Positions 1 to 64,000 of a DNA stretch of 64,000 bases are shown here, one piece after another. A program made the translations under genes and the position numbers. Under the pieces are notes generated by a model, which had not been told where the DNA came from, ran no database searches, and saw only the letters and a list, made by a program, of their open reading frames with translations. Every line of letters begins with the position of its first letter. Positions within the stretch are counted from its first letter, which is position 1. Origin of the DNA: a virus; the IMG/VR virus record IMGVR_UViG_3300042563_002756. One strand, written 5' to 3'.

Positions 1-26
1 TACTCATTTTTTATCCTTTTTAAATT

Positions 27-776
27 TTACCAACTGTTTTTTTCTATAACAACAGCCTTGTCGCCGTTCCTTATTAAAAATTTGTTATCTATCTTATTAA
101 TTTCGTAGCTGCCCATGTACTTGGCCAAAAAGAACATTTGACTTTGACTAGCTTCATCTAGACTTAATTTGCCTGGGACAGTATGCTTTACATCTTCATA
201 ATCACCGATTGCAATAAACTTGGCTTGTATATCACCGGCATAGGGACGTTTGAAAGTTAGCATATTGTTTTCATCTAATGTAACATCCATTGCACCTTGA
301 TCAAAGAATTCCTGTACATCGTTTTCTTTGATTGCTACTATTTTACTTTGATATGCTTCGGACGTCATGGGGATATGTGTTTTTACAGAGTCTTCGTTAA
401 ACTCTACACTGGTAGATTCTTTCTGATAACGGAATCTCCATTCGTTGAATCTGCATAAATGTCCAATTCCACCTAATAATTCTTGTAATTGATTTTTTAG
501 TTGGGGAGTTCTTTCAATTTCAACGAACACTTGATATTGTCCGTCGTTCTCTTCTCCTGCACTCATGTCGGCATCTAGAATAAAGTCGTAACCTTTTTCA
601 ATAAATTCCATTAGATCAATTGCGGGATGTTTTTCTCTAACACGGAAACTTAGTACAACGATATCAGTATCCTCTCCCATTTTGCTGCTGTATCTGTCAA
701 CGGTAAATGTCTCTGATACGTAGTTTTCTAAATCACCGTAGCGGAGACCTTCGTTTAAATTATGCTGTTTGGTCAT
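27..776 (-). CDS. hypothetical protein (ORF open to 818; preferred start at internal Met 776 preceded by GAGGAGG RBS)
   Basis: Long ORF in track (27..818); strong GAGGAGG 9 nt upstream of ATG at 776 removes 59-nt overlap with upstream gene. Confidence 0.5.
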   Translation of the reverse strand: MTKQHNLNEGLRYGDLENYVSETFTVDRYSSKMGEDTDIVVLSFRVREKHPAIDLMEFIEKGYDFILDADMSAGEENDGQYQVFVEIERTPQLKNQLQELLGGIGHLCRFNEWRFRYQKESTSVEFNEDSVKTHIPMTSEAYQSKIVAIKENDVQEFFDQGAMDVTLDENNMLTFKRPYAGDIQAKFIAIGDYEDVKHTVPGKLSLDEASQSQMFFLAKYMGSYEINKIDNKFLIRNGDKAVVIEKNSW

Positions 777-1290
777 TTGGTGCAACCTCCTCGGGTGTTT
801 CTTGTGCGACTGAATCAACGCTAACTTCTTGATTGCTGTATTTCATTAGCTCTGCCATTCTATTATTTTCTTTATTTTCCTTGCCTATGTAGATATCTTG
901 CATTAATTTTTTAGGCATTGTAATTTCCACAGTCCAAATAGGATGTGCATCAATCTTACCCTTCTTTGTGCCCGGGCGGTAGTCGCCAGGATCTTTAATC
1001 TTTCTGGGCAATAGCACTTCTTCTTTGGCAAATACAACTTGACATCCGTAATCCACTAAACGCTTTCCGCCTTTAGGATCTGGCATATCTGCCCTGGGCC
1101 ACATGAACTTACAGGTAACATCGTAACGATTTACGTCAGGCCCTTTAATAAGTTCTCCGTCTTCCCAGTTTGTAAAAACATAGATATCTAACTCATCAAG
1201 TACTCTCTCAAAGTCTTTTAGTACTTTAAATGCTGAGTTATTCTCGCTGAGTGTTTGTAAGTTTTTGATAACGTCTATAATGTCGTGCAT
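760..1290 (-). CDS. hypothetical protein (176 aa)
   Basis: Intact ORF, same strand/operon context. Confidence 0.5.
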   Translation of the reverse strand: MHDIIDVIKNLQTLSENNSAFKVLKDFERVLDELDIYVFTNWEDGELIKGPDVNRYDVTCKFMWPRADMPDPKGGKRLVDYGCQVVFAKEEVLLPRKIKDPGDYRPGTKKGKIDAHPIWTVEITMPKKLMQDIYIGKENKENNRMAELMKYSNQEVSVDSVAQETPEEVAPNDQTA

Positions 1291-1452
1291 TGCGGTTCTC
1301 TCTATTGAATATTTAGCTAAACGATACCTGGGACTCGTTTTTGGCCTATTATGTCGGGGATTTTAAGTTTGATCTTAAATACTTTGCAGGTTGATCAACA
1401 TGATCAGGAGGTAAAATTGCCTAGAGCCAAAAGAAGAGAAAGGGATTTTTCT

Positions 1453-2172
1453 ATGGAAAAAGACCCTAGATTCCAAAAGAGCGCCGAGAGTAACTTGATT
1501 CCCATCAAGCAATACTTGAAGCGAAACCAGCAAGTCAATATAGTTCCACGGAACTTGTCTCAAGAGCAGTACTTAGAACTGCTTAAAAATCCTAAAAAAT
1601 GTATAGTATTTGCCATCGGACCTGCGGGTACGGGTAAAACTATGCTGGCCGTGAAAATGGCTATTAAACTGTTCAAAGAGGGCATGGTTAAAAAGATCGT
1701 GGTTACTCGACCAGCAGTTAGTGTGGATGAAGAGCACGGGTTCTTGCCGGGAGACCTAAACGCTAAAATGGCGCCATGGACTCGACCTATATTCGATGTC
1801 TTCGAAGAATACTACCACCCGCGAGAAATTGCGAGTATGCTAGAAGATGGTTCAATAGAGATTAGTCCGTTAGCATATATGCGAGGCAGAACATTTAAAA
1901 ACGCCTTCATCGTTGCCGACGAAATGCAAAATGCCACACCATCACAGATGAAGATGCTGTTGACACGCATCGGAGATAACAGCCGAATGGTTGTTACAGG
2001 AGATTTAAATCAGGCTGACAGACCCAGAGAAAATGGGTTGCTAGAATTCTGCAATTTATACGGCCAAGGAGGTGATTATCGTATGATTGCTATGGCGGAG
2101 TTTGGTATACAAGATATCGAACGTCACCCTGTTGTCAAGGAAGTCTTGCGTATTTACAAAGAAGAAGATTAA
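1453..2172 (+). CDS. phoH: PhoH-like P-loop ATPase (ORF open from 1351; RBS-supported start 1453)
   Basis: Walker A GPAGTGKT, Walker B VADEMQN, PhoH-family layout; GAGAAAGGGA RBS before ATG 1453. Confidence 0.85.
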   Translation: MEKDPRFQKSAESNLIPIKQYLKRNQQVNIVPRNLSQEQYLELLKNPKKCIVFAIGPAGTGKTMLAVKMAIKLFKEGMVKKIVVTRPAVSVDEEHGFLPGDLNAKMAPWTRPIFDVFEEYYHPREIASMLEDGSIEISPLAYMRGRTFKNAFIVADEMQNATPSQMKMLLTRIGDNSRMVVTGDLNQADRPRENGLLEFCNLYGQGGDYRMIAMAEFGIQDIERHPVVKEVLRIYKEED

Positions 2173-2178
2173 GAGGGT

Positions 2179-2220
2179 AAACCGGGCGGCAGATCAACCT
2201 GCTCCACCTCCGCCCGGTTT
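2179..2220. terminator. bidirectional hairpin terminator between convergent phoH and clamp loader genes
   Basis: AAACCGGGCGG ... CCGCCCGGTTT 11-bp GC-rich stem, followed by T/A runs on both strands. Confidence 0.55.
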
Positions 2221-2222
2221 AA

Positions 2223-3146
2223 TTACTGAAGTCTTGCCAGTTTAACCAGCGTAGCCGCTAAGTTGATTTCTGCATCTGCAATCAACGTGTGATCAACTAG
2301 ACCTTGTTTAATGACCAGCAGTGCTGAATCTTTCTTTTCATCACTATCACCGAACAGTTCGAGATTGTCATACATCCAGCGATATATGTCTTCCATCTCT
2401 TCAGGACGGGCTTTACCACAGAGCAATTTACGTGCATCTTGGATTTTACCCTTCTTAAACAGTTCGACCATAGCAATCTTATAATCAGCACCACCACTAT
2501 CACCTGTAGTAGGTGCAGCCAACACATTATCTTCTGTTACGTTTTGCTGTACTAAATTGATACACTTACGCAGATCTGGGTAAGCAGTTTTAACATAGGT
2601 GTCAAGTGTGTCAAGATCAAAGTCAATATTCTCAGTTACTAAGATTGTAGCGACCCGAGCAGTGAATTCCGTTTGGTCGGTCTTCTCCACATGAAAACCC
2701 TGGCAACGACTATGCAGTGCAGGAATAATTTTATTCTTATAGTTGCAAGTTAAAATAAATCTTGCTGTATTAGAATAAGTTTCCATTAGCCCTCGCAAAA
2801 TAGCCTGTGCGTTAATGGACAAATAATCAGCTTCGTCTAATAGCACAACCTTAAACGGACCAAATGGGATCATTTGTACAAAGTTTGTAATCTTATGGCG
2901 TACATTGTCGACATCGTTATCTCGACTAGCGTTAATTTCCAATACATCAAATTCTTCAATACCTAGCTCGTTTAATAGAACTTTTGCCAATGTAGTCTTA
3001 CCAATACCAGCTGCACCACTTAGCAACAAGTGCGGAATGCTACCCTCCTTGATCCATGACTCAACCTGCCGCTTTTGTGAAGCATCTCGAAATACATAGT
3101 CTTCAACCTTTTTAGGTCGGTACTTTTCTACCCATAGTTCTTTCAT
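2223..3146 (-). CDS. 44: sliding clamp loader large ATPase subunit (T4 gp44 / RFC small subunit-like AAA+)
   Basis: EKYRPKK, SGAAGIGKTT Walker A, LLDEAD, SRC motif; collinear with T4 gp44. Confidence 0.85.
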   Translation of the reverse strand: MKELWVEKYRPKKVEDYVFRDASQKRQVESWIKEGSIPHLLLSGAAGIGKTTLAKVLLNELGIEEFDVLEINASRDNDVDNVRHKITNFVQMIPFGPFKVVLLDEADYLSINAQAILRGLMETYSNTARFILTCNYKNKIIPALHSRCQGFHVEKTDQTEFTARVATILVTENIDFDLDTLDTYVKTAYPDLRKCINLVQQNVTEDNVLAAPTTGDSGGADYKIAMVELFKKGKIQDARKLLCGKARPEEMEDIYRWMYDNLELFGDSDEKKDSALLVIKQGLVDHTLIADAEINLAATLVKLARLQ

Positions 3147-3238
3147 TCTTCTTTACCTTTTGCTACAACACACAATGATACTACCAACATGCCTAAATAA
3201 AAACCTATAAAAAGTCCACCTATAAATGACCAAATCAT
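3143..3238 (-). CDS. tiny hydrophobic ORF (31 aa) overlapping clamp loader start by ATGA
   Basis: MIWSFIGGLFIGFYLGMLVVSLCVVAKGKEE; TGA overlaps ATG of downstream gene; a second 25-aa hydrophobic ORF abuts it upstream. Confidence 0.25.
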   Translation of the reverse strand: MIWSFIGGLFIGFYLGMLVVSLCVVAKGKEE

Positions 3239-3533
3239 ACCAGTTCCTCAAAAATTCCAAACACTTCTGCTAAAATAATACAAACACCAGCCATTAGCAA
3301 ATTTCCCTGCATTAACCAGCAGCCTGCTCCTATGCGAATAACACTCTTTACAAGGCTGACATAAAAATGTCCCTTGCTTGTGTCTTTAGGTTGAATTTCC
3401 ACGGCGAAACCATCCTTTAATTGTTTGAAAGAGATTATAAAATCTAAAATGATAATTAGTCAGTATCGGTGGATGGTTAGGACACCTGCCTTGATTATAG
3501 TCGCATGAAGAACTATATTCTTTTTTACATAGA

Positions 3534-3737
3534 TCACACTTCATTAATTAAATCCTTTAGTGCAGAAAAAGTTTTGTCGTCCATGCACATATCAAATCGA
3601 GTACGTTCACTGTTTGGATCTTTGGCACCATCAAAGAAAGTTGATACTCGTAAGTATTTTGTTCCAGTTGGCATGTCGATGTCTCTAATCTCAACATAGG
3701 TCTTCATTCCACCTGTATCGCTAATTAATCGTTTCAT
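3534..3737 (-). CDS. hypothetical protein (67 aa)
   Basis: ORF in operon, ATGA-type coupling with neighbour. Confidence 0.4.
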   Translation of the reverse strand: MKRLISDTGGMKTYVEIRDIDMPTGTKYLRVSTFFDGAKDPNSERTRFDMCMDDKTFSALKDLINEV

Positions 3738-4141
3738 CGTAGTGCCTCCATTGTGATAATTTTGTCAATCTCTTTGCCAAAGTCTGCATCGTTGGTAATG
3801 ACATACAGACCGTTTGAACTACGATCAGTCTTTTTATCATAACGGCGTGTTTCTACAACACGACCACCGTTGGCGACATAAACTGTAAAGTGCAAGGCAC
3901 GTTCTGGTTGATCAATGCTAGCAGGCCCGGCACTGATTGCCATTGACCTAGAAAGTCTATTCACTGAAACTGCTGAGTCTTTTTCTTGATTTTGTCGCTT
4001 CTCCCATTCGGCACCTTCCATTAGTTTCTTAAGAAACCAACGTGCTAACACTCCCGGACGTTTAACTTTCTTTTGAACGTCCGGTCTAAAATCTGATTCT
4101 TCTGCGTATTTTTCTGACGCTGTTACTGCATATCCATTCAT
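3734..4141 (-). CDS. hypothetical protein (135 aa)
   Basis: ORF, translationally coupled to flanking genes. Confidence 0.45.
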   Translation of the reverse strand: MNGYAVTASEKYAEESDFRPDVQKKVKRPGVLARWFLKKLMEGAEWEKRQNQEKDSAVSVNRLSRSMAISAGPASIDQPERALHFTVYVANGGRVVETRRYDKKTDRSSNGLYVITNDADFGKEIDKIITMEALR

Positions 4142-4602
4142 TGCTTATTCCTTTCTGCTTCTGCTACACGTTTACGCAGGCTTGAACTACTAAAAGAATG
4201 ATCTCGTCCGTTGTAAACAATTTCAATTCCGCGCTTCATACAAATTTCTTTACCTGTAAACTCTTTGTCTGCATACTCTACACCTAATATTCTAACATCT
4301 ACTGGCAGAATAAGCAATAGGTCTTCAAGGTCTTTTTCTGTTTGATAGACAACAACTTCATCCACATTGCGATTTGTACTGACCTGTATTTGTCGTTCTA
4401 CAATAGTTTGTATAGGTGGATTCTTTGTGTCTGGTCGATCAATAGTTGGATCAGTTTGCAGTGCAGCAATTAGATAATCGCAATGGTTCTTAGCTTCTGC
4501 CAACATGGCAACATGCCCTGCATGGAATAGATCAAAACTGCTGAATACAATTCCTACCTTTAATCCATCTTCTTTTAGTTGTTTTATTTTATTGAATATC
4601 AT
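4138..4602 (-). CDS. cytidylyltransferase (nucleotidyltransferase, HxGH class; glycerol-3-phosphate cytidylyltransferase-like) paralog 1
   Basis: FHAGH (HxGH) motif near N-terminus, size ~150 aa, paralogous to 16421..16903. Confidence 0.7.
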   Translation of the reverse strand: MIFNKIKQLKEDGLKVGIVFSSFDLFHAGHVAMLAEAKNHCDYLIAALQTDPTIDRPDTKNPPIQTIVERQIQVSTNRNVDEVVVYQTEKDLEDLLLILPVDVRILGVEYADKEFTGKEICMKRGIEIVYNGRDHSFSSSSLRKRVAEAERNKQ

Positions 4603-4888
4603 CTTTAAGATAACTTATAATTTTTTTCTGTTCTTGTTCATTGAGCCACTCTGCTTCAGTGCTTCCAAAGTTGGGACACATTTTCATCATGTCGTCTAAG
4701 AACCATTTTAACTGATATAGATCCTGTTTAACACCCCAAGCAATGAATCCGTCGTTGCGAGCGTTAGAGCATTCTGAAACTGCTGCTCTAACCTGTTGGA
4801 ATGTTTCTATAATATTGTATGAATGTTTGTGGCCCATATAGATAGTATAGAGGTAAAAAAAGGGCCCGTCAAGACCCTTATTCCCCAA
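4589..4888 (-). CDS. hypothetical protein (99 aa)
   Basis: ORF. Confidence 0.4.
   Translation of the reverse strand: MGNKGLDGPFFYLYTIYMGHKHSYNIIETFQQVRAAVSECSNARNDGFIAWGVKQDLYQLKWFLDDMMKMCPNFGSTEAEWLNEQEQKKIISYLKDDIQ
4858..4886 (-). terminator. putative rho-independent terminator after GroES-like gene
   Basis: minus-strand AAGGG-tcttgacggg-CCCTT followed by T7. Confidence 0.35.
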
Positions 4889-4895
4889 TATCTTG

Positions 4896-5276
4896 TTAGA
4901 TTCCCGGGATATTAAAGTTTACATTCGAACCTGCTCCGATAGTTTTTCGAATATCTACATCGTCTGGTCTTTCTTCTGCACTCATCAAAATAGCAGTATT
5001 ATCTACTCGGCGTAGCTCAATAATGTTTCCATCTTCTTGTTCTACTTCAAAAGTTCGCGTCCATCTACCATGTTCGACACATATCCAGTCCCCTACAGAT
5101 ACTTCGTTCTGCTCTGGACCAATGGCCCATACCCGGCCCCATCTCGGCTTAACGCCTCGAGACTTTCCATTGTCTGATTGAATTACAATACCCGATGCAG
5201 TTTTTTGTACACCGAAATCCATATCAGAAACAATTACGTGATCTCTGATTGGGCGAATTTTGCCTTTAGTTACCAT
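4896..5276 (-). CDS. GroES (Cpn10)-like co-chaperonin
   Basis: IRPIRDHVIV ... SGIVI ... KSRGVK ... VSVGDWI pattern aligns with bacterial GroES (IRPLHDRVIV / GGIVL / KSTRGEV / VKVGDIV). Confidence 0.55.
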   Translation of the reverse strand: MVTKGKIRPIRDHVIVSDMDFGVQKTASGIVIQSDNGKSRGVKPRWGRVWAIGPEQNEVSVGDWICVEHGRWTRTFEVEQEDGNIIELRRVDNTAILMSAEERPDDVDIRKTIGAGSNVNFNIPGI

Positions 5277-5546
5277 TTATTCTCCAGTAGTTTTTGTTTT
5301 ATTAGATGCAACAATACCTGATTGTGCTTGTTTAACTTTAGAAGATTCTGGAATTGCTTTAGGGTTGTTTTCATAATACTCAGCAATAACTTCTTCGCGT
5401 TTGCGAACAATTTTTCCACCTGGGCCTAATTCGTCCCCTCTTGCATTTACTCTTGCGTTGCCGATAGCAGGCATAAGTTCATTTTGCGTCATGAGCTTAT
5501 CCATGTCTACTTCTTTACCCTGCATTGTTTTATACACTCTTCCCAT
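5277..5546 (-). CDS. hypothetical protein (89 aa)
   Basis: ORF. Confidence 0.4.
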   Translation of the reverse strand: MGRVYKTMQGKEVDMDKLMTQNELMPAIGNARVNARGDELGPGGKIVRKREEVIAEYYENNPKAIPESSKVKQAQSGIVASNKTKTTGE

Positions 5547-5556
5547 ATCTATCTCC

Positions 5557-6111
5557 TTATTTTAGGAATTCTTTTATATCTAGATCGTATTTAATGCTAT
5601 CAATTCGGTGAACTCCGATAAGATATAACACATAGCTTGCTACACTACTTCCACGACCGACTCCCCACACGATTTTATTCTCTCGCATAGTGTCTACTAA
5701 GTATTTAAGGTAGAACAACAAATCAAACATGCCATGTTGGATAAAAAGTAGTAGTTCTTGATCTACTCTTGCACGTTGTTGTTCTGTAGTGCATCGATCA
5801 TACAACCAATCGACTATAGGAAACTCACTGCATTCTTTGGGCATAAACCAAGTGCATTGATTTGCTTCATCAAAAAATGCCACATCTTCTTGGGGTTGCT
5901 GCCACTCTTGTAGTGGAACAAGGTTGTCTTTGTTAGTGTCGACAGCAGTATTGAACTGAACTACTGTGTTGCTATCGAGGTAGACGTTTTGTAAACTTTT
6001 GAGTTTGCCCGAATACAAGTGTTCAAATAGTTCACTAGGATCTAGAAAGACGGCACCGTATTCATTGATATTCATATTAACATTATACGCACCTACTGCA
6101 TACAATGTCAA
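5557..6111 (-). CDS. hypothetical protein (184 aa)
   Basis: ORF. Confidence 0.45.
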   Translation of the reverse strand: MTLYAVGAYNVNMNINEYGAVFLDPSELFEHLYSGKLKSLQNVYLDSNTVVQFNTAVDTNKDNLVPLQEWQQPQEDVAFFDEANQCTWFMPKECSEFPIVDWLYDRCTTEQQRARVDQELLLFIQHGMFDLLFYLKYLVDTMRENKIVWGVGRGSSVASYVLYLIGVHRIDSIKYDLDIKEFLK

Positions 6112-6389
6112 TTATCTACGTTAATAAAATCGTCTAAATTCTTATTTTGATTTGCCAACTTTTGATTGGCTTTGATGTGACGGGTAGACTGCTCGGCTTT
6201 GTATGCTTCGAGTATTACTGAAATTTGGGTGCATACTGCGCCCTGTCCGAATCTAGCAGCCAAGAAGTACTTTTTCATTAACTCGGTAATCTTATTGTCG
6301 ATATCTTCGTTTTTCAACGTAGACAAATCTGGTAATAACGGATTAAACATTATGATAACGTAACTGAGGTACCAGTAAATGCATACCAT
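6108..6389 (-). CDS. hypothetical protein (93 aa)
   Basis: ORF. Confidence 0.4.
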   Translation of the reverse strand: MVCIYWYLSYVIIMFNPLLPDLSTLKNEDIDNKITELMKKYFLAARFGQGAVCTQISVILEAYKAEQSTRHIKANQKLANQNKNLDDFINVDN

Positions 6390-6745
6390 GTGCCGCTATG
6401 ATAATATGCAGGTCTATTGTATGCTGCGTCTGCAACAAATACCAATGTTCCGTTTTCTACATTTCCGGTATCAGTTAACGCAGATAGCTCGCTTAGACTA
6501 TAATTTTTTAATACAATTGAACAATCTACTAAGGTTGCTTTTTTAATTTCATTTCCACCAAAATTATTTGAGCTAGATAGACTTACTAAGTTTACCTGAA
6601 GGTTGGAAATTTCTTCTCCTGTTGTAGACAGTGCTGATTGAATATTAGAAAAGTTAGTTCTAAAACCCTGAGAATCGTTATCAGATCCAGGAACTGGATA
6701 GTTGATGTTTATTAAATTGCTATAATCTGTAATAGTACTTGCCAC
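6350..6745 (-). CDS. small structural-module protein, paralog A (131 aa)
   Basis: N-terminus MASTITDYSNLININYPVPGSDNDSQGFRTNFSNIQ paralogous to 6758..7015; sits next to tail fibre genes. Confidence 0.5.
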   Translation of the reverse strand: MASTITDYSNLININYPVPGSDNDSQGFRTNFSNIQSALSTTGEEISNLQVNLVSLSSSNNFGGNEIKKATLVDCSIVLKNYSLSELSALTDTGNVENGTLVFVADAAYNRPAYYHSGTWYAFTGTSVTLS

Positions 6746-6757
6746 AATTAACTCCTG

Positions 6758-7015
6758 TTAAGATGAAGTGTAACTTTTTAATACAATGCTACAATTCACA
6801 ATAGTTGCATTAGTGACGGTGTTATCGTTAAAGTTATTATTATCAGTTAAGAACACTCCGTTTGTTTTTAATGCATTAATTTCTCTATTAGCAATTTCTA
6901 TGGAAGTTTTGATATTAGAAAAATTATCACGGAATTTTTGAAGGTCGTTGTCTGCACCCTGTACAGGGAAATTAATGTCAATTAAATTACTATAATTTGT
7001 GATAGTGCTAGTCAA
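6758..7015 (-). CDS. small structural-module protein, paralog B (85 aa)
   Basis: MTSTITNYSNLIDINFPVQGADNDLQKFRDNFSNIK paralog of 6350..6745; preceded by TATAAATA. Confidence 0.5.
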   Translation of the reverse strand: MTSTITNYSNLIDINFPVQGADNDLQKFRDNFSNIKTSIEIANREINALKTNGVFLTDNNNFNDNTVTNATIVNCSIVLKSYTSS

Positions 7016-7036
7016 GATTCAACTCCAGTGATGCTA

Positions 7037-7044
7037 TATTTATA
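7037..7044 (-). promoter_or_regulatory. T4-type late promoter TATAAATA
   Basis: exact TATAAATA on minus strand 22 nt upstream of ATG at 7015. Confidence 0.5.
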
Positions 7045-7052
7045 GACAAAAC

Positions 7053-10019
7053 TCACTTGAGTTTATTTTTAAGTTCTTTAACTTCTTTAGATAATTCTTT
7101 AACAGCTTCAATTAAAAGTGGCACTAGTTTTTCATACTTGACAGCTAGATATCCGTTGGTTCTTGTAGCAACAATTTCTGGTAAAATTGCTTCAATTTCT
7201 TGAGCAATAACACCTATGTCGTGTTTTCTTACAAAGAAATCATCTTCTCCACCACGACTTTCAATATATGAATCTGTCCAGTCAAAGCGTACACCCCTAA
7301 TTTGTTCAAGCATTTCGAGAGGGTTGCTTAATGATTGTACATTTTCTTTTAGTCTAGCATCAGATGAGTAGTAAGCAGTGATTTCGTTTTCTGCCCTGAT
7401 TTCACCAACTGCCCCGCTGTACCAACCACTTCCTACTGACAGTGTAGTAACAGTAATTGTACTTTGATATGCTGGTGCCGCCGCACCTCGACTTACTGCA
7501 ATTTGACCTATAGAGCCCGGACCGTAGAAAGCAGTTGTATCAGGAGCTGATTGATAAGGAACTTGACCAGCAGTACCACCTGCTAAGTTTGTAGAATTAC
7601 CTACAGTAACTGTGCTAGGTGCTTGCCATGTAGCAGTGCTCGAACCCGCAGTTAACACATATCCGTTAACACCTATTGGAATAAATGCTGTTCTTCCAGG
7701 ACCGCTTTGGATAGGAATGCTGCCAGCGGTACCACCTGCTAGGTTAGTTGCAGTTGTAGAATTACCTACAGTAACTGTGCTAGGTGCTTGCCATGTAGCA
7801 GTCGTTGCTCCGGCTGTTAATACATGTCCAGCTGTTCCTAGAGTAATAAATGCAGTACGTCCCGGTGCGCTTTGAATAGGCATTGCACCTTGTGAACCAC
7901 CTGCTAGATGAGTAGCAGTGGTTGCATTGCCCGCTGTTAAATCAGTTACCTGACTCCATTGTGGTGCTGTACCTCCTGAATTAACAGTTAGTATATAACC
8001 TGCAGAGCCGATGCCTAAGAAAGTTGTAGTACCTGCACCAGTTTGGTATACAATAGAACCTGCTAATCCACCACCAACATTGTCAGTGATTGCAGATCTT
8101 CCTACATATAAAGATGAAGTTGATATAAAGGACGGACCTGTTGCACTAGCACCGTTGCTTACTAAAACTTGTCCTGCTATACCCGGGCCTACAAAACTAG
8201 TAACACCTGATGTAGTTTGGAATGGTAACTGTCCAGTAGTACCGTTTTTCAAGTTTGTAGCAGTAGTTGCTTCGCCCGCTGCAACTCCTGCTAGTGTTTC
8301 CCAGCGAGGACCACTAGCACCAGCGACCAGTACATAACCTAATGCGCCCAGTGATAAAAATACTGTACTGTTGGCAGCATTTTGATAAGGAAGTGATCCA
8401 GCACTACCACCTACTAGGTCGTCTGCTAAAGTTGATCGTCCAACATATATACTACTTGTGTTAGTAAACACCGGACCAGTTGATGTGGTTCCTGCACTCA
8501 CTAGCAGTTGTCCTGCTGTTCCTGGGCCAAAGAAACTAGTCAATCCAGGGCTAGTTTGGAATGGAACTTGTCCTGTAGTACCGTTCTTCAAGTTAGTTGC
8601 AGTGGTTGCTTCACCTGTAGCAATACCACTTAGTGATGCCCATTGAGGTGCAGTTGCACCTGCGGTTAACACATAACCGTTAGTGCCTAGAGGTAAAAAT
8701 ACTGTGCTGTTAGCACCATCTTGATAGACTAAACCACCTGCACCACCACCGACGATGTCATCTGCTAGTACCGCTCTACCTACGTAGATGTTTGATGTGG
8801 AAACAAATTTAGGACCAGTTGCACTTGCACCGTCACTGGTTAATATTTCACCCGCTGTACCTGGACCAAAGAAACTAGTGTTATGAGGTGCTGTCTGGAA
8901 TGGAACTTGTCCCGTAGTACCGTTCCTTAAATTAGTAGACGAATTAGCACTTGATATAGATCCAGAAACAGTTGCGTATAATGTTCCGCCTACATACAAA
9001 TCTCCACCAATACCTGCACCACCTCCGACAATCAATGCACCGGTATTAGTTGATGTTGCATTTGTAGCATTGTTAGTTTGTATAATATCATCTGTGACTA
9101 TTAACGTTGTTGTAACAGTTGTTAATTGAATTGTTAATTTTTGAGCAACAATTTCACCACCAACATACAAATCGCCACCGATACCGACACCACCTACAAC
9201 TCTTAGAGCACCGGTTTGCGTAGAAGTTGCAATAGTTGTGTTGGTTATAGTTGACGCAGGTGTAGTTAGTATACCGTTGTTTGTATTAAACACGAGGTTA
9301 CCACTTGCACCTAATGTTGCATAAGCACTAGCACCGGCAACCATTGTCAAGTATCTTAACGGAGTTGCTTCGCTGGTGCCCAAGCTGGTAACGTATGTTT
9401 TTTCACTTTCAGCAGATTTACCTACAGATATTGTAGTTGTTGAAACAAAACTTGCAGTATTTGTCTGAGCTTGTAGTAAACTTCCTGCTGCACCGGCTGA
9501 TATAAATGTAGTAACACTGGTTGCAGATTGAATAGGGATCTCGCCTGCTGCACCGTTGTTTATGTTATTTGTGTCTGTAGGGCCAGATGGACCAGATGGC
9601 CCAGTTGGCCCAGTAACACCTTGCGGTCCTTGCGGACCGGGAGGTCCTGAAGGTCCTTGAACGCCTTGCGGTCCTTGTGGACCTGTAGCACCCCTAGGTC
9701 CTTGAACGCCTTGCGGTCCTTGTGGACCTTGCGGACCAGTAACGCCCTGTGGTCCTTGAACTCCTTGTGGTCCCTGCGGGCCTTGAACGCCTTGTGGTCC
9801 TTGGGGTCCCTGAACTCCCTGTGGTCCTTGTGGACCTGTAACACCTTGTGGTCCCTGTGGACCAGTGGCACCTATTTGATTTCCTAACCAAGTTCTAACT
9901 CTTGCTGGTTCGAGTTGTTGCTCAACACCGTCGTGCGCTACAATGAATACCGTTTGGTAATCAGTAGGATTCGTTAAGTTAGTCGATAAGACTTCAGAAA
10001 GAGATGCTCTAATAGACAT
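7053..10019 (-). CDS. tail fibre protein: collagen-like N-terminal region, internal tandem repeats, C-terminal S74-type intramolecular chaperone autoprocessing domain
   Basis: ~35 Gly-X-Y triplets (GPQGPQGVQ...); three ~113-aa repeats ([14 protein letters not shown]...IYVGR...); C-term SDARLKENV...RFDWTD matches the SDxRLKE peptidase S74 IMC signature. Confidence 0.8.
7590..8990 (-). repeat. in-frame tandem coding repeats inside tail fibre gene (three ~340-nt units plus three shorter ~150-nt units; boundaries approximate)
   Basis: near-identical DNA blocks around 8170-8290, 8506-8632, 8830-8950; repeated peptide blocks in translation. Confidence 0.6.
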
Positions 10020-10048
10020 GTGTAGTATCAGTACCCGATTTAATATGT

Positions 10049-10057
10049 TATTTATTA
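10049..10057 (-). promoter_or_regulatory. late-promoter-like TAATAAATA upstream of tail fibre gene
   Basis: TAATAAATA 30 nt upstream of ATG 10019; same variant precedes the next collagen gene. Confidence 0.3.
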
Positions 10058-10102
10058 TCTTTCAATAACAATAACATTGCGGTTGTTTGCTATTAAATCC
10101 TC

Positions 10103-11650
10103 TTAAACCCAGGATTGAATGTTGGAACCTGTAGTTCCTACTCTAATCCATGTATCAGTTGCTACACAAACGTAAAGAAAATTTGTGTCATAAGATACAA
10201 GCCCAGAAAAACCTGACGAGTTAGGAAGTTTTGATCCTGTTCCAACTGCTACAGTGCCTGGTGGTCCCGACGGACCTGATGCTCCAGTGGGTCCAGTAGC
10301 TCCACTAGGACCTTGTGGTCCTGTAGCGCCAGATGGTCCACTAGGTCCTGTAGCGCCTACTCCTGATGGTCCACTAGGACCTGATGGTCCTGTTGGTCCA
10401 GTTGGTCCAACAAAGCCAATTCCGTTGGCGCCCGATGGGCCTGACGGTCCTGTCGGTCCTGTACTACCTGCGGGACCCTGCGGTCCTGTGGCACCTGCGC
10501 CCGATGGCCCAGTCGGACCTGATGGTCCTGCAACAGCACTTGCTGGACCCGGAGGGCCTGACGGTCCTGTTGCACCTTCTGGTCCTGTTGGACCCGACGG
10601 TCCTTGTGGCCCTGTAGCACCTGCACCTGTGGGTCCTACGTCACCTGGAATTCCTTGAGCACCTGACGGTCCTTGTGGGCCTTGTGGTCCCGTAGTACCA
10701 CCGCCGGTGCCGCCTGATATTGTAACCCATTCGGTGTCATACTCAGTGTTTGATGCTTTGGCTAGAACTTGTCCAGTAAATCCACCTACTGCTATGCCTG
10801 TGCCTGTGCTTCCAGGTGCGCCTGATGGTCCTGATGGTCCTGATGGGCCTGGCAAACCGGGGCTTCCCGGACTACCTGCAGGGCCTTGTGGTCCAGTAGG
10901 CCCTGCACCAGCAGTTGTACTAGTGTTGACCCATTTAGTACCGTCGTACTTTAAAAACTCTCCGCTAATAGGACTTGTTAGTGTTACATCAGTTAACGAG
11001 CTTAATGCAGTTACTCCCGGTGTTGCAGAACCTAAATTTACAACTCCGAATGTACCATACATGTCACTACTGTTTTCTGCGGCATAATATAGTGTAGATG
11101 GAGCGCCTAACGGTACAGCAAATGTAATTGTTCCCGTGGCTGTGCCATTATTAGTTACACCACTATTATATGTATTTTCAGTTCCTGTAGTAGCCGCAGT
11201 TTTAATCCATAACGGATACCCAGCAGCATTAACACTGAAGTTATATGTAAATCCTCTTACAAGGTTTAATGTAGGATCATTGAATCCTTCGATAATATAG
11301 TCTAAACTACCGTTGTTAGTAATAGTATATGTAATTCCAAACCCGCCACCTTCTGGTCCAGTTGGACCAGCGTCACCTTGCGGCCCTTGAGGACCAGAAG
11401 GCCCAGTTGGACCAGGTACTGTACTAGCATCGCCCTGCGGACCTTGTGGTCCTGTTGCACCTTCTGGTCCTTGTGGTCCAGCGCCACCAGCTACTCCGCC
11501 ATAGGCAAGAGTAGCCCAGGTCGAAGTGCCGCTGCCTATTTTAAATTGCCCTGTATCTGTTTCTAGGGCCATTTCTCCTTCGGCCAGGACAGGGTTTGCA
11601 GAACTCCATTCTGCAGCGGTACCTCTTCTAAGTTGAATTTGAACAGCCAT
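10103..11650 (-). CDS. collagen-like tail fibre/structural protein (515 aa) with conserved phage fibre N-terminal domain
   Basis: N-term [32 protein letters not shown]; multiple Gly-X-Y runs. Confidence 0.7.
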
Positions 11651-11675
11651 GTTTGTATTCTTTCCGTATTATCAA

Positions 11676-11684
11676 TATTTATTA
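11676..11684 (-). promoter_or_regulatory. late-promoter-like TAATAAATA
   Basis: TAATAAATA 26 nt upstream of ATG 11650 (overlaps stop of upstream gene). Confidence 0.3.
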
Positions 11685-12104
11685 CACACCACCTGCATTG
11701 ATGGGTGTGATTCCACCATATATAGATGACGGTGTACCACCATCTAAATTTAAAATTCCTTCGCCACTTGCACCACTAGGACCCGATACTCCACTGGGAC
11801 CTGTAGGTCCAGGTACTCCTATTGGTCCTTGAGGACCCGTGGGACCTACAATACTATCGCCCTGTGGTCCTTGCGGACCTGTGGGACCAAAAACTCCCTG
11901 TGGTCCTTCTGGCCCTTGTGGTCCTTGCGGCCCTACAGGACCAGTAGGTCCTACAATCTGTATAGCAGCTTCGTTAACTAGAGTAATTAACTGCTCTAAT
12001 TCCATTTTCCTGGTTCTAGCAGGCTCGTAAGAGACATCAACAACTGGAACAATAAGTTGATCTGTTAATGTGCTTAAAAATGGTAAATTGGTGATTCTTG
12101 CCAT
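11682..12104 (-). CDS. small collagen-like structural protein (140 aa)
   Basis: [19 protein letters not shown]... Gly-X-Y run. Confidence 0.6.
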
Positions 12105-12107
12105 AAA

Positions 12108-13190
12108 TTATTCTCGTTGTAAAGGTTGGTTATTTTCATCATCAAGGCGTACCCAACCTTCTGGACCAAATAGGTAACCATCTATATCCATCAGATCCCC
12201 AACAGCATTTCTGTTGAATATTAGATATTTAGCTCCACTATTGTCTAAACTATTTTCCACAATTATTCGGTCAACTTCAAAATCAACAGTGTTAAACTTA
12301 AAATTATTAGATTTAATTCTATTTAGAATAATTCTGCTTTTATTAGGCAATGTGTAACATAAAGGAACAACCCTCATGTACGTCTTTGTTCTGTAATCAT
12401 TCGACTGCTGAGTTAACATAAATCTAGGCTGTAGTTGTTCATCTACGCTGATAGTCGACCAGTCTTGTAGTGTAATAGATTGTAGCTGTTTACGCATATT
12501 ATCTATACTTGCAGGGTAATATAATTCATCGTTGTGGTCAGTGTGTACTACAGAAGAGACGCTAATATCGGAATTATTAACTAATTCGTCAACTACTTCC
12601 ACATATATTAAATCGTATACGTGTGTTCCTGCAGAATTTTTAGCAATAGCGGATTTTACACCGCCTAATCTTATCTTCTTTTTATAAAAATTCTCTTGTA
12701 ATGCATATTGATATTCGTAGAGATTTAGTTGTTCTATACCAAAATCCAACGTTAGTTTAATACTTCTCTGGACTCCAAAGTTTGAATCGTAATATCTATA
12801 CATTAATAGCGGGTCAAATATAGTAGAGTCGTTGATAAAATTGTTAAATTGATTACGTTTAGTAACACTCAAAAAAGGTCTAATATAGATATCGGTATAC
12901 TTGATATTGTTGGGTTGCGTTACATTTAGAGTGAATGTCTGTGTTGATTCTTCGGTATTTGCAAGGTCAACAGCATTGATTATAAAAGTAAAGGTTCCCG
13001 AGGAATTATAATTTGCTCTACCAACTATGGTACCATCATGTTTTAAAGTTAGCCCGCTGGGAAGTTGCCCAGCTTTAAGCTCGTATTTTAACTCTGAACC
13101 TGACGATGTCTGTGTAGACTGCACAGAAATTTCACTAACATATCCAGTTTGAAGTGTACCTAGACTGCTAGTTGTCAACCATTTTAACAT
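12108..13190 (-). CDS. hypothetical structural-module protein (360 aa)
   Basis: ORF heading the collagen-like gene run; TATAAATC 22 nt upstream. Confidence 0.5.
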   Translation of the reverse strand: MLKWLTTSSLGTLQTGYVSEISVQSTQTSSGSELKYELKAGQLPSGLTLKHDGTIVGRANYNSSGTFTFIINAVDLANTEESTQTFTLNVTQPNNIKYTDIYIRPFLSVTKRNQFNNFINDSTIFDPLLMYRYYDSNFGVQRSIKLTLDFGIEQLNLYEYQYALQENFYKKKIRLGGVKSAIAKNSAGTHVYDLIYVEVVDELVNNSDISVSSVVHTDHNDELYYPASIDNMRKQLQSITLQDWSTISVDEQLQPRFMLTQQSNDYRTKTYMRVVPLCYTLPNKSRIILNRIKSNNFKFNTVDFEVDRIIVENSLDNSGAKYLIFNRNAVGDLMDIDGYLFGPEGWVRLDDENNQPLQRE

Positions 13191-13211
13191 TAAGAAATAC
13201 CCCTACGGTGA

Positions 13212-13219
13212 GATTTATA
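13212..13219 (-). promoter_or_regulatory. late-promoter-like TATAAATC
   Basis: one mismatch to TATAAATA, 22 nt upstream of ATG 13190. Confidence 0.3.
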
Positions 13220-13307
13220 GAGGTATTTACCTAAAAATACTCAAATAACAATAGCCTTAATTTTTAGAAAGTTAAATATATTATACTTTAATTAAAGGAA
13301 AAGTACC

Positions 13308-13676
13308 ATGGAAATTATTGTCGCAGTCGCAGTATTTGGCTTTGGATTATGGTGGGTCTTTTTAAGAACTCCTGCTGATACAAAACCATCTGCACCTTAT
13401 AAAATTGAAACTCCACCTGCACCGGAACCTGCTCCGGTTGTGGTAGAAACTGCACCTGCAGTTGTTACTGATACAGTAGTGGTAGTAGAAAATGCAGTCG
13501 TACCAGAAGCTGTAGTAGCAGAAGCTCCTGCTAAGAAGCCACGTACACCACGTGCTCCTAAAGTAGAAGCTCCTGTAGCAAAACCAGCCGCAAAAAAAGC
13601 AGCCCCTGTTAAGAAGGCTGCTGCTATTAAAGCTGCTCCTAAGAAACCAGCAACTCCGAGATCAAAGAAGGCTTAA
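13308..13676 (+). CDS. membrane-anchored low-complexity protein with histone H1/AlgP-like Lys-Ala-Pro repeat tail
   Basis: N-terminal hydrophobic helix (IIVAVAVFGFGLWWVFL), then APAPEPAPVVV and KKAAPVKKAAAIKAAPKKPATPRSKK repeats; AAAGGA RBS. Confidence 0.55.
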   Translation: MEIIVAVAVFGFGLWWVFLRTPADTKPSAPYKIETPPAPEPAPVVVETAPAVVTDTVVVVENAVVPEAVVAEAPAKKPRTPRAPKVEAPVAKPAAKKAAPVKKAAAIKAAPKKPATPRSKKA

Positions 13677-14690
13677 TTTTTTAGCTCGGTCGGCAAGGGC
13701 AACGCTCGCAAGGTTTTTGCCCTTTGCTTCTACCATAATATCATGGGTATCGAGGAAACTTAATGCCCATTCATTTACTGCGGTGTTCCACATAAAATTA
13801 CTGTGGGCTCGCAGTTTCTGCTTTTTGTGTCCGGCTTCTAATAGCTGTGCATAATCGGGCAGTGTTTTCTCACAATGTCCAGGTAGCCATTCTTCACGGC
13901 TAACAGAATAGTGCATAACGGGTCGAACACCCCGCCAGCTGTCAATCACACGTAGAACTCTATCGTCGGTGGGTTGAATGTAGTCTCCTGTACGGACCCA
14001 GTGATGGTGTACGTCAAGCACGAGGGCGCAATGTTTTTGCAGCTCAAGGCTGCTTTCGATTCCCCAGGCGTTCTCGTCGTTTTCAATTGTGATGCAGTTT
14101 CTTGCTTCGGGGGTAAGTCTTCCGAGTACATCCTTAATGCCTTGTGGACCTCTTCGACCCGAGATGTGGACGTTGATTTTAAAGTCTTGAAACGATTTAC
14201 CATATCCCATCCAGCGGGCCATATCCACATGATATTCAAACTCCTCTATCGACCTATTTACAATATCATCCGACTCACTTGCCAAGACAGTAAACTGACC
14301 AGGATGAAAGCTGAGCCTAACGCCGCCCTTGCGAGCCAGATCTCCCACGGCTCGAAATGCTCTTTCGCAATAGGCTCTAACATCGGATAGCCTGTAAAAG
14401 AACTGCCAATCGCGCTGAGTATACACAGGTAGTATATCGCTGCCGAGTCGTACCATTCTAAGATTTTCATCAAGTGCTCCTACACGTTCTACCAGTTTGC
14501 GAACAGCTTCAATGTTACCTTTAGTAAGGTCCCAAAGTTTTTCTTCTGCTACATTCTGGCTCTGTCTATTTAACCACGCAACGGTGGTAGAGCCAGTATT
14601 GTACTTTTTAGCATCGTCATTGGGCTTGATGCCATTAACTTGTGCAGGAGTGTCGATCCATTTGCAGGCAAATCCAATTTGTTTTTTCAT
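13662..14690 (-). CDS. uvdE: UV-damage endonuclease (UvdE/UvsE family TIM-barrel)
   Basis: SFHPGQFT, INVHISGRRG, ITIENDE, LVLDVHHHW, IMVEAKGKN blocks align with B. subtilis UvsE (SFHPNQFT, INIHIGGAYG, LTLENDD, FVFDFHHF, FMIEAKQKD). Confidence 0.8.
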   Translation of the reverse strand: MKKQIGFACKWIDTPAQVNGIKPNDDAKKYNTGSTTVAWLNRQSQNVAEEKLWDLTKGNIEAVRKLVERVGALDENLRMVRLGSDILPVYTQRDWQFFYRLSDVRAYCERAFRAVGDLARKGGVRLSFHPGQFTVLASESDDIVNRSIEEFEYHVDMARWMGYGKSFQDFKINVHISGRRGPQGIKDVLGRLTPEARNCITIENDENAWGIESSLELQKHCALVLDVHHHWVRTGDYIQPTDDRVLRVIDSWRGVRPVMHYSVSREEWLPGHCEKTLPDYAQLLEAGHKKQKLRAHSNFMWNTAVNEWALSFLDTHDIMVEAKGKNLASVALADRAKKLSLL

Positions 14691-15337
14691 GATATCAATC
14701 TTAAATGAGAGGGCGTTGTTATCCCAATTTCTGGAAAAAAGTTTTTTGTGTAAATGTCAAATGCAATTCCAACCCTTAAATTTCCCTGATAGGGCAATGT
14801 TTCGTGTGGCATAATGCAAGAAAAGAAATGTATGTCTCCTGTTTTATTTGGAATTTTTAAAATGTCTTTACCGTAATACACAGTATCACTAGGTGCATCA
14901 CCTTGTAAGAATAAGTTTCCACAGATTGTTTTAAACACATTCTTTTTAAACATGTCATTCTCAATAATCGGAGATGCATGGTGCATGTGTTTTTCTATTC
15001 TTTCTCCTTTTCGGAAAATATTAGCCCACATTTTAACATAGAATTCCTCCCCACCAATGATCTGTTTTGCAGATTCTAAAATCTTTTTAAGCAACGGATT
15101 TATTTGATTAGGAAGAAAATCAATTAAATTGTAATATTCGTGTCTAGTGGTAATAGAATTAACGGGTGCTTCTTTGTAATGTGACGGACCTAATCCAATA
15201 ATTTTACTTTCTAGTTTAACAATACTATCAGTAAGTGCATTACAATAAGTTTGATCTAGTACATTGACCCCGAGGATATTGTTTTTGAAATTCTCAATGC
15301 GGTCTTCGTAGACTATTTGGGTTTGTGCAACGACCAT
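14687..15337 (-). CDS. hypothetical protein, possible cupin/2OG-oxygenase-like fold (216 aa)
   Basis: HMHH ... E and PHE His-rich motifs; weak. Confidence 0.35.
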   Translation of the reverse strand: MVVAQTQIVYEDRIENFKNNILGVNVLDQTYCNALTDSIVKLESKIIGLGPSHYKEAPVNSITTRHEYYNLIDFLPNQINPLLKKILESAKQIIGGEEFYVKMWANIFRKGERIEKHMHHASPIIENDMFKKNVFKTICGNLFLQGDAPSDTVYYGKDILKIPNKTGDIHFFSCIMPHETLPYQGNLRVGIAFDIYTKNFFPEIGITTPSHLRLIS

Positions 15338-15480
15338 GAACCATCCTTGTTGTCAATCCATTCGAGGGTGTCGCCTTCTACCCAACCTTGCATATTGAGT
15401 AGTTCTTGAGGCAACGGCAAAATAAGATCCTTAGTATCGGGATCTTCTTCAAGTATTACTGTCCAAGAATGTTTAGTCAT
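15313..15480 (-). CDS. small ORF (55 aa) overlapping start of downstream gene
   Basis: MTKHSWTVILEEDPDTKDLILPLPQELLNMQGWVEGDTLEWIDNKDGSWSLHKPK; not in ORF track (<60 aa). Confidence 0.25.
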   Translation of the reverse strand: MTKHSWTVILEEDPDTKDLILPLPQELLNMQGWVEGDTLEWIDNKDGSWSLHKPK

Positions 15481-15488
15481 AGTATATT

Positions 15489-16424
15489 TTACACGATTGT
15501 ACGGAAATAGTCAATGGTTCTAACAAGTCCTTGTTCCAAATTGATTTTAGGTTCCCAATCGAGCATAGACTTTGCTACTGAAATATCCGGACGACGTTGC
15601 TTTGGATCGTCTTGAGGCAAAGGCATTTGAAGGATTTGGCTCTTGCTTCCGGTAAGTTCAATAACTTTATGTGCTAATTCCCACATGGTAAACTCTCCTG
15701 GATTGCCAGTATTGACAGGCCCGATAAAATTATCGTCGGTGTGGTTCATCATTGCCTGCATAGCATCCAAAAGATCATCAACATAGCAGAAACTACGAGT
15801 TTGCATACCATCACCGTAGATAGTAATGTCTTTGCCTTGTAGTGCTTGAACGATGAAATTACTAACTACTCTGCCATCATTTTGAGCCATTCTTGGGCCA
15901 TAAGTGTTGAAAATACGAACAATTTTGGCCTTAACATCGTGAGTACGGTAGTAGTCCATAAACAGTGTTTCTGCGGCACGTTTACCCTCATCGTAGCAAC
16001 TACGGATACCAATTGGATTTACATTGCCCCAATATGATTCCGGTTGTGGATGTACAGTTGGGTCACCGTAGCATTCACTGGTACTTGCCTGTAGAATCTT
16101 AGCACCAGTACGTTTGGCCAAACCTAGCATATTGTAGGCACCTAGCACACTGGTTTTCATTGTTTGGATAGGATCCCATTGATAATAATATGGACTTGCA
16201 GGGCAAGCCAAATTATAAATCTCATCAACTTCTACATATAATGGAAAGCAAACATCTTGTCGGATGACTTCAAAATTCTTGTTATCTAATAAATGAGCAA
16301 TATTGTTTTTGCTACCTGTAAAATAATTGTCCACACAAAGAACATGGTGTCCTTCGTTGACAAGCCGATCACATAAATGTGAACCTAAAAATCCTGCGCC
16401 GCCTGTTACTAATACTTTTTTCAT
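15489..16424 (-). CDS. UDP-glucuronate decarboxylase (UDP-xylose synthase, extended SDR)
   Basis: [26 protein letters not shown] catalytic motifs typical of UXS. Confidence 0.85.
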
Positions 16425-16903
16425 TTGTTTCCTTTAATTAAATTAGGTGAGTACTGTGGCAATACATTACTAACTTCTGTTTCTTTTTTATTTTCTAGTT
16501 TAACGGTTCTATCTCTAAGTTCGCTAGAACTATAAACATGTTCTCTTTTATGATAGTGTAATTCTATACCGTTGTCAATACACCATTGCTTGCCTGTAAA
16601 ATCTCTATTTAGATATTCGTCACTGAGAAACCGAATATGAATAGTCTGTGTCTTAAGTAATTGTAACAGATCGAATTCGGTTTCGTATATTAAAATTTCA
16701 TCCACATATTTGCAGGCCTGTAATTGCACATATCTTTCATAGGCACTTTGAACAGGTTTATTTTTAACTCCAGGTCTATCTATTGAAGGATCAATTTGAA
16801 GTGCAACAACAAGATAATCGCATAACTGTTTCTCCATTTTAAGCATGGTTACATGACCTGCATGTAACAGATCAAAACTACTACAGTTAAATCCTATCTT
16901 CAT
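16421..16903 (-). CDS. cytidylyltransferase paralog 2 (HxGH nucleotidyltransferase)
   Basis: LLHAGH motif; paralog of 4138..4602 over whole length. Confidence 0.7.
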
Positions 16904-17034
16904 TCTGCGTCCTTTGGCGCTACAATTCCATATTGTTCATACATCCATTTAATAAATCTTTCAATTTCTTTACTTGGGTATGGATACGCTTTGTATGCTA
17001 TGGTTACTCTTTCTAACCAATCTTTATCTGTCAT
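16900..17034 (-). CDS. small ORF (44 aa), ATGA-coupled to cytidylyltransferase
   Basis: [44 protein letters not shown]. Confidence 0.3.
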   Translation of the reverse strand: MTDKDWLERVTIAYKAYPYPSKEIERFIKWMYEQYGIVAPKDAE

Positions 17035-17189
17035 GTTAGTTCCAGTGCCTTAATACACCTGCTACTATAAAGCAGTTTGTTATTATGTATGATAGCACAA
17101 TAAATGTGCGAAAGCAAGCAATTAGATCTGATTCCGAATCTGTATTGCCTGCTTTTTCTCCAAGGGCCTTAGCCCATAGTCTCCAAATG

Positions 17190-17696
17190 TTACGCAAATA
17201 GGTCTTCATTCCATTCACGATGTCCTTCACGGAACGCCATATTGGCCTGTGTTTCGCGTACTTCCACACGATAGCACCAAAGTCTTGCCGCTTCGCCCGG
17301 TCCCCACATCTCTGGAATGTAAACGCCGTTGACATATTTGTAGAGCATGTCACTTAATGCTTCACAACCGAGTGCTGGTAGAATGACAATCTTAGCCATG
17401 TTCTTTTCTTGTAGCATTTTGAATACTTCCATTTGAGGATCGTCTTGTGCAACAATTAAAGTATGATCGAATTGATCCTCTAATGTTTTCTTTAGTTCTT
17501 TTAAACCACCATAGTCAGCTGCCCAATTGCGGACATCTAGGTCGTTGGTGCCAAAGTAGAATTTCATGCTAAATGAATAGCCGTGAATTAGATTACAATG
17601 ACTATCACTGCGCCATTGGCGGTATGCACAGGGAAATGCATCGTGATATTCTTTTGTGCTTGTGTACTTGTATAGTACGGGTTGTAGATTTGCCAT
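17190..17696 (-). CDS. 6-pyruvoyl-tetrahydropterin synthase / QueD-like T-fold enzyme
   Basis: C-x3-HG(Y) motif (HCNLIHGYSF), size 168 aa; AAAGGAGA RBS. Confidence 0.55.
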   Translation of the reverse strand: MANLQPVLYKYTSTKEYHDAFPCAYRQWRSDSHCNLIHGYSFSMKFYFGTNDLDVRNWAADYGGLKELKKTLEDQFDHTLIVAQDDPQMEVFKMLQEKNMAKIVILPALGCEALSDMLYKYVNGVYIPEMWGPGEAARLWCYRVEVRETQANMAFREGHREWNEDLFA

Positions 17697-17796
17697 CTCT
17701 AGTCTCCTTTGTAAGGTAGCAAGTTTGACGACATGCAGAGTTTATAAAGCGGGATGAATGTGCGTGAAAGTCCGCTGCCTACTATTTATTATAGGC

Positions 17797-18381
17797 TTAT
17801 CGACGTGAAACAATTTTGTCGCAAAGACCATAAGCCAGTGCTTCATCTGCGCTCATAAATGTATCTCGATCCATATCACGCTCAAAATCGGGATAGCTTT
17901 TACCGGCGGTATTGTGTTCAACATACAATTTGGTTAACATGGTTTTCATTTGTGTGATTTCTTTGTATTGAATTTCAATATCACTCTGCATACCACGAGC
18001 ACCACCACTAGGCTGATGAATCATGTGACGAGCATGTGGCAACATAAAACGTTTACCTGGATGTCCTGCCTGTGCTAGGAAACTACCCATTGAACAAGCC
18101 TGACCCATAACATAGGTACACACATTTGGTTTGACAAACTGCATAACGTCATAGATAGCCATGCCACTTGTAATTACACCGCCTGGACTATTAATGTAAA
18201 AGTGAATATCCTTTTCGCTGTCTGAACTTTCCAAATGTAGGATCTGTGCTACAATTAGATTACTACTGTGATCATCGACTGGTCCATTCAAGAACACAAT
18301 ACGCTCATTAAGCAAGCGGCTAAAAATATCAAAGGCTCTTTCGCCTTGTCCGGTCTTCTCGACCACCATTGGTACTAACAT
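17797..18381 (-). CDS. clpP: ATP-dependent Clp protease proteolytic subunit ClpP
   Basis: INSPGG, catalytic Ser in GQACSMGS, His in MIHQP; full-length similarity to ClpP. Confidence 0.9.
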
Positions 18382-18806
18382 TATTTGTATGCCTTATCAA
18401 GTGTTGTATTAGTCAGGCCAGCAATGACCTGGAAATTGTCCCACGCTTTTTTCACTGCGGGATTGCGATCTAGTTCTTCACTAGGTAAAACTGTTTCGAG
18501 CCATATTTCTGATCGACGAGCAGGATGTCTGCCAAACTTGCGAGGTTGGTGCAGTTTTCCATCTTCCCACAACATGATGCTGACACTACGGAACTTGTCC
18601 TCGTCGTCTTTATTGTTAAAGTCATAGTGACTCCACTCGGCATGGCTTGCACCTCCGAGGCAGTAGCCTTCCCAGATACCTGACCATTGTAGGTCATCTC
18701 GCGGGTCAAAATCTGTACGAGTAATTACTACCAGTACATCTTCTATGTCTACACGTTCTTCAACAATATCAAGAACGCAACGACTGTAACTTAGACCGAC
18801 TTTCAT
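18381..18806 (-). CDS. hypothetical protein (141 aa)
   Basis: ORF coupled to clpP. Confidence 0.45.
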
Positions 18807-19012
18807 TCTTTAACTCCGAAATATTGTTTCATGTACCACCCTACAGATACACTAGGATCGTATTGCTCGTATCCCTGTTCTTTCAATTCACCAATCTGAG
18901 CACATTTGCAAATAATCAATTCGGCAAACTTTTCGGCGTGTTCGATGCCCATCCATTTACCGCTCGTATCAGTTCCAGCCTGTTTCATAAGTGTTTCAAT
19001 TTGTTCTCTCAT
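18803..19012 (-). CDS. small protein, member of KFAELI-RKC ... FGV paralog family
   Basis: EKFAELIICKCAQ ... YFGVKE; paralogs at 58665..58883 and 58880..59113. Confidence 0.5.
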   Translation of the reverse strand: MREQIETLMKQAGTDTSGKWMGIEHAEKFAELIICKCAQIGELKEQGYEQYDPSVSVGWYMKQYFGVKE

Positions 19013-19434
19013 TCTTTAAATCTTTCTGCATAACGGGCATCTGATTCTGCCCTGTGTGTAGGACACAATGTTTTAATCCAACCTTTACCACCTGCTGTGC
19101 CAGGAGCACCGCAAGTTTCACAACTCTTGTCAGCCCATGCTTCTGCCATACGTACCATACCACTAATTTGATCGTCGCCACCTTGATAGTAGAACCGCAA
19201 TCCGCCAAACTTTTCTTTGATCTGTTCTACTACTACCTGTTCAATAACAGGGCGAGTTTCGCGGTTCTTATTCCACCAGTCAGTGTGGCTTTGGATATTG
19301 GCACATAGGCTTTCGATAATAGGCCACCATCCTTCACCTACAGCAAACCCACCGTAGGATTGTGAGAACATCTTTGGATACTTCTCTTCCATGCTTTTGG
19401 CAAATGCTTCGTACTTGTCTATATCACGATTCAT
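19009..19434 (-). CDS. hypothetical protein with C-terminal Cys/His cluster (141 aa)
   Basis: CETCGAPGTAGGKGWIKTLCPTH. Confidence 0.45.
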   Translation of the reverse strand: MNRDIDKYEAFAKSMEEKYPKMFSQSYGGFAVGEGWWPIIESLCANIQSHTDWWNKNRETRPVIEQVVVEQIKEKFGGLRFYYQGGDDQISGMVRMAEAWADKSCETCGAPGTAGGKGWIKTLCPTHRAESDARYAERFKE

Positions 19435-19669
19435 TTTCTTTATCCTGTTCGTAGGCTTTTACCATTCGATATAACGGTTCCATGCGTTCAGAAAATACAT
19501 CGGGGCAATTTTCAGCAGCTCGTTTCATATCCCACGCACTGGGATAATGTCTAAGACAATACCTAGCATTATCCTTAATGGCTTTAGGAACTCGAGGAGT
19601 ATTAAGAATTTCTACTAAAAACTCTTGAGTCCTTACTACTGCTCGATATCTTTCATCAGGTAATGTCAC
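19424..19669 (-). CDS. hypothetical protein (81 aa)
   Basis: ORF. Confidence 0.4.
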   Translation of the reverse strand: MTLPDERYRAVVRTQEFLVEILNTPRVPKAIKDNARYCLRHYPSAWDMKRAAENCPDVFSERMEPLYRMVKAYEQDKENES

Positions 19670-20219
19670 GACTGGCCTTCCATTGATCGGCCTTGTCCTT
19701 CATACCTTCTGGGTCACGCTTGTAGTCTTCAAGCACTGCTCGAAGAGCTTCTTCTATGAACTGGTTAAATGTCATATCACGTTCGTGTGCTAGCTTCATA
19801 TATTTTAACAGCTCTTCGTCTGTAAAGTCTACAGGAACACTAACACGAGTATCATAATCCTCGCCTGCGGCAATGGCCAGAGCCTTTTGCATAAAGTCGT
19901 CATCGGCCTCGAGATCTACATAGTTGACATCTTCCCAGGCCTCATCCGGCACCCTGCGATTAGCAGTTTCTTTTGCATGAGCCGAGGCATAGTCGGAATT
20001 GATCATACGGTAGGCTCGACCGTTACGGAAGTCGTGTGCCTCTACTTGATAAACTTCTTGAGTCTTAGTATCAAAGGTGATAGTAAAACTATGACCCTCT
20101 TGGTCACCATTCCAACTGTCGAGTTGATACACGTCATCTCCAAAACACCTCCACCCATAGGTGCTACCTTCGGTAATACGGTAATCGACAAGTTCCATCC
20201 ATTCTTTAACTGTTAGCAT
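19656..20219 (-). CDS. hypothetical protein (187 aa)
   Basis: ORF. Confidence 0.45.
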   Translation of the reverse strand: MLTVKEWMELVDYRITEGSTYGWRCFGDDVYQLDSWNGDQEGHSFTITFDTKTQEVYQVEAHDFRNGRAYRMINSDYASAHAKETANRRVPDEAWEDVNYVDLEADDDFMQKALAIAAGEDYDTRVSVPVDFTDEELLKYMKLAHERDMTFNQFIEEALRAVLEDYKRDPEGMKDKADQWKASRDIT

Positions 20220-20676
20220 TTTGCGGTTCCTTAGTTAGTTCGCACATTAAAATAAAATGTTCGTAGGCTTTACGAACTGCTTCATTAGAGTATAGCATCT
20301 TTGCTTCTTCTTGTAAAGCCTTTACACCAGCTTCGGCAATTTCTCTGGCACTGGGGATTTCCACATAGTAGCGGTCGTCACCGAATGCCTTGGCCATTGC
20401 TTCCCAAGCCTTCTTCTGCTTTTCAGTAATGGGCCTATTGTGTGGGCGCATCTCGCTAGCCTGCACCACTGCCTTACTAATAGCATCTTCAGCCACTCGG
20501 CTGGCCGCAATCAGCCCTGCATAATCCGGGTTGATATTAAAGCGGCGACTAGTGCCCCCAGGATAACACATAACCAAATGAGTACCCTTCGTATAACTAT
20601 CCATAAAATCGCTGTCGTACTCGGCGACAGGAACATATCTGCGGCCCTTTTTCTCATAGTATATCTTCTTGGTCAT
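20206..20676 (-). CDS. hypothetical protein (start chosen at internal Met to limit overlap; ORF open to 20817)
   Basis: ORF; 20654..20968 occupies the upstream part in another frame. Confidence 0.35.
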   Translation of the reverse strand: MTKKIYYEKKGRRYVPVAEYDSDFMDSYTKGTHLVMCYPGGTSRRFNINPDYAGLIAASRVAEDAISKAVVQASEMRPHNRPITEKQKKAWEAMAKAFGDDRYYVEIPSAREIAEAGVKALQEEAKMLYSNEAVRKAYEHFILMCELTKEPQNANS

Positions 20677-20968
20677 TTTGTAATCCGTTGCTGTGTCGGT
20701 CTGTAGTTTTTTCAACATCTTGGAATAGACGTTTTTCTTGTGCTGTAAGACTGTCTTTGTGGATATGTCGAGGATTCCCGCACATAGCACAACCTGGTCT
20801 GCCACAATCCATTGCATGATGCTTGGCCAAACGATGTGGCTCTTTTAGCACTTTGTTTTCATCAGCAAATGAATTGTGTTGTTTGGCAATTTTAAGTTGC
20901 TTCTTTACTGCTGTTTCATCTTTAAAACGTCTGCGGCTATTCAAATACTTTGCTTGTTCATTGGCCAT
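20654..20968 (-). CDS. hypothetical Cys/His-rich protein (104 aa)
   Basis: HHAMDCGRPGCAMCGNPRH zinc-binding-like cluster. Confidence 0.4.
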   Translation of the reverse strand: MANEQAKYLNSRRRFKDETAVKKQLKIAKQHNSFADENKVLKEPHRLAKHHAMDCGRPGCAMCGNPRHIHKDSLTAQEKRLFQDVEKTTDRHSNGLQNDQEDIL

Positions 20969-20977
20969 TATAACCTC

Positions 20978-21178
20978 TTATGTTGTTATTTTAGAAGATT
21001 GACGTTTTCGGCACTCCTCTCTAACCTTAGGAGGAATATCGGGATGCCATTCTGCCATTCCGCAGTCATATACTCGTTGCTGAGGTAAACTGTTTCCAAA
21101 AACTATAAGTCCAAACATTGCTAGAGATAACCCTACAACGATCATAGACAATCCGATCATTTGTAGAGTTTGCTTCAT
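20978..21178 (-). CDS. small membrane protein (66 aa)
   Basis: hydrophobic segment LSMIVVGLSLAMFGLIVFG. Confidence 0.4.
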   Translation of the reverse strand: MKQTLQMIGLSMIVVGLSLAMFGLIVFGNSLPQQRVYDCGMAEWHPDIPPKVREECRKRQSSKITT

Positions 21179-22395
21179 TTGTATACCTTTAGGATAACAG
21201 TATCTTCACTGAACCGGCCGTTGAGTTGAGTCTCTGTAGTTTTAACACTCTTAGCAAACCAAGTCTCAAAACGCTTCTGTGTATTCTGCTCTTTGAACTC
21301 TTTGATCTGCTCTGGCGGCTTACGCAGGGTCTTCTGAACACTCTTGTCAGTAAAGCCAGTTAGTGTGGTGCCTTTTACACCAAGTCCAACACTGCTGGTA
21401 GCAATGTAGTAACCGATCTTACGAGTCTTTACATTGAACACTGCTACACCACTTGCACCAATAATAGTAGCAGGCGGAGCACTGGTAATGCCAAGTTTAG
21501 TGTCGCTCAACATGAACTTGAGTTTAGCAACAATCTGTTCTGCAGGCTTGACCTTGGCAGCACGAGGCTTCTTCATAACCTTCTGTTCAGCCGCAATCTG
21601 CTCACATGCAGCCATAATGCTTTCGTAGAACTCGATCAGCTTCTTGACATTCTTACGTGGCAGGTGCTTGTAACCCTCACGAAGTTGCTCATCTGCGTTA
21701 CCGCTAGCCAACTCCATCAGTTCATCGTGACCTCGCTGGAAGTAACCTTTGATGATACGACTGTGAGCTGCCTTGGCACCCTTGCCTTTGAGCAAGTTCA
21801 CAACCTTAATGTCTTTAGGGTTAAACGCTTCTGGGTCTACGATAAAGCTGTCAATGGCTGCATCAATTTCCTCACTCATACCACCTGCGGCTTCACGCAG
21901 ACGATCTTGAATAGTAGGAACATATACATCAGCAGTCTTTACACTTTTAACAGAGTCGTCGCTCTCAACTTCGTCATCTGCACCTTGCTCGATTACTTTG
22001 GAAATTTCTTTGCCCAACCAAGTTGCAGTGTCACGCCCATTGTTAAACCCTGAATGAGTTGATGGCATACCTCGGAGCAAGCAAGCGGCTACTGCACCCA
22101 TAGTAGTACCACAGCGGCTGTCTTTAGTATCTTTAAATGCTTTAATAGTAGACTTGTCGTAGCCGTTAGCACCCATCCAGTTAATAACTGAGGGCTTCAA
22201 TTCTTTAGCAGACTTCTCCAAACGATACCAAGCCATTGCACCATGGAAGTGACGCATGAATTGATTGTCGCTCCACGATTCTGCACCATCCCACTTTGGG
22301 CTATAGTCGCGCTTGGCATTCTCACGGATGCTTACGCTAGTGATCTTTTCTTTTTTAACTTTGGGTTTAATCTTAATGCCTGCGACTGTAGCCAT
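21175..22395 (-). CDS. hypothetical protein (406 aa)
   Basis: long ORF. Confidence 0.5.
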   Translation of the reverse strand: MATVAGIKIKPKVKKEKITSVSIRENAKRDYSPKWDGAESWSDNQFMRHFHGAMAWYRLEKSAKELKPSVINWMGANGYDKSTIKAFKDTKDSRCGTTMGAVAACLLRGMPSTHSGFNNGRDTATWLGKEISKVIEQGADDEVESDDSVKSVKTADVYVPTIQDRLREAAGGMSEEIDAAIDSFIVDPEAFNPKDIKVVNLLKGKGAKAAHSRIIKGYFQRGHDELMELASGNADEQLREGYKHLPRKNVKKLIEFYESIMAACEQIAAEQKVMKKPRAAKVKPAEQIVAKLKFMLSDTKLGITSAPPATIIGASGVAVFNVKTRKIGYYIATSSVGLGVKGTTLTGFTDKSVQKTLRKPPEQIKEFKEQNTQKRFETWFAKSVKTTETQLNGRFSEDTVILKVYK

Positions 22396-22451
22396 TTTGT
22401 GCTCCTTGCTGTTTCAGTATAGTTATATTATACAGCCAGAACGGCTGTAAG

Positions 22452-22730
22452 TCAAGAGTCGGTAATACCAGTTTTGTCCAAATATTCCGAGTATTTCAAC
22501 AGGAACATAGTACGCTTTGGCTCGTTGTAAAAGTCCAAATAGATTGACTCTTTTAGATACTTATGTCCAAAATCTGGATCCATCTTCCATACCCTGTGGG
22601 TTCTGCTAGTAAAACCTAAAACCGATTTCATCTTATTTCGAATTAGTAATACACTAGGCGGGTAATCCTGAGCTATTTGATTATAGATTTTAAGCCATTG
22701 TGCCTCGGACAACACTATAGATCTGCTCAT
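22452..22730 (-). CDS. hypothetical protein (92 aa)
   Basis: ORF. Confidence 0.4.
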   Translation of the reverse strand: MSRSIVLSEAQWLKIYNQIAQDYPPSVLLIRNKMKSVLGFTSRTHRVWKMDPDFGHKYLKESIYLDFYNEPKRTMFLLKYSEYLDKTGITDS

Positions 22731-23269
22731 TAGAACTCATTATTTTGATCCACGACTATCCAACCAAGTCGTTTTAGGTCTTCTTGAATTTCGGCAGTGA
22801 CAACACTTTCCGGAACATACCCGTTTGGGAAGGCTATGTTTATTTTTGGATCGTAATTGTTGTCGTTTCGAATTCCACTACAATACCAATCGATATAGTC
22901 TCCTTCTTGTAGCATGTCTGCTACAATTCCGCCAGCACGTCTCCAAGATGCTCCCCAAGTTTGATTCTTGAGAATAGGCATAACGTCTAACTTTTGGAAG
23001 TCATTGTTGCAGATTGCGGCGTAGAGATTTTGAGCATATACATCACTTGTCCGTACCTTTTCCAAAATCCATTCAGTACTACGGAGATCGTACTCCATGT
23101 TATCCTTTTGCCATTCTGGATCAACCATATTTTCTTCATCCTGTTGTCGTGCAGATTTGTAAAGATTAAGGTAATCTTCACTCGGCACTTTACCTTCTTC
23201 TTCACAGCGTTTTATATACCCTTCGGCTTGAAAAGTATGTCGTTCAGGACTGCTTGATACTTTAGTCAT
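22730..23269 (-). CDS. hypothetical protein (179 aa)
   Basis: ORF. Confidence 0.45.
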   Translation of the reverse strand: MTKVSSSPERHTFQAEGYIKRCEEEGKVPSEDYLNLYKSARQQDEENMVDPEWQKDNMEYDLRSTEWILEKVRTSDVYAQNLYAAICNNDFQKLDVMPILKNQTWGASWRRAGGIVADMLQEGDYIDWYCSGIRNDNNYDPKINIAFPNGYVPESVVTAEIQEDLKRLGWIVVDQNNEF

Positions 23270-23520
23270 TGCAGATTTCGTTTGTCAGCTTCACCGAAGT
23301 CCTCGGCAAACATGCGGAGTTCTTCATCGCTAAGTTCATCAATAGGGACTGCTTTGTCGAACAATTCTCCACTTTGGATCAGTTGTCCAATTTCAGCCAT
23401 CAACTCATCGAGCTCTTCCTGGGAACCTTCAAAGCTGTCGAAACAGCCAGGTGCAAATACAACTTTGAGCTCTTTGCGCTCTTCTGGAGTCATATCTTGA
23501 GGAGTTTTCTTTTCAGTCAT
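23266..23520 (-). CDS. hypothetical acidic protein (84 aa)
   Basis: ORF. Confidence 0.4.
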   Translation of the reverse strand: MTEKKTPQDMTPEERKELKVVFAPGCFDSFEGSQEELDELMAEIGQLIQSGELFDKAVPIDELSDEELRMFAEDFGEADKRNLQ

Positions 23521-23668
23521 TATTTTCTTTCGGAGTTAAGGGTCGATTGTTACAATAAAAACATTCACGGTCGTTACAAATATCTTCTAACCATTCATTG
23601 CAGGTTTCGCAATAGTGAGCATCATACTCTTTCGAGTACGATTTTATGCAATCAAGTCCACAGGCCAT
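23513..23668 (-). CDS. small Cys-rich zinc-ribbon-like ORF (51 aa)
   Basis: MACGLDCIKSYSKEYDAHYCETCNEWLEDICNDRECFYCNN...; overlap-coupled to downstream gene. Confidence 0.3.
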   Translation of the reverse strand: MACGLDCIKSYSKEYDAHYCETCNEWLEDICNDRECFYCNNRPLTPKENND

Positions 23669-24524
23669 GACGCACCTTGATAAGACGGATCATCATTTCT
23701 TCATCTTCGGCTTCGTATGCCTGCTCAATTTCGTGAGTCTTCATAAGAGCAGCATCGCCTAAGGCACGAGTTTCTGGATTAGCACTTTCTTTCATAAAGC
23801 TAAGTCCAGTCTCGCCGTGTTCTTTGCGCTTGAGTTCACAGTACTCACTCCACCCGCCGGCATCGTGTGCGTCAGGACGGTTTGGATAAACATCTTTCCA
23901 CCAACGATATAGGTCAAGAACTTCCTGTGCCTTAACAGCCTGCGGAGTTGGCTTACCAATATTTGGATCACCTTCGGCCCAGCCACTATCTGTATCGTGG
24001 CGGAGACTTCGTTGCCAATCCAGATTGTCGAGTCCAGCTTGTGGACAACGCCAGGTTCTCCAACGGAACCAACCAGTTGCCCAGAATGGGGGATTATACT
24101 TAACACTGTCTGCCTTATCTGCCCAAGCAATTTGCCACCAAGCTAATTCGACTTCAACAAAGTCGACCAGCTCATTAAAAAGACAAGGAAGGAAACGATT
24201 ACCAACATCACACCACTGACCGGGTTTAATGTCTTTAGGGTGTGCAGTGAGACTATGAGTACGAGTAACCCACCGGTTATTAACATAATACTTGATATCA
24301 TAAATCTTCCTAACGGGCCAAGTGACAAAGTCTTGGAGGTGGCCGAGTGCTTCTTCCGCTAGCCAGTAACGGAAATTGTGTTTCATTTGAGCCGCAGTTG
24401 TCCAGTCGTCCCATTGTTCAGCTGTACCGGCACTAAGTTTCTTAGTACCACGAAGCCAATCTGCAAAAGGACTGCAACTCCAATATTTCGAGTGTTGTGC
24501 CATTTTAGTCTTTCTTTTCGCCAA
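23652..24524 (-). CDS. hypothetical Trp-rich protein (290 aa)
   Basis: ORF. Confidence 0.5.
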   Translation of the reverse strand: MAKRKTKMAQHSKYWSCSPFADWLRGTKKLSAGTAEQWDDWTTAAQMKHNFRYWLAEEALGHLQDFVTWPVRKIYDIKYYVNNRWVTRTHSLTAHPKDIKPGQWCDVGNRFLPCLFNELVDFVEVELAWWQIAWADKADSVKYNPPFWATGWFRWRTWRCPQAGLDNLDWQRSLRHDTDSGWAEGDPNIGKPTPQAVKAQEVLDLYRWWKDVYPNRPDAHDAGGWSEYCELKRKEHGETGLSFMKESANPETRALGDAALMKTHEIEQAYEAEDEEMMIRLIKVRHGLWT

Positions 24525-25191
24525 ACAGTTGTAGTAGGCTTAGGAACAAGTTAATAAAATTCAAATACAAGCTCAGTGCTCCGCGAATTTCGGCAACACC
24601 ATCATTTTCCATTGATACCTCTTCACGAATACGCTGTGTGTCGTAGGCAGTTAATCCAAGGAACACTAGAATAGCAATGGCCGAAATGACCATTTGAAAT
24701 ACTGTGCTACCAACAAAAATATTGATAACGCTGGCAATAATAATGGCAATCAATCCAATTAACAATAGTGATCCAAATCCACTAAGATCCTTTTTAGTAA
24801 AGTACCCGTATCCACTCATAACACCAAATAGGATCGCACCTCCCATAAAGGCCGATACAATACTGCCCATGTTGTACACCACAAAAATTGTAGCAAAACT
24901 AAGCCCCATGAGTGCTGAAAATATATACAAAAATATCTGTGAGCCCGTTTTACTAAACTTTTCACTGGCTACACTAAATGCCAAAATCAGTAAAAGAGGT
25001 GCAAAAATTACTATCCATTTCATAATACCAGTGAAGAAAAAGGCCATCAATGCTGCATTAGCACTGACCTGATAGCTAGTAAACATTGAAATCAATACCG
25101 CAATTGCCATGTGCCCATAGACCCGACCCATTGCAGAATTGATCTGCTCTGCGTTTCTATAGACACTATTTTCATAAGTTGTCGAATACAT
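24505..25191 (-). CDS. Bax inhibitor-1/YccA-family multipass membrane protein
   Basis: ~7 hydrophobic segments; C-terminal GALSLYLNFINLFLSLLQLFG resembles YccA/BI-1 signature end. Confidence 0.7.
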   Translation of the reverse strand: MYSTTYENSVYRNAEQINSAMGRVYGHMAIAVLISMFTSYQVSANAALMAFFFTGIMKWIVIFAPLLLILAFSVASEKFSKTGSQIFLYIFSALMGLSFATIFVVYNMGSIVSAFMGGAILFGVMSGYGYFTKKDLSGFGSLLLIGLIAIIIASVINIFVGSTVFQMVISAIAILVFLGLTAYDTQRIREEVSMENDGVAEIRGALSLYLNFINLFLSLLQLFGEKKD

Positions 25192-25205
25192 ATATATAAT
25201 CTCCT

Positions 25206-25445
25206 TTAACCTCTAATGGTTATTTGTGTTTTATTTACAACGGGACCGTCGCTAACGAAGTCTAATCCAGCCATCTTGCCTTCATAAACTTTACCGTTCC
25301 ATCTCATTGGCATCTTGATGCTTTTATTTAATACAACAGTTAGCCGATCTTTATCTTTAAATTCATAGACGGTAGCATCCACTAACTTACTAGTATTTGC
25401 CTGCCGCACTTTACATGTTTCACTATGCCTAATTATATCTGCCAT
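25206..25445 (-). CDS. hypothetical protein (79 aa)
   Basis: ORF. Confidence 0.4.
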   Translation of the reverse strand: MADIIRHSETCKVRQANTSKLVDATVYEFKDKDRLTVVLNKSIKMPMRWNGKVYEGKMAGLDFVSDGPVVNKTQITIRG

Positions 25446-25476
25446 ACGACTATTATATAGTAGATTGTACCAAAAG

Positions 25477-25848
25477 TCAATTGGTTTTGGTAATAAACGG
25501 AGTTAATTCTGGAGGCGTCCAGCCCAAAGGTTTAAGCACTTTTCCATCCTCGCGCTTACGCACCTTGCCTGTTTCTTTGTCAATTTTGGCAAAATTAGTT
25601 CTCATGACTTCTTTCCATGCACCCTCTGCATCTGCGCCCATGCTGTGTAATGCTCCTATTGTAACAACTAAAATATCGACTAGTGCATCGACGGTTTCGA
25701 CTTTATCGTGTTGGCCTACAGCTTCGCCTAATTCTCTACACTCTTCTTCTATTAGCGTCATGTAAAGGTTAAATTGATCTTCGTTAAAGTTATCAACGGT
25801 CTGGTCGCAGGCTCGCATAAACTTTTCCATATCTCTAAAAACATTCAT
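25477..25848 (-). CDS. mazG: MazG-like nucleoside triphosphate pyrophosphohydrolase
   Basis: EExxE ... D metal-binding helices (LIEEECRELGEA ... DALVDIL). Confidence 0.65.
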   Translation of the reverse strand: MNVFRDMEKFMRACDQTVDNFNEDQFNLYMTLIEEECRELGEAVGQHDKVETVDALVDILVVTIGALHSMGADAEGAWKEVMRTNFAKIDKETGKVRKREDGKVLKPLGWTPPELTPFITKTN

Positions 25849-25905
25849 ATTTGGTCCTTTTGTTTTTTATTTTTTCTATTTTGAGCAGCTAGTCTCATTT
25901 TTTCT

Positions 25906-26682
25906 TTAGTTTCGTCGGAATGTGTTTGTCATATATTCCTTGTTGTAAATTAAATTTTTAATACTTTGAGATCTACTCTTAGAACTCTTTTCCCCTAACA
26001 CTGCTACTGCAAACATAGTATCATTGTGCTTGACCAACATTACTAAGCATCTACCTGCTTTGCTGGTAAAGCCAGTTTTACTAATCAACACATTATAGTT
26101 TGTAATATCAGGATTAGTGTTTCTTACCTGTAATGTTACAGTCTTGTTCCTGTTATTGTCAAACTCTACTTTCTCATTTTCAGCCGATGAAATCTGTGTG
26201 ATTAGCGTGTATCTACGCAACCACCATACAAAATTTACTAGATCATTAGCTGTACTAACATTTCCGGCGCCTATACCACTAGCATCTTCAATACGAGTAT
26301 TTTTTAGACCGATGTCGCTTATATGTTCATTGACATAGTTTATAAAGGCAGCGTAGCCACCAGGATGAGCATGTGCTAAACTGTCAGCGGCCCGATTATC
26401 GCTGGCGATCAGCATGGCCTTGATAAGTTCTATTCGGAGAACCTTGGTCTTATTTGGAAATCGTCCTGTTGTAGATCCTTTGACAACGATTGATTCGTTG
26501 AGATCAACTCCACTGTCAATTACTGCCATTGCTGTAAATAGTTTAGTAACACTGGCAATTGGTACTACTTGATCTTCTCTAACCGCAGCCTCCATTACTG
26601 CATCGGTAAAATTATATAGTGCGGCAGTTGTGGCACCTGCGTTTAGAGAGCAGAACAGAAGAAGGATAGTTAGGATTTTCAT
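25906..26682 (-). CDS. D-alanyl-D-alanine carboxypeptidase (serine peptidase S11, PBP5-like) with signal peptide (ORF open to 26739)
   Basis: signal peptide MKILTILLLFCSLNAGA; SxxK (SVTK), SxN (SDN), KTG motifs. Confidence 0.8.
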   Translation of the reverse strand: MKILTILLLFCSLNAGATTAALYNFTDAVMEAAVREDQVVPIASVTKLFTAMAVIDSGVDLNESIVVKGSTTGRFPNKTKVLRIELIKAMLIASDNRAADSLAHAHPGGYAAFINYVNEHISDIGLKNTRIEDASGIGAGNVSTANDLVNFVWWLRRYTLITQISSAENEKVEFDNNRNKTVTLQVRNTNPDITNYNVLISKTGFTSKAGRCLVMLVKHNDTMFAVAVLGEKSSKSRSQSIKNLIYNKEYMTNTFRRN

Positions 26683-26686
26683 ACAT

Positions 26687-26980
26687 TTATTTAACTTGTC
26701 CCCAACGAAGATAAAACTCGGATAACTTCTTTGCTTCAAGTTCCGCCATAATAATATACCTATATCCCGTCCACATTGAATCCATATGTCTATGCCATTC
26801 TGGTTTATCTACAGCGTGTTTGAATACAAACTGCCCTGCTTCACTACGTTCCCAATCAAACATAGGCCCAGCAGCATATATGTCAGGATCGTCGACATCG
26901 GCAAGATTAAACTTATGCACAACAACCTTGTGAATCTTTTTCACAACATCGCCTTCTACAGTATATCTTACTGAGCCCAT
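26687..26980 (-). CDS. hypothetical protein (97 aa)
   Basis: ORF. Confidence 0.4.
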   Translation of the reverse strand: MGSVRYTVEGDVVKKIHKVVVHKFNLADVDDPDIYAAGPMFDWERSEAGQFVFKHAVDKPEWHRHMDSMWTGYRYIIMAELEAKKLSEFYLRWGQVK

Positions 26981-27297
26981 GATAGATGAAATACAGTTAT
27001 AAATTTTTCAGCATCACTGCGATTTTTAAAATCCCACATGTCCCAAGACATTCGCTTACAGTTGGGCCAATCTTTTAATTTTTCTTCTGTCCATCTAACA
27101 CAGTTGTCTAGATTTATTGAATGAAGATGGTCGTTTACAAATTCCTCTGCCTCGGACGAACCCCAGTCTTCTACAAGTTGTAGCCGCCACCATCTTACAC
27201 CGGTACCTGTTCCATCACAATTAAGTTTAGGTTTAATCACAGAAAGTTTTTTGCTCCACTGAAATATCACCGCCTGCAAATCATCAAGTGCGCTCAT
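26968..27297 (-). CDS. hypothetical protein (109 aa)
   Basis: ORF. Confidence 0.4.
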   Translation of the reverse strand: MSALDDLQAVIFQWSKKLSVIKPKLNCDGTGTGVRWWRLQLVEDWGSSEAEEFVNDHLHSINLDNCVRWTEEKLKDWPNCKRMSWDMWDFKNRSDAEKFITVFHLSWAQ

Positions 27298-27749
27298 GCC
27301 TTCTTCTTTTTAAAGTACCGACGCTTTGGTTTATTGTCTTTTAGATTTAAAGGAGCGTGTTCCATCTCCATTTGACTCTTCTGTAGAGCCGCATGTATTT
27401 CTTCCGTGCTAGGCCCTTCTTCTTCCTCAGATGAGTCAAGACTGGGATGATCATCAAATGCAAAACCAACAGTACTGGCAAATTTAATAGTAGATTCAAA
27501 ATTACCAAGGTTTCTTAAAGACCCCACCGGACCTTTTTCGTCTTGACTAATGTTATGCCACGTTCGAATCTCAAGAATAGGTTCAATGTGTGAAGGTACT
27601 TCGATAATATAGTGATCACCGACAGAGTACCCTGCTTCACTTAGGTCAATTACTTTAATAACCTTGCCCTGAACAGGCTTGGTATTGCTTCGGTTAATGC
27701 CATATATCCATACTGTATCACCTACTGCATATTGTTTTTTAACTGTCAT
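27294..27749 (-). CDS. hypothetical protein (151 aa)
   Basis: ORF. Confidence 0.45.
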   Translation of the reverse strand: MTVKKQYAVGDTVWIYGINRSNTKPVQGKVIKVIDLSEAGYSVGDHYIIEVPSHIEPILEIRTWHNISQDEKGPVGSLRNLGNFESTIKFASTVGFAFDDHPSLDSSEEEEGPSTEEIHAALQKSQMEMEHAPLNLKDNKPKRRYFKKKKA

Positions 27750-27912
27750 GTTTTTCCTTAACGCTTACGTTACCTTTAGACTCTAACATGTCCTTAATGA
27801 ACTTGATAGCTTTTCTATCGGTATCGTAAACGTATTCTGCGTCCTCGTCATCGGTCCGCAAAGTTACTACAACACCGTTTTTTACCTTACGGATCTCGAT
27901 TGACTCAAACAT
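27739..27912 (-). CDS. small ORF (57 aa)
   Basis: MFESIEIRKVKNGVVVTLRTDDEDAEYVYDTDRKAIKFIKDMLESKGNVSVKEKHDS; fills the gap between flanking genes. Confidence 0.3.
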   Translation of the reverse strand: MFESIEIRKVKNGVVVTLRTDDEDAEYVYDTDRKAIKFIKDMLESKGNVSVKEKHDS

Positions 27913-27924
27913 AAATTCACCTTT

Positions 27925-28656
27925 TTATTTAGGAACACTTAAATTGTAATTGAAGTGAAAGATTCCAATATGAGCTGTTTCACGACTCAACTCTTGATCA
28001 CACCAGATCTCGTAACCTGCTTTTTGTGCCTGTTGACAGAAGAAGATATCTTCACCGATTTCCAAATTAAGTTCTGGAATAAACTCTTGCAAGTAATGAG
28101 GCTGTGGGATTTTTTCATATACTTCACGCTTGCAAAGTACTAGACCGTGTGGTAGAACATCGATCAGTTCCATTGCTGGACTATTATCTGTAGTTTGGAA
28201 TTCACGGAAGTTTCCGCTAGATCCAACCATACCTGTGAAGTTTGCATTAGGGAAACGACGACGACGATAGTTAGCACCCACAATGTCTTTGTTCCGCTTG
28301 AGTAAACGAATAGGAGCATCGATTGGAAACTTCATATCACTGTCAACCCACCAAATATAATCAAAGTCACTCTTTAAAAAGATGTCAACTAGATTACGAC
28401 GAGCAATAGTAATAACTGATCCGATATTAAATGCACAATTAATCTTAATACCGTGTGCTACTAGATTAGCAGCCGACATGGCAAGATGTTGTGCAAACTC
28501 TGCATTGACCATTTCCATTGATGGAACAGCGATCATAATTGATGGCGGTTTACCTCCTGGCTGCGTTGGCATCGCAGTAGTAGTTGGTGCCGTCGGAGCC
28601 GTCGGGCGAGCCAAGTTAGTCGGGCGGCTTGGAATGTTTAATTTACCTTTTTTCAT
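27925..28656 (-). CDS. putative glycosyltransferase (DxD, GT-A-like) with Pro/Thr/Ala-rich N-terminus
   Basis: WWVDSDMKF DxD-type motif; low-complexity PTAPTAPTTTAMPTQP N-terminal linker. Confidence 0.4.
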   Translation of the reverse strand: MKKGKLNIPSRPTNLARPTAPTAPTTTAMPTQPGGKPPSIMIAVPSMEMVNAEFAQHLAMSAANLVAHGIKINCAFNIGSVITIARRNLVDIFLKSDFDYIWWVDSDMKFPIDAPIRLLKRNKDIVGANYRRRRFPNANFTGMVGSSGNFREFQTTDNSPAMELIDVLPHGLVLCKREVYEKIPQPHYLQEFIPELNLEIGEDIFFCQQAQKAGYEIWCDQELSRETAHIGIFHFNYNLSVPK

Positions 28657-28668
28657 TTTTATCCTTAA

Positions 28669-29367
28669 TTATCTAGGTGCGAACTCTTGTTGTAATTTGA
28701 TGTTATCAAAAAATTCTTTCTTTGTAGCTGGATCATCTCTAAATGATCCTTTGAGCACAGTTGTTTGAGTTAATGAACTATGCGCCATGATGCCACGATT
28801 CTCACAGCACCCGTGTACTGCTTGAATGTAGACTGCTACGTTTTCTGAGGCAGTAGCTTTACTAATTTCTCGGGCAATGTCGTTGCAAAGTTCCTCCTGG
28901 AGAGTCCCGCGACGAGCACACCACTGAGCAATACGAGTGTACTTGCTAAGACCAATAAGTTTTTCTGCGGCGATGATGCCAATGTAAGCGACACCGCTAA
29001 CGGGCTGATGATGATGACTGCACATAGAGCGCAACTCACTACGTACCACCAGCATACCTTCGTATCGGTCTTCTGAATCGTTTGGAAATGCTGTTGCGTC
29101 TGGTGCTGCTTCATATCTTCCTGCCATTATTTCATTGTAGTACATCTTGGCCAGTCTACGTGCTGTGCCTTTGCTGTTGGGGTCGGTTTCACGATCGATC
29201 AACAGTGAATCTAACACTTTTTCAAAGGCCTCTGTTGCTTCGTCAATAAGTTCAGGCATAACATTGTTGTCGACATAGTCGCTGATGTTGTCGCCTGCCC
29301 AGAAGCGTTTGTTATCTTGTTTCATTCGATCGCGGATAACTTGCGATAGATTTTTACTTGTATCCAT
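28669..29367 (-). CDS. folE: GTP cyclohydrolase I (FolE)
   Basis: CSHHHQPVSGVAYIGIIAAEKLIGLSKYTRIAQWCARRGTLQEEL and VHGCCENRG align with E. coli FolE. Confidence 0.9.
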   Translation of the reverse strand: MDTSKNLSQVIRDRMKQDNKRFWAGDNISDYVDNNVMPELIDEATEAFEKVLDSLLIDRETDPNSKGTARRLAKMYYNEIMAGRYEAAPDATAFPNDSEDRYEGMLVVRSELRSMCSHHHQPVSGVAYIGIIAAEKLIGLSKYTRIAQWCARRGTLQEELCNDIAREISKATASENVAVYIQAVHGCCENRGIMAHSSLTQTTVLKGSFRDDPATKKEFFDNIKLQQEFAPR

Positions 29368-29388
29368 TTATTCTCCGAGTTATTGTCG

Positions 29389-29398
29389 TGGATGACTT
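29389..29398 (-). promoter_or_regulatory. TATAATATAC promoter-like motif upstream of folE
   Basis: member of the recurrent TATAATATA(T)AC family. Confidence 0.4.
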
Positions 29399-29416
29399 GT
29401 ATATTATAATACATTA

Positions 29417-30250
29417 TTATTTAGGTTCAGTCAAGCGTAGTATTAGATTTTTCTTAACTGCGGAGTCCAAAACATTCATTTGCACACCTTGTTGTTCTGC
29501 GTATTTTAATAGAGCAGAAGTATCTTTTGGAAAGCACATACCACCAAATCCGAACTCGCCGTCGGGTCCTGGCACTTTCATATGACTATTGCCAATACGA
29601 CTATCCATTGTAATCATACTGGCAATCTTATTATAATCTTGCCCTGTTTTAGTAGCAAGGGCATATAACTCATTCATAAACGTAACCTTAGTCGATAGGA
29701 ATGAATTGATAGCATATTTGCTCAGTGCGGCTTCTTGGATAGTGCAATGCTGTACCTGTTCTAATGCAGTTTGCCCAAGCCGAATAATGCGTTCTGCATC
29801 ACGCTGATATGCACCTACGCTACCGCCGATAATGGCAAACTTGCCATTTATATAATCTCTCTCAGCATTGGCAGCAGTTAGAAACTCCGGAGCATGAACT
29901 AGATTAGGGTACTGATCATTTAGAGTTTGGTACACACTAGGTGGTGCAGTACACTTACTGATAATAACGCCTTTGTAATCTTTAAGTTTTTCTAAGACGT
30001 ACTCTAATATACTGGCATCGCATTTGCCATCGTCTCCCATTGGAGTAGGTACGCAGACAAACACGCCTTCGCAGTCGGCGAGATCTTTAAATGTGTGTGA
30101 ACCTTTTGTTGTATCTTTATCAACTAGTATAAGGTCAGTTGAGATTTCCATTGATCTAGCAATGGCACTGCCTACAAATCCTAGGCCCACAATGCCTATT
30201 TTTGGGTTATTTGAAAAAGGGAAATTCATAATATATGTATTTAATGTCAT
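29417..30250 (-). CDS. UDP-glucose/GDP-mannose dehydrogenase-family protein, short form (277 aa) lacking the C-terminal UDP-binding domain
   Basis: N-terminal Rossmann IGIVGLGFVGSA; catalytic GFGGMCFPKD Cys motif; ends ~50 aa after it. Confidence 0.65.
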   Translation of the reverse strand: MTLNTYIMNFPFSNNPKIGIVGLGFVGSAIARSMEISTDLILVDKDTTKGSHTFKDLADCEGVFVCVPTPMGDDGKCDASILEYVLEKLKDYKGVIISKCTAPPSVYQTLNDQYPNLVHAPEFLTAANAERDYINGKFAIIGGSVGAYQRDAERIIRLGQTALEQVQHCTIQEAALSKYAINSFLSTKVTFMNELYALATKTGQDYNKIASMITMDSRIGNSHMKVPGPDGEFGFGGMCFPKDTSALLKYAEQQGVQMNVLDSAVKKNLILRLTEPK

Positions 30251-30474
30251 TCACTGAGCCCCATAAAAATAAGTTCACGCTCTGTAACATTGGCAACAGG
30301 TTTGAGCCAACCGTGACGAATACATTCATTGATAATCATCTTGTATTCTTTTGGACAACTTTGATTGATCTCAAATCCTGCTCGAGGTGCCTGCATCAAT
30401 CCGTCGTAGATTACGAATTTAGGATCGCTCTGTTTGAGAGTGCGTATTTGACTTTTGTATAGAGTGTATGTCAT
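30247..30474 (-). CDS. hypothetical protein (75 aa)
   Basis: ORF. Confidence 0.4.
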   Translation of the reverse strand: MTYTLYKSQIRTLKQSDPKFVIYDGLMQAPRAGFEINQSCPKEYKMIINECIRHGWLKPVANVTERELIFMGLSE

Positions 30475-30505
30475 ACTGCCAGTATAGCAGTATTAACATT
30501 GCATG

Positions 30506-31240
30506 TCAACGGTCTATCCAGTCTTTATTACGGTAAGGTTTACCAATGGCTGCTTGCGGTAGATATCGAACTACTTTCTTTTTTAATCGTTGGATAATGG
30601 GATGGTTGTGATCGTGTTGGAATGCTCTTAAATACATTCTCCAACTGTTGTGACGTCGTCTGATGCCTTTTTGGTTTTCACTTAGGTAGTCGACGATTTG
30701 GTCCACATCACCTTTAAATTTGTCTATTAATTCACAAGCGATATTGAATCCGTATGCATCTATTTCATCGGAACAGCCCAAATAACTCTGCTCCATTTGC
30801 ACTTCTGTTTTGTTTGCAGTGCTGGCATAATCTGGAATAATTTTAAATTTACGCCTACGATACTGCCTCATGTGTATCAATTCGTGTAGTAGGGTGTCTG
30901 CTACTGTATAACACATTCCCTTGTAGCGTTTTTTAGTTATGCATATATGCTCGTCAAACAACGAATAAACAAATATTATCTCTACAGCCTTCTTTTTATC
31001 TTGGTCCCACTCACTATAATATGTTCCGCCCACCCAAACTTGATTGGATTCTACTTTAAAATTAGTACTTCGTTTAAACCTAACTGGCGCTAATTTTTTT
31101 AAATGATTGGTAATTTTGCTGTGGAATTTTTCTATAGTAAGCTGTTGCCCGACTAATTCCGGATAAAGAGAGTACAGGAAACCTGCAATAGTTTCTCGAT
31201 CTAGCATAGACCAATTAAATCGTACTCTTGGTGTAGTCAT
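30506..31240 (-). CDS. HExxH zinc-metallopeptidase-like protein (SprT/ImmA-like fold suspected)
   Basis: LLHELIHM HExxH motif; 244 aa; last gene before AT-rich island. Confidence 0.4.
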   Translation of the reverse strand: MTTPRVRFNWSMLDRETIAGFLYSLYPELVGQQLTIEKFHSKITNHLKKLAPVRFKRSTNFKVESNQVWVGGTYYSEWDQDKKKAVEIIFVYSLFDEHICITKKRYKGMCYTVADTLLHELIHMRQYRRRKFKIIPDYASTANKTEVQMEQSYLGCSDEIDAYGFNIACELIDKFKGDVDQIVDYLSENQKGIRRRHNSWRMYLRAFQHDHNHPIIQRLKKKVVRYLPQAAIGKPYRNKDWIDR

Positions 31241-31398
31241 ATTTCACCTTGTGATATATTTAGTTATCACTATCTGCTTTTCCTCAGTATTGTAGCTTAG
31301 TATTGTTTAGGGATACGGTCTAATAATTATTAACGGCATAAATTTTCCTTAATATATAGTAGCATTAAATACAATGCAGTACATTTATAGAGGACACT

Positions 31399-32310
31399 AT
31401 GCGATTTATTTTTTTTACAATTTTAATTTTTATCACTTCTATAGCTAATTCTACAGAACTAATTTGGATAAACTCACCTTATAGTGCAGGTCACAGCGGG
31501 CACAATTCTTTAGAAAAAGTACTTACAAAAGCTAACTCATCTCAACAAGACTATATTTTTAAAATTCAAATAAAACCTGGCGGCCAGGGAATAGTTGCAT
31601 TAAAAGAAACGGATATAAATCCGTCGTCTGCTCTAGCAATTGTACATGCTGCATTTGTTGACAATGTTGAGAAAAATTTAATTAAAAGAAATGATTATGT
31701 TGCTATCCACGGTATGGGAGATGCATGTTGGGCTGTTGTATCGTCAAACGGAATACAATCTGTTGGTGTTTCGAGTCTGCAACACACGTCCGAAATCGTA
31801 GTCGGAACAGTGGGAATTGGAAATGCTACTCATCTTACAGCATTAGAAATTGGTAGAAAATATAATATTCCAGTTAGATTAGTTCCATTTAAATCAAACT
31901 TCGATGCATTTGTCAATCTTGCAGGAAATAATGGAGTTAATTTTACTATAGAACGACTATCCACAGTTCAAAATTTTAAACAAAAGAATTCGAATATTAA
32001 AATTTTAGGACTTAGTTGTACGACAAGATCTCTCTACGAACCATCTATAAAAACTTTATCTGAACAGGGTATAAATGTTCCGTCAGTGTTTAATGTGATT
32101 GTTTCGAATAGACAAATGAGCGAAGCAAAACGAAAAACTATAGGAAGAATTTTAGACAAATCTACTAAAATAGTAGGCAATGATGAGATAATGAAACTTA
32201 GTGATATGAGAAGTCCAGTGTTTGACTCAATTAATGCTGAAGATTTTTTTAATGATAGGATTAATTCTATTTCAAATATTAGAAAACGCCATTCTCAGGC
32301 AATACAATAA
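31399..32310 (+). CDS. TctC/Bug-family periplasmic solute-binding protein-like, divergent (signal peptide)
   Basis: signal peptide; blocks NSPYSAGHSGHNSL, IKPGGQGIVA, VGTVGIGNATHLTALEI, RLVPFKSNFDAFVNL align to TctC conserved blocks. Confidence 0.55.
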   Translation: MRFIFFTILIFITSIANSTELIWINSPYSAGHSGHNSLEKVLTKANSSQQDYIFKIQIKPGGQGIVALKETDINPSSALAIVHAAFVDNVEKNLIKRNDYVAIHGMGDACWAVVSSNGIQSVGVSSLQHTSEIVVGTVGIGNATHLTALEIGRKYNIPVRLVPFKSNFDAFVNLAGNNGVNFTIERLSTVQNFKQKNSNIKILGLSCTTRSLYEPSIKTLSEQGINVPSVFNVIVSNRQMSEAKRKTIGRILDKSTKIVGNDEIMKLSDMRSPVFDSINAEDFFNDRINSISNIRKRHSQAIQ

Positions 32311-32317
32311 CCCTCTT

Positions 32318-32692
32318 TTAAAGTATGTCTGATATGTTCCAATTACCTTCGGGCAGAATAATTTCTTGTACAGTTCCGTCTTCGCTTGATATTTCAATAA
32401 TTTTTGCACCTGCGGTAATGCCTACTAAAGCATTATACTCGTCTCGTATGATCCAAAATGGATCCATTTCCGTATCGTGATCGTATTTGTGAAATTCCTC
32501 TAAATTTTCCCATTCGGCATAATAATTTAAAGTCAATTGGTCTTCACTCACATTATGCTCCCATTTAGTGATCTTTTCTTCTCCAATGTAATAATGCCAA
32601 CGAGTTAACCACTCATCGTCTGGCTGCATTACTTCATAATGCCAGAAAATTTCTGGCATTGGCCTATTAAATACTCTTTTAAAAATTATCAT
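32318..32692 (-). CDS. hypothetical protein (124 aa)
   Basis: ORF. Confidence 0.4.
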   Translation of the reverse strand: MIIFKRVFNRPMPEIFWHYEVMQPDDEWLTRWHYYIGEEKITKWEHNVSEDQLTLNYYAEWENLEEFHKYDHDTEMDPFWIIRDEYNALVGITAGAKIIEISSEDGTVQEIILPEGNWNISDIL

Positions 32693-32728
32693 AAATTCTC
32701 CTAGAAACGGTAGTAATCAATTTTATTT

Positions 32729-33709
32729 ATGCTAAATATGAGTGGTATAAAGGAGATTGATATGACCGCCAAACTAGTTAGATGGGTGCTTGCACACGAA
32801 CCTATTGAAATTTTTATTAGAGCTGCTGAAAAATTTGCTGAGATAGTAGAAGAAAGAGCTCCAGGAAGATTAAAAATTGAAGTATTAATGCTTAGTGAAT
32901 ATGCTGAAAAATATCAAAACGGTAAAAAAATAACCAAGCATGACTTACTTGATTTGATGGATAAAGATGAAATTGAAATGAGTCAAATGTATACCTACGT
33001 CTTGAGTAAGTTTAACAAAGACCTAAATGCATTGGACATGCCATTTTTATTCAACGATCACGATCATGCAGCTAGAGTATTTGAAGGACCTATTGGTGAT
33101 CAACTATTAAACGGTTATTCTAAAACTAACAGTAATATCAAAGGTTTGGCATTTACCTATAGTGGAGGATATAAGAATCTCCCGTTTAATAAAAAGATTA
33201 CTTCGTTAAGTGACTTAAAAGGTGCTAAGGTTAGAGTATCTAACAGTCCTGTATGCTTTGATACATTTAAAGCACTAGGGGCAGATCCTATTGTAATGGA
33301 TGTTGAAGAAATTACCCCTGCAATAAAAGATGGTAGAATTGATGCAGGTGAAAGCTCTTGGCCTAGAATTTACGGTTGCGATCAAAACACAGTTGCTAAA
33401 AGTATTTTTAACACAGGTCACAGTCTGTTATTAACTAATATTATTATCAACACTAAATTCTTTAATAGTTTAGATTACGAGATGCAGAATCTATTAAAGG
33501 AAGCAGCAGTAGAAGCTGGCCGATTCGAAAGAAAAATCAGTGTAGATGATGTTAGTCCTACAATTGATAAAGCACGAGCAGACGGAATCGAAGTAGTTGA
33601 TTTATCTCAGAAAGATCTAGAAACGTTTAAAGAGTTATCAAAAGAAATTTATTCAAAGTACGAAAATTTCTTCAGTAAAGGCTTGTTAGACAATATTAAG
33701 AAACACTAA
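32729..33709 (+). CDS. DctP-family TRAP-type solute-binding protein homolog lacking a signal peptide
   Basis: MPFLFNDHDHAARVFEGPIGDQLL, KGLAFTYSGGYKNL, LKGAKVRVSNSPVCFDTFKALGADPIVMDV match DctP blocks; no N-terminal signal sequence. Confidence 0.7.
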   Translation: MLNMSGIKEIDMTAKLVRWVLAHEPIEIFIRAAEKFAEIVEERAPGRLKIEVLMLSEYAEKYQNGKKITKHDLLDLMDKDEIEMSQMYTYVLSKFNKDLNALDMPFLFNDHDHAARVFEGPIGDQLLNGYSKTNSNIKGLAFTYSGGYKNLPFNKKITSLSDLKGAKVRVSNSPVCFDTFKALGADPIVMDVEEITPAIKDGRIDAGESSWPRIYGCDQNTVAKSIFNTGHSLLLTNIIINTKFFNSLDYEMQNLLKEAAVEAGRFERKISVDDVSPTIDKARADGIEVVDLSQKDLETFKELSKEIYSKYENFFSKGLLDNIKKH

Positions 33710-35013
33710 ACCCAATCTATTTTATAGTTCTTCAACCCGGCTTCAAAGTAACATTTGACTTCGGGTTGATCTATTTTTAAAACTCGATAATTTTCGTCCA
33801 GCGCCCATCTAGTATCTAGATCCTTCCAATTTTGTTTGTATACTCGAGCAATAATTACTGGCATAGATGGCATTTTTATTTTATTAAAAAAATAAAAATC
33901 GTTTTTATCAAATTTGTGCAGATAACATTTTGATGCCCACTTGTATGTACTTTGTGTAATGCCTTTAAGTTTTTCCCCGTTATTGTTATTATGCATACTC
34001 CATTGTTGATAATCTAAAGAACCGAACCAGCTTATTATGTCTTCAGTTAATATTGATTTAAAATTATCGTTAAGTCCGTAAACCATTGCAGGACGAACTG
34101 CACCCCAAACAAATCTAGGATTAAACATTGACCACCAGAAGAAATCATGCAAACTGTAAATCGGTACATTGACACTTTTTATATTGTTGTGTATTTTTTC
34201 ATAAAATAAATGTCCAAAATTTGCATCGTGAGAATTTTCAGAACTTATATTTTGTGGAACGTAGGGTATAGTTTTTAAAGAGTTTATGCCTCTCTTTAAT
34301 GCAGTATTAAAATAATATATTAAAATATCTCGATACTCAGAATAGTGCGTGTTTGAATCACTTACCTTGTTGTAAAGATGACTGAGATTTTTTCTACCGG
34401 CAGTCTGCATAGTTTCTTCAAGGTATTTCATTTGAGGATACAGTTTAACCCCCAATTCTGTTCCGTAAATGAAATCACCTAGATCAGCTGATATACAAAA
34501 ATGTTGTTTATTTTTTATAAAATCACTATAAAAATTTTTAGAAGAATCGATAATTTTAAATTTACCTTCGATGTGATTTGTATAGAAATATGGATTTTCT
34601 ATAATAGAATCAGCACTCATTGAAATTATTATTTTTTCTAAATATTCTTGTCCTAGATTTTTTATTAACGAGGCCATTACAACAGTACTGTCTATTCCTC
34701 CAGAATAAAATACAACACAGTTTTTACCTGTTTGATCGATAATATTTTTTATATCCATTGCCCTGCGGTCTGTTACTTCTTCAAATGATAGATTGAACTT
34801 TAAATCAAAAAGTGGAATCTCCCATCCGGACGGTACTACCGTATCCCAAGGATCACTCCATTCTCCGGCTCTTGACAAATATGCAGCGGGTGGATTTGCT
34901 CTTGCAATATTACAATAAAATCTTCCTCCTTCGTCGAGCTCGTCAAAAAATTTAGACAGAGTTGTTGCAACGCTGTAAGAATTAACCGAAGTGCTTTTAT
35001 ATAGTAGTTTCAT
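33706..35013 (-). CDS. PP-loop ATP-pyrophosphatase-family protein, paralog 1 (435 aa)
   Basis: SGGIDS PP-loop (VVFYSGGIDSTVV); paralogous to 35611, 40604, 42724. Confidence 0.65.
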   Translation of the reverse strand: MKLLYKSTSVNSYSVATTLSKFFDELDEGGRFYCNIARANPPAAYLSRAGEWSDPWDTVVPSGWEIPLFDLKFNLSFEEVTDRRAMDIKNIIDQTGKNCVVFYSGGIDSTVVMASLIKNLGQEYLEKIIISMSADSIIENPYFYTNHIEGKFKIIDSSKNFYSDFIKNKQHFCISADLGDFIYGTELGVKLYPQMKYLEETMQTAGRKNLSHLYNKVSDSNTHYSEYRDILIYYFNTALKRGINSLKTIPYVPQNISSENSHDANFGHLFYEKIHNNIKSVNVPIYSLHDFFWWSMFNPRFVWGAVRPAMVYGLNDNFKSILTEDIISWFGSLDYQQWSMHNNNNGEKLKGITQSTYKWASKCYLHKFDKNDFYFFNKIKMPSMPVIIARVYKQNWKDLDTRWALDENYRVLKIDQPEVKCYFEAGLKNYKIDWV

Positions 35014-35599
35014 ATTTTCTTAAATAGTTGTAGAAAGTTTGCCTATATGAATATAATGATGAACTCATATTGGTGTTTTCTTTGAAAATTTTTGATATTT
35101 TTTCTAAAGCCTCTTGCCTAGATGAAGAAAAATATAAAATATGATCTATATGCCAGAGAAAAGGTTTAGCCAGGCCGGTGTCGTCGGATAATGTTGATAG
35201 TGAAATATCATCGCTAACTAAGGATAATATATATTTTTGATCGCTAGAGTTTAAACTTGCATCAGTTAGTCTAGAAGACAACACAACATTATATGCAAAA
35301 TTGCAATAATTCTGATATTCTAAAAAAACATTCTGAGGAATATCCGGTGATCGTTCTCGAGTATCAAAAAGTTGATCTTCGATATGTTTTATTCGAGGAA
35401 TTGGTTTATCAAGCATTGCAATACTAGGATCTTTTATACCCCATGTGCTGCAATTATCATTATTGATACTGTTATTATTAAATTCAAATAAAGACAATAA
35501 AAATTTGGATGAAAGAATTTTACCAGTTTGTAAAGATATCCATCTGTCGTCTTTAACGAGTAGAAATCTTTCTAAGTTGTTTGAGTATATACCGATCAT
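34997..35599 (-). CDS. hypothetical protein (200 aa)
   Basis: ORF in island operon. Confidence 0.4.
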   Translation of the reverse strand: MIGIYSNNLERFLLVKDDRWISLQTGKILSSKFLLSLFEFNNNSINNDNCSTWGIKDPSIAMLDKPIPRIKHIEDQLFDTRERSPDIPQNVFLEYQNYCNFAYNVVLSSRLTDASLNSSDQKYILSLVSDDISLSTLSDDTGLAKPFLWHIDHILYFSSSRQEALEKISKIFKENTNMSSSLYSYRQTFYNYLRKYETTI

Positions 35600-35610
35600 C
35601 GCAATATTTA

Positions 35611-36495
35611 TTATAGTAAGTTTTTAGGTATTCTAAGTGTGGTTCCTATATAAGGGCTCCAATTAGCACTAGCTGTTTTTTGTAGGTGGTCCATGATTTT
35701 TGTTGCAACATCTGGATTTTTACCAAATACAAAGTTATCAGTTTTTTTCTTATAAACAGATTGATGATGATAATCGGGAAATATTATGCTCGACTTTGGT
35801 TCATAAAAAAATTTGAAATTAGTTCTTAATCTTGGATCTTTTAAAATATGATACCAAGTATTAAAATTTCTACTATAAAAATTACCTTCTCCTTGTTTAT
35901 TATAATGAGTTAAACATTGATTGTATAAAATTTCTGAGAGGTGCAAAGGTATGTAGATGTATTGATTATCAAAATCTTTAACCGAATTATTATAAATTGT
36001 AAGATATTTGTTGACATTATTTTTTTCTATATCCCCTTCTCCCATTATGATATAAAACTCTTTTGGTATAAATTTAGTTAGTATTGCACCTACCACATAT
36101 CCCGGAAACATAACAGGACAAATTTGAAATATTTCGTCGATAATATAATCAAAGATGTCATTAACTGTGATTTCGAAAATGTTAAGTTTTGTGTTGTGGT
36201 ACTGAGAAATTAATTTTGCTCCTTCGAGCATATTGTCATTTATATTTCGAATATGGAGGAAAAAATATTCGCAAGGAACTTTTAGTTTATATAAAGAATT
36301 AGCAATTAATTCACTATCTATACCCGAAAGGCACAATCCTATTTGATTGATGTTTTTTAATTTAGCATCATTATATAAGTCTGTAACTGATAAATCAATA
36401 GCCTCGAGGTAGTTGTTTGTAATAATTGGATCAAACTCGTTAACTGTATAAGTAAATTGACACGTTAATTTATTAAAATTAAAATTTCGTTTCAT
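35611..36495 (-). CDS. PP-loop-like paralog 2 with degenerate motif (294 aa)
   Basis: LCLSGIDSELI (SG-DS with one Gly lost); same fold family as neighbours. Confidence 0.5.
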   Translation of the reverse strand: MKRNFNFNKLTCQFTYTVNEFDPIITNNYLEAIDLSVTDLYNDAKLKNINQIGLCLSGIDSELIANSLYKLKVPCEYFFLHIRNINDNMLEGAKLISQYHNTKLNIFEITVNDIFDYIIDEIFQICPVMFPGYVVGAILTKFIPKEFYIIMGEGDIEKNNVNKYLTIYNNSVKDFDNQYIYIPLHLSEILYNQCLTHYNKQGEGNFYSRNFNTWYHILKDPRLRTNFKFFYEPKSSIIFPDYHHQSVYKKKTDNFVFGKNPDVATKIMDHLQKTASANWSPYIGTTLRIPKNLL

Positions 36496-36745
36496 AATAA
36501 TTAATAACTCTTTGTTTTTTTTCTTTTAATTCTGCACTAATTTCATTTTCTAATAAAATTTCCAATCCCCTTGAGCTCAACGTAAGATGGTATTCGATAA
36601 TATTTTTATTGTTAACAACTTTAAAAAACTCACTGGTTTCTTTTATTTCAATTATAATGTTGTCGTCTGAGACAGTTATATATTCATTTATTATATAACA
36701 GATAAGACCAGTCGCCTTATCTATAATTGCAAATTTTTTAATCAT
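36479..36745 (-). CDS. hypothetical small protein (88 aa)
   Basis: ORF. Confidence 0.35.
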   Translation of the reverse strand: MIKKFAIIDKATGLICYIINEYITVSDDNIIIEIKETSEFFKVVNNKNIIEYHLTLSSRGLEILLENEISAELKEKKQRVINYYETKF

Positions 36746-36756
36746 ATAAATACCTT

Positions 36757-38091
36757 ATGTATAATTTGTGTTCTGTAATTAACTATCAAAATTTAAATAA
36801 ACTTGCAATATCTAACGGAGCACAGTCATTAACATATAAAGAATTAAACAGTTTAGTTGGAAACTATGCCCACTATCTTAGTAGTATCGATCTAAAAAAT
36901 AAAAAAATATTTCTTGATATATCTAACCCTGTTGAATTTATTGCTGCTTATCTAGGAGTGTTAAAGTCAGGTAATATCAGTGTCCTTGTTAATAATAATT
37001 TATCAAAAGAAAAGAAAAAGCAAGTACTTTCTGATTTAGATATAGACTATAGGTTGTCTTCTAAAATATTTCAAGAGATTAACGATATACCAATTGTTGA
37101 AAGAAATGGTAGAGATCCATGCACTATTTTATTCACTTCTGGATCAATCAAATCTAAAGGAGTAATTGTACCCCATAATTTAAAAATTAATGTAGAAAGA
37201 ACTGTAAGTCCTCGAGGAACTAAAAGTTTAAAATTAATCAGTAGTCCCTTGTACCATTTAAACGGTTTATTTAATTGTTTATTAAGTTTAGCAAATGGCG
37301 GAACATTATTTACTGCTGAGAAATTTAGTATAAATTCATTTGAGACGTTTATAGATTCATATGCCATTAATAATATCGTGTGTGTTCCGACGGTAATTAA
37401 TATGTTAAACAATAATAAAATGTTTGATACTGTAAAATTAGTTCGTCTGACAAGTGCTCCGACAAGTTATTCCACTTTTCAAAAAGCTAAAAGAATATTT
37501 CCAAATGCGACTATTAGACTAGGCTACGGTCTTACTGAAGTTGGTTCTAGTTTATTTGGAAATCATCCGTTTTTACCTACTCCGGAAACAAGTGTTGGAT
37601 ATCCGTTTGCTGATATAGAATATAGATTGATCAATAATATACTTGAAATAAATAGCCCTTCTATGTTAATTGGATACACTGATTTAGATAAATCTAAAAT
37701 TACTAAAGATGGTTTTTTTGTTACTAATGATCTATTTGAAATAGATAAAGATGGATTTTATTATTTCATAGGCCGATTTGATGATATGTTTGCATGTGGC
37801 GGAGTAAAAATTTATCCGTCAGAAATAGAAAAAATTTTAGAACAATATGAAGGTGTTGAATCTGCAACGGTAATAAAGGTACAAGACAAAATAAAAGGAT
37901 TTAAACCGTATGCTTTTGTAAAATCTCAACATAATATTTCTCAATTAGATTTAGAAAATTATGTTAGAAGCAAGATGCCGTTTAGTCATTGCCCGAGAAA
38001 AATTTGGGTTGTAAAAGATTTTCCTTATAATAGTATAGGAAAAATTGACAAATTGTCTTTAACAAAAGAAGCTGAAAAATATATATGTTAA
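36757..38091 (+). CDS. ANL-superfamily adenylate-forming enzyme (acyl-CoA ligase / stand-alone adenylation domain)
   Basis: TSGSIKSKG (A3), YGLTE (A5), GGVKIYPSEIE, terminal IGKIDK lysine (A10). Confidence 0.75.
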   Translation: MYNLCSVINYQNLNKLAISNGAQSLTYKELNSLVGNYAHYLSSIDLKNKKIFLDISNPVEFIAAYLGVLKSGNISVLVNNNLSKEKKKQVLSDLDIDYRLSSKIFQEINDIPIVERNGRDPCTILFTSGSIKSKGVIVPHNLKINVERTVSPRGTKSLKLISSPLYHLNGLFNCLLSLANGGTLFTAEKFSINSFETFIDSYAINNIVCVPTVINMLNNNKMFDTVKLVRLTSAPTSYSTFQKAKRIFPNATIRLGYGLTEVGSSLFGNHPFLPTPETSVGYPFADIEYRLINNILEINSPSMLIGYTDLDKSKITKDGFFVTNDLFEIDKDGFYYFIGRFDDMFACGGVKIYPSEIEKILEQYEGVESATVIKVQDKIKGFKPYAFVKSQHNISQLDLENYVRSKMPFSHCPRKIWVVKDFPYNSIGKIDKLSLTKEAEKYIC

Positions 38092-38822
38092 AAAATAAAA
38101 TTGTTTTGATTGCTGGCGGAATGGGACAAATAGGATTAGAAGCAGCATCTAGATTATCAAATTTAGGTGCTATTGTTATTTGTTTAACTAGACAGGACCC
38201 TACTGAAGCAACTAATATTTTAAAAAATATTTCAATAAACTGCATAGCAGTTCAGTGCGATATTAAAAATACAACTATGATAAAAGATGTTGTACAGCAT
38301 ATTAGTAAAGAATATGGAAGAATAGATGTATTGATCAACAGTGCAGGTGTTACACATGATATTAAACTAGGAAATATTGAATCGATTACAGATGAAATAC
38401 TAGATAATATTATTGATACAAATCTAAAAGGATCTTTTAAATTAATAAGAGAATGTAAAGAACTTTTAGATAACTCAAGTAGTCCGCTAATTATTAATGT
38501 GTCATCGACATCAAGTTTACGGGCAAGTCGAAGTAACCCGATTTATGCTGCTTCGAAATCAGGTATTAACATACTGACCCAAACATTAGCATTACACCTT
38601 TCTCCGAGTATTAGGGTTGTTGGAATTGCGCCCGGCTACTTAGAAAAGGCTGTAGCAGGCGCTAATAAACCCAGTGAATATAATGACAAAATAGCACAGT
38701 CGTTACCCTTAAGACGAATTGGCACAGGAAAAGATGTAGTTGATGTGATAGAAAGTATTATTACCAAGATGACATGGATGACTGGAAATACTATTGTATT
38801 GGACGGAGGAATGACCATTTGA
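38085..38822 (+). CDS. short-chain dehydrogenase/reductase (SDR)
   Basis: IAGGMGQIG cofactor motif, NSAG, YAASK catalytic Tyr/Lys. Confidence 0.8.
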   Translation: MLKNKIVLIAGGMGQIGLEAASRLSNLGAIVICLTRQDPTEATNILKNISINCIAVQCDIKNTTMIKDVVQHISKEYGRIDVLINSAGVTHDIKLGNIESITDEILDNIIDTNLKGSFKLIRECKELLDNSSSPLIINVSSTSSLRASRSNPIYAASKSGINILTQTLALHLSPSIRVVGIAPGYLEKAVAGANKPSEYNDKIAQSLPLRRIGTGKDVVDVIESIITKMTWMTGNTIVLDGGMTI

Positions 38823-39691
38823 AAACTATAATAACATGTGCAATAACCGGAGCGTCGACTAGAAAAGATCAAACTCCTTATCTGCCAATTACTCCTGTAG
38901 AAATTGCCACCTCGGCGTTAGGGGCAGCATCAGCCGGTGCTGCTATTGTCCATTTACATGTAAGAGATCCTGAGACAGGCAATCCTAGCATGAGTTTTAA
39001 ATTATATGAAGAAGTTGTTTGTTTAATTAAAGAAAAAAATGACAAAGTTTTAATAAATTTAACAACGGGACCTGGTGCTCAATGGTTTCCTACTCCTGGT
39101 AATTTAGCGCAAGGAAGTCATCATAGCCTATTGCTCGGAGCCGCTGAGAGAGTGAATCATGTTGTAAAATTACGTCCCGATTTATGTAGTATAGACTTTA
39201 ATACAATGAATCAATCTAGCAACGGTGTTAGAATCAATCATAAACTAATTATAAAAGAAATGATTAAACTGATTCAAGATGCAGGCGTAAAACCTGAGCT
39301 AGAATTATTTGACAGTGGTGATTTAGTGTTGGCCAACGAATTTTATCAAGAAGGAATAATTGAAAAAAACCCATTTTGGCAATTTGCTATGGGGATCAAA
39401 TATGGTTGGGCTGCATCAACTAATACATTGATGTATGCACAACGAGAGTTGCCTTCGAGCGCAGTATGGAGTGCATTCGGAATAGGAAAAACTGAAATGC
39501 CTATATTGGCTCAAACTTCTATATTAGGTGGGCATGTAAGAGTGGGATTAGAAGATAATATCTATACAAAAAGAGGAAGATTAGCTGAATCAAATGCAGA
39601 GCTAGTTGAAATGGCTGTTAATATTATCGAGTTGCTAGGAGGAAATGTTGCAACTCCGGAAGACGCTAGATCTCTATTATCAATTATTTAA
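38819..39691 (+). CDS. BKACE/Kce-family beta-keto acid cleavage enzyme (DUF849); probable TTG start overlapping SDR stop (ORF open from 38774)
   Basis: AITGASTRKDQTPYLPITPVEIA...IVHLHVRD and GGHVRVGLEDNIY...LAESNAELV match Kce; TTGA overlap with GGAGGAA RBS. Confidence 0.8.
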   Translation: MKTIITCAITGASTRKDQTPYLPITPVEIATSALGAASAGAAIVHLHVRDPETGNPSMSFKLYEEVVCLIKEKNDKVLINLTTGPGAQWFPTPGNLAQGSHHSLLLGAAERVNHVVKLRPDLCSIDFNTMNQSSNGVRINHKLIIKEMIKLIQDAGVKPELELFDSGDLVLANEFYQEGIIEKNPFWQFAMGIKYGWAASTNTLMYAQRELPSSAVWSAFGIGKTEMPILAQTSILGGHVRVGLEDNIYTKRGRLAESNAELVEMAVNIIELLGGNVATPEDARSLLSII

Positions 39692-40595
39692 TCTTTCCTT
39701 CATCAATCAGATTGTTCTTTATGAGATATTCTAAAGTACTTTTATTAAATTCTTGAATAATTTGTGTATCGTTACCGTATTTGAGATAAGGCGTTATACC
39801 CAATCCTTTGATTCTTTTTTCAAAAGAAGCATCGAACTTATTTCTTATATCAAACAAAATTTTCTCTTTAATTTCAGCTGATAGACTTTTGCTAATTACA
39901 AGTCCCATTATATTTGATAGAGGAAATTTTTCTTTGAACTGTGTATCCCATAGAGGAACGTTTTCACTTATAGGGTTAGTGACTATTATTGCATTAAGCC
40001 TAGGATTAGTAAGGTGCTGTCTATGAACTGCATACTGGACCCACATACAGTTAATTTGATTACCTAGTAAGTCAAATAACGGTTTCCCTCCTCCAGCTGG
40101 ATATTGAACAATTATATGATTGTTTTTTGGAAGTTTATTTATAATCAATTGAGTAGTATAATGATCACCGGTTCCGACTCCAACTGAACCGAAGCTTAGA
40201 GATTTTTTATTATTCTGTAGATCTGTGAAATTCTTTATTCCTGTTTCGGCATTGCAAAACAATACCATAGGCATTACTCCGATCGATGCAATAATTTCTA
40301 GGTCTTCGGTTACAATTTTTTTAACATCGGGGTTCATTTTGTCAATTGACACAAAAGACATAATGGATGCAAATACCATAACGGCATTTTCTTTATGAAC
40401 GTGCCTAAGTGCAATCTGCGATGATCCGCCTGGCTTGTGTACCACAACGTAAGCAGGATCATTAAACGTTTCTTGAACTGACCTAGCAATTAAACTACCC
40501 GGACCGCCAGGTCCAAACGGAGCTACAATTTCTATTGTGGTTGCATAAAGGACTGAGTGAAACAGCATTATAGCAAGTAGTAATATTTTCTTCAT
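39684..40595 (-). CDS. TctC/Bug-family periplasmic solute-binding protein (signal peptide)
   Basis: IVAPFGPGGPGSLIARSV, VVVHKPGGSSQIA, FGSVGVGTGDHYTTQL, QYPAGGGKPLFDLLGNQINCMWVQ match TctC blocks. Confidence 0.75.
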   Translation of the reverse strand: MKKILLLAIMLFHSVLYATTIEIVAPFGPGGPGSLIARSVQETFNDPAYVVVHKPGGSSQIALRHVHKENAVMVFASIMSFVSIDKMNPDVKKIVTEDLEIIASIGVMPMVLFCNAETGIKNFTDLQNNKKSLSFGSVGVGTGDHYTTQLIINKLPKNNHIIVQYPAGGGKPLFDLLGNQINCMWVQYAVHRQHLTNPRLNAIIVTNPISENVPLWDTQFKEKFPLSNIMGLVISKSLSAEIKEKILFDIRNKFDASFEKRIKGLGITPYLKYGNDTQIIQEFNKSTLEYLIKNNLIDEGKIK

Positions 40596-40603
40596 AATCT
40601 TGT

Positions 40604-41857
40604 TTAGTCTAATAGCCAGTCCCCACCAAAGGGAAATGAATGTGTTGGTTTAAAATTAACAGCAGCATTATTCTTGTCGAAAGCTAAATATTCTCCATCT
40701 ATCCCATTTAGGTAACTCTTTACATAATAATTCCATTTGTCCTGTATTGGTTTAGTTTCATGATGGTCCCAGAATACCCAATCTTGCGGTTTTCCAACTT
40801 TTACCTGAGTTAGTATTTCGATATCTTTTTTTATTTGAAATCGATTAGTATTCCAAAATGGATACAGAACTTTTTTACATATTTCGTCTTTTAAGTACTG
40901 CGGAGTTTGATTTAGCAGCATCAGTGTTTTTTCTTTTGATAGATTATTAAACTTTGAAAGAGGATACAATAGCATTCTATCTTCTTTATTAGTTTTATAA
41001 TGGAGATAAACTTGATATGCCATTTCCACAGCTAGTAATGGGTAGTCTGGTGTTATATAAAAATACTCAGTACCGGTACCGCCAAAAGTCAAGTTGTGTT
41101 GCAGAGGCCAATCAACAAATCTCGAAACTACTTTATTAGGTTCTAATTCAGAAATATACAAGTTGGGTTTATCTGCTCCTTCGATAATGCCAACATTTAC
41201 ACCTTTGTCGAATAGAGTTTTTTCAAATTTAGAAAAATGCTGCATTCTATAAAAACTTATAGGGCTTAAATAGTGATTTTGTTTTTGAAACTGTGTATCA
41301 TCAATTCTTTTTTCTGTTGTAATATTTTCAAGCCAGTCGTCGACATAGATTTTTATGTCTGGATAATTTTTTGAAATCCAATCTAAGTCGGGTTTTATTA
41401 CATAGTCCCATTCACTTAATTCGTTCTTAGGACTGAAATTTAAATTGTTAGGGGTGTATAGATTTTTTGATTTAGCAGAAACTGGCCAATTAACATATAT
41501 TGCATCTAATTTTATATTGTTCTTTAAAAAAGTCATCAATACATTGTGACTGTCTGAACCGCCTGAATATTTTAAAATTAAATATTCATACTTGTCTCTT
41601 AATTGCATTGCACGATCTTTATATAAAACATTCAACGGAATTTGTCCACACAACGAATAGTTGAAGTTTTTCCATATGTCTGAATAATATCGAAATGCAA
41701 TACCTACATTAGTGTTTAATTTTTTTAATCGAGTAGCTTCGAGTAATGCCTCTACTTTGTTTAAGTAATCTTTGTAAAAATTATGATTACTTTTGTTATA
41801 TACTCTATAGCATCCAAAAGAGTTAAGTGATAGATCAGTAATTGTAGTATTAGTCAT
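40604..41857 (-). CDS. PP-loop ATP-pyrophosphatase-family protein, paralog 3 (417 aa)
   Basis: KYSGGSDSHNVL PP-loop. Confidence 0.65.
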   Translation of the reverse strand: MTNTTITDLSLNSFGCYRVYNKSNHNFYKDYLNKVEALLEATRLKKLNTNVGIAFRYYSDIWKNFNYSLCGQIPLNVLYKDRAMQLRDKYEYLILKYSGGSDSHNVLMTFLKNNIKLDAIYVNWPVSAKSKNLYTPNNLNFSPKNELSEWDYVIKPDLDWISKNYPDIKIYVDDWLENITTEKRIDDTQFQKQNHYLSPISFYRMQHFSKFEKTLFDKGVNVGIIEGADKPNLYISELEPNKVVSRFVDWPLQHNLTFGGTGTEYFYITPDYPLLAVEMAYQVYLHYKTNKEDRMLLYPLSKFNNLSKEKTLMLLNQTPQYLKDEICKKVLYPFWNTNRFQIKKDIEILTQVKVGKPQDWVFWDHHETKPIQDKWNYYVKSYLNGIDGEYLAFDKNNAAVNFKPTHSFPFGGDWLLD

Positions 41858-42700
41858 TTAGTTTAAATTAGAGCCTAACCAGTTGCCATAATGCACACAA
41901 TGATCCTCTAGTCTATTAGAAGATCGTGTGAGCGGATAGTGCGGTCCTTTCTGAGATTCAATCGCAGCAACATCTTCTCGAAAAACAGGTTCTATATAGT
42001 GTTCAAATTTTTCTCTTTGTCCTACATTGGTAGTTTTATCGAAATAATATTGTGTGATCCAATTAAAACCAAATTCACTTTCTGTATTGTGCGGGGTAGT
42101 ATAATTTAATGCTACACACCCCGGGCTCCATTCTATAAACGTATATGGATAAACAAATAACCACCAGCCTGTTGAACAGGTTTGCAAAATCCATCCGTCA
42201 CCGTCATACATTTCAATATCATTTAAATTTGTAATTTCTGCTAATTCAGGATGTACTACATCTTCACCTTGTCTAATATGTAGTAGGTCTGCCTGTATTT
42301 CCATCATCCAAAGCCAACTACCCTTTTCACTTGTTCCGTGTCTAGAATGGCTATATTCTAGATTAGTCTCTGTTGCAAGATCGTTGACCCATTGGTGATC
42401 TGGTTCTAAAAAGTTTTTAAATATTAATCCACTTTTTCCAGTTTGTGCAGATCCACATGCAATTTTTCGATCGTTGTTTATAGGATCTCCGTCCTTATTC
42501 CATTCAAATCCATGAAACTTGCATACTATATTTTCAACTATTGAACCCGGCTCTGCTAGCGGATACATACGATGGGGGCAATGGCGTCGAAAAAGATTTA
42601 TTTTATCTTGATTTTTATTAAGGATATAATCTGGTACAACAAAATTGCCAGCATCGAGGGCAGATGTATGGGCTAAAATTTTTGGTGGATTGTTGAACAT
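41858..42700 (-). CDS. Rieske [2Fe-2S] domain oxygenase-like protein (280 aa)
   Basis: CPHR ... CKFHG (CxH-x16-CxxH) Rieske signature; His-containing C-terminal domain. Confidence 0.65.
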   Translation of the reverse strand: MFNNPPKILAHTSALDAGNFVVPDYILNKNQDKINLFRRHCPHRMYPLAEPGSIVENIVCKFHGFEWNKDGDPINNDRKIACGSAQTGKSGLIFKNFLEPDHQWVNDLATETNLEYSHSRHGTSEKGSWLWMMEIQADLLHIRQGEDVVHPELAEITNLNDIEMYDGDGWILQTCSTGWWLFVYPYTFIEWSPGCVALNYTTPHNTESEFGFNWITQYYFDKTTNVGQREKFEHYIEPVFREDVAAIESQKGPHYPLTRSSNRLEDHCVHYGNWLGSNLN

Positions 42701-42723
42701 GTATTTTCTTTTTCTACAAATAT

Positions 42724-43641
42724 TTATTGTAATAACAAACGGTTTAATTCTTCTTCAGAATATTTAATTGTAGTATCGTCGATGTCTCTCATATATTTGT
42801 TATAAAAATCATTAATAAATTGAGGTCTATGAGCTACAGGATTATCTAATCCCTCGTATCCTACTAGTTTAGGTTTATATTCCATTGTAGGCCAAATGTA
42901 TTTGTGTATAGCAACTCTACTGCTGATATTACTAATCTTGCCCAAGTGCTCATCATTTAGTAGTTGCCTAACTAATGGAAGTTCTTTATAAGACATAATT
43001 ATTTCAGGAGTATATTCGTACCAATCACCTATAATAGTTCTCCCTATATTTTTAGCGTAGGTAGATACAGAATATCCATCCTCGTGTAATTGAAATAGCC
43101 AACGAGACTTTTTACTGTAATCATTTTCTAATTCACGACGCCAGTAAGGTTCGCCGTCGCAGAAGATAGGTATGTTGTCTAAGTAGTCAATAAATTTAAG
43201 TCTAGGCAGTCTCCCTGCCATTGGTATCAGTGTACTATTAAACAATTCCAATGCTTCTTCTTTAAAGAATTTTTCTACGTTAAAATCGACGATATTGTAA
43301 GGTATGTTTAGTTCGTTGCATAATTTTACAGCATTGTTTACGTCGCGAATATTGTAGTTATTTTCTAATCTAAAGATAAAAGTATTATGTTTAATACCAG
43401 CACTCTTAAATGTTCTGACAACTATTTCACTGTCTGTACCTCCACTAAGGCATACGTCAAACGGTTCTTTATAAGAATCTCGCATGATACGTGCATTATT
43501 AATGAGTGCGTCTTTATAAGAAGTTAACGGAGTACTGATCTTGTTGTTAAAATTTATAGATATAATACTATGTTTATCTTTTTTAACACCGTATTCAATA
43601 CCGTCAAAATTATAACTCATCCAGTTATTAAATCTTTGCAT
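42724..43641 (-). CDS. PP-loop ATP-pyrophosphatase-family protein, paralog 4 (305 aa)
   Basis: CLSGGTDSEIVV PP-loop. Confidence 0.65.
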   Translation of the reverse strand: MQRFNNWMSYNFDGIEYGVKKDKHSIISINFNNKISTPLTSYKDALINNARIMRDSYKEPFDVCLSGGTDSEIVVRTFKSAGIKHNTFIFRLENNYNIRDVNNAVKLCNELNIPYNIVDFNVEKFFKEEALELFNSTLIPMAGRLPRLKFIDYLDNIPIFCDGEPYWRRELENDYSKKSRWLFQLHEDGYSVSTYAKNIGRTIIGDWYEYTPEIIMSYKELPLVRQLLNDEHLGKISNISSRVAIHKYIWPTMEYKPKLVGYEGLDNPVAHRPQFINDFYNKYMRDIDDTTIKYSEEELNRLLLQ

Positions 43642-43649
43642 TGAATATT

Positions 43650-45128
43650 CTAATCTGATTTGTGTTGTAAGTTAAAAGTCTTTGATAGTTCTAACATATC
43701 ATTTACGTATATTTCGCATTCTTTCTTAATCAACGAGGGAATATTATATTTAGATATTATTTCTTTTCTGGATAAATTCAATAATTCCTTATCTGGAATT
43801 CCGAATCGTCTTAGGTAATTATAAGTAAATCCACCGAATTTAAATTTTGAAAACTTGTTAGATTTTTCTGTTATATTGTGAGCAATATCAAAGCACTGTG
43901 AGTAACTTAACCCTGTATTTTTATTATACCATCCTTCATCTGTAATTTCATAACCATACTTATCATGATTAATATCAAATTCAGAGTGGAAGTTTTTATT
44001 AGTTTTACTAAGAGGAGAAATACCTAAGGGATTTACATACCAGCTATCTAAATAATTTTTGTCTGAGAATAAAAATTCTTCAAGTTCGGTAAAAGTATCA
44101 AGCGTATCATGTGGTAATCCTAATATAAATCCTGAATTTAATATTACGTCTTTGAATTCATTTTGTTTTAATTCTTTTATAAATTCTAATTGATCGTAGG
44201 GATTTAAACCTTTACCAATAGATTTAGCAGATTGGTGATTAATACTTTCAATACCAAACATTGCCGATGTGAGCCCGGACTCTTTTAAGTACGGGATAGA
44301 CTCTGGAAATCGCATTAGTAAGTCAATCCTCAAATAACTAGAAAAATGAATTTTAAATTTAAGTTTAGAAAATACGTTATCATGTAAATATTTTAACTTG
44401 TCTAAACTATCATTATAGGTATCATCACTAAAAGTATAATAAGTTATTCCAAAATTTTCATAATTATAATTTAACTCATCTAATAAAACATTTCCGTGTT
44501 TTATCCACTCACCTTTTGTTTTTCCGTTTAATGGGAATGCACAAAACTTACATTTAAAAATGCAACCTCTGCTTATCTCAATTGGCAATGCATCTAAATT
44601 ACTAATCAGATCATTTTTAGTGTACGTTATTTGACTTGATGAAAAATCTTTAAATTCACTACCTTGAATTAATGTAGTACGAAAAGAAATATTAGATGAT
44701 TTGTTTGTCAAACACCATTCAGTGAATTCTATAATTTCTTTGTCACTATAGCTCTTGAATATCTTTACTCCATATTGTTCTAATGGAAAATATCTAGACC
44801 CACCTGATATTATTTTAACTTTGGGATTTAAATTCTTGATAAATTGTATAAAGTTAACAAACAGTTCATCGTTTGTAGTAGATTTAAACGTTAATCCAAG
44901 AAGTTTATCAAAAAATGTAGTACTAAATCCTACCCACAATGTGCTTGATGATATTGAATTTTTTAAGACTTCTTTTAGCTGTTCTAGTTTATTCACATAT
45001 TCAAATGCACTTAGATCAATGCACACAGTAGAATAATTATTCTTTCTCAGTTCGGATGATATTCTAAATACGCCGCCGTGCTTTTGTAGTGGCATTGGGG
45101 TACTACCGTATAATAAAATACAATTCAT
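43650..45128 (-). CDS. radical SAM enzyme with N-terminal B12-binding-like domain, paralog 1
   Basis: CxxxCxxC (RGCIFKCKFCAF); N-terminal Rossmann-like region; 492 aa. Confidence 0.7.
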   Translation of the reverse strand: MNCILLYGSTPMPLQKHGGVFRISSELRKNNYSTVCIDLSAFEYVNKLEQLKEVLKNSISSSTLWVGFSTTFFDKLLGLTFKSTTNDELFVNFIQFIKNLNPKVKIISGGSRYFPLEQYGVKIFKSYSDKEIIEFTEWCLTNKSSNISFRTTLIQGSEFKDFSSSQITYTKNDLISNLDALPIEISRGCIFKCKFCAFPLNGKTKGEWIKHGNVLLDELNYNYENFGITYYTFSDDTYNDSLDKLKYLHDNVFSKLKFKIHFSSYLRIDLLMRFPESIPYLKESGLTSAMFGIESINHQSAKSIGKGLNPYDQLEFIKELKQNEFKDVILNSGFILGLPHDTLDTFTELEEFLFSDKNYLDSWYVNPLGISPLSKTNKNFHSEFDINHDKYGYEITDEGWYNKNTGLSYSQCFDIAHNITEKSNKFSKFKFGGFTYNYLRRFGIPDKELLNLSRKEIISKYNIPSLIKKECEIYVNDMLELSKTFNLQHKSD

Positions 45129-45898
45129 GTTTTGATTACCTTAATAATTAGTCCAGCAATATCAAGTTCCCACCATTTCTTTTTGAACATATAGTCTTTA
45201 GGGTATCGATGATGATTATTGTGCCACGATTCCCCCCAACTAGGAATAGCCCATATCCAGTTGTTTGTGCTTTGATCGTTTATATTATAACTACGATATC
45301 CACCTAACCAATCAGGTTTATGACCTACGTAATTAACTACATTACTCATAATTCCAGTAATCAGCGACGGTGCCCAAAGTAAAAATATCATTAAATAAAA
45401 TCCACCAATCATAAACAATATCATGCTATACACAGCAATAATTGCAAAATAATAACGGTGTAAAAACTGTTGAAATTTATCCGTTACTATATTTCTCATA
45501 CGCCATTTAGTATTACTATCAATTTCATTTACGTAATCAAGTGTAAAGATTTTCAAGCCTTTATATAATGGACTGTGAGGATCACTTGGTTTGTCACTTT
45601 TTAAGTGATGATTAATATGAATAGCGACCCATGCTAATGGACTTCCTGTTCCTGCAAAACAGCCCATCACTGATAAAATTTTAGTTAATAAAGGATATGT
45701 AGTATAGCTATTATGAGTAAGGCTTCTATGGTATGTGACGACAATACCCAAACAACCGTATAAAAAATATCCTAACAATATAAGCAATACAGCGTTAGTC
45801 GTTAGACCATACCAAGTTATTCCAGAAATGGTACCTAGTAATGATAAAATCATGAATAGTTGGGAACCGCGTGTGCTAGATGATAGATATGTTGTCAT
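45125..45898 (-). CDS. acyl-CoA/acyl-lipid Delta9 fatty-acid desaturase-family membrane protein, paralog 1
   Basis: His boxes HRSLTH, HINHH...DPH, HNNHH with SCD-like spacing; multiple TM segments. Confidence 0.75.
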   Translation of the reverse strand: MTTYLSSSTRGSQLFMILSLLGTISGITWYGLTTNAVLLILLGYFLYGCLGIVVTYHRSLTHNSYTTYPLLTKILSVMGCFAGTGSPLAWVAIHINHHLKSDKPSDPHSPLYKGLKIFTLDYVNEIDSNTKWRMRNIVTDKFQQFLHRYYFAIIAVYSMILFMIGGFYLMIFLLWAPSLITGIMSNVVNYVGHKPDWLGGYRSYNINDQSTNNWIWAIPSWGESWHNNHHRYPKDYMFKKKWWELDIAGLIIKVIKT

Positions 45899-45928
45899 AA
45901 AGTTATGTAACTTATTATTTTAAGTTAT

Positions 45929-46522
45929 TTAATCTTGTTGTAGCGTACTCCAGGCATAATTGTAATATTTTAAATAGCTACGGTTAATCAAATGTTCGAA
46001 GTCATTGTTTGGTTCTCCGTATACCGCTAATAGACCCTTGCTACAATTAGGATCATATTTGGAAGAATGTTTTACTGGGCCGTCTAGATAATAAAAACTG
46101 TTAGTATCATTTGGCATCGTTAAGGTATAGGAACTAGTTTCATTTGTAAAATTCCATACAGGTTCTTGATAAGTGTTCCAGAGGAATGTTCGTATACTAG
46201 GGGTATTTCTTGTGTTATCAGAATGGGGGGATATCGTTTCTAAATTTTCTATCACTCTGATAAGTCCAATTTTAAATTTAACTGAATCTTGAATTTGTTT
46301 GCATAAGTCTATCACTACTGGATTCTGTTCAGCATATGGTGCTTGATAACTGGTAGGATGGCCACGAATTTTGTATAAGTCTAAGCCTCGCCAGTTTGAC
46401 GAAACGGTGTTGTGGTTCCTAATAGCTTTATGCATAACATCAGCAGTCTTCCAGGTACTCCACCATTCATTCCAATCATTGGGTACAATTTTAGGTATAT
46501 CTAACGGACAAACTAATATCAT
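45929..46522 (-). CDS. hypothetical protein (197 aa)
   Basis: ORF between the two desaturases. Confidence 0.4.
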   Translation of the reverse strand: MILVCPLDIPKIVPNDWNEWWSTWKTADVMHKAIRNHNTVSSNWRGLDLYKIRGHPTSYQAPYAEQNPVVIDLCKQIQDSVKFKIGLIRVIENLETISPHSDNTRNTPSIRTFLWNTYQEPVWNFTNETSSYTLTMPNDTNSFYYLDGPVKHSSKYDPNCSKGLLAVYGEPNNDFEHLINRSYLKYYNYAWSTLQQD

Positions 46523-46639
46523 TAATTATTAAACTTACTTTTTATCGATTTATAAGATTCTGTAGTTGACCCGAATGATAGCAAATATCTGACTTTGCGC
46601 CGACCTTTATTTGATACCCTATGAAATTGTTTAGTGCTA

Positions 46640-47446
46640 TCATGATTTTTTTCTAATAAAAATAATAAAATTTCCTAATGAGTCAACTTCCCACCATTTT
46701 ATTTTAGTGGTAAAATTTCCAGGATTTTTATGATGATTATTATGCCAGGCATCCCCGAGTATAAAGGGCCATAACCAGATGTTATTAGTACTAGTATCTC
46801 GAGTTTCGAAGTTTCTATGTCCGTGCATATGAGCAAAATAGTTAAAACAGTTTTGACTTAGCTGTACTAACATAACAGGTAATACCCATGTAAAATAAAT
46901 TAAATCGATATTGATAAAACTTAAAAAAACCAACCATGTAAATATTATAGCAAAATACCATTTATTAATAAAGAGATGTTCTTTGGTCATTAGCTCTTTT
47001 ACTAAAAATACTTTCATCTTACCACTATGAGTTTCGATGTGTTTAAATCCAAATAATTTAAATCCTAAGTTATGAGGACTATGCGGGTCCTCATGTTGAT
47101 CTGAGTAGGCATGATGTAATCGATGCACATATACCCAACCTAAGGGGCTTCCTCGACCAGTAAGTATTGCAATCAACGTACAGATCCATTTTAGCAGGTT
47201 ACTGTTAAATTCAAAAGATTTATGACTATAGTACCTATGCAACGTAAGACTTACACCTATAATACTATAGAGATAAAAACTTATAGTTGTTATTAGAATA
47301 TTTTGAAAAGTAAAATCAAAATAAAACAATCCAATAATTGCACATAGGCTTGTGGCTAGTTGAACTTTGGTAATTGTGGTTGCACTTGCTGAAAACATAT
47401 TGTATTTATGAACTAAATATTTTAAGGACACAAATATTCCTTGCAC
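46640..47446 (-). CDS. acyl-CoA/acyl-lipid Delta9 fatty-acid desaturase-family membrane protein, paralog 2
   Basis: HRYYSH, HRLHHAYSDQHEDPH, HNNHH His boxes. Confidence 0.75.
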   Translation of the reverse strand: MQGIFVSLKYLVHKYNMFSASATTITKVQLATSLCAIIGLFYFDFTFQNILITTISFYLYSIIGVSLTLHRYYSHKSFEFNSNLLKWICTLIAILTGRGSPLGWVYVHRLHHAYSDQHEDPHSPHNLGFKLFGFKHIETHSGKMKVFLVKELMTKEHLFINKWYFAIIFTWLVFLSFINIDLIYFTWVLPVMLVQLSQNCFNYFAHMHGHRNFETRDTSTNNIWLWPFILGDAWHNNHHKNPGNFTTKIKWWEVDSLGNFIIFIRKKS

Positions 47447-47488
47447 TTGTAGGAAGCATAAGTATAGTTATCTACTGAATTTATTCCT

Positions 47489-48094
47489 ATGAAAATTGTA
47501 CGTTACAGAGAATTGATCGACAATACTGAATTTTTTACTTTTTTAAAAACAGAGTCACTTGAAATAGATCAGCTAGCAAGCATAAATCTTTGGACAGAAG
47601 ATCAGCAATCTAACAGTCATACGCTATCTTATATTTTAACAAACACTAACCGGTTTGATGGAGTTAACGGTGACTTCTATATCCTTTATGATGGTAATAA
47701 TATAGTGGCATGTAGCGGCGTATACATAAGTGAATTTAGTAAAGATATTGTAATTGCAGGCGTGCGTACTTGGGTGAATAAAAATTACCGCCATTTAACA
47801 TTGAATAGAGACTATCTTTTAGCAGAACAAAAAAAATGGGCAATAGATAGAAATGCAAAAATAATAGCATTATCGTTTAATGAGTATAACAAAAACATTA
47901 TTCAAATTTTCAAGCGTAACCGGCTAGGAGAAAACTCAGGAAGAATTAACAGTCGGTTGCCCAAACATATTTTTTACAATGGTTTACAGGAAATTAAATT
48001 TCCGATAATAATTCAATATACTCCTCAGTGGGTAATCTACGAAAAATTAGATTCAAATTTTACATTTGACTGGACTACTATTAAATGGAAGTAA
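47489..48094 (+). CDS. hypothetical protein, possible GNAT-like fold (201 aa)
   Basis: weak acyl-CoA N-acyltransferase-like core; speculative. Confidence 0.3.
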   Translation: MKIVRYRELIDNTEFFTFLKTESLEIDQLASINLWTEDQQSNSHTLSYILTNTNRFDGVNGDFYILYDGNNIVACSGVYISEFSKDIVIAGVRTWVNKNYRHLTLNRDYLLAEQKKWAIDRNAKIIALSFNEYNKNIIQIFKRNRLGENSGRINSRLPKHIFYNGLQEIKFPIIIQYTPQWVIYEKLDSNFTFDWTTIKWK

Positions 48095-49554
48095 TATTAT
48101 TCACTGATGTTGCAGATACTATAGGTTACGGGAAATATGCCGGGACTTACAAAATAGCAACTGAAATTAGAAACTCAGGATACTCTTGTCAGGTAATAGA
48201 CTTATTCAGTTTTTATTCATATGAGCAATTAACAAATATCGTTGATAAGTTTGTTACTAACGAGACATTACTAATTGGATTTAGCTGCACACTAATGGAA
48301 AAACGTGAAGACAATAGTGTTAAAAATTTTGGAAGAGACACCGAAGAATTTGTATCTATTGTAAAGTACTCTAAATCTAAAAATTCAAAAGTCAAAGTTT
48401 GTCTCGGTGGTGCACGAATGACCTTGAATTCATATTGGTCGGGAGTTGATTATGTAGTAATAAACAAAGGTGATGTAGCTATAATAAAGTTGCTAGAGCA
48501 TCTATCTACAGGCGCTGATTTAAAAACTGTAAAGACTACTCCTTGCTATGTTATAGATGGCAGTGATTATTTTTATACTCAAGAGCAGTTTGCTACTAGT
48601 AGCATTATATATCAGCCACAGGATATTATTTTTACAGGGGAATCGTTACCTATAGAAATAGCTCGAGGTTGTATATTTCAATGTGCATTTTGCCACTTCG
48701 ATCTAATAGGAAAAAAAGTAGGCGATTGGCAAAAAGATGAACAAGTTTTGCAAGAAGAGTTGATAAGAAACTATGAACTCTTTGGAACAACTCACTATAT
48801 GTTTGCTGACGAATTGATCAATGAAAGTCTTCCTAAGATGGAAATGATCCATAGAGTGTTTACCAACTTACCTTTTAAAATTTCATACACTAGTTATGCA
48901 AGATTAGATTTGATTTGGAAGTTTCCCGAGATGCGAGAAATGCTATTAGAAAGTGGGGCAGCTAGTTTAGCATTCGGAATAGAAACTATGAATGATCGCG
49001 CTGGAAAGAAAATAGGAAAAGGTCTAGGAGAAAAGCGTATTAAAGAGACGCTAGCCTATTGTGGAGAGTTATGGAAGGGTAAGATTATTACCAGTAGCAA
49101 TTTTATTGTAGGATTACCTGGTGAAGATGAAAATAGTATATACAGGACGTTAGATTATTTGTTAAGCAATGAATGTTCTTTAGATGTATTTGGATTTCTA
49201 CCATTGTACATCAGATCAGATCATGACGGAAGAAGTACAAGCAAAATTGATCAAGACCCTAAGAAGTATGGATACTCGATTAAAATCAATCAGCCCTGGG
49301 AAAGTGATCAGATGAATTTTACAGAAGCATCTGCCCTTGTGCGTAAGATATATAATGATCCTAGACTACAACAACGTAGTAAGTTCAGTGCCGCTACCTG
49401 GATAGGTCGTATTATGAATCTAGGATATACGATTGAAGAAATATTTGAAATGATCAGTGATAAAGAAACTTCTTTTGATCAGCTCAATACACTATTAGTC
49501 AGTCGAAGTTTGCTATTGAAATCTCAATACTACAACAAACTAATGTCTCTTTAA
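48085..49554 (+). CDS. radical SAM enzyme with N-terminal B12-binding-like domain, paralog 2
   Basis: RGCIFQCAFCHF CxxxCxxC; collinear with 43650..45128. Confidence 0.7.
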   Translation: MEVILFTDVADTIGYGKYAGTYKIATEIRNSGYSCQVIDLFSFYSYEQLTNIVDKFVTNETLLIGFSCTLMEKREDNSVKNFGRDTEEFVSIVKYSKSKNSKVKVCLGGARMTLNSYWSGVDYVVINKGDVAIIKLLEHLSTGADLKTVKTTPCYVIDGSDYFYTQEQFATSSIIYQPQDIIFTGESLPIEIARGCIFQCAFCHFDLIGKKVGDWQKDEQVLQEELIRNYELFGTTHYMFADELINESLPKMEMIHRVFTNLPFKISYTSYARLDLIWKFPEMREMLLESGAASLAFGIETMNDRAGKKIGKGLGEKRIKETLAYCGELWKGKIITSSNFIVGLPGEDENSIYRTLDYLLSNECSLDVFGFLPLYIRSDHDGRSTSKIDQDPKKYGYSIKINQPWESDQMNFTEASALVRKIYNDPRLQQRSKFSAATWIGRIMNLGYTIEEIFEMISDKETSFDQLNTLLVSRSLLLKSQYYNKLMSL

Positions 49555-50057
49555 ATCTGTTCTACTGTTACTCCGGACTTTTCAAGGAATTTGACACCTG
49601 AATCATCCCTATAGTTTTCACCATAATATACACGACTAATGCCTGACTGATAAATGAGCTTGGCACAGTTGAGACAGGGCATGTGAGTAACAAATAAGTC
49701 AGCCCCAACACCACTGTTGTTAGACTTCGCCAATTTTGCAATAGCATTTGATTCTGCATGTAATACCTCAGGTTTAGTTTTTAATCCGTATCGAACATTT
49801 CGTTGAGCACCTTCGTGCCATCCTTCGTATGGATACTTGGCATCAAACTCTTCAGGGTCGAGCCAACCGCCTGCACCCGAATCCCATACTTGATCTTCGC
49901 AGTTGTTATCCCAACCTGCGGGCATGCCATTGTATCCGTAACTAATAACACTGTCATCTTTGACGATCACAGCACCTACTTGTAATCTACGAGCGTGGCT
50001 AAGTTCAGCAGCTCTTAAAGCCCAATCCATATACATGTCTATGTATTTTTCTTTCAT
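49551..50057 (-). CDS. cd: dCMP deaminase
   Basis: HAESNAI and PCLNCAK zinc-binding motifs of the cytidine/deoxycytidylate deaminase family; GC content returns to phage-like. Confidence 0.85.
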   Translation of the reverse strand: MKEKYIDMYMDWALRAAELSHARRLQVGAVIVKDDSVISYGYNGMPAGWDNNCEDQVWDSGAGGWLDPEEFDAKYPYEGWHEGAQRNVRYGLKTKPEVLHAESNAIAKLAKSNNSGVGADLFVTHMPCLNCAKLIYQSGISRVYYGENYRDDSGVKFLEKSGVTVEQI

Positions 50058-50809
50058 TGATAATCTCTGCCGTCTCTAGAGTGGTACTTTTTATCGGGAT
50101 CATAGTGGGCAAATTGATCATAATTTGGTTCGTTTGGTAACACTCTTTTACCTACGAACCACTCGCCTATGTGATTAATTAGTTTTCTTCCATAATAATT
50201 TCTAATATTCGCAGACACCATGCCGTACTGTTCGTGTAGTACTTTACCTACAAGCCCTTCATTTAAATTAAAATCGTAGAATTTTCTATAGTCCACCTTA
50301 ACCCTATCTAATGAATATAAACTTGCCATGGGACTAAAAATCAAGCTATTTTTTGTATAACGAAAATTCTTATAGATATGATCTGATCTGTCAGCAATCG
50401 GATCCGTTTCGTGACCGTACCATGCTTGTCTTGCTAACTGAACCTGTCCCAATTCTTGATCTTTTTGCAATAGCTCTATAAGGTCGGTGACTAGTACAGG
50501 TTCTAGTATTTCTACGTCATCTTCTTGGTGCCATATGTAGTCATAATCTCTTTCCTTCATTAGGTCCCAGAATTGACTCCATGTTACACTCAACCCTAGA
50601 TTTTCTGGATGCAAAATAATTTCATTATAGCCGTACAACTTAACCAGCTCTGTGATCATCAAATCGTTTCGAGTTTTAGGATAATCATCGATGAAAATTT
50701 TATGTACTTCGCATCCGTAATAATTTATATTACGCTGTGCTCTTAGTGTACGAGTCAAGTACTCTAGTCTGTTAGTTGAAAATATTACCTGACAAATTTT
50801 ATAGGTCAT
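50054..50809 (-). CDS. putative GT-A glycosyltransferase
   Basis: FIDDYP and HQEDDV DxD-like motifs. Confidence 0.45.
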   Translation of the reverse strand: MTYKICQVIFSTNRLEYLTRTLRAQRNINYYGCEVHKIFIDDYPKTRNDLMITELVKLYGYNEIILHPENLGLSVTWSQFWDLMKERDYDYIWHQEDDVEILEPVLVTDLIELLQKDQELGQVQLARQAWYGHETDPIADRSDHIYKNFRYTKNSLIFSPMASLYSLDRVKVDYRKFYDFNLNEGLVGKVLHEQYGMVSANIRNYYGRKLINHIGEWFVGKRVLPNEPNYDQFAHYDPDKKYHSRDGRDYQ

Positions 50810-51357
50810 TAGATTCTCTCAGTATTAAAGAAGAAAGTTTGGAAAAGTCTGCCAGTTTCGTTGCTGTATCCAAAATAATCTAAACTTGCGTGGTATAGAT
50901 CACCTCGATAGATTATCAGTCTGTTATACTTGTTTCCTACTCTATCAAATTGATCCCATTTGGTATAATCATAACCTTCGTGATCTTTGTTAGATCTTCT
51001 AAATTCTCCAGTTTCTTTGTGGCGGTAAAATGCAGTTCCACCTGTATGTGGAGCATCCGGAGTTAGGTAACAAACACCTGCCCACATATTATGATGGTCG
51101 GCATGTATCCATGTTCTGTCTTGAGCTGTGGCTAATTGAAAGGCTCCGGTGTAACCTTGATCTTCAAACCAGTAAGTAACCGGTCCTGCAAATGCCATCC
51201 AGTATTCGATACAGGATTTAACATCGTCCGGTAGATAAGGTTTAGTTCTCGATCCGGGATAATTTCCTTTTACCGAGAAGTCTTGAGACAATGCATAATT
51301 TCTAACAATGTCTGGGTTCTCATAAAAGTTATCGATAACTAATAATTCTAAATTCAT
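50809..51357 (-). CDS. putative Fe(II)/2OG oxygenase-like protein
   Basis: HADHH (HxD) and distal His; weak. Confidence 0.35.
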   Translation of the reverse strand: MNLELLVIDNFYENPDIVRNYALSQDFSVKGNYPGSRTKPYLPDDVKSCIEYWMAFAGPVTYWFEDQGYTGAFQLATAQDRTWIHADHHNMWAGVCYLTPDAPHTGGTAFYRHKETGEFRRSNKDHEGYDYTKWDQFDRVGNKYNRLIIYRGDLYHASLDYFGYSNETGRLFQTFFFNTERI

Positions 51358-52119
51358 TTAATACCTCATGTATGTTCCACTAACACCTTCCCAGCCATAT
51401 ATTTTCCAGTCAGTTTCTACTATGTCTTTTTCGTAAGGTCTAGTAAAGAAATATAACAAGGTTTCAAGATCATATGCTAGTCCGTTGGGATTATTTGTAA
51501 ATTCTGCAATCACTCTATAGATGTCTAGCATTTTTTCATGATACTCAGAAGTCCATCCATAAAGCACTGAGCAATATTGTCTAAGCGTGTTATCTTGCTG
51601 GGTACTTCGTCTATCTACCATTTCATAGGGCCAAGTATCCTGCCACTCAAATTTTAACGGATGTTTAAAAAACAATTTCCCTGTATTTTCATTTGTACAA
51701 TGAGTTAGGTTAAACGACCGATCAAAGAAATATCTTCCACTTAATTTAAAAAAGAAGTCATATTCTTTGAGCAAATCTTTATATCTATTAAAGAATGCAA
51801 GTTGTAATATTGTTTCACAGTGACTCTTGTGAGAGTGTGTTCTAATAATATCAAATAAGTCGGGAAATTCTTCTGCTACATTAATAAAAACAAGATTTGG
51901 TTGGTAGGCAAGTACTGCTTTGTAGTGTGCAGAATTTTTAGATGAGTCAACTAAAAATATAGTTGTTTCGTCGTCTATTATTCTATCTAAAGATGATAGA
52001 GTAAAAATAGTTTGTCTTAATCGTTCTTCATTACTGAAGATAGATCTTACATTACTGTAGGTAAGTGGATAGGTATTATCAACATCAATGACGCTGGTAA
52101 CCAGTATTGCTTTCTTCAT
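51358..52119 (-). CDS. hypothetical protein (253 aa), possible glycosyltransferase-associated
   Basis: ORF in GT operon. Confidence 0.35.
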   Translation of the reverse strand: MKKAILVTSVIDVDNTYPLTYSNVRSIFSNEERLRQTIFTLSSLDRIIDDETTIFLVDSSKNSAHYKAVLAYQPNLVFINVAEEFPDLFDIIRTHSHKSHCETILQLAFFNRYKDLLKEYDFFFKLSGRYFFDRSFNLTHCTNENTGKLFFKHPLKFEWQDTWPYEMVDRRSTQQDNTLRQYCSVLYGWTSEYHEKMLDIYRVIAEFTNNPNGLAYDLETLLYFFTRPYEKDIVETDWKIYGWEGVSGTYMRY

Positions 52120-53138
52120 GATCTATAAAAGTTGCCTGTTAATAATTTTTTAAAATATTCATCGAGTTGTTTATGTACAACTTCTTCAGAGTAGTGTTTC
52201 ATTGCCCAGTCTCGGCAAACTTTGGGGTCTATCTTGTCAATGTTATTCAATGCGTCGACAAATTCTTTAAACTCTCTACAACGGAATCCAGTTACACCTT
52301 GTACAACTGTTTCTGTAAAGCCCCCCCAGTCTGTGGTAATAGCTGGGGTGCCGGAGAAGTAGCCTTCAGCAACCATATTGCCAAAAGGTTCAACGTAGTA
52401 AGTCGGTCCTATGATCGCCTTTGCATCTCGCATTAATACTTTACGCTGTTCTGCATTTGCCACACCAAACACTTCTACATGACTAGGAATTTCAGAATAA
52501 CCCATGTCTGCTAGATCTCCGGGACCTGCTACAATCAATTTATGTCCTGTTTCTTTTGTAGCTTGTATAGCAATATTAAGACCTTTGTTTTCAATAACTC
52601 TACCAAAGTAAAGAATATAATCTTTCTTTGCCTTAGAGAATTCAAACTCGTCTGGTGAAAATGCATTTGGTATAACAGCGTCATACCAGCTAGGAGCCAT
52701 TAACATCTTTCTCTCACCGTAGAACATGTGCATTTGGGCATAGCTGACAAATACTCTATAAGGTGCGAACACTGCCTTAGTGTCGTAGCCTATGCTAGGT
52801 TCGATGATAATAAGATCGTTATTGGCTTCGGCGGCAACTTGATTTTCCCAACCATGAAAGCAAACTATAATATCTCCGGGAGATTTTCGGGATTTAATTT
52901 CACCGGCTGCTCTTATATTGTATTTGTCTATACAAGAATTTCTGTGTGGGTATATCTCATCTAAACAAATTACAGTTTCACAATCTACTTTACAGCCCAC
53001 TATACCGTAATGGATACAGTCCCATCCTAGAGGCATCATGTTGTTGATAAATTTTATTACCGCTATAGAAAAGGGATCGGTCCTGTTATTAATATGAACA
53101 GGACCGGTTGGATTGCTTAATATATGAATTGTAGGCAT
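52116..53138 (-). CDS. GT-B (GT4-like) glycosyltransferase
   Basis: EPFGNMVAE ... GTP motif region typical of GT4 retaining transferases. Confidence 0.7.
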   Translation of the reverse strand: MPTIHILSNPTGPVHINNRTDPFSIAVIKFINNMMPLGWDCIHYGIVGCKVDCETVICLDEIYPHRNSCIDKYNIRAAGEIKSRKSPGDIIVCFHGWENQVAAEANNDLIIIEPSIGYDTKAVFAPYRVFVSYAQMHMFYGERKMLMAPSWYDAVIPNAFSPDEFEFSKAKKDYILYFGRVIENKGLNIAIQATKETGHKLIVAGPGDLADMGYSEIPSHVEVFGVANAEQRKVLMRDAKAIIGPTYYVEPFGNMVAEGYFSGTPAITTDWGGFTETVVQGVTGFRCREFKEFVDALNNIDKIDPKVCRDWAMKHYSEEVVHKQLDEYFKKLLTGNFYRS

Positions 53139-53142
53139 AGAG

Positions 53143-53316
53143 TTAATTAGATGCTTTTGATTTTTGTAGCCGCAATTTATTAAGTTGATCTTCTAACATT
53201 TTAATATAATGTACAGAAAATCTTCTTCTTAGTTCTACGGGAAAATCTTTTGATGCAAGTCTGTACTTTTGAATCTCTTCTTCTTTGAGAAAAATAAGTT
53301 TATCGATATCATTCAT
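53143..53316 (-). CDS. small ORF (57 aa)
   Basis: MNDIDKLIFLKEEEIQKYRLASKDFPVELRRRFSVHYIKMLEDQLNKLRLQKSKASN. Confidence 0.3.
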   Translation of the reverse strand: MNDIDKLIFLKEEEIQKYRLASKDFPVELRRRFSVHYIKMLEDQLNKLRLQKSKASN

Positions 53317-53495
53317 TGTGTACTATTTAATCGATCAATCTCATCGGCTGCTTCTTCTAACAAATCTGCAATACGGTCTGGCGTGCCTTCCTGTACTGAT
53401 TTACGGTCTTTGATCTGTCTGCGAATCTCTGCTCGCTTGCGTAGGCGGAATATAAGACTCTGTTCACTTACTGGTAAATGACTTTCGTCTTTCAT
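53313..53495 (-). CDS. hypothetical protein (60 aa)
   Basis: ORF, ATGA-coupled. Confidence 0.35.
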   Translation of the reverse strand: MKDESHLPVSEQSLIFRLRKRAEIRRQIKDRKSVQEGTPDRIADLLEEAADEIDRLNSTQ

Positions 53496-53716
53496 TTTAT
53501 ATCAAGCCCCTGTGTTTCTGGACTATAGTCCAATGTGCCGCCGTCTTTGTCATTAGGGTAGAAGTAAGCATCCTCATCTACTATTGTAACTTCTAAATCA
53601 CCATGACGCAGGTCATAGTCCGTGAATCCACCTTTGTCGTGATATACACGGAATACATATCCGTTCAGTGTGTCCAGAATAAATCCTCGTGTGCCCACAG
53701 CGTTTTCGATTTTCAT
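53492..53716 (-). CDS. hypothetical protein (74 aa)
   Basis: ORF. Confidence 0.4.
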   Translation of the reverse strand: MKIENAVGTRGFILDTLNGYVFRVYHDKGGFTDYDLRHGDLEVTIVDEDAYFYPNDKDGGTLDYSPETQGLDIK

Positions 53717-53835
53717 TTTTCTACCACCTTATATCCTGAGTAGGGATAGTGTTCTTGCAACCATTCCAACATGCCTGGTTCATTGGGCAGTCGGATTGAA
53801 TCGTATTTGTTTGTGATATACACTATGCTTTCTCT

Positions 53836-53859
53836 GAAAAAGGGCCGTGACAGCCCTTG
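53836..53859 (-). terminator. rho-independent terminator downstream of SPFH gene
   Basis: minus-strand AAGGGC-tgtcacg-GCCCTT followed by TTTTT. Confidence 0.55.
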
Positions 53860-53876
53860 TTCTTCTTTTTGTCTAA

Positions 53877-54674
53877 TTACTTAGGCATCATCAATGCATT
53901 GAAGTTGCTTGGAACAACAATGGTCTGTACTTGTCCATTCTTGATACCTTCTGAGATATTCAACATGGCTTGTGCCTGCATGAATGCAATACTAGCACCT
54001 GAGTTATTTGCAAGTGCTGCCATACGACGGCTTTCAGCTTCGGCAGTCTTAACTTCAACTTCCTTCTGCTTGAGTTCGTTCTTACTACGAACCAATGCGT
54101 TAGCCGACTCAACAACAGTATCACTTGGCAGTACATTACGAATCATAACCTGACTGATCATAATGGAACCGTCCAACTTTTCTTCAGAAAGGTTGCGAAC
54201 AATTTCTTCCTTAATGTAGTTTTCCATGTCAGTGCGGTTGTCTGCCATATCCAATGCTTCGTACTTTCGTGCGGCTTTGTAGATAGCATTACGAGCATTC
54301 TGAACCACATAGTTGTACATCACATAAGTGTCACCTTTGAATTCAGCGTGGAACGATTTGTTCTTGGTTGAATAAAGTTCGGCAACATTCTGTGAATTGA
54401 TGTTGTAAACAACTACAGCATCAAAGTCTTTCATGGTTGAGTTGTCCTTGGCCACCGGAGTCATATTCTCCAAGACCACGTTAACATCCTTGACCGGGAA
54501 TGTAAGCACATCACCGATGAATGTCTGATTGAACGAACCAGGCAACAACTCACCTGGTTGTACCTGTTTATCAAAACCAACTCGCACACCGACCTCACCA
54601 GTCTCAATACGAGTACAAGCACTAGTTAGAGCAACTGCGGTCAAAACCAAACCAACTTTAATAAAACGCATCAT
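53877..54674 (-). CDS. SPFH/band-7 (HflC/prohibitin-like) lipoprotein
   Basis: signal peptide + lipobox-like LTSAC; PHB-domain length and coiled-coil C-terminus (AEAESRRMAALANN). Confidence 0.65.
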   Translation of the reverse strand: MMRFIKVGLVLTAVALTSACTRIETGEVGVRVGFDKQVQPGELLPGSFNQTFIGDVLTFPVKDVNVVLENMTPVAKDNSTMKDFDAVVVYNINSQNVAELYSTKNKSFHAEFKGDTYVMYNYVVQNARNAIYKAARKYEALDMADNRTDMENYIKEEIVRNLSEEKLDGSIMISQVMIRNVLPSDTVVESANALVRSKNELKQKEVEVKTAEAESRRMAALANNSGASIAFMQAQAMLNISEGIKNGQVQTIVVPSNFNALMMPK

Positions 54675-54769
54675 TTAGATAACTCCAGTGGAAAAAAGAT
54701 AAAAACAAACAACAAAACCCAAAGCAAAATACAAGGGCCTTAGCCAACGATCATTGATCATACAATACC

Positions 54770-54946
54770 TTAAAAAAGAATTACAAGCACTGTCATCAAC
54801 ATTACTGCTGCCAGTGATACAAGTATACTATAGCCTATGCTTTTTGTCAAGGCCAATTGTTCCTTGCCTTCCATATTTCTCATAGCACGAATGCCAAAAT
54901 GTATCAGAACAGCAAGGATAGCAAATGCAAACCAAAGTTTAATCAT
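54770..54946 (-). CDS. small two-helix membrane protein (58 aa)
   Basis: MIKLWFAFAILAVLIHFGIRAMRNMEGKEQLALTKSIGYSILVSLAAVMLMTVLVILF; AAAGGA RBS. Confidence 0.4.
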   Translation of the reverse strand: MIKLWFAFAILAVLIHFGIRAMRNMEGKEQLALTKSIGYSILVSLAAVMLMTVLVILF

Positions 54947-54951
54947 TTTGA

Positions 54952-56007
54952 TTATCCTTTAGTTGGGAAAGGCCAATCACTGCCTTGTGCCCTAAACACA
55001 GTTCCAGGAGGTGGTGTCACCTTACCATCAGTATTGCGAGTCCAACCAGTTGGTGGCACATAACGATACCGTGCTGGATCACCGTTTTCGCGATCTTCCA
55101 CACCGGCCTCGTATCCAACGTCATATGCATTGTGTTCTCTGGAACCATAGTTGTATGAATTGCTATAGTCTGCACCAGAGAAGCCGTCACTATAACCACG
55201 CTTATGGATACTTGAACCGACTCGGACTTCTGGCGCAGGCTTAGCCGCACGTACAGTTTCAGTACTGTTGGCATTGCTCTGTACAGGCTTGTCAAAAGCA
55301 TCCCTTGCTTCACCGCCCATTTCACCAATAACTTCATATCGGCAAGCACGACCCTTGGCACCATTGTAGTCACTTGGGATTGAAACAACATCAGCTGGAT
55401 CAATCTTAACAATTACCACACGGCTGTCATTACCACCAAAGTGGTCCAAGTAACTCAAACCGCAGAAGTGGAGACCAGTACTGCAAGTTTGATCCTTGTT
55501 GTCGTCAACAGCGTTGCGTTCCATTTCGACAACAGTACCCGGGCTATTGTCCATAGTACCACTGTGAATGTCTTTGAAGTCTCGGCGTACTTTCTTGTAG
55601 GCAAGGAAGTAACCATCGGGAGTGATGGGCAAACTGTTCTTTTCCAAGAAGCCATAGAGTTCATCTACTGAACGCTTTGAAGGGTTCTTCATCAAGTTGT
55701 GCATGAACAGAACCATTGGCTCAATAGTAAAGCCATCCTGCAACATGGTAATCATACGGCTTGCCAATACACCTGCAAAAGGTTGTCCTTTCCAGAACAG
55801 TTGTTCGCCTTTGACAGAGATGTTGCCAGCACCGTAGTTCAGCACAACCTTGACTGGGTCAATAATGTTTTTAACAGTGTCCCAGTCTTGTGCTTTAATA
55901 GCATCAACTACCTTTTGGTAAGTGACGTGGGTCTTAGAAATCGTATGTGGTTTGCCGTCAATAACGACAGTAACATTCGAACCTTGAAGAATAAACGGAT
56001 AACTCAT
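54952..56007 (-). CDS. rIIB: rIIB-like protein (ORF open to 56031)
   Basis: immediately downstream of rIIA with 1-nt spacing, size ~350 aa; assignment by synteny. Confidence 0.5.
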   Translation of the reverse strand: MSYPFILQGSNVTVVIDGKPHTISKTHVTYQKVVDAIKAQDWDTVKNIIDPVKVVLNYGAGNISVKGEQLFWKGQPFAGVLASRMITMLQDGFTIEPMVLFMHNLMKNPSKRSVDELYGFLEKNSLPITPDGYFLAYKKVRRDFKDIHSGTMDNSPGTVVEMERNAVDDNKDQTCSTGLHFCGLSYLDHFGGNDSRVVIVKIDPADVVSIPSDYNGAKGRACRYEVIGEMGGEARDAFDKPVQSNANSTETVRAAKPAPEVRVGSSIHKRGYSDGFSGADYSNSYNYGSREHNAYDVGYEAGVEDRENGDPARYRYVPPTGWTRNTDGKVTPPPGTVFRAQGSDWPFPTKG

Positions 56008-56008
56008 T

Positions 56009-58186
56009 TTAAATACCTTTCTTTGCATCAATTAAATTTACATACTCGGCAATATCGCTTGCCTCTACGCGGTAAGTACTCAAACTAGTCAACAACGGAT
56101 AACGGCTGTTAACTGTGTTGAGTTCTGTTTGATACTTGGTCACAAGTGCTTCTGGGCTAAGGTTAGCTGTAGGAGCAAACTTGCGGAACAGTCTATCAAT
56201 ATTGTAGCGGTTTCCTGTGAACTTGTCAACCTTTACAAACACTGAAACCAGTTTAGCGTAAGGACTGTTGGCATCAATTTCAGCCAAAATATCTTTATTG
56301 TGGATGCCGTTGATAACATCGGCCCCCTCTAATGCACTCTTAACCAAACTCATCAACAGTTTGGAATTGTCCTTAGCAGCCAACTGATCAACAATGTGTT
56401 CTTCAAAGTTTTTCCAGTTTGGCTTCTTCTTGATATCTTCAATGTCGCTCTTACGCACACCATAGATTTCACCATTGAACAAATTGTGCAAGCTCTTGAC
56501 ATCTTCATGCATGTCCTTACCGCTAGTATAGCCTTTGGCACTTAGCATTGTGAAGCCGCTCAATGGTACATAGTAGTAGGTTTCTGTAGTGACAAACTTG
56601 CTAGTATCGCCTGCGGCACGCCAGACCATATCTTGCTCATCACGACGATAGCCACCGCCACCACGACGTTCCAACTTGAGAATTGAAACGTTCTTACCCA
56701 TGTTCTCACGTTCACGTTGCTTCAAGGTACTTGCGACAAAGCGACGAGCAAGCGGAGGTTCTTGGATAGCGGCAAAGAAAGACTTGGTATCCATGTCCTT
56801 AGTCTTGTCTGCCTTTTCCAAAATCCAGATAGCACGGCTGTAAACACCGCAACCAGTTTCACGATAGTGATAACGAGCACGTTCGCCGGCACCGGTCTTT
56901 AAATCATTGATGATGAAGTGACTGGCGTCATCAACCTGCACATGCCATTCTTGCCAAGTGATGTAATGTCCGGCAGCATTTTTTGCATGTCCGGGAGCGT
57001 ACTCTGTAGTGCTCTTACCAGTGGTCACAGCCTTGTTATGACGAGTCTGATGCAACTGTCGAATCTGGATGTTATAGTTAGCAGCCAAGTCCTCTACTTT
57101 AAACTCAAACCGCTTCAAACGGTTGTACTGTTTGTCGTCATAAGTAGGCAAAGCAGTGTCTTGAGCATACTTGCTCACAGCCGCGGTCCACAGTCGATGC
57201 TCTTTCTTCTTGAACAAGAACACAGCACGATCCCACAGGTTCTCAATAGCATCTGCTTCCTTGGCAATGACCACAGTCAACGCCGCATTGACTGCTTCCA
57301 ATTTACGTTTGATAGCCGCAACAGTTGATGGGATGTAACTGAGGCCTTCGCGGCTGGCTTGGAAGTCCAGTTCGCCAATACCAAAGTGCATTTCCAAACC
57401 GCAGACCAGCAACTGCTTCAACTCAGGCGGAATAGATCCGTCAGCGTTAGGCACCTCGATAGGATAAGCAATATTGCCCATAATGGCTGCACTGTTACTG
57501 CGATCCTTGAAACTATGCACACCGGGAACAATGTCGCGGCTTTCGTACTCAGCATCAACAAACTGGAAATCGGAACTGCCAGAAACAACCGGACGGAGAG
57601 CAAAGTGTTTGTAGACAACTCGAGCTTCTTGTCGGAACTTGTCAAAGTCGTAACGATCGTTGACGGAAAACTTAACTTCAACACCAGCAGGCTCTTCTGT
57701 AGCTTCCTGCATCATCAAGGCAATGCTGGGCACGCCTTCCCCGTTGATAAAAGCTGAGTAGATACCCTTAACGCCGTTTTGGATAGCAGTCACAGTGAAG
57801 TTGTCAGTGTAGCTGAACGGACTCTTTGAACCCAACCCCAGCGCACCAATAAACTCGTTGGAGTTTGTTTTAGTACTTTCAAAGTAAGTGGTGTAGATTT
57901 GGGTAACTTGCTGATGACTCAAGCCAGTGCCGTAGTCACGGATGGCAAAGTGCGGCTCCAATGTGTTGGGCAAATGCACATCAAACGGAGTGTCTTTCTT
58001 ACCTGCGGCTGCATGGCTGTCCACAGCATTGCAACTCAATTCGCGGATGATAGCACGGATCTTGTTAGCATACAAGCCCGAACTCAAAATGCTGAACGCT
58101 TTGGCAGAATTGCGAATACGGAACTCGCCAATTTCTGCTACGTTAGAAACAATAGCTTCGTTAACTGGAGCATTGTTGAGAATCAT
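56009..58186 (-). CDS. rIIA: rIIA-like protein with N-terminal GHKL ATPase-like domain
   Basis: KIRAIIRELSCNAVDSHA and GLGSKSPFSYTD match T4 rIIA (KIRAVVRELITN, GLGSKSPFSYTD). Confidence 0.85.
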   Translation of the reverse strand: MILNNAPVNEAIVSNVAEIGEFRIRNSAKAFSILSSGLYANKIRAIIRELSCNAVDSHAAAGKKDTPFDVHLPNTLEPHFAIRDYGTGLSHQQVTQIYTTYFESTKTNSNEFIGALGLGSKSPFSYTDNFTVTAIQNGVKGIYSAFINGEGVPSIALMMQEATEEPAGVEVKFSVNDRYDFDKFRQEARVVYKHFALRPVVSGSSDFQFVDAEYESRDIVPGVHSFKDRSNSAAIMGNIAYPIEVPNADGSIPPELKQLLVCGLEMHFGIGELDFQASREGLSYIPSTVAAIKRKLEAVNAALTVVIAKEADAIENLWDRAVFLFKKKEHRLWTAAVSKYAQDTALPTYDDKQYNRLKRFEFKVEDLAANYNIQIRQLHQTRHNKAVTTGKSTTEYAPGHAKNAAGHYITWQEWHVQVDDASHFIINDLKTGAGERARYHYRETGCGVYSRAIWILEKADKTKDMDTKSFFAAIQEPPLARRFVASTLKQRERENMGKNVSILKLERRGGGGYRRDEQDMVWRAAGDTSKFVTTETYYYVPLSGFTMLSAKGYTSGKDMHEDVKSLHNLFNGEIYGVRKSDIEDIKKKPNWKNFEEHIVDQLAAKDNSKLLMSLVKSALEGADVINGIHNKDILAEIDANSPYAKLVSVFVKVDKFTGNRYNIDRLFRKFAPTANLSPEALVTKYQTELNTVNSRYPLLTSLSTYRVEASDIAEYVNLIDAKKGI

Positions 58187-58218
58187 GTAAAACCTTTCAG
58201 TAGTGTGTTTGTCTGTAT

Positions 58219-58230
58219 GTATATATTATA
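58219..58230 (-). promoter_or_regulatory. TATAATATATAC promoter-like motif upstream of rIIA
   Basis: extended sigma70 -10-like element ~38 nt upstream of ATG, AAAGG RBS. Confidence 0.45.
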
Positions 58231-58270
58231 CAAGAAAAAACCAACCCTGTCAAGAGTTGGTTTGTCCAAA

Positions 58271-58474
58271 TTATCTACCCACTGCAATCAATCGAATTCG
58301 TAATGCGTTCAAACTTGACTGGATAGTCATAAGTTCTGCCAACGCTTTAGTGTAGTGACCATTGGGATGTTTATCATGTCCCAATTTACGATCCACACCC
58401 AGAGCCATTTTAACACTGGCAATGGCTGTGTCAACTGCTTCAATTCGTGCTTCGAGTTTTTCTAAGTCTGTCAT
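58271..58474 (-). CDS. hypothetical protein (67 aa)
   Basis: ORF. Confidence 0.4.
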   Translation of the reverse strand: MTDLEKLEARIEAVDTAIASVKMALGVDRKLGHDKHPNGHYTKALAELMTIQSSLNALRIRLIAVGR

Positions 58475-58668
58475 GTTGTTTCCTTTTCAATACACTGTTC
58501 CACATCCTGCAAGATACGCCGGAGTTCGGCAATATTGACTTCCAACATATGAGCCATAGTCTCTCGGATCGACTTGGTCAGGATGCTGGGATTCCGGTAG
58601 GTCTCCAACAGCATTTCCTTGCCGGCGATTGTGTTACGCAGATTACTTGCTACGGTTTGGATGTTCAT
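58471..58668 (-). CDS. hypothetical protein (65 aa)
   Basis: ORF, ATGA-coupled. Confidence 0.4.
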   Translation of the reverse strand: MNIQTVASNLRNTIAGKEMLLETYRNPSILTKSIRETMAHMLEVNIAELRRILQDVEQCIEKETT

Positions 58669-58883
58669 TCTTCAACTCCGAAATGTTCTAATTTTTCATT
58701 TAAGAGATTCCAACTGACACTATCAACTACGAACATATCACGGCAATCCTTAATACATTTCCGCACAATCAACTCGGCGAACTTTTCCATTACTATCTCG
58801 CCGTACATTTTGCCCTTTCGGTCAAATATCTCATCGGCAGCAGCCTCAGCCTGAATTTGAAGTTCTTTAATTCGTTCATTCAT
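58665..58883 (-). CDS. small protein, KFAELIVRKC ... HFGV family paralog
   Basis: MNERIKELQIQAEAA ... EKFAELIVRKC ... EHFGVEE. Confidence 0.5.
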   Translation of the reverse strand: MNERIKELQIQAEAAADEIFDRKGKMYGEIVMEKFAELIVRKCIKDCRDMFVVDSVSWNLLNEKLEHFGVEE

Positions 58884-59113
58884 TTTCCAACTCCGAAATG
58901 TTCTAAAATCTGTTCTCGGGCGGCGCCTAGCACAGCACTATCTCCACCATCAACATCTTCCAAGTTAGTATTGCTGGCAATGGCAGCACATTTTTTCACA
59001 ATCAACTCGGCGAACTTTTTACGGAAAATAAATTCCCATTCATCTAAGTCAGTCGTTTCCCGACTAGCATATTGACTAGCCTGGTCTTCAAGTTCTTTAA
59101 TTTGTTCGTTCAT
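58880..59113 (-). CDS. small protein, KFAELIVKKC ... HFGV family paralog
   Basis: MNEQIKELEDQASQ ... KKFAELIVKKC ... EHFGVGK; tandem with previous. Confidence 0.5.
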   Translation of the reverse strand: MNEQIKELEDQASQYASRETTDLDEWEFIFRKKFAELIVKKCAAIASNTNLEDVDGGDSAVLGAAREQILEHFGVGK

Positions 59114-59319
59114 TTCTTTTTTCCAATCTTGGTTACAACATCAGCCTTGCTCTGTAGCAGTTGGGCACGGAAGCGACGATATACTCGCAATGAGGCAATG
59201 CTCATAGGATCTTCCTTGCCTTCCAACTCTGCTATCTTAGCATCCAGTTCGGCTTCATGGGCACGATGACGTTCGACATCTGCCTTGAGCCCTTTAGTCT
59301 CGCCCCAAAAGAATTTCAT
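59110..59319 (-). CDS. hypothetical protein (69 aa)
   Basis: ORF. Confidence 0.4.
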   Translation of the reverse strand: MKFFWGETKGLKADVERHRAHEAELDAKIAELEGKEDPMSIASLRVYRRFRAQLLQSKADVVTKIGKKK

Positions 59320-59320
59320 A

Positions 59321-59614
59321 TCATCCCCACTTTAACATAAAGAACATAGCGTCCTTTTCGTTTTTGAATCTATACTCAAAAGGTCCAGGACTCCAACGAG
59401 GATTGTTATATCCGTCATTTCTGTGTCCAAACTGCTTCGAGCACCACTCTGTCATAGCATCCTTTTCTTCCCACCAATCACCGCCTGAATAATACACAGT
59501 GTATTTCTGGGGAGCAAGTTCTTCACGCACTCGCATTTCGAGAGTCCGAGGTCGTTTAGTAAACCAGTTCATAGGAGTATGCGGATAAAAACTATTAACG
59601 TCTAAATCAATCAT
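59321..59614 (-). CDS. hypothetical protein (97 aa)
   Basis: ORF. Confidence 0.4.
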   Translation of the reverse strand: MIDLDVNSFYPHTPMNWFTKRPRTLEMRVREELAPQKYTVYYSGGDWWEEKDAMTEWCSKQFGHRNDGYNNPRWSPGPFEYRFKNEKDAMFFMLKWG

Positions 59615-60147
59615 ACACCTACGAACCGGCTGGCTTCGGCGTGCAACCCTGCGTCACCCTTGGTCATCACAGCCAACAACAATCTCTTTTCCTCCAAGTA
59701 GGTCTTGGCGAAAGCAGGATCGTGAGCCATGATGCTACGGCTGTTAGAGATCAAATCTGCCAACTTGATGGTTTGTGCTTCAGCGGGAGCTTCGGCAGTG
59801 TGAGCACGGTCTATTGCCTTGCGGTGGGCACGATTGCCATCATGTGGTTGACTAACATCAGTCAACCATCCAACCAAGGTAGCAATGTCGATGCCAAAAG
59901 CCATATGGATGTCAGTAAAAGTACAACCAGTGTCTTCCACAACATCATGCAACCAAGCAGCCGCCACCATGTCCGGAGTTGAACCTGGAACGCCTGCTAC
60001 GATCTTGGCAACTTCAGCCGGGTGGACAATGTAGGGTTCGTTAGTGTACTTACGCCTCTGTCCAACTGCGGCGTGAGCAGCCATGGCATAGACTTGCGCC
60101 TTACGGACTACATCAAATCCGCTGAGATCCATTGTAAAATCTTCCAT
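59611..60147 (-). CDS. HD-domain phosphohydrolase, (p)ppGpp hydrolase (Mesh1/SpoT-HD)-like
   Basis: H ... HD metal-binding pattern (HPAEVA ... WLHDVVEDT). Confidence 0.7.
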   Translation of the reverse strand: MEDFTMDLSGFDVVRKAQVYAMAAHAAVGQRRKYTNEPYIVHPAEVAKIVAGVPGSTPDMVAAAWLHDVVEDTGCTFTDIHMAFGIDIATLVGWLTDVSQPHDGNRAHRKAIDRAHTAEAPAEAQTIKLADLISNSRSIMAHDPAFAKTYLEEKRLLLAVMTKGDAGLHAEASRFVGV

Positions 60148-60167
60148 GCTGCTCTCCTTGTTAATAA

Positions 60168-60179
60168 GTATATATTATA
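60168..60179 (-). promoter_or_regulatory. TATAATATATAC motif plus conserved RBS cassette upstream of HD gene
   Basis: ATAATATATACTTATTAACAAGGAGAGCAGCATGGAAG nearly identical to the cassette upstream of 60218..60826. Confidence 0.45.
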
Positions 60180-60217
60180 GCATGGATTTACCATGCTGTC
60201 AACCGGGATTTGACATC

Positions 60218-60826
60218 TTATTTAAATTTTGGACCCACTGCCCAGAATACAATTGATTTACGAACCCCACTGGTCAATGGTGTTACTCGATGATGAATGT
60301 ATGACGGGAATGATATAATTCTTCCTTTTTCTTGCGGAATAATTATTGGAGCATCGACATTGTCAGTAATTATTTCAAAGTCACCTCCTGTATAATCTGT
60401 ATTATCCGATAGTACTAAACTAAATGATAGTTTTCTTGGATTCCGCAACTCAACGGCTGAACTTAAACCAAATGCCATATCTGTATGATATGCATAATGT
60501 GATCCAATTTGGTTGTATACAGTATACTGAAATCGATCAAATCCAATTAAATCAAATTGAAAATTCTTATCATTTATAATATTTGCAACATATTCTAAAA
60601 TATCAAAAATCCACCCATTAGCATCGTTGATAAAATGAAATTTTGTTTCTGATATTCTAATATCTTTATTTTGATCTCGATTACCTATTGTAGCAGGATT
60701 TGTGCCTTGTTGGCTACAATATTTTTCAATGGCATCTAATATACTTAGATCAATCAAATTATCAGAAATTACATAAGGATATGTAATGTGATTTCTAATA
60801 ACTGGCATTTCAATTAGTGCTTCCAT
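60218..60826 (-). CDS. Fe(II)/2-oxoglutarate-dependent oxygenase (prolyl 4-hydroxylase-like)
   Basis: HTD (HxD), distal HHR, RKS 2OG-binding motif. Confidence 0.7.
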   Translation of the reverse strand: MEALIEMPVIRNHITYPYVISDNLIDLSILDAIEKYCSQQGTNPATIGNRDQNKDIRISETKFHFINDANGWIFDILEYVANIINDKNFQFDLIGFDRFQYTVYNQIGSHYAYHTDMAFGLSSAVELRNPRKLSFSLVLSDNTDYTGGDFEIITDNVDAPIIIPQEKGRIISFPSYIHHRVTPLTSGVRKSIVFWAVGPKFK

Positions 60827-60848
60827 GCTACTCTCCTTGCTAATAAGT

Positions 60849-60858
60849 GTATATTATA
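60849..60858 (-). promoter_or_regulatory. TATAATATAC motif plus conserved RBS cassette upstream of 2OG oxygenase gene
   Basis: ATAATATACACTTATTAGCAAGGAGAGTAGCATGGAAG. Confidence 0.45.
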
Positions 60859-60993
60859 ACATTGAAAGCAGGGCGTGTCAACCAGAATAGCAAACTAGAT
60901 TCTTATGAGCTTGTGTGCATCTAGCGCAAAAGAATCGCTGTAAAACGTTCTTCGGTGCTGATTTGTGTACTAAAGTTTATCTAAACTGTAAAC

Positions 60994-61224
60994 TCAAGTA
61001 CTAGTTTTGACTACTTCTAAAACGGTAATTTCCACAACCAAATGCTTACGCAGTAGCATGAACTTTTTGAACTTGGCTTCTATGTCCGCCCGAATGTACT
61101 CGTCATGATAAGGCATAGTAGCAACGTCCTCATAGGGTTCATCGTTTTCGTTTAACGCTATGAAACTGAGCTTTACTGTGCCCTGTTCGGGATCTTTGAA
61201 CATTTTAACAAATTTGTTGAACAT
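60994..61224 (-). CDS. hypothetical protein (76 aa)
   Basis: ORF. Confidence 0.4.
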   Translation of the reverse strand: MFNKFVKMFKDPEQGTVKLSFIALNENDEPYEDVATMPYHDEYIRADIEAKFKKFMLLRKHLVVEITVLEVVKTST

Positions 61225-61232
61225 GCAAATAT

Positions 61233-61778
61233 TTAGTGATGCCCTTTAATTTCGTTATCTTTAATCATACGAACTGCCCGATCCATGGTGATTACAATTT
61301 CCCCAGTTGAGTCCATACCCACATCCATGCAACGATATTTTTCCATCCCTGTAGTGCCACCGTGCAAGTGACCGTGAAAGTGCAGAGCACCACGATGCAT
61401 CTGATCCCATTCATAGATAGGATAGTGAAACATCACGCACTTGTGTCCGTCATAGGTAACATCCAAATACTTATGTACTTCAACAAATGCATCGCGGAAT
61501 GTTACATCCATTAGGGTCTTGCGGTCATGGTTGCCTTCTACAAGGATCTTATCTCCGTTCAACCGATTCATCATTCGTCCAGCATCACTTCCTGACATAA
61601 ACGCTACATCGCCTAAGATGTAGACTAAATCACCTGGCTCCACTTTGGCATTCCATTCTTCTACCATTGCGCTATTCATATAGCCGACATCGTCACGGAA
61701 TCGTGCTCGTGTTTGTGGACAGAACTTCATGATGTTCTTGTGCCCGAAATGGAGATCCGAAGTAATCCAAGTTTTCAT
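61233..61778 (-). CDS. calcineurin-like metallophosphoesterase
   Basis: DLHFGH, GDVAF, GNHD, GHLHG phosphoesterase motifs. Confidence 0.85.
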   Translation of the reverse strand: MKTWITSDLHFGHKNIMKFCPQTRARFRDDVGYMNSAMVEEWNAKVEPGDLVYILGDVAFMSGSDAGRMMNRLNGDKILVEGNHDRKTLMDVTFRDAFVEVHKYLDVTYDGHKCVMFHYPIYEWDQMHRGALHFHGHLHGGTTGMEKYRCMDVGMDSTGEIVITMDRAVRMIKDNEIKGHH

Positions 61779-61813
61779 ATTATTTCCTATTATACAGCCA
61801 GTGACCTATACCG

Positions 61814-62278
61814 TCAACTGGCATACCAAATTTCTTTAAACCCTTCTTCCTCAGTGGGCTCTTCCCAACTGGCAATCATGCTGGCAATAACATGATCCGG
61901 AATCTCTTTGCCAGGGCGGCTCATCAATCGGCGCATAAGTTCTTTGTGTTCAGGTGTCTTAAACACTATTGCAATATGCTCATAGTCAGGTAACATGTTA
62001 AACTTGCGAGTACGACTTGCAAGAGTAGTACTAGTTTGATCCCAGATAATATCTCGATTCATTTCACGAGCCGCAACAACTTCCTTGGCCATAAGGTCTA
62101 CAGCAGTGGGCATAAAGTCTACAAACACTTCGCTGTAGGTGCGTCCTACTTCCTTTGCGTAGATTTCAACCCACTTGTCTGTGCTAATACAAGAGCAGGT
62201 TAACGCCCAGTCTTGTTCAGCCACCCAAGTACTTTTACCTGAACCAGGCACTCCAATCAATTGATAACATTTTGCCAT
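61814..62278 (-). CDS. polynucleotide 5'-kinase domain protein (T4 Pnk kinase-like P-loop NTPase)
   Basis: LIGVPGSGKSTW matches T4 Pnk TIGCPGSGKSTW; later blocks DQTSTTLASR and RPGKEIPDHVIASM parallel Pnk. Confidence 0.7.
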   Translation of the reverse strand: MAKCYQLIGVPGSGKSTWVAEQDWALTCSCISTDKWVEIYAKEVGRTYSEVFVDFMPTAVDLMAKEVVAAREMNRDIIWDQTSTTLASRTRKFNMLPDYEHIAIVFKTPEHKELMRRLMSRPGKEIPDHVIASMIASWEEPTEEEGFKEIWYAS

Positions 62279-62746
62279 TTAATCTACACTCCTAAAAGTT
62301 CGCCAATCATCTACATTTGGCTTTTCATCTTCATCATAAGTCCAACCCAGAGACTTCATCATGCGATGTTTGACCAACAGGTTAGGACTACGGAATCGAC
62401 CAGTGTCATCGAAGCCCATCATGACTCCAACTTCGCACACTGCGCCACTACGGCAAATGCCTGCAAAGCAGTGAACAACTACATTCATACGGTTGGCTAG
62501 TGCATGTTGTAGCAGTCGAACAAGCTCGTTAGCCTGCTCTTGACTACACCGCATGGCTTCTTCAAGAACAACATCATTCTTTTCCACATCTAGAAATTCA
62601 AAATTATGAATCTCTTTGAACTTGTGTGCGGGCACAGGGCGCCAGCTGGCCGGATCAACAATGCTGATCAGCATACTGTTCTCACCTGCCTCATGATGAA
62701 ACCTAGTTGGTATATCAGCGGCTGCTACATTTTCAATCCATGGCAT
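62279..62746 (-). CDS. Cys-based (CX5R) protein phosphatase, dual-specificity/PTP-like
   Basis: VHCFAGICRSG CX5R(S) P-loop. Confidence 0.75.
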   Translation of the reverse strand: MPWIENVAAADIPTRFHHEAGENSMLISIVDPASWRPVPAHKFKEIHNFEFLDVEKNDVVLEEAMRCSQEQANELVRLLQHALANRMNVVVHCFAGICRSGAVCEVGVMMGFDDTGRFRSPNLLVKHRMMKSLGWTYDEDEKPNVDDWRTFRSVD

Positions 62747-62817
62747 GTGGTTCTCCTTTTAAACTCTTTCTAATTATAGCATAACTTTACCACTTAGTCA
62801 AGCTAGTAAATAATAGT

Positions 62818-63042
62818 ATGGTCAATCCCAAAACTCGAATCCAAGAAAAGTTAGACGATTTAAACGAACTACTGAACCACTATACGTATCCTACAAAAGG
62901 AGAAACACTGGCGGCACAAAAGGGTCTAATGTTAGGTTGGTTGGCTAGATTAGCTTCAACTGACTATATTGTTGCTCAGGAACTAGAGGCCCGGTTGCAT
63001 TTGGCTAAGCAGAAGAATTTATCCTCAAAAGGTACATCGTAA
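62818..63042 (+). CDS. hypothetical protein (74 aa)
   Basis: ORF, one of few plus-strand genes. Confidence 0.4.
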   Translation: MVNPKTRIQEKLDDLNELLNHYTYPTKGETLAAQKGLMLGWLARLASTDYIVAQELEARLHLAKQKNLSSKGTS

Positions 63043-63262
63043 CTTCAGGCCCGTCAACTTTGACAAGATCTCCAGGATACTTGTTACTACCAGTATACCA
63101 TTTACTTGCACCTCGTCCTGCTTCGATAACCGTAATCAGTTTAGGATTAAGTTTCTTTACAGTGCCTAGTTCTAGACTATTGTGGCTAGGATAGCAGACA
63201 GCATCGCCCACTGCCAACATTCGTCCTAGTTTGTCTCGGTGTTCTGGTTGTGCCTTTGCCAC
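63005..63262 (-). CDS. hypothetical protein (85 aa)
   Basis: ORF. Confidence 0.4.
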   Translation of the reverse strand: MAKAQPEHRDKLGRMLAVGDAVCYPSHNSLELGTVKKLNPKLITVIEAGRGASKWYTGSNKYPGDLVKVDGPEVTMYLLRINSSA

Positions 63263-63263
63263 G

Positions 63264-63491
63264 TTAAACTCTTTCTCTCTTCATGCCGCCAATACGGCTC
63301 GCTTTGTTCCAATCGTAGGCAACACCATCTGGGCACAGCCCATCCTTCACGCTATCTACACCGAACATACCTACGATTTCAAAATCTGGTCCTGTGATAG
63401 ACACAAACTCGTTCATCTCTTTGGCAGTGTGCATTGCTTCTTCTAATGAAGCAACTTCGGAAATTATATCTTTACCTTTTACTTTATACAT
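63264..63491 (-). CDS. hypothetical protein (75 aa), possibly leaderless
   Basis: TATAATATATAG directly abuts ATG (TSS predicted at A of ATG). Confidence 0.4.
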   Translation of the reverse strand: MYKVKGKDIISEVASLEEAMHTAKEMNEFVSITGPDFEIVGMFGVDSVKDGLCPDGVAYDWNKASRIGGMKRERV

Positions 63492-63528
63492 CTATATATT
63501 ATACTTTCTTTTCAACATTTAGTCAAGA

Positions 63529-63554
63529 GAAAGCCCTACCGAAGTAGGGCTTAT
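63529..63554 (-). terminator. rho-independent terminator after tRNA-Gly
   Basis: AAGCCCTAC-cgaa-GTAGGGCTT perfect 9-bp stem, then T-rich run on minus strand. Confidence 0.65.
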
Positions 63555-63629
<75 letters not shown>

Positions 63630-63770
63630 TTATCTTGTGAATTTTCTTACTAGTTTTAGCCAGTAGTATTTAACTCCGCGGAATGATGGAGGCCAATCCA
63701 TTCCGAAACTAGGAGTTATTTCTTTTGGGACATTACCGTATGCTTTGTCAAGCGTTTCTTTTACTTTCAT
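63630..63770 (-). CDS. small ORF (46 aa) immediately upstream of tRNA-Gly
   Basis: AAAGGAG RBS 5 nt before ATG; MKVKETLDKAYGNVPKEITPSFGMDWPPSFRGVKYYWLKLVRKFTR. Confidence 0.4.
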   Translation of the reverse strand: MKVKETLDKAYGNVPKEITPSFGMDWPPSFRGVKYYWLKLVRKFTR

Positions 63771-63804
63771 GTCTACTCCTTTAGTTAACAGGTTCTCATT
63801 TTAT

Positions 63805-63862
63805 GTGCTACCACTACACCAACACCGCTGACCAAGCAGTGCCCAGGATTCGAACCTGGCCC
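63805..63862 (-). other. tRNA-like fragments in non-canonical order (T-arm GGCCAGGTTCGAATCCTGG followed by a 5'-half-like GCGGTGTTGGTGTAGTGGTAGCAC)
   Basis: canonical T-loop and D-arm-like segments on minus strand but permuted; no intact cloverleaf found. Confidence 0.3.
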
Positions 63863-64000
63863 GTCTTTTTTACAGAAAGTTTAATAAGATTGCTGAAAAG
63901 AACCTAAATGGTCAAACCATTTGTTATATTGTAGATTTTATCAGTTTATTGTTCTACAACCTCACGACGCCATGGCAGCTATACTGCCGCACTGCTCGAT

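Follow-up and report, generated by a model that had tools for sequence, protein, structure and literature searches.

Four divergent families of putative AsnB-type PP-loop proteins and their partner genes in a phage genomic island

Four PP-loop genes in one locus

A 64,000-nucleotide stretch of viral DNA (IMG/VR record IMGVR_UViG_3300042563_002756; hereafter the window) carries four genes for PP-loop proteins within one locus, raising the question of what such proteins do for a phage and whether they act together. The genes, here called A to D, are listed below with their motifs, which were checked by translation.

33706..35013, minus strand: A, 435 aa, predicted stand-alone AsnB-type synthetase-domain protein; PP-loop SGGIDS at 34687-34704, second motif ADLGDFIYG at 34462-34488
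35611..36495, minus strand: B, 294 aa, predicted AsnB-type synthetase-domain protein; PP-loop one residue short, SGIDS at 36313-36327, second motif MGEGDIEK at 36022-36045
40604..41857, minus strand: C, 417 aa, PP-loop protein; SGGSDS at 41549-41566, second motif IIEGADKP at 41165-41188
42724..43641, minus strand: D, 305 aa, PP-loop protein; SGGTDS at 43429-43446, second motif IFCDGEPYW at 43141-43167

The positions and lengths agreed with the original prediction, as did the N-proximal placement of the loops, with the motifs 57-104 residues from the N-terminus. Among the window's 101 ORFs of 100 aa or more, three SGGxDS motifs occurred, compared with a mean of 0.025 and a maximum of 1 in 1000 residue shuffles. 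A family HMM search found no fifth copy in the window. A and D matched numerous PP-loop families below threshold, in each case around the motif, which supported the PP-loop identity. As in the PP-loop superfamily, the nucleotide-binding fold was of the Rossmann-like alpha/beta/alpha type, with an SGGxDS-type loop joining strand 1 to helix 1. The proposed richness in Phe, Tyr and Asn was real in numbers (21-25% in A-D versus a neighbour mean of 17%), but unrelated neighbours reached 20-22%, and it largely reflects the AT-rich composition of the island. The quartet was also found, in unchanged order, in a close relative phage (C 93% identical) assembled independently from two samples.

Relationships among the four families

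The four proteins had been regarded as paralogs expanded in this phage. Their homology was supported by hhalign profile-profile comparison, in which D matched B (98.2%), C (94%, 185 columns) and A (91%), and A matched C (91.5%), with the loop in register. The comparisons of B with A and with C were insignificant, and the link of B to the others ran only via D. As judged from these profiles, D is the hub joining the other three families. Direct BLASTP comparison of the four gave marginal matches (E 0.01-1), and BLASTP single linkage placed B, C and D in one cluster. However, the idea of an expansion within this phage was misleading. The profile-aligned identity among A-D was 17-21%, lower than the 27-65% to orthologues in other phages, implying that the duplications are old. 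The A, B, C and D families travel together in other phage genomes, and the set is found again in hundreds of genomes of uncultured phages.

The loop was well preserved within the families. SGGxDS was kept in all 37 A-family members and in 38 of 40 C-family members, and S98, G100, D102 and S103 were invariant in C, for which 86 homologues were found. The D family had 673 representative clusters at E<=1e-3; it includes GNAT fusions and some members in which the loop Asp is replaced. The putative catalytic motifs are under selection.

The shortened B loop had been described as degenerate, in a copy that had lost a motif Gly. It does not mark a decayed copy, as all 26 aligned B-family members had S-G-x-D-S-E, together with about 30 other invariant residues. 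In the AF2 models, strand 1 and helix 1 were separated by three residues in B versus four in A. It is conceivable, though doubtful, that B above all, and perhaps others, are non-catalytic pseudoenzymes serving as scaffold or regulatory subunits of a catalytic paralogue. The loop falls one residue below the canonical pyrophosphate-binding loop in every B-family member as well as in the AF2 model, B shares a tight operon with A, A-like and B genes overlap in a related locus (L004), and the loop Asp replacements in the D family point the same way. Against this, B keeps the loop Ser, Gly, Asp and Ser, the GEGDxEK motif and the invariant residues, charged and aromatic ones among them, throughout the fold. 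Conservation of this kind is what a functioning active site would show, more than a relic. A pseudoenzyme role for B is compatible with the explanation of A, C and D preferred below.

The start of B overlaps a small gene:

36479..36745, minus strand: h88, 88 aa; overlaps the B start by 17 nt

The position of h88 was unchanged in locus L001 and in L195/L196, and in a wider census it adjoined B in just two of seven cases. It had no family match.

Fold and family assignment

Confident AF2 models of A (pLDDT 92) and B (pLDDT 94.5) had an AsnB-type nucleotide-binding fold in which the motif connected strand 1 with helix 1, and the synthetase fold reached beyond the PP-loop core. Among the subfamilies listed in the original prediction, the predicted structures thus singled out the stand-alone AsnB C-domain enzyme as the probable one. 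A second motif followed a β-strand at the place where AsnB has SGEGSDE, namely ADxGD in A, GEGDxEK in B, EGADKP in C and GxGE in D. Alignments by hhalign of each family to single-sequence E. coli AsnB were non-significant except in the loop region of D (53%); the non-significant alignment of B placed GEGD on GEGSD.

Curated models did not reach their cut-offs. D scored 13.9 bits with PF00733 (cut-off 21) and 16.3 with TIGR01536 (cut-off 267), A, B and C had zero matches to either model, and three of 45 D-family members matched Pfam Asn_synthase at E<=1e-3. Direct assignment using Pfam, NCBIfam, PHROGs and PADLOC found no match for B or C, and those for A and D were sub-threshold and lay within the loop region; C also had no direct match in Pfam or the PDB. 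The best sequence-level PDB matches of A and D were to NadE (2e18, E 0.047; 3p52, E 2e-4 with D alone and 8e-5 with the D-family profile), and the D-family profile matched QueC at 1.3e-4, the profile matches covering the loop region. NadE uses free ammonia and, like A-D, has no glutaminase domain.

The claimed absence of a glutaminase domain from A-D was confirmed. Just 56-103 residues precede the loop, and the N-termini (MKLL, MKRN, MTNT and MQRF) have no Cys2. The N-terminal class II (Ntn) amidotransferase domain with its Cys nucleophile, characteristic of AsnB, was missing, and no GATase Pfam match was found in A-D or the neighbouring genes. The proteins were also, as proposed, neither of the size of QueC, about 220 aa, nor QueC-like in the C-terminal half. 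They differ from the AsnB family (AsnB/ASNS, β-lactam synthetase, the carbapenam synthetase CarA and the hydroxyamidotransferase TsnB9; PF00733) in several ways. The sequence identity is 8-15%, and the lengths are 294-435 aa versus about 500-580 aa. β-lactam synthetase, CarA and TsnB9 keep an N-terminal Ntn glutaminase-type domain, active or degenerate, whereas A-D have none. The missed PF00733 cut-off, the short B loop and the dedicated non-enzymatic or redox partner of each A-D family are further differences.

Conserved partners of the PP-loop genes

The four proteins had been suggested to catalyze successive steps of one pathway. In a census of 158 loci, each family instead had its own conserved partner, indicating separate modules. 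The surrounding genes are as follows.

31399..32310, plus strand: TctC1, second TctC-family solute-binding protein, with signal peptide; Pfam TctC 2.1e-5, below the gathering score
32318..32692, minus strand: h124, 124 aa, recurrent in these islands
32729..33709, plus strand: DctP-fold (TRAP solute-binding) protein, convergent with A; likely start Met12 at 32762; Pfam DctP 7.6e-56
34997..35599, minus strand: h200, 200 aa, upstream dedicated partner of A; overlaps the A start by 17 nt
36757..39691, plus strand: AMP-binding (CoA-ligase-like) enzyme, short-chain dehydrogenase and β-keto acid cleavage enzyme (Pfam)
39684..40595, minus strand: TctC2, TctC/Bug-family solute-binding protein with signal peptide (hydrophobic leader), partner of C; Pfam TctC 1.8e-8
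41858..42700, minus strand: Rieske [2Fe-2S] protein (Pfam), partner of D
43650-45128, minus strand, and 48085-49554, plus strand: B12-binding radical SAM enzymes (Pfam), recurrent island neighbours
45125-45898 and 46640-47446, minus strand: two membrane desaturase-like proteins, recurrent island neighbours
45929-46522, minus strand: h197, recurrent island neighbour
47489-48094, plus strand: h201, recurrent island neighbour

The A module was the most clearly defined. In the census, 48 of 49 h200-family genes adjoined an A-family gene. The family is 200-260 aa long and well conserved over its whole length, with no match in Pfam, PHROGs or the PDB. We considered whether h200 could be a split-off, Cys-less glutaminase domain of A, and rejected this for want of evidence; h200 has no Cys2, profiles of 4 and of 18 sequences revealed no resemblance to the AsnB N-domain, and its PDB matches were chance-level and unrelated. 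The DctP-like protein is the third member of the triad. Its A-linked orthologues all begin at ..K[IV]RWVLAHEPIE, with no hydrophobic leader or signal peptide, and this TRAP-type binding protein apparently never leaves the cytoplasm. The salt-bridge Arg, read from the sequence by eye, appears to be retained. In two high-GC MAG contigs (L016 and L017), the triad stood alone between unrelated bacterial genes, and thus behaves as a self-contained unit. The CoA-ligase-like, dehydrogenase and β-keto acid cleavage trio often accompanies it, lying beside A in L001, L011, L013, L015, L018 and L195.

C and D had different partners. In the 158 loci, 57 of 101 TctC genes adjoined a C-family gene, and a TctC gene was present in the locus for 99 of 126 C genes; the position of TctC1 was unchanged in L195/L196. 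The same census showed 19 of 21 Rieske genes adjoining a D-family gene. It contained 76 h124 genes, 21 of them adjoining a C gene, and homologues of h124 were present in L001, L003, L004, L006 and L009. The neighbours from 43650 to 49554 recurred with PP-loop families in other loci. Promoter and terminator scans of the locus were at chance level, and no RNA family was found in it. The DctP and TctC folds suggest that these partners bind carboxylates; proteins bound to galacturonate and glucuronate are among the closest solved DctP relatives.

Alternative explanations

Membership of A-D in the TilS, MnmA, DndC, QueC or WbuX/PseA families, as suggested in the original prediction, was not supported. 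All curated models scored far below their cut-offs, the folds ranked under AsnB-type enzymes, and the defining extra features were absent. QueC is defined by a Zn site, and DndC carries an Fe-S site. The only near-invariant Cys was C108 in the D family, and the A, B and C families had no conserved Cys; this lack of conserved Cys clusters argues against the Fe-S or Zn-dependent PP-loop classes. Sulfur-transfer readings were rejected because no Fe-S or Zn sites were found. D scored 19.4 bits with the QueC model PF06508 (cut-off 22; residues 63-131 only) and 18.7 with TIGR00364 (cut-off 150). Unlike the QueC family (QueC, Cap9 and QatC), A-D have no conserved C-terminal Cys cluster, and their matches, below the gathering score, did not extend past the first 60-80 residues following the loop. 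With DndC, A scored 19.9 bits (TIGR03183, cut-off 290.4) and E 1.2e-5 (PADLOC), both over residues 84-157 only, with no dnd genes nearby. Neither the Cys pair nor the Fe-S Cys cluster of MnmA/TtuA/NcsA/LarE was found, and these models scored 16-21 bits versus cut-offs of 150-364. The TilS arrangement (TIGR02432), a PP-loop with substrate- and tRNA-binding C-terminal domains, was also not observed; Pfam and NCBIfam reported neither C-terminal domain in any of A-D. A role in nucleic acid base modification, on tRNA (TilS-like) or on DNA by 7-deazaguanine (QueC-like) or phosphorothioate (DndC-like) chemistry, is therefore highly improbable, despite the weak loop-region matches to QueC, TilS, MnmA and DndC models, the 14 of 45 D-family members matching Pfam QueC at E<=1e-3 and a nearby dCMP deaminase gene. 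The matches span just about 60-80 residues around the loop and lie far under the cut-offs (for example, 22 bits versus 536 and 20 versus 290), and TGT/DpdA, FolE, QueD/E and DndA/D/E genes occurred in no examined neighbourhood.

The same adenylation chemistry might cyclize or conjugate peptides or proteins, with h200, h88 and h124 as substrates or adaptors. Lasso-peptide cyclases (McjC-type C proteins) are AsnB-derived adenylating enzymes without glutaminase activity that form an isopeptide bond with an amine already in the substrate, and the defence proteins Cap9 and QatC, of the QueC family, attach a carboxylated base to a protein amine. We regard this as unlikely. Lasso-peptide production depends on a B protease and an RRE as well as on a short precursor peptide, whereas the recognizable partners here are solute-binding and Rieske proteins, the former (DctP, TctC) being small-molecule binders. 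None of the three lasso components was found among the called genes of the window and ten related places (Pfam tables), very short ORFs lying outside the systematic search, nor did we see a leader peptidase, an RRE/PqqD gene or a short precursor-like ORF. The length and even conservation of h200 are unlike those of a precursor peptide, and PADLOC defence models gave just weak, loop-only matches. Less probable still is a role as glycan-tailoring amidotransferases, which would turn the uronic acids of nucleotide sugars into uronamides (WbpS-like), or their N-acetyl groups into acetamidino groups (PseA/WbuX/LfnA-like), for host-surface remodelling or virion decoration. The island has a UDP-glucose dehydrogenase fragment, GT1 and GT2 glycosyltransferases and tail-fibre genes, and resembles the host-recognition islands described for pelagimyophages (PMC7029224). 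Some of the solved structures nearest to the A-linked DctP-like protein have galacturonate or glucuronate bound (PMC11668362), and the D-family GNAT fusions would fit an acetylate-then-amidate order. PseA, WbuX and LfnA (PDB 8wex) are likewise PP-loop enzymes without a fused glutaminase domain, and sugar-modifying genes are part of the island context. However, A-D had neither a PseA/WbuX/LfnA enzyme as curated model or closest fold nor a nonulosonic-acid or O-antigen cluster around them.

Proposed function

The explanation that we favour, with moderate confidence, is that A-D represent four ancient, very divergent stand-alone families of AsnB-type (N-type ATP pyrophosphatase) proteins that form amides by adenylation in separate modules, acting on small organic or sugar acids. 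ATP would be bound at the PP-loop and the second, acidic Gly-rich motif. A carboxylate would then be adenylated to acyl-AMP with release of PPi, a chemistry that the motif conservation supports, and AMP would be displaced by a nitrogen nucleophile to give an amide. As there is no glutaminase domain, the nucleophile would be free ammonia or an amine. In the A module, A would work with h200 and the cytoplasmic DctP-like carboxylate-binding protein, often joined by the CoA ligase, dehydrogenase and β-keto acid cleavage enzyme. C would be paired with the secreted TctC carboxylate-binding protein, and D with the Rieske oxygenase-type protein, beside the membrane desaturase-like and radical SAM enzymes. 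B would be a D-derived family with a shortened loop. The substrates would most likely be small organic or sugar acids handled in infection. The data show the fold, the motifs, the missing glutaminase domain, the division into families and the preference of each for its partner, and from these we infer the ATP-dependent adenylation, the nitrogen nucleophile and the small-molecule substrates.

Distribution and significance

IMG/VR holds at least 430 viral stretches with genes for A relatives and about 400 with genes for C relatives. In contrast to this abundance, no homologue of A-D was detected in 50,697 sequenced phage isolates, and the proteins had no Pfam family and no name in any source. 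Neither the locus nor the four proteins matched GenBank phages by megablast or tblastn, and in a BFVD fold search every match was an uncharacterised protein from an uncultured phage. The source names of NCBI-derived cluster members were either 'hypothetical protein' or absent, and we found no description of these genes in the literature on cyanophage, pelagiphage and BKACE contexts.

More tentatively, the PP-loop genes and their dedicated partners may form an undescribed, phage-widespread toolkit of glutaminase-less AsnB-type amide synthetases, common to large aquatic phages and a few bacteria, in which a recruited intracellular solute-binding fold hands a carboxylate to A, yielding, during infection, new amide-linked metabolites or lipid and envelope modifications. 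The clearest unit of such a toolkit is the signal-peptide-less TRAP-type binding protein with the 200-aa protein and A.

The A-D families are abundant, conserved and enzymatic-looking, yet they were missed by the standard annotation of uncultured aquatic phages. Their strict one-to-one pairing with carboxylate-binding and Rieske proteins gives testable two- and three-gene units. The substrates would reveal how large phages affect the carboxylate and nitrogen metabolism or the envelope of their hosts, and would also add to the AsnB-type adenylating enzymes known to function with no glutaminase domain.

Sequence features of the four PP-loop proteins

The four predicted ORFs were all present on the minus strand, and translation verified their motifs.

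33706-35013, minus, A, 435 aa, SGGIDS at 34687-34704
35611-36495, minus, B, 294 aa, SGIDS at 36313-36327
40604-41857, minus, C, 417 aa, SGGSDS at 41549-41566
42724-43641, minus, D, 305 aa, SGGTDS at 43429-43446

The window has 101 ORFs of 100 aa or more, and these held three SGGxDS motifs, against 0.025 expected and a maximum of one in 1000 residue shuffles. Family HMMs detected no fifth PP-loop copy in the window. The quartet arrangement is not an assembly artefact, because a close relative of the phage, whose C is 93% identical and whose sequence was recovered in separate assemblies of two JGI samples, carries the four genes and their partners in identical order. A second conserved motif follows a β-strand in all four proteins, at the position of SGEGSDE in AsnB; its sequences are ADLGDFIYG (A), MGEGDIEK (B), IIEGADKP (C) and IFCDGEPYW (D). 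The proteins had been described as lacking a glutaminase domain, and this was confirmed: the regions before the loop comprised 56-103 residues in A-D, and none started with Met-Cys. No GATase gene was seen near the four PP-loop genes. None of the four families had a conserved cysteine cluster, which excluded the Fe-S/Zn/Cys-dependent classes (TtuA/NcsA, MnmA, QueC, DndC).

The degenerate motif of B had been described as one that has lost a glycine. S-G-x-D-S-E was present in 26/26 aligned B-family members, and about 30 further residues were invariant, GEGD.EK among them. The short loop thus belongs to the family as a fixed trait under selection and does not reflect recent decay. Between strand and helix, the loop has three residues in the B model and four in that of A. 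Other phages contain additional B-like genes with SSGIDSQ. That B is a pseudoenzyme seems doubtful, though it would be compatible with the mechanism preferred below.

Homology and fold

Single-sequence searches returned only sub-threshold matches, all within 60-80 residues around the motif. Those of A and D were spread over NadE, QueC, MnmA, DndC, LarE, AsnB and GMP synthase; B and C had no match in these searches. Profile-profile comparisons, with the loop in register, connected D with B (98.2%, E 4e-14, 181 columns), C (94%, 185 columns) and A (91%), and A with C (91.5%), while the B-A and B-C comparisons were insignificant by themselves. BLASTP single linkage across eight loci placed B, C and D in one cluster.

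In fold comparisons, B scored highest with the AsnB type (human ASNS 15.1, beta-lactam synthetase 14.7, AsnB 14.2, CarA 13.9), against about 8-12 with other PP-loop classes (nitrile synthetase ArtA, TilS/MesJ, TtuA, NadE, QueC, Cap9). The scores of A against other classes (GMP synthase, NadE, LarE, PAPS reductases, TilS) were about 5-9. A and B share the AsnB-type synthetase fold, and C and D are homologous to them. We hold this assignment to the PP-loop superfamily and AsnB-type fold with high confidence, much more firmly than any mechanism. A-D differ from the AsnB family proper in lacking the glutaminase domain and in failing the cut-offs of its curated models. Membership tests likewise did not place A-D in QueC, TilS, MnmA/TtuA, DndC, sugar amidotransferase or lasso cyclase.

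Age and distribution of the families

The four-fold expansion first noted is not a recent one: the families are mutually only 17-21% identical over profile-aligned stretches, whereas counterparts from other phage contigs share 27-65% identity with each protein. The freshwater phage contig L004 (349 kb) has D, an A-like gene, B and C inside 11 kb, and other contigs hold five or six PP-loop copies. IMG/VR scans yielded at least 430 stretches with relatives of A, 397 with relatives of C and 18 with relatives of B. Metagenomic homologues numbered more than 200 for A, 86 for C, 38 for B and 673 clusters at 50% identity for D, all unnamed and without Pfam domains. Among the species-representative genomes scanned, A was found in eight MAG contigs. 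In 50,697 GenBank phage records, tblastn gave no match at E<=1e-3 for any of the four, and the best viral structural matches were uncharacterised proteins from uncultured phages. No source gave a name to any family member, and no description of these proteins was found in the literature searched.

The census took in 158 non-redundant loci, each no longer than about 21 kb; they were picked by A, B and C queries, which biases the frequencies. At least two PP-loop genes were present in 94 loci and at least four in 29, with a maximum of seven. All four families occurred together in five.

Partner genes

Each family has its own partners, and two of these belong to carboxylate-binding protein families. 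In the census, an h200-family gene (encoding a 200-aa protein in the window) adjoined A in 48/49 cases, as did a DctP gene in 14/40. TctC genes adjoined C in 57/101 cases and were in the locus for 99 of 126 C genes; a Rieske gene adjoined D in 19/21.

34997-35599, h200 gene, overlapping A by 17 nt
32729-33709, plus, DctP-like (TRAP-type solute-binding) protein

The DctP-like protein is conserved beside A and h200, both in phages and on two MAG contigs of bacteria (L001, L013, L015-L018). Every A-linked DctP-like protein lacks a signal peptide and starts at the mature domain, ..KLVRWVLAHEPIE (pattern ..K[IV]RWVLAHEPIE), unlike the TctC partners, which have hydrophobic leaders. Among the solved structures closest to the DctP-like protein are galacturonate- and glucuronate-bound proteins (ligands from PMC11668362). 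We estimate the identity at about 25-30%, so that a uronate link is a lead only. By eye, we take the carboxylate salt-bridge Arg to be kept (KVRV), with the supporting Arg changed to Lys and Asn to Ser.

In the window, as in six or more further contigs, the DctP-like/h200/A triad is accompanied by a trio of AMP-binding enzyme, short-chain dehydrogenase and beta-keto acid cleavage enzyme. Two of the eight MAG contigs, with 65% and 64% GC (Burkholderiales, Xanthobacteraceae), carry, of this gene set, the triad only, between plainly bacterial flanks (AcrB, HlyD, Liv-type ABC transporter, amidase), implying that the triad acts as a self-contained unit. On the Xanthobacteraceae contig, the genes after the triad encode an amidase, a protein weakly matching the HPr-kinase C-domain and a sulfotransferase (L017, 10322-13776).

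Other observations concern small or fused proteins. The h124 gene (32318-32692, minus) encodes a 124-aa member of a small, acidic, Trp-rich family with 76 genes in the 158 loci, 21 of them adjoining a C-family gene; no family or structure match was obtained for it. A GNAT acetyltransferase domain is attached to some members of the D family, N-terminally in P0301 and P0316 and C-terminally in P0339. Two others of about 660 aa, P0292 and P0308, have about 390 additional residues without a Pfam match.

Genomic setting

The window derives from a large tailed phage and encodes an rIIA-like protein, UvdE and collagen-like tail fibres bearing Mtd_N and S74-chaperone domains. With any sequenced phage, the encoded proteins share only about 28-37% identity, the most complete matches being to the Pseudomonas PA5oct group. 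An island at about 30-52 kb (30000-52000) has 28-36% GC, against 38-49% in the flanks. Besides the entire PP-loop and partner set, it contains glycosyltransferases, a dCMP deaminase and two B12-binding radical SAM enzymes. In this it is similar to the gene-mosaic host recognition clusters of marine T4-like phages, where genes for glycosyltransferases, radical SAM proteins and transport likewise occur (PMC7029224).

7053-11650, minus, two large collagen-repeat proteins, one Mtd_N and one S74 chaperone, likely tail fibres; local GC 46-49%
13662-14690, minus, UvdE UV-damage endonuclease
29417-30250, minus, UDP-glucose/GDP-mannose dehydrogenase homologue, 277 aa
30506-31240, minus, 244-aa hypothetical protein with a HELIH (HExxH) metallopeptidase-like motif
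45125-45898 and 46640-47446, minus, stearoyl-CoA-desaturase-like (FA_desaturase) membrane proteins
49551-50057, minus, dCMP/cytidine deaminase
63556-63629, minus, tRNA-Gly(GCC), the sole RNA gene that ARAGORN and Rfam detect in the window

The dehydrogenase homologue matches only the NAD-binding and central domains in Pfam; such enzymes are usually longer than 277 aa. The HELIH protein had no Pfam match and a weak match to a PHROG of unknown function. Desaturase-like genes recur in these islands, with 139 ORF matches in 191 pooled loci, duplicates still included. Nine paralogues stand in a row in an IMG/VR contig (L003, 7857-20583), often interleaved with uncharacterised proteins of about 190-200 aa (h197 and h201 families).

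Proposed mechanism

The best explanation, which we hold with middling confidence, is carboxylate adenylation. Each enzyme would use ATP to turn a carboxylate into an acyl-AMP, and an amine or free ammonia would then resolve this intermediate. The four had been envisaged as successive steps of one pathway; their family-specific partners instead favour separate modules. One would comprise h88-B-h200-A (h88 being an 88-aa protein) together with the DctP-like protein and with the trio of CoA ligase, dehydrogenase and cleavage enzyme, another C with a secreted TctC, and a third D with the Rieske protein, beside desaturase-like and radical SAM genes. The assignment of small molecules as the substrate class is less firm than the mechanism itself.

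Modification of a protein or peptide, in the manner of lasso cyclases or Cap9/QatC, would fit the tightly coupled small partners, and also neighbours elsewhere that are of the peptide-tailoring type, but no precursor, protease or RRE gene was found among the called genes of the window or of ten related loci, and we consider it unlikely. Glycan amidation is less probable still: although the island has sugar genes and the DctP-like relatives provide the uronate lead, glycosyltransferases are not among the conserved partners, and the solved N-acetyl sugar amidotransferase ranked low, scoring just 5.5 against A and 8.2 against B. Nucleic-acid modification appears very improbable.

Taken together, A-D are stand-alone AsnB-type synthetase domains without glutaminase, belonging to four ancient families with dedicated partners. 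They resemble the synthetase half of AsnB in fold and, as proposed here, may do so in mode of action. The DctP-like partner of A, an apparently cytoplasmic protein of the solute-binding fold, is unusual.

Follow-up and report, generated by a model that had tools for sequence, protein, structure and literature searches.

For a canonical BKACE (DUF849) enzyme acting with acetyl-CoA on a beta-keto acid, the outcome would be a shortened acyl-CoA and acetoacetate. The pairing of an SDR with a BKACE enzyme is known from deoxyribonate catabolism (Price et al., bioRxiv 10.1101/205583), and in the NetSyn preprint one cluster of BKACE contexts is connected with fatty-acid biosynthesis. BsfD, the only characterised member with a Phe in place of the canonical active-site Tyr, is biosynthetic and acetylates and decarboxylates rather than performing retro-Claisen cleavage. 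BsfD (9ZSC) is also the closest characterised homologue of the BKACE protein analyzed here (47% identity), with RaKce (3C6C) at 42% and PdKce at about 40%.

The window, the whole 64-kb stretch of DNA that we analyzed, is that of a T4-like phage, with rIIA/rIIB, clamp loader and tail fibre genes as hallmarks. Given these surroundings, a cellular catabolic operon was rejected as an identity for the locus. The genes for an ANL-superfamily enzyme, an SDR and the BKACE protein lie inside an accessory island with a G+C content of 24-37%, much below the 44-46% of the core phage genes; the island is a mosaic and is rearranged between close relatives. The core features are as follows.

36745..36752, plus strand: T4 late-promoter consensus TATAAATA, 4 nt before the ANL ATG (a lead only)
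36757..38091, plus strand: ANL-superfamily adenylating enzyme, acyl-CoA-ligase-like, 444 aa (Pfam AMP-binding, AMP-binding_C)
38085..38822, plus strand: classical SDR, 245 aa, with an NADP(H)-type signature (Pfam adh_short, adh_short_C2)
38805..38811, plus strand: GGAGGAA, Shine-Dalgarno-like, separated by 7 nt from the BKACE TTG
38819..39691, plus strand: BKACE/DUF849-family Zn enzyme, 290 aa, of a "Phe-type" clade (Pfam BKACE)

As an earlier sequence-only reading had proposed, the three reading frames occupy one strand with overlapping ends. ANL and SDR share 7 nt (ATGTTAA), and SDR and BKACE share the 4 nt TTGA, in which the TTG (38819-38821) overlaps the TGA stop (38820-38822). The longest BKACE frame spans 38774-39691 (plus strand), and its in-frame ATG at 38774 would indeed add the 15 residues previously described; homology begins at the TTG, since the Pfam match (9.4e-90) sets in at residue 2 of the protein read from there and takes in positions 1-273 of the 274 in the profile. 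Comparison with other loci bears out the proposed TTG start: at the orthologous codon 18 loci have ATG and 6 have TTG, an NTGA overlap with the SDR stop is present in 26 related loci, and homologues are 288-290 aa long. Furthermore, both substitutions in the 45 nt upstream of the TTG leave the SDR protein unchanged but would alter the residues of the extension. The GGAGGAA lies within the codons for the SDR C-terminal residues LDGGM; D-G-G is conserved, so the motif serves two purposes, and GAYGGNGG is retained at this position in related loci. Relative to the 91%-identical relative L001, dN/dS is 0.13 for ANL, 0.12 for SDR and 0.11 for BKACE, and the three are therefore real genes rather than chance reading frames. 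The putative late promoter is kept ahead of ANL in L001, L002 and L004, but its conservation does not extend to loci further away in relationship; three copies of TATAAATA occur in the window against 8.0 expected from shuffles.

To place the trio in context we used 38 viral or metagenomic BKACE loci, each taken at ±10 kb; some of the contigs are near-duplicates, so that the sample amounts to about 22 independent lineages, and the IMG/VR "viral" label of a locus is not proof of viral origin. ANL is near BKACE in 30 of the 38 and SDR in 32, with the order ANL-SDR-BKACE found in about 30. In three contigs (L093-L095) ANL and SDR form a single 721-aa fusion protein, and the operon also occurs in the cell-like contigs L005 and L118, where the junction reads ATGA. 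These observations strengthen the coupling earlier judged probable: the trio is one tightly coupled unit, whose order recurs and two of whose members are fused elsewhere.

The Zn-binding residues of BKACE (H45, H47 and E245) are intact, and the motifs AITGA, HLHVRD and GGHVRVGLEDN, on which the family had first been recognized, are all present. Comparison with BsfD structures shows that E162 (the catalytic Glu), R241 and D246 are also conserved, as are K224, Y249 and R252 at CoA-contact positions. At the position of PdKce Tyr173, the canonical active-site Tyr, the phage protein has F164. A Phe occupies this position in all 120 top homologues and at 105 of 106 loci; BsfD likewise has Phe166, and the two proteins have in common an ungapped loop after strand beta3. 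In contrast, the phosphonate-binding Arg91 of BsfD is replaced by Gln. Because the active-site Tyr is a Phe, canonical cleavage chemistry is not to be assumed. The protein does not reach the cut-off for any named BKACE equivalog (245 bits against 382 for the Kce model), nor does any of the clade members tested, so that a substrate assignment is not possible.

ANL matches Pfam AMP-binding (7.8e-34) and AMP-binding_C (2.5e-09), retains the core motifs TSGSIKSKGV, GYGLTE, GRFDDMF.CGG and a C-terminal GK as read from the sequence, with TND for the usual TGD, and is 36-39% identical to the ANLs of related operons. Its nearest PDB relatives are MenE, FadD13 and the malonyl- and oxalyl-CoA ligases (E ~1e-27 or weaker), and no NCBIfam model reaches its cut-off. 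With such generic relatives, any role for it is a guess. The SDR (adh_short, 1.8e-41; adh_short_C2, 1.4e-42) has the Gly-rich motif, NSAG and S...YxxxK triad, all conserved among orthologues, in agreement with the NAD(P) binding that had been presumed; a conserved Arg follows strand beta2 (LTRQD; VRR or VRK in relatives).

The trio is flanked by a further set of genes.

31399..32310, plus strand: predicted secreted TctC-like binding protein, N-terminal hydrophobic leader MRFIFFTILIFITSIANS
32729..33709, plus strand: DctP-family binding protein, leaderless and predicted cytoplasmic (Pfam DctP, 7.6e-56)
33706..35013, minus strand: AsnB-synthetase-domain-like PP-loop enzyme, 435 aa, AsnB-like fold
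34997..35599, minus strand: orphan 200-aa protein, with homologues in 10 of 38 loci
35611..36495, minus strand: PP-loop paralogue, 294 aa, degenerate motif LSGIDS (iterated profile search)
39684..40595, minus strand: second predicted secreted TctC-like binding protein (Pfam TctC, 1.8e-08), leader MKKILLLAIMLFHSVLYA
40604..41857, minus strand: PP-loop paralogue, 417 aa, YSGGSDS (iterated search)
41858..42700, minus strand: Rieske [2Fe-2S] protein, 280 aa (Rieske domain, 1.2e-08)
42724..43641, minus strand: PP-loop paralogue, 305 aa, LSGGTDS (weak QueC, MnmA and NAD-synthase N-terminal matches)

AsnB-like PP-loop synthetases are the most frequent partner of the trio (24 of 38 loci); as recurrent partners they had not been considered in the sequence-only reading. 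Iterated searches place the 294-aa and 417-aa paralogues in the superfamily of the 435-aa enzyme; by hhalign the former shows weak similarity limited to the motif region, and the latter matches the family of the 435-aa enzyme only around the PP-loop. Homologues of the 417-aa protein (26-28% identity) adjoin the module in L104, L107, L113 and L120, and the 305-aa paralogue travels with the Rieske gene, adjoining its homologue in L089, L119 and L120 too. The orphan protein has no match among Pfam, PHROG and PDB profiles; it directly follows BKACE in L088 and L089, both of which carry the co-directional array ANL-SDR-BKACE-unk200-PP435-TctC-DctP. Homologues of the first TctC-like protein adjoin the module in L088, L089, L101 and L114 (42-45% identity), another is found in L120 (44%), and the L001 orthologue has a weak TctC match in precomputed Pfam annotation. 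The gene for the second is convergent with BKACE, their 3′ ends overlapping by 8 nt. The DctP-like protein, found in 15 of 38 loci, exceeds the cut-off of TRAP_S1 (1.3e-40) and retains the context of the carboxylate-binding Arg (LKGAKVRV); a look for DctQ/M genes in the island gave none. In all phage orthologues no more than ~15 residues precede the first conserved strand (KWVLAHEP), whereas the homologues from Variovorax have a leader. The solute-binding homologues of the sequence-only reading are thus present, but the DctP-like one, lacking a signal peptide, is not an ordinary periplasmic uptake component.

The Rieske gene is an occasional island component outside the core. The sequence-only reading had made it part of the module; the reading frame exists, on the minus strand two genes from BKACE, but as a core partner it fails, since only 4 of 38 loci (the L001 group, L089, L119 and L120) have a homologue no further than 10 kb from BKACE, and since the gene has the opposite orientation, at the same place, in the nearest relatives of this phage such as L001. 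In L089 the homologue is co-directional, two genes upstream of ANL. Its PDB similarity (SxtT/SxtDIOX, E 0.005) is confined to the Rieske domain.

Our preferred explanation, held as a whole with middling confidence, is that the trio acts on one carboxylic acid with a beta-hydroxy or beta-keto group, and not as a self-contained catabolic module with the Rieske oxygenase. The SDR would interconvert the beta-hydroxy and beta-keto forms using NADP(H), the BKACE-family enzyme may perform acetyl-CoA-dependent Claisen-type chemistry on the beta-keto acid, and the ANL ligase may link CoA to an acid of this pathway as a thioester, either the incoming acid or released acetoacetate. Because the partners are AsnB-like carboxylate-adenylating amide synthetases, the orphan protein, a cytoplasmic DctP-like protein and secreted TctC-like proteins, we propose a phage-encoded route of acid capture and conversion, in which an organic acid would be taken up or captured and pass through CoA chemistry to the acetyl-CoA pool or to an amide-forming tailoring step. 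As to net direction, we lean tentatively towards cleavage or salvage, short of an even chance; biosynthesis is possible though unlikely, and so is something else. If the direction is cleavage or salvage, however, the AsnB-like enzymes and the cytoplasmic DctP are left without a part to play.

A rather unlikely alternative is that the Phe-type BKACE is a C-C bond-forming acyltransferase, either by BsfD-like C-acylation followed by decarboxylation to a beta-diketone or by reverse cleavage, joining acyl-CoA and acetoacetate into an extended beta-keto acid. ANL would make the acyl-CoA or supply the acid, an NADPH-type SDR would reduce the ketone and the AsnB-like synthetase would amidate the free carboxylate, which gives every conserved enzyme a role. 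The biosynthetic nature of BsfD and the features common to both proteins agree with this, as do the SDR Arg signature, typical of NADPH-dependent reductases, and the AsnB-like synthetases as commonest partners. The wider island also encodes B12-radical-SAM and desaturase-like enzymes, a GNAT-like protein and glycosyltransferases, and in L120 the syntenic island has genes for an ACP, a PPTase-like protein and a carbamoyltransferase as well. However, apart from the Arg91 replacement, Phe166 is unproven as the cause of the altered chemistry (the BsfD F166Y mutant is insoluble), the 64-kb window contains neither a PEP-mutase motif nor an ACP, and secreted binding proteins are unusual for a biosynthetic operon. 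Moreover, Phe-type homologues in Burkholderiales sit in catabolic-looking contexts. SDR-BKACE pairs there, about 50% identical to ours and a precedent for our preferred explanation, have as neighbours, named from ORF translations, an intradiol-dioxygenase-like ORF, an MDR-type reductase, a cupin and a TctC/Bug-type binding protein.

It is improbable that the trio tailors lipids, with ANL as a fatty-acid ligase, the SDR as a FabG-like 3-oxoacyl reductase or 3-hydroxyacyl dehydrogenase and BKACE acting on medium- or long-chain 3-oxo acids, so as to remodel host lipids during infection together with Delta9-type desaturase-like genes. The best NCBIfam subfamily match of ANL is a long-chain-fatty-acid-CoA ligase (2.7e-49) and the SDR matches FabG and acetoacetyl-CoA reductase models, but all these scores are far below cut-offs, and the family names are therefore generic. 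Desaturase-like genes occur in 8 of 38 loci (in the cell-like L005 and L118, two genes upstream of ANL) and are missing from most; the ACP and PPTase-like genes of L120 and the NetSyn fatty-acid cluster would fit, whereas ANL is short (444 aa) and MenE-like and a hydrophobic substrate lacks direct support.

Highly doubtful is the pathway of the sequence-only reading, a catabolic module for a carnitine/betaine-like or lysine-derived amino- or quaternary-amine beta-hydroxy acid, in which the SDR oxidizes, BKACE cleaves with acetyl-CoA, the Rieske protein demethylates or oxygenates and the binding proteins import. The recurrent catabolic pairing of SDR with BKACE, intact metal and base residues, adjacent secreted TctC-like proteins and a Rieske homologue linked in four lineages, co-directional with ANL in L089, speak for it. 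Against it stand the Rieske distribution (missing at 34 of 38 loci) and domain-limited similarity, the leaderless DctP, the missing canonical Tyr and the Kce score. Hallmarks of cdh/cnt and kce clusters are likewise absent: a scan of the island ORFs found no 3-hydroxyacyl-CoA-dehydrogenase-type carnitine dehydrogenase, DhcAB-type CoA transferase or thioesterase, and none of KamA, KamDE, Kdd and Kal of the lysine route. That the trio is passenger DNA, recently acquired from a cell and functionless in the phage, would suit the low G+C and mosaic structure of the island but is hardly credible, since phage relatives show the genes to be under strong purifying selection (dN/dS 0.11-0.13) and the module is present, with order and junctions conserved, in many divergent viral contigs.

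Under our preferred explanation, with the same middling confidence, the three genes, translationally coupled and conserved, form the core of an accessory cluster that is mobile and is carried by T4-like and jumbo phages and by some uncultured cells. Were the less likely biosynthetic reading true, its product would be a small molecule or decoration made by the phage.

Three plus-strand ORFs of ordinary enzyme families lie end to end in the middle of the window, where the sequence-only reading had placed them, and the ORF list, the translations and the Pfam matches agree on their identities.

Genes of the trio
36757-38091, +, ANL-superfamily enzyme (Pfam AMP-binding 7.8e-34, AMP-binding_C 2.5e-09)
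38085-38822, +, classical SDR (Pfam adh_short 1.8e-41)
38819-39691, +, BKACE/DUF849 enzyme (PF05853), TTG start at 38819 (Pfam 9.4e-90, 301.1 bits against a cut-off of 24.8)

The ANL and SDR genes overlap by 7 nt (ATGTTAA) and the SDR and BKACE genes by 4 nt (TTGA). An 88-codon minus-strand ORF begins 11 nt ahead of the ANL start, and at its 3′ end BKACE converges on a minus-strand TctC homologue, with an overlap of 8 nt. The BKACE gene had been proposed to begin at a TTG that overlaps the SDR stop and follows a GGAGGAA, rather than at an in-frame ATG (38774) that would add 15 residues; all of these elements were found as described, with the GGAGGAA at 38805-38811. The Pfam match covers profile positions 1-273 of 274 and begins at residue 2 of the TTG-started protein, and BKACE homologues are 288-290 aa long. 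The codon aligned to the TTG is ATG in 18 related loci and TTG in 6, in 26 loci the start overlaps the upstream SDR stop as NTGA, and the cell-like contig L005 reads ...GCATGAAAACC, which places ATGA at the BKACE start residue. Since GGAGG also supplies codons of a conserved Asp-Gly-Gly near the SDR C-terminus, it doubles as coding sequence and ribosome-binding site. Relative to L001, a 91%-identical locus, the 45 nt from the upstream ATG to the TTG hold 2 substitutions, a small sample, both of which are silent in the SDR frame and amino-acid-changing in the extension frame. The predicted start at TTG 38819 is thus well supported.

Matches to the T4 late-promoter consensus, TATAAATA, are rarer in the window than in shuffled sequence (3 copies against 8.0 expected).

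Matches to the T4 late-promoter consensus
36745-36752, in the listed orientation, ending 4 nt ahead of the ANL ATG
7037-7044, -, about 22 nt ahead of the start of ORF 6758-7015
40136-40143, -

A scan for sigma-70 promoters and terminators returned sites no more numerous than in shuffled sequence.

BKACE homologues number in the thousands, the closest of which (92%) lie on four metagenomic contigs with identical gene order. An IMG/VR scan with the subfamily alignment recovered 31 viral contigs, up to 345 kb long, with a BKACE 51-66% identical to that of the window, and exact-protein look-ups added further BKACE contigs of 144-373 kb; in a scan of genome contigs, the matches listed were mostly Burkholderiales BKACEs of about 50% identity. 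Partner genes were counted within 10 kb of BKACE in 38 loci by iterated profile search; these loci represent about 22 independent lineages after near-duplicates are merged. Of the 38, 30 have ANL and 32 have SDR, with ANL-SDR-BKACE as the order in almost every case. ANL and SDR are encoded as one chain in L093-L095, three viral contigs that derive from different samples, and BKACE comes next, joined through ATGA.

ANL-SDR fusion proteins of 721 aa
L093, 7830-9995
L094, 467-2632
L095, 3426-5591

This natural fusion is strong evidence that both enzymes serve one pathway. Values of dN/dS between the window and L001 are 0.13 for ANL, 0.12 for SDR and 0.11 for BKACE. Two cellular-looking contigs, L005 and L118, carry an ANL-SDR-BKACE operon with an additional 189-aa gene between ANL and SDR and with CsgG/CsgF, FecR and a CHASE2 cyclase among its neighbours; its presence there as well as in phages indicates that the module is common to both cells and phages. 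Gene order beyond the trio varies: BKACE-DctP-ANL-SDR-orphan-PP-loop in L007 and ANL-SDR-BKACE-orphan-PP-loop-TctC-DctP, all on one strand, in L088 and L089, while in the window the same gene set is arranged as two divergent blocks around 36750. In two further viral contigs, L100 and L101, the sequence directly before ANL resembles the 3′ end of a tRNA gene (…GGTTCGAGTC…CACCA-like), which suggests that the module there adjoins a tRNA cluster.

Judged by its genes, the window is from a T4-like phage.

Phage core and structural genes
2223-3146, clamp-loader subunit (PHROG match 9e-76)
7053-11650, two large tail-fibre-like proteins with collagen triple-helix repeats
54952-56031, rIIB (PHROG match 3e-80)
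56009-58186, rIIA (PHROG match 5e-131)

One of the tail-fibre-like proteins has an N-terminal Mtd_N (major tropism determinant) domain and the other a C-terminal endosialidase-chaperone domain. The window also encodes UvdE, dCMP deaminase and a 406-aa protein whose only relatives belong to jumbo phages like PA5oct and to T4-like phages from Caulobacter and Sinorhizobium. G+C content is 24-37% across about 29.4-53 kb, against 44-46% in the core genes, and this low G+C together with the phage core genes places the module in a phage accessory island. Directly upstream lies a run of host-like genes (24505-30250).

Host-like genes just upstream of the island
24505-25191, Bax1-I family membrane protein
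25477-25848, MazG/PRA-PH-like pyrophosphohydrolase
25906-26739, D-Ala-D-Ala carboxypeptidase
28669-29367, GTP cyclohydrolase I (FolE)
29417-30250, short UDP-glucose-dehydrogenase-like protein

Window and L001 share a collinear, 91%-identical block (31338-41869). The island (30000-54000) is otherwise mosaic between the two: a glycosyltransferase block (50822-53299) sits at the opposite island end in L001, and the covered part of the L001 locus lacks the dCMP deaminase gene and both radical-SAM genes. T4-like phages carry islands of auxiliary metabolic genes, and that of the window resembles them in being a low-GC, mosaic, hypervariable host-like block between the structural and rII regions, and in adjoining other host-like genes (FolE, MazG-like, dCMP deaminase, glycosyltransferases). 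Unlike those of deposited phages, it encodes a BKACE: a tblastn search of 50,697 deposited phage records with the window protein found none, and BKACE has no PHROG. A DNA similarity search of the module and the structural region against deposited phages gave no match.

The active sites of the enzymes were then compared with those of characterized relatives. Sequence identity of the window BKACE is 47% with BsfD, 42% with RaKce (3C6C) and about 40% with PdKce. BsfD, a DUF849/BKACE enzyme of flavophos biosynthesis in Burkholderia (PDB 9ZSC/9ZSH/9ZSN/9ZSV), moves an acetyl group to C2 of a beta-keto acid, after which the product decarboxylates, and catalyzes no retro-Claisen cleavage (bioRxiv 10.64898/2026.01.15.699783). 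It is the best solved-structure match to the window protein (1.2e-79), aligning with no gap through the long loop after strand beta3. The sequence-only reading had made the assignment depend on the zinc-binding His and Glu residues, and these are intact: H45, H47 and E245 correspond to the crystallographic Zn ligands H48, H50 and E247 of BsfD and are invariant in 25 subfamily members. The E-x-E Glu and the R...ED residues have known catalytic roles in Kce enzymes, and E162 (in the E-x-E strand; PdKce E171), R241 and D246 match identical residues of BsfD. The CoA contacts are the same or conservatively replaced (K224, Y249 and R252 for R226, Y251 and K254 of BsfD). Given these conserved residues, zinc, (acetyl-)CoA and a beta-keto acid are the expected ligands of the BKACE. 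The canonical active-site Tyr, which contacts the CoA sulfur (Kce Y145, PdKce Y173, ObcA Y322), is F164 in the window. Phe occupies this position in all 120 of the top 120 homologues and in 105 of 106 locus-encoded proteins, as it does in RaKce and in BsfD (F166), the sole characterized enzyme of this Phe-type; the BsfD authors were unable to establish this Phe as the cause of the altered chemistry (bioRxiv 10.64898/2026.01.15.699783). The subfamily also has invariant residues of its own, among them R138, H141, W187 and W197. In the SDR, the Gly-rich dinucleotide-binding motif GGMGQIG, NSAG and the S...YAASK triad are intact, and they are kept in 29 orthologues. An Arg after strand beta2, which in SDRs marks NADP(H) preference, is conserved as well. 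The ANL enzyme has AMP-binding N- and C-domains above the Pfam gathering scores and the core motifs including the C-terminal catalytic Lys, with an A7 motif that reads TND, not TGD, in the translation; it is closest to MenE, FadD13 and malonyl-/oxalyl-CoA ligases, at only E ~1e-27. Together, these data demonstrate that the trio is a co-translated, selected and widely shared three-enzyme unit with intact active sites, carried in a phage island.

The genes that accompany this unit were examined in the same 38 loci. Within 10 kb, PP-loop superfamily genes occur in 24, DctP in 15, an orphan of about 200-270 aa in 10, a desaturase-like gene in 8, TctC and B12-binding radical-SAM genes in 7 each, and a Rieske gene in 4. 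These associations demonstrate that the trio is linked to AsnB-like synthetases and acid-binding proteins. The window island alone holds four divergent PP-loop paralogues (33706-35013, 35611-36495, 40604-41857 and 42724-43641). The first of these combines the PP-loop SGGxDS motif with a synthetase-domain fold like that of asparagine synthetase B and beta-lactam synthetase; it lacks an N-terminal Ntn glutaminase domain, since the protein gave no Pfam match of any kind and only about 75 residues precede its PP-loop domain. The DctP homologue (32729-33709) scores 190 bits against a Pfam cut-off of 23.4 and 139.5 against 50 for NF037995, also matches the PHROG phrog_31178, and retains the conserved Arg context of the family. 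Every phage copy (window, L007, L088, L089, L092, L102 and L114) lacks a signal peptide, with its start a few residues ahead of the first conserved strand, in contrast to Variovorax homologues, which have a leader; DctQ/DctM membrane components were not found among the island ORFs in Pfam and profile scans. Lacking a signal peptide, the phage DctP looks like a transporter binding protein re-used as a cytoplasmic acid-binding protein and not a normal transporter subunit, an unusual use of such a component that is of interest in itself. Both window TctC homologues (31399-32310 and 39684-40595) do carry leaders, so the host is probably a diderm bacterium. The orphan partner (34997-35599) gave no match in Pfam, PHROG or PDB-profile searches.

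A Rieske oxygenase had been counted as part of the same pathway, and this role did not hold up. The ORF (41858-42700) is real, yet it lies on the minus strand, two genes from BKACE, and its product resembles known oxygenases only across the Rieske domain. Apart from the closest relatives, homologues near the module are confined to L089, where the gene is co-directional and two genes upstream of ANL with a PP-loop gene in between, and to the syntenic island of L119/L120, whose copy is 21% identical. In L001 the gene occupies the same place in the opposite orientation (window 41858-42734, L001 13085-14029): window 42045-42734 and L001 13827-13150 match at 81% on opposite strands, and identity past the gene falls to about 69%; inverted repeats flanking it were no better than chance. 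The Rieske gene, usually accompanied by a 305-aa PP-loop paralogue, is an occasional island component outside the core module. Further partners of the island are membrane and radical-SAM proteins.

Other partner genes in the window
43650-45128, B12-binding, class-B-like radical-SAM protein
45125-45898, FA_desaturase-family membrane protein (HRxxxH/HxxHH/HNNHH histidine boxes)
46640-47446, FA_desaturase-family membrane protein (same histidine boxes)
48085-49554, B12-binding, class-B-like radical-SAM protein

A desaturase homologue lies two genes upstream of ANL in the cell-like L005 and L118. For the radical-SAM proteins the best NCBIfam model is the PhpK P-methyltransferase, at 78 bits against a cut-off of 600, and the ladderane and HpnJ models are also far below their cut-offs. 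The L119/L120 island, on contigs of 144-373 kb, adds an ACP with a DSL motif, a faint PPTase-like gene, a carbamoyltransferase and a GNAT; homologues of the L120 ACP or PPTase were not found in the window.

Additional genes of the L119/L120 island (ACP, PPTase-like, carbamoyltransferase and GNAT set)
L120, 5851-6150, 17226-18680 and 20585-20833
L119, 13783-14244

From the sequence alone, the module had been interpreted as acting on a carnitine/betaine- or lysine-type beta-hydroxy acid. The hallmarks of carnitine cdh/cnt clusters are an L-carnitine dehydrogenase of the 3-hydroxyacyl-CoA-dehydrogenase family, the DhcAB CoA-transferase or a CntA-type Rieske protein with catalytic domain, whereas kamA, kamDE, kdd and kal are the typical neighbours in lysine-fermentation kce clusters. 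The scanned island ORFs include no 3HCDH, no DhcAB-type CoA_trans and no CntA-like catalytic domain, the dehydrogenase being a classical SDR, and no KamA, KamDE, Kdd or Kal. With these hallmarks absent, both substrate suggestions are without support; the observation of the three genes is confirmed and its interpretation partly supported. The window BKACE shares with Kce and with CdhC of the carnitine route the Pfam family, the TIM-barrel Zn enzyme architecture, the His-His-Glu site and the catalytic Glu, but differs from them in the Tyr to Phe replacement, in its neighbours and in its score, which is 245 bits where the Kce equivalog requires 382. It is likewise below the NCBIfam cut-offs for 3,5-dioxohexanoate:acetyl-CoA acetone transferase (211 against 430) and 3-oxoadipate:acetyl-CoA acetyltransferase (174 against 350), and the L005, Variovorax, Paraburkholderia and RaKce proteins are below every named BKACE equivalog cut-off too.

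What, then, might the trio do? We put at about even the chance that it acts on beta-hydroxy/beta-keto acid chemistry, in which the SDR would convert the beta-hydroxy and beta-keto forms of an acid or thioester into each other, the BKACE would perform acetyl-CoA-dependent Claisen-type chemistry on the beta-keto acid, and the ANL enzyme would make the CoA ester of an acid from the same pathway. As to direction, cleavage or salvage leads, although we hold it tentatively; biosynthesis is possible but less likely, and something else altogether is given the same weight as biosynthesis. For cleavage, the SDR would oxidize the substrate and the BKACE would then cleave it, while the ANL enzyme could activate acetoacetate and TctC could raise acid uptake. 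There is precedent in the deoxyribonate pathway, in which an SDR, deoxyribonate dehydrogenase, acts with a BKACE and the acetoacetate released needs CoA activation (Price et al., bioRxiv 10.1101/205583). The logic would be alike, namely oxidation of a beta-hydroxy acid by the SDR and then cleavage of the beta-keto acid with acetyl-CoA by the BKACE; however, deoxyribonate dehydrogenase used NAD+, unlike the NADP(H) signature of the window SDR, and the deoxyribonate operon has a lactonase and MFS transporters and no ANL, AsnB-like genes or binding proteins. Cleavage is also favoured by the Burkholderiales SDR-BKACE pairs of about 50% identity, which lie in catabolic-looking clusters. These pairs and RaKce (3C6C) resemble the window (about 42-54% identity, Phe-type, SDR gene immediately upstream of BKACE), but the Burkholderiales pairs are found in cellular high-GC genomes with intradiol-dioxygenase-like, MDR-type reductase, cupin and Bug-TctC-type neighbours (read from ORF translations) and without an ANL, AsnB-like or DctP-like partner.

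In the biosynthetic direction, the ANL enzyme would supply an acyl-CoA, the BKACE would form a C-C bond, the SDR would reduce the product and an AsnB-like enzyme would amidate it. The AsnB-like partners, the NADP(H) signature of the SDR, the cytoplasmic DctP, the kinship of the BKACE with BsfD, and the ACP, PPTase-like, carbamoyltransferase and GNAT genes of the L119/L120 island all point this way. BsfD itself has no reported ANL or SDR partner (bioRxiv 10.64898/2026.01.15.699783). We think it unlikely, though worth stating, that the locus encodes a phage small-molecule pathway in which C-C bonds are formed by the Phe-type BKACE, independently of any thiolase or PKS, with reduction by the SDR and amidation by the AsnB-like synthetases; the BKACE might C-acylate and decarboxylate as BsfD does, to give a beta-diketone, or its cleavage might run in reverse and extend an ANL-made acyl-CoA with acetoacetate. 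If so, a metabolite made by the virus, or a decoration of a surface, lipid or glycan, would be widespread in large aquatic phages. A phosphonate pathway, brought to mind by BsfD and the PhpK-like radical-SAM proteins, was rejected as unsupported: the phosphonate-positioning Arg91 of BsfD is Gln88 in the window BKACE, the window has no phosphonate genes, a six-frame translation of it contains no PEP-mutase (Ppm) motif, EDKx5NS, and the PhpK score is 78 against 600 bits. A 7-deazaguanine pathway, considered on account of FolE and QueC-like PP-loop matches, was likewise rejected as unsupported: QueD, QueE and DpdA were not found, including next to FolE, and the main PP-loop protein folds like AsnB, not QueC.

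The enzyme families of the module are already known and the SDR-BKACE pairing is on record. The novelty lies in the joining of ANL, SDR and BKACE as one operon unit, with fusion in some phages, in the spread of this operon across large uncultured phages, in its Phe-type BKACE, and in its AsnB-like and leaderless-DctP partners; full-text literature searches for BKACE/DUF849 in phages and among auxiliary metabolic genes returned no paper describing a phage-encoded BKACE. So far BKACEs are known from one antibiotic pathway and a few catabolic routes of bacteria, and the locus described here puts a distinct Phe-type BKACE in a conserved ANL/SDR operon of many uncultured T4-like and jumbo phages. 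Identification of its substrate would bring into phage biology either a new kind of auxiliary metabolism or a product encoded by viruses, would give a function to a large uncharacterized BKACE clade that includes the structural-genomics protein 3C6C, and would test whether the change from Tyr to Phe marks a switch from retro-Claisen cleavage to acyl transfer.

Follow-up and report, generated by a model that had tools for sequence, protein, structure and literature searches.

A gene block in a large uncultured phage that most likely remodels lipid acyl chains during infection

B12-dependent radical SAM enzymes are an established route for methylating, cyclising or desaturating inert lipid chains, and for ladderanes a logic in which a desaturase acts before a radical SAM enzyme has already been proposed. 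In aquatic T4-like phages, radical SAM cassettes and desaturases were noted earlier in hypervariable islands. Here we analyzed a window of 64,000 nucleotides from an uncultured phage (IMG/VR record IMGVR_UViG_3300042563_002756). Judging from its genes, a block at 39684..49554, occupying both strands, most likely remodels lipid acyl chains chemically during infection. An earlier note on this DNA had pointed to two B12-type radical SAM genes interleaved with two desaturase genes; all four lie in this block and are part of a wider unit, not a free-standing quartet.

Phage identity and gene layout

The phage is a divergent T4-like/jumbo myovirus and not recognisably a cyanophage. A cyanophage origin is not supported: among phages in culture, those closest to it, at ~28–30% identity, are PA5oct-like Pseudomonas jumbo phages, Caulobacter Cr30 and phages of Sinorhizobium, and no nucleotide match to any deposited phage was found. 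The four open reading frames were recovered exactly as previously placed: rSAM-A at 43650..45128 (minus strand, 492 aa), Des1 at 45125..45898 (minus strand, 257 aa), Des2 at 46640..47446 (minus strand, 268 aa) and rSAM-B at 48085..49554 (plus strand, 489 aa). For Des2, the 268 aa follow from an upstream GTG at 47446, while gene callers on identical contigs use the ATG at 47398, giving 252 aa (46640..47398).

On the plus strand, a GNAT gene (U201) leads into rSAM-B with a 10-nt overlap. Divergently, the minus strand carries Des2, the HxD..H protein U197, Des1, rSAM-A, the PP-loop gene PPa, a Rieske gene, a second PP-loop gene (PPb) and TctC, separated by 117, 30, −4, 8, 23, 0 and 8 nt, the negative value being the ATGA overlap of the Des1 stop with the rSAM-A start. 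Because compact phage genomes often have overlapping start and stop codons, such overlaps are weak evidence for shared function. The 90-bp divergent region between Des2 and the GNAT gene (47399..47488) is presumed from sequence and layout to be a bidirectional control region; a promoter-consensus scan gave no enrichment over shuffles, and therefore no promoter is claimed there. The setting counts against a joint pathway as well: in a hypervariable accessory island such as the one that holds the block, genes can lie together for positional reasons. FolE, a PTPS/QueD-like protein and a dCMP deaminase are also encoded in the window.

Enzymes of the block

Both desaturases exceeded the Pfam FA_desaturase threshold (E 2.3e-19 for Des1 and 6.2e-16 for Des2) and are paralogs with 32% identity (E 2e-43). 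The three His boxes of the Delta9 type reported previously were confirmed in each, as HRSLTH, HINHH..DPH and HNNHH in Des1 and HRYYSH, HRLHH..DPH and HNNHH in Des2. The eight box histidines and a ninth (H193 of Des1) were 100% conserved among 79 unique phage paralogs, as were D102, D106 and N212 of Des1, and all nine His ligands are present in both proteins. The comparisons with known desaturases and of topology that the earlier note had called for agreed with this assignment: Des1 aligned end to end with mouse SCD1 (PDB 4ymk, E 8e-12), and hydropathy gave an SCD1-like topology with two hydrophobic hairpins and every His box on one membrane face. These sequence features support the classification of Des1 and Des2 as SCD/DesC-type (Delta9-family) di-iron enzymes. 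Such desaturases are rare in phages, occurring in 3 of 50,697 deposited records, one of them bacterial-looking.

The two radical SAM proteins both scored above the Pfam Radical_SAM threshold (E 6.6e-15 for rSAM-A and 2.4e-13 for rSAM-B). They proved to be true paralogs, with 37% identity (E 2e-69) across 394 aa that take in the N-terminal domain, the similarity beginning at rSAM-A residue 16. The CxxxCxxC cluster corresponds to RGCIFKCKFCAF in rSAM-A (C189/C193/C196) and RGCIFQCAFCHF in rSAM-B (C196/C200/C203), and all three cysteines were invariant in 51 family members. The family is virus-specific, its cellular relatives being at most 28% identical, and a tblastn search of rSAM-B against the 50,697 deposited phages gave no match. 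The enzymes of the block look functional, given the invariant desaturase ligands and radical SAM Cys triad and the dN/dS values of 0.05 for Des1 (against L005), 0.09 for Des2 and 0.07 for the GNAT, which indicate purifying selection; for both radical SAM genes dS was saturated and dN was ~0.23.

The proposed B12-binding domain was recovered in part. The Pfam B12-binding model reached 21.7 bits in rSAM-B, below the curated cut-off of 32.1, and did not match rSAM-A. [quoted passage not shown] Its best full-length structure matches included the cobalamin enzymes TsrM, CysS, MgmA/QCMT, TokK and OxsB, the N-terminal domain taken alone matched corrinoid-binding domains, and the top PDB sequence match was the B12-dependent methylase QCMT/MgmA. 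However, RimO/MiaB and the cobalamin-free AprD4 scored with the same fold, which by itself cannot tell cobalamin enzymes from these proteins. For the candidate assignment as Class B methyltransferases, no cut-off of the curated B12-radical SAM families in NCBIfam was approached (78 bits versus 600 for PhpK and 67 versus 360 for TIGR04072), and the weak matches included BchE and RiPP C-methyltransferase models. In the mechanism proposed below, both proteins would probably hold cobalamin in the N-terminal domain; methyl transfer is likewise a candidate activity.

Among the accessory genes, U201 (47489..48094, plus strand, 201 aa) has the fold of a GNAT acyl-CoA N-acyltransferase (AlphaFold pLDDT 91): all 50 top Foldseek matches in the PDB were GNATs, with PaiA, SpeG and BjaI, an acyl-HSL synthase, among them. 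Its family is virus-restricted and has 216 metagenomic homologs, a few of which match Pfam PF00583. U197 (45929..46522, minus strand, 197 aa) matched neither Pfam nor PDB sequences; the invariants of its family alignment A4, the triad H100-x-D102...H152 plus R111 and K162, suggest by motif a cupin/2OG-type Fe(II) oxygenase. PPa (42724..43641, minus strand, 305 aa) is an SGGTDS PP-loop ATP pyrophosphatase whose family profile A3 matched NAD synthetase 3p52 (E 1.8e-5), then TtuA, QueC, GMP synthase and TilS, all matches being confined to the N-terminal PP-loop domain. PPb (40604..41857, minus strand, 417 aa) is an SGGSDS PP-loop ATP-pyrophosphatase-like protein whose S98-G-G-x-D-S does not vary across family alignment A5; hhalign relates it to PPa as a distant paralog (probability 93%, E 3e-7). 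Between them lies a Rieske [2Fe-2S] domain protein (41858..42700, minus strand, 280 aa; Pfam Rieske E 1.2e-8), a putative oxygenase or electron-transfer component. The minus-strand chain closes with a TctC/Bug-family periplasmic solute-binding protein with a signal-like N-terminal segment (39684..40595, minus strand, 303 aa; Pfam TctC E 1.8e-8, above cut-off).

Conservation of the neighbourhood across viral loci

Dozens of contigs from uncultured phages carry the block, and the interleaving of radical SAM and desaturase genes described earlier is real and non-random, with the same juxtapositions in many independent contigs. Across 34 desaturase loci, which hold up to eight desaturase paralogs each, a Des1-type and a Des2-type gene were retained together in 31. 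PPa was likewise found in 31, U201 in 28, PPb in 23 and U197 in 22, in many of which it sits between both desaturase genes; the Rieske gene lay between PPa and PPb in 11. PPb was followed directly by TctC in at least 10 related loci. Radical SAM genes were present in ~60% of the 34 loci, with 13 having none within 10 kb, and a desaturase gene was the immediate neighbour of 15 of the 24 radical SAM genes in module loci. Position was fixed by ortholog type. A-type genes always followed a desaturase gene and directly preceded PPa, with an overlapping or 8-nt junction, an order kept in the window (W) and in L020, L023-25, L029, L031 and L033; B-type genes were divergent from a desaturase gene or fused to the end of a GNAT gene. 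Contigs reached independently through rSAM-B relatives had the same layout.

We also sampled 80 viral loci starting from radical SAM genes and scored desaturases within 6 kb. A desaturase was absent from 59 of the 80, but nearby in 17 of the 21 loci whose radical SAM protein was at least 44% identical to rSAM-A. These included a minimal trio of lipase-like, radical SAM and desaturase genes, set in the backbone of an unrelated small phage (L083-88), and, in L108/L114, an SDR gene, a radical SAM gene and two desaturase genes. In the radical SAM tree, desaturase-linked members fell in at least four lineages, apart from a clade with DNA-related context. Distant relatives (32–35% identity) adjoined an amino-acid:DNA transferase and a kinase, or sat between DNA ligase and DNA polymerase genes; given these hypermodification or replication contexts, the desaturase link is frequent, not obligatory. 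These results support a recurrent conserved neighbourhood that is obligatory in neither direction. Related loci add genes for ACP (E 2e-17 in L005), ketoacyl synthase, NMO/FabK-like, FA_hydroxylase, SDR, PhyH, alpha/beta hydrolase and lipase-like proteins; the ACP, ketoacyl synthase, FabK-like, FA-hydroxylase and lipase-like genes favour an acyl-chain substrate. The lipid tailoring suggested at the outset is partly supported by these genes and by the recurrent pairing.

Possible functions of the block

The explanation we favour, tentatively and with a little less than even confidence, is that the four genes stand at the centre of a modular block, specific to viruses, for tailoring acyl chains. 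Expressed in infection, it would alter host membrane or envelope lipids or yield a lipid-derived product. Des2 and Des1, as integral-membrane, O2-dependent di-iron enzymes, would abstract hydrogen from a saturated acyl chain and create double bonds, acting on an acyl-lipid, acyl-CoA or acyl-ACP with electrons from host donors. The radical SAM enzymes would work on that chain too, at the double bond just formed or close to it. With a 5'-deoxyadenosyl radical generated by their [4Fe-4S] cluster, and probably with cobalamin, they would carry out a second, chemically difficult modification. This could be C-methylation, the commonest outcome for the enzyme class, or else cyclisation, C–C coupling or O2-independent desaturation. 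Transferring acyl groups, activating or amidating carboxylates, hydroxylation and uptake would fall to the GNAT, PP-loop, Rieske, HxD..H and TctC proteins. We infer the acyl substrate, the order of steps, cobalamin use, methylation and any benefit to the phage; what the sequences show directly are the enzyme families, complete sets of catalytic residues, membrane topology, fold, purifying selection and recurrent linkage. Against the acyl-tailoring explanation, radical SAM clusters are O2-labile while desaturases require O2, neither a ferredoxin nor a cytochrome b5 encoded by the phage turned up, and we know of no established role for PP-loop enzymes in lipid chemistry.

It is also conceivable, though we think it unlikely, that the genes are independent cargo whose adjacency reflects a shared hypervariable island without a shared pathway: the desaturases would be membrane-fluidity genes like cyanophage vFADs, and the radical SAM enzymes would modify nucleotides, DNA bases, tRNA or virion proteins, for instance, together with the PP-loop, GNAT and 2OG-type proteins. 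The distant relatives between DNA ligase and polymerase genes, or directly 3' of an amino-acid:DNA transferase gene (PF18724, E 1.5e-23) that is accompanied by a P-loop kinase-like gene, point this way, as do a radical SAM clade whose loci link it to PP-loop genes and lack a nearby desaturase (L094-98, L112, L115), the loci where either partner is missing, and the FolE, QueD-like and deaminase genes. Acetyltransferases and radical SAM enzymes are known sculptors of hypermodified thymidine, and radical SAM cassettes of pelagimyophage islands were described with no lipid link stated. However, no ADDT, 5-hmdU-kinase or related homolog occurs in the window or the 33 module loci, the DNA-context clade is separate from both rSAM-A and rSAM-B, the characterised hypermodification enzyme M6 gp53 is SPL-like and not B12-type, tblastn found no counterpart of rSAM-B in the deposited phages, and PPa and PPb are QueC-like weakly and over the PP-loop alone. 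The recurrence of desaturase adjacency in separate lineages and unrelated backbones, the lipase-like trio included, also argues against this reading.

Two further readings accept an acyl substrate, and both appear improbable to us. The di-iron and B12-type enzymes might perform the same acyl modification in oxic and anoxic water, respectively, so that a stratified-lake phage could remodel host lipids in both. Such O2-dependent and O2-independent pairs recur (AcsF/BchE, HemF/HemN), BchE is among the weak matches, and each gene type can occur without the other, a pattern that suits alternatives better than consecutive steps that depend on each other. Ted is moreover a reported B12-radical SAM enzyme that desaturates inert lipid tails anaerobically, but neither rSAM-A nor rSAM-B showed specific similarity to Ted or any lipid radical SAM enzyme, and the translationally coupled order of desaturase, radical SAM and PPa genes suggests co-expression rather than alternative use. 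The block might instead make a small secreted or signalling molecule or lipidated peptide (an N-acyl amide, N-acyl amino acid or lipopeptide) rather than change bulk membrane lipids, with ACP as the carrier on which the acyl chain is built or loaded. Desaturation and radical methylation would follow, the GNAT would transfer the chain, the PP-loop enzymes would amidate it, and TctC would handle a carboxylate precursor. Amidation would suit PP-loop enzymes, which typically activate carboxylates or carbonyls by adenylation for this purpose. The acyl-homoserine-lactone synthase match would also suit this route, although the fold does not reveal GNAT substrate specificity. The RiPP methyltransferase matches, the ATP-grasp, ACP, KAS, cupin and PhyH genes of block variants, and paralog expansions resembling diversifying secondary-metabolite clusters (up to eight desaturases and 2–5 PP-loop genes) would be compatible as well, but ACP and KAS are confined to a minority of loci that does not include the window, and genes for NRPS, PKS or export did not turn up. 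Nor is there a conserved precursor-peptide ORF, the sole candidate (46542..46643, 33 aa) having one weak match in 33 loci.

Of the combination described in the earlier note, both ingredients, desaturases and radical SAM cassettes, had been noted before in aquatic T4-like phages. The module adds a variant to the lipid AMGs already known in phages.

Two desaturases and two radical SAM paralogs

The four genes singled out in the earlier note were found by ORF listing at exactly the coordinates it had given. They comprise two radical SAM (rSAM) paralogs, rSAM-A (43650..45128, minus strand, 492 aa) and rSAM-B (48085..49554, plus strand, 489 aa), and two SCD/DesC-type desaturase-like genes, Des1 (45125..45898, minus strand, 257 aa) and Des2 (46640..47446, minus strand, 268 aa). 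The start of Des2 is most likely the ATG at 47398 (252 aa), which gene callers picked on identical contigs. Both desaturases passed the Pfam FA_desaturase model, with 70.6 bits (E 2.3e-19) for Des1 and 59.4 bits (E 6.2e-16) for Des2 against a cut-off of 29.7, and scored 91.6 and 75.1 bits with the NCBIfam DesA-family model, whose cut-off is 400. The two proteins were 32% identical to each other, and Des1 aligned over its full length with mouse stearoyl-CoA desaturase 1 (SCD1, 4ymk; E 8e-12). When 79 unique phage paralogs were aligned with SCD1, the eight His of the claimed boxes were 100% conserved, as was the residue matching the ninth His of SCD1 (H193 in Des1); each of H57, H62, H94, H97, H98, H226, H229, H230 and H193 of Des1 aligned to a His of SCD1. 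Invariance extended to one Asn and to two Asp within the 'D...DPH' stretch.

Membrane topology, which the earlier note had wanted checked, was read from hydropathy only. Des1 has hydrophobic hairpins at about residues 14-56 and 148-188, with His boxes just past the first hairpin (57-62), between the hairpins (94-98) and past the second (226-230), and Des2 shows the same pattern, which fits the four-helix, two-hairpin topology of SCD/DesC-type enzymes. Because of these positions relative to the two hairpins, all three boxes are predicted to lie on one membrane face, as in SCD1. The dN/dS values against orthologs were 0.05 for Des1 and 0.09 for Des2, which counts against the pseudogenes considered earlier as a possible refutation; the neighbouring GNAT gene gave 0.07, and for the rSAM genes dN was about 0.23 with dS saturated. 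Searches with ferredoxin and cytochrome b5 seeds (phmmer) found no phage-encoded electron donor near the module, so the desaturases would need host electron donors.

Both rSAM proteins passed Pfam Radical_SAM (PF04055), with 56.1 bits (E 6.6e-15) for rSAM-A and 51.0 bits (E 2.4e-13) for rSAM-B against a gathering threshold of 29.5. The expected CxxxCxxC clusters were located at C189/C193/C196 and C196/C200/C203, respectively, and this Cys triad was invariant in 51 sequences of the family. The proposed paralogy also held, at 37% identity over 394 residues (E 2e-69); since the alignment begins at residue 16, the N-terminal domains are homologous as well. As to the B12-binding region claimed for these domains, the Pfam B12-binding model gave no match for rSAM-A and 21.7 bits against a threshold of 32.1 for rSAM-B. 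The structural model of rSAM-B (pLDDT 93) has a Rossmann-like domain at its N-terminus, and its rSAM core, with the partial TIM-barrel fold, matches many rSAM structures. The top Foldseek ranks for this model were the cobalamin enzymes TsrM, CysS, OxsB and TokK, and the best PDB sequence match was 9ccb, the B12-dependent glutamine C-methyltransferase QCMT/MgmA. A B12-type architecture is thus supported by the model. The same fold can occur without cobalamin, as in AprD4, and a cobalamin-dependent methyltransferase would be a plausible reading of it.

None of the curated B12-rSAM functional families in NCBIfam (PhpK, TIGR04072, HpnR, HpnJ, BchE, RiPP C-MT) came near its cut-off. The best score was 78 bits for PhpK (cut-off 600), and all others were lower. 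The second-best match of rSAM-B was TIGR04072 ('lipid biosynthesis B12-binding/radical SAM protein'; residues 20-372), whose 67 bits are far under the cut-off of 360, so rSAM-B is not a member. We rejected a MiaB/RimO methylthiotransferase identity since the N-terminal domain lacks the three-Cys cluster: only C35 is nearly invariant there, the other nearly invariant Cys, C326 and C364, lie in the C-terminal half, and the NCBIfam MiaB/RimO scores were 15-24 bits against cut-offs of 251-357.

The rSAM family is plentiful in metagenomes, with 569 matches, none of them named. When genome contigs of 185,579 species genomes were scanned with the rSAM alignment, the closest cellular proteins reached only 20-28% identity, and the family is therefore essentially virus-specific. 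These nearest cellular relatives were generic B12-rSAM genes in anaerobe MAGs, often in tandem; arrays of 3-5 such genes were seen in the comparison loci L037 (Planctomycetia MAG CAZWON010000011.1), L039 and L040. We rejected the idea that the module has a cellular origin or counterpart, as in this one scan the MAG relatives had no desaturase, GNAT or PP-loop gene nearby.

A conserved block in a phage accessory island

We defined the surrounding block by ORF clustering across 33 related viral loci and the window, 34 loci in all. The block proved plastic yet conserved and, at 39684..49554 in the window, wider than the four genes. On the minus strand, the order is Des2, U197 (45929..46522), Des1, rSAM-A, PPa (42724..43641), a Rieske gene (41858..42700), PPb (40604..41857) and a TctC-type solute-binding protein gene (39684..40595), separated by 117, 30, -4, 8, 23, 0 and 8 nt. 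The plus strand carries U201 (47489..48094) followed by rSAM-B with a 10-nt overlap, and 90 bp lie between the divergent strands. A Des2-type gene followed by a Des1-type gene formed two stable orthogroups, both retained in 31 of the 34 loci, and rSAM genes were found in 21. Some phages carry divergent extra desaturase copies, up to eight per locus: within 20-kb stretches, we counted eight in L021, seven in L017, six in L016 and five each in L027 and L032. The full set of His ligands is present in all of the extra copies, although their identity to Des1 and Des2 is only 26-40%.

For U201, the structural model (pLDDT 91) has a GNAT fold, and the best 50 Foldseek matches were all GNATs, acyl-homoserine-lactone synthase among them; the sequence-level GNAT signal was weak (Pfam E 0.038; PDB profile E ~0.1). 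The SGGxDS PP-loop motif is invariant in both the PPa and PPb families. Matches of the PPa profile to NAD synthetase, TtuA, QueC and GMP synthase were confined to the PP-loop domain, and PPb is a distant paralog of PPa by hhalign, although PPb alone had no match to a PP-loop enzyme in the PDB search. A true QueC or QueE identity was discarded for PPa/PPb and the rSAMs, the matches being weak and at the PP-loop level and the rSAM architecture being wrong for QueE. U197 (197 aa) has an invariant HxD...H triad and no relatives in Pfam or PDB sequence searches; from the motif, it may be an oxygenase. Candidate roles would be carboxylate activation or amidation for the PP-loop proteins, acyl transfer for the GNAT, hydroxylation or electron supply for the Rieske protein and carboxylate binding for the TctC-type protein.

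A RiPP precursor was considered and dropped, as the sole intergenic small ORF is not conserved. This 33-aa ORF (46542-46643, minus strand, in the 117-nt gap between Des2 and U197) had one weak match among the 33 loci (L006, 55% over 29 aa) and is probably not a gene. A scan for promoters and terminators found no motifs enriched relative to shuffled sequences. Genes for AhpD-like (CMD), AhpC/peroxiredoxin and DOPA-dioxygenase-like proteins regularly flank the module (L066 11657-13125; flanks of L004-L010, ORF clusters c7 and c14), and this may be relevant to peroxide protection of Fe-S and di-iron enzymes.

We then asked how closely the rSAM and desaturase genes are associated. Among the module loci, a desaturase gene was the immediate neighbour of 15 of 24 rSAM genes. 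A-type rSAMs always stood in the order desaturase, rSAM, PPa with overlapping junctions, whereas B-type rSAMs either diverged from a desaturase gene at 37-69 nt or overlapped the end of the GNAT gene. Contigs reached through relatives of rSAM-B (58-66% identity) had the same layout with PhyH and ATP-grasp genes added. A sample drawn from the rSAM side (305 loci among viral contigs, 80 retained) contained a desaturase in 17 of 21 loci whose rSAM was at least 44% identical to rSAM-A, in contrast to 5 of 59 loci with more distant rSAMs. L083-88 carry, on a different phage backbone, a minimal trio of alpha/beta-hydrolase, rSAM and desaturase beside a DNA polymerase gene. In L108/L114, an SDR, an rSAM and two desaturases precede a QueC-like gene. 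When 84 unique rSAMs were placed on a neighbour-joining tree and marked by genomic context, the desaturase-adjacent ones fell into at least four lineages, and rSAMs from DNA contexts had a clade of their own.

Such desaturases are extremely rare in phages, occurring in 3 of 50,697 deposited records, one of them bacterial-looking, and the recurrence is therefore far beyond chance. Several lines of comparative evidence thus suggest that the rSAM-desaturase link is more than co-location. The link is obligatory in neither direction. In L094-L098, L112 and L115, one or two rSAM genes are flanked by up to five PP-loop paralogs of the PPa and PPb types with no adjacent desaturase, so an rSAM/PP-loop partnership also occurs without desaturases. 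The record 'Acinetobacter phage MD-2021a' (L069, CAKLQH020000002.1) was disregarded as a desaturase-bearing phage for its bacterial-chromosome-like context; its trpB, trpC, btuB, baeS/baeR and aidB genes are more chromosome-like than phage-like, and it is probably a mislabelled entry in the phage collection.

The window belongs to a T4-like or jumbo myovirus with rIIA, rIIB, long tail fibre, baseplate and dCMP deaminase genes, and related IMG/VR contigs reach 335-349 kb. Two window segments had no nucleotide match among the 50,697 deposited phages (megablast). The nearest relatives of rIIA and of a conserved 406-aa protein were PA5oct-like Pseudomonas jumbo phages, Caulobacter Cr30 and Sinorhizobium phages (28-30% identity), and Des1 tblastn returned no cyanophage at E <= 1e-3 among deposited phages; nothing speaks for the label 'cyanophage'. 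The module sits in a low-GC accessory island (~32% GC vs 41-43% in the flanks) that also carries host-like transport and metabolic genes and glycosyltransferases.

Several further genes of the window were noted. At 36757-39691, 32729-33709 and 31399-32310, all on the plus strand, lies a group of metabolic and uptake genes. An AMP-binding ligase, an FabG-like SDR and a BKACE protein (beta-keto-acid cleavage enzyme; E 1e-89) are encoded co-directionally, and genes for a second TctC-like protein and for a TRAP DctP solute-binding protein (E 8e-56) are close by. The AMP-ligase, SDR, BKACE and DctP genes at 32.7-39.7 kb were rejected as pathway members because they are not conserved with the module; together with the TctC-like gene, they are host-like cargo and may be a hint that the host is a proteobacterium. 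The window also encodes FolE (GTP cyclohydrolase I, 28669-29367, minus strand; E 6e-40) and a PTPS/QueD-like protein (17190-17696, minus strand; E 8e-15), whose types of reaction are the first in pterin or 7-deazaguanine synthesis. Among the genes of the window, no clear candidate for QueC, QueE or DpdA was seen. Other unusual cargo, all on the minus strand, comprises a Bax1-inhibitor/YccA-like membrane protein (24505-25191; E 2e-53), ClpP (17797-18381; E 8e-76), an SPFH/Band-7 protein (53877-54674) and a Peptidase_S11 D-Ala-D-Ala carboxypeptidase (25906-26739; E 2.5e-34). A minus-strand sugar or envelope-modifying set (50054-53138, 29417-30250 and 15489-16903) includes two glycosyltransferases, a DUF6445 protein, a UDP-glucose/GDP-mannose dehydrogenase-like protein, a nucleotide-sugar epimerase and a cytidylyltransferase; the genes at 50-53 kb are conserved with L021 and L026 only. 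A single tRNA-Gly (GCC) gene lies at 63556-63629 (minus strand).

Candidate chemistry and its alternatives

In some phages, the module itself contains ACP homologs (E 2e-17 and 1e-4, the former directly beside a desaturase gene), a ketoacyl synthase (Pfam E 2e-20) and an NMO/FabK-like reductase (E 2e-15). These ACP, ketoacyl synthase and FabK-like sites are in L005 (16834-17112), L023-25 (3954-4178), L021 and L027 (c121), and L011, L020, L026 and L029 (c30); all three components are absent from the module of this window. Other block variants carry a short FA_hydroxylase, SDRs, a PhyH-type oxygenase or an alpha/beta hydrolase with a lipase-type nucleophile elbow. Because the desaturases are of the SCD type and the block variants of lipid type, the gene content points to acyl chains as the probable substrate. 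In the most novel scheme considered, the paired desaturases would create double bonds, the virus-specific, putatively cobalamin-dependent rSAMs would then methylate, cyclise or cross-link at these double bonds, and the GNAT and PP-loop enzymes would attach or amidate the product. That a large uncultured phage clade encodes its own multi-enzyme lipid pathway without cellular counterpart, yielding branched or unsaturated lipids or acyl amides foreign to the host, is a tentative proposal that we consider rather unlikely as a whole.

The two enzyme types could instead be independent cargo, the rSAMs serving nucleic-acid modification and the desaturases being unrelated to them. Thymidine-hypermodification cassettes combine an aGPT-Pplase/ADDT, a 5-HMUDK kinase and tailoring enzymes, among which rSAMs and acetyltransferases occur (Lee et al. 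2018/2021, PMC8989533), and we found rSAM relatives at 32-35% identity directly downstream of a PF18724 amino-acid:DNA transferase (ADDT; E 1.5e-23) with a kinase-like gene nearby, and other family members between DNA ligase and polymerase genes. However, neither the window nor L001-L036 gave any match in tblastn with ADDT and kinase representatives, which sets the module apart from such cassettes; the DNA-context rSAMs form a separate clade, rSAM-B tblastn found nothing among deposited phages, and the characterised hypermodification rSAM, M6 gp53, is SPL-like and has no B12-type domain (PMC8989533). A DNA-hypermodification role for the rSAMs of the window is weakened by the missing ADDT and kinase and the separate clade, and we retain it as a rival. 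The ADDT-adjacent rSAMs themselves (L118, L125, L126, L128, L130, L132, L133, L139 and L141, at about 6000-7500 in each) have the B12-type length of those in the window, and they are followed by a P-loop kinase-like ORF and then by a 231-aa protein with a HELIH motif. These loci resemble a so far undescribed kind of thymidine-hypermodification cassette in which the rSAM is of the B12 type, and the family members they contain point to undescribed DNA hypermodification chemistry.

Two further readings keep the enzymes within lipid or acyl chemistry. The rSAMs might be oxygen-independent counterparts of the oxygen-dependent desaturases, each used in its own oxygen regime, and a recent report describes a B12-rSAM that desaturates lipids anaerobically; translational coupling in the block argues for co-expression rather than alternative use. 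The product might also be a small acyl amide or lipopeptide, which fits the GNAT, PP-loop, ATP-grasp and ACP components, but the block has no conserved precursor peptide, export or assembly genes.

Part of this cargo is already established, namely single DesC-like desaturases in cyanomyophages and rSAM cassettes, a desaturase, fabF and Asp/Asn hydroxylases in pelagimyophage islands. The searchable literature contained no conserved module in which two desaturase orthogroups stand together with a GNAT, PP-loop enzymes and virus-specific clades of B12-type rSAMs, in line with the belief of the earlier note that the pairing was unreported, nor did it contain an expansion to eight desaturase paralogs or a viral B12-rSAM implicated in lipid chemistry. 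An amoC-phage preprint considered as a description of the same clade was not relevant. To our knowledge, phage lipid auxiliary genes are otherwise only single fluidity-tuning desaturases, and all the radical SAM lipid chemistry we know of is cellular: hopanoid and tetraether methylation, ring formation and anaerobic desaturation. A specialist would find both the linkage and the virus-specific enzyme family surprising, and they are directly testable. The block suggests that a widespread group of large aquatic phages assembled and diversified a toolkit of their own around desaturases. If the lipid-pathway reading is true, it would be the first viral B12-radical-SAM lipid chemistry and a possible source of 'orphan' methyl-branched lipid biomarkers in lakes. 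If the enzymes act jointly on acyl chains, infected cells would contain virus-specific lipids, with consequences for membrane physiology in infection and for superinfection exclusion, and the interpretation of methyl-branched or unusual unsaturated lipids from lake sediments would be affected too; the desaturase/B12-rSAM pair would also offer a compact co-evolving system in which to study radical functionalisation beside double bonds.

Comparison with known systems

The lipid-active B12-rSAM enzymes, which include the hopanoid methylases HpnP/HpnR, GDGT/GMGT methylases, the GDGT ring synthase and the tetraether desaturase Ted, methylate, cyclise and even desaturate, and are the known route to unactivated lipid carbons (PMC13459092; bioRxiv 10.1101/2025.10.20.683597). 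Their domain architecture, with a B12-type Rossmann domain ahead of the rSAM core, is also the one predicted for the rSAMs of the window, and the corresponding NCBIfam matches are weak and far under their cut-offs (HpnR 18.6 vs 650 bits, HpnJ 46 vs 578). Unlike the viral enzymes, the known modifiers are all cellular and act on isoprenoid or hopanoid lipids, and the B12-rSAM lipid review mentions no phage example. In the ladderane proposals, a desaturase yields an unsaturated acyl-ACP that an rSAM rearranges; that pathway is itself unproven, and ladderane desaturases are not known to be of the SCD type. For the cyclopropane and branched fatty acids of bacteria, made with Cfa and, in the case of 10-methyl stearate, with BfaA/BfaB, an acyl double bond becomes the site of SAM-dependent C-methylation. 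This desaturate-then-methylate logic is the one first proposed for the module, but the methylases involved are classical Rossmann SAM methyltransferases with polar chemistry rather than radical SAM/B12 enzymes, and no homologs of them were found in the block.

The accessory island resembles in its layout the hypervariable region that Zaragoza-Solas et al. (2020, PMC7029224) described as the 'host recognition cluster' in pelagimyophages and cyanomyophages. Both are islands of aquatic T4-like phages, and the sugar or envelope-modifying set of the window resembles the pelagimyophage clusters. Pelagimyophage islands contain rSAM cassettes, an FA_desaturase-domain protein, Asp/Arg hydroxylases, an N-acetyltransferase, peroxiredoxin, dioxygenases and glycosyltransferases, and freshwater members contain fabF and a stearoyl-CoA desaturase; the authors proposed that the clusters serve to alter the host surface (PMC7029224). 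In the cultured SAR11 phage Mosig (Pelagibacter phage, MT647606, L068), we found an analogous island at 52741-67340 beside the tail fibres. It encodes three MoaA-like rSAMs and a 216-aa protein with an FA_desaturase domain, together with two Asp/Arg hydroxylases, a TauD-type dioxygenase, a peroxiredoxin and an N-acetyltransferase, as well as a methylase, a carbamoyltransferase and aminotransferases. The rSAMs of Mosig are short proteins with a MoaA-like annotation, whereas those of the window have about 490 aa and a B12-type domain, and the Mosig desaturase is only 24% identical to Des1. Neither a conserved order of desaturase, rSAM and PP-loop genes nor desaturase orthogroups in pairs nor virus-specific clades of B12-type rSAMs were described for the host recognition clusters.

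The cyanophage vFAD-I/II are DesC-like Delta9 lipid desaturases that desaturated C16 chains at Delta9 in yeast (Roitman et al. 2018, PMC5776448). Des1 and Des2 share with them a phage origin and the three His boxes and probably belong to the same Delta9 family of membrane desaturases, and the two sets would follow the same auxiliary-gene logic, by which host membrane lipids are adjusted during infection. The vFADs are single genes of cyanomyoviruses, close to picocyanobacterial DesC and with no rSAM partner described, whereas Des1 and Des2 appear to be an ancient pair in a non-cyanophage backbone, linked to rSAM, GNAT and PP-loop genes.
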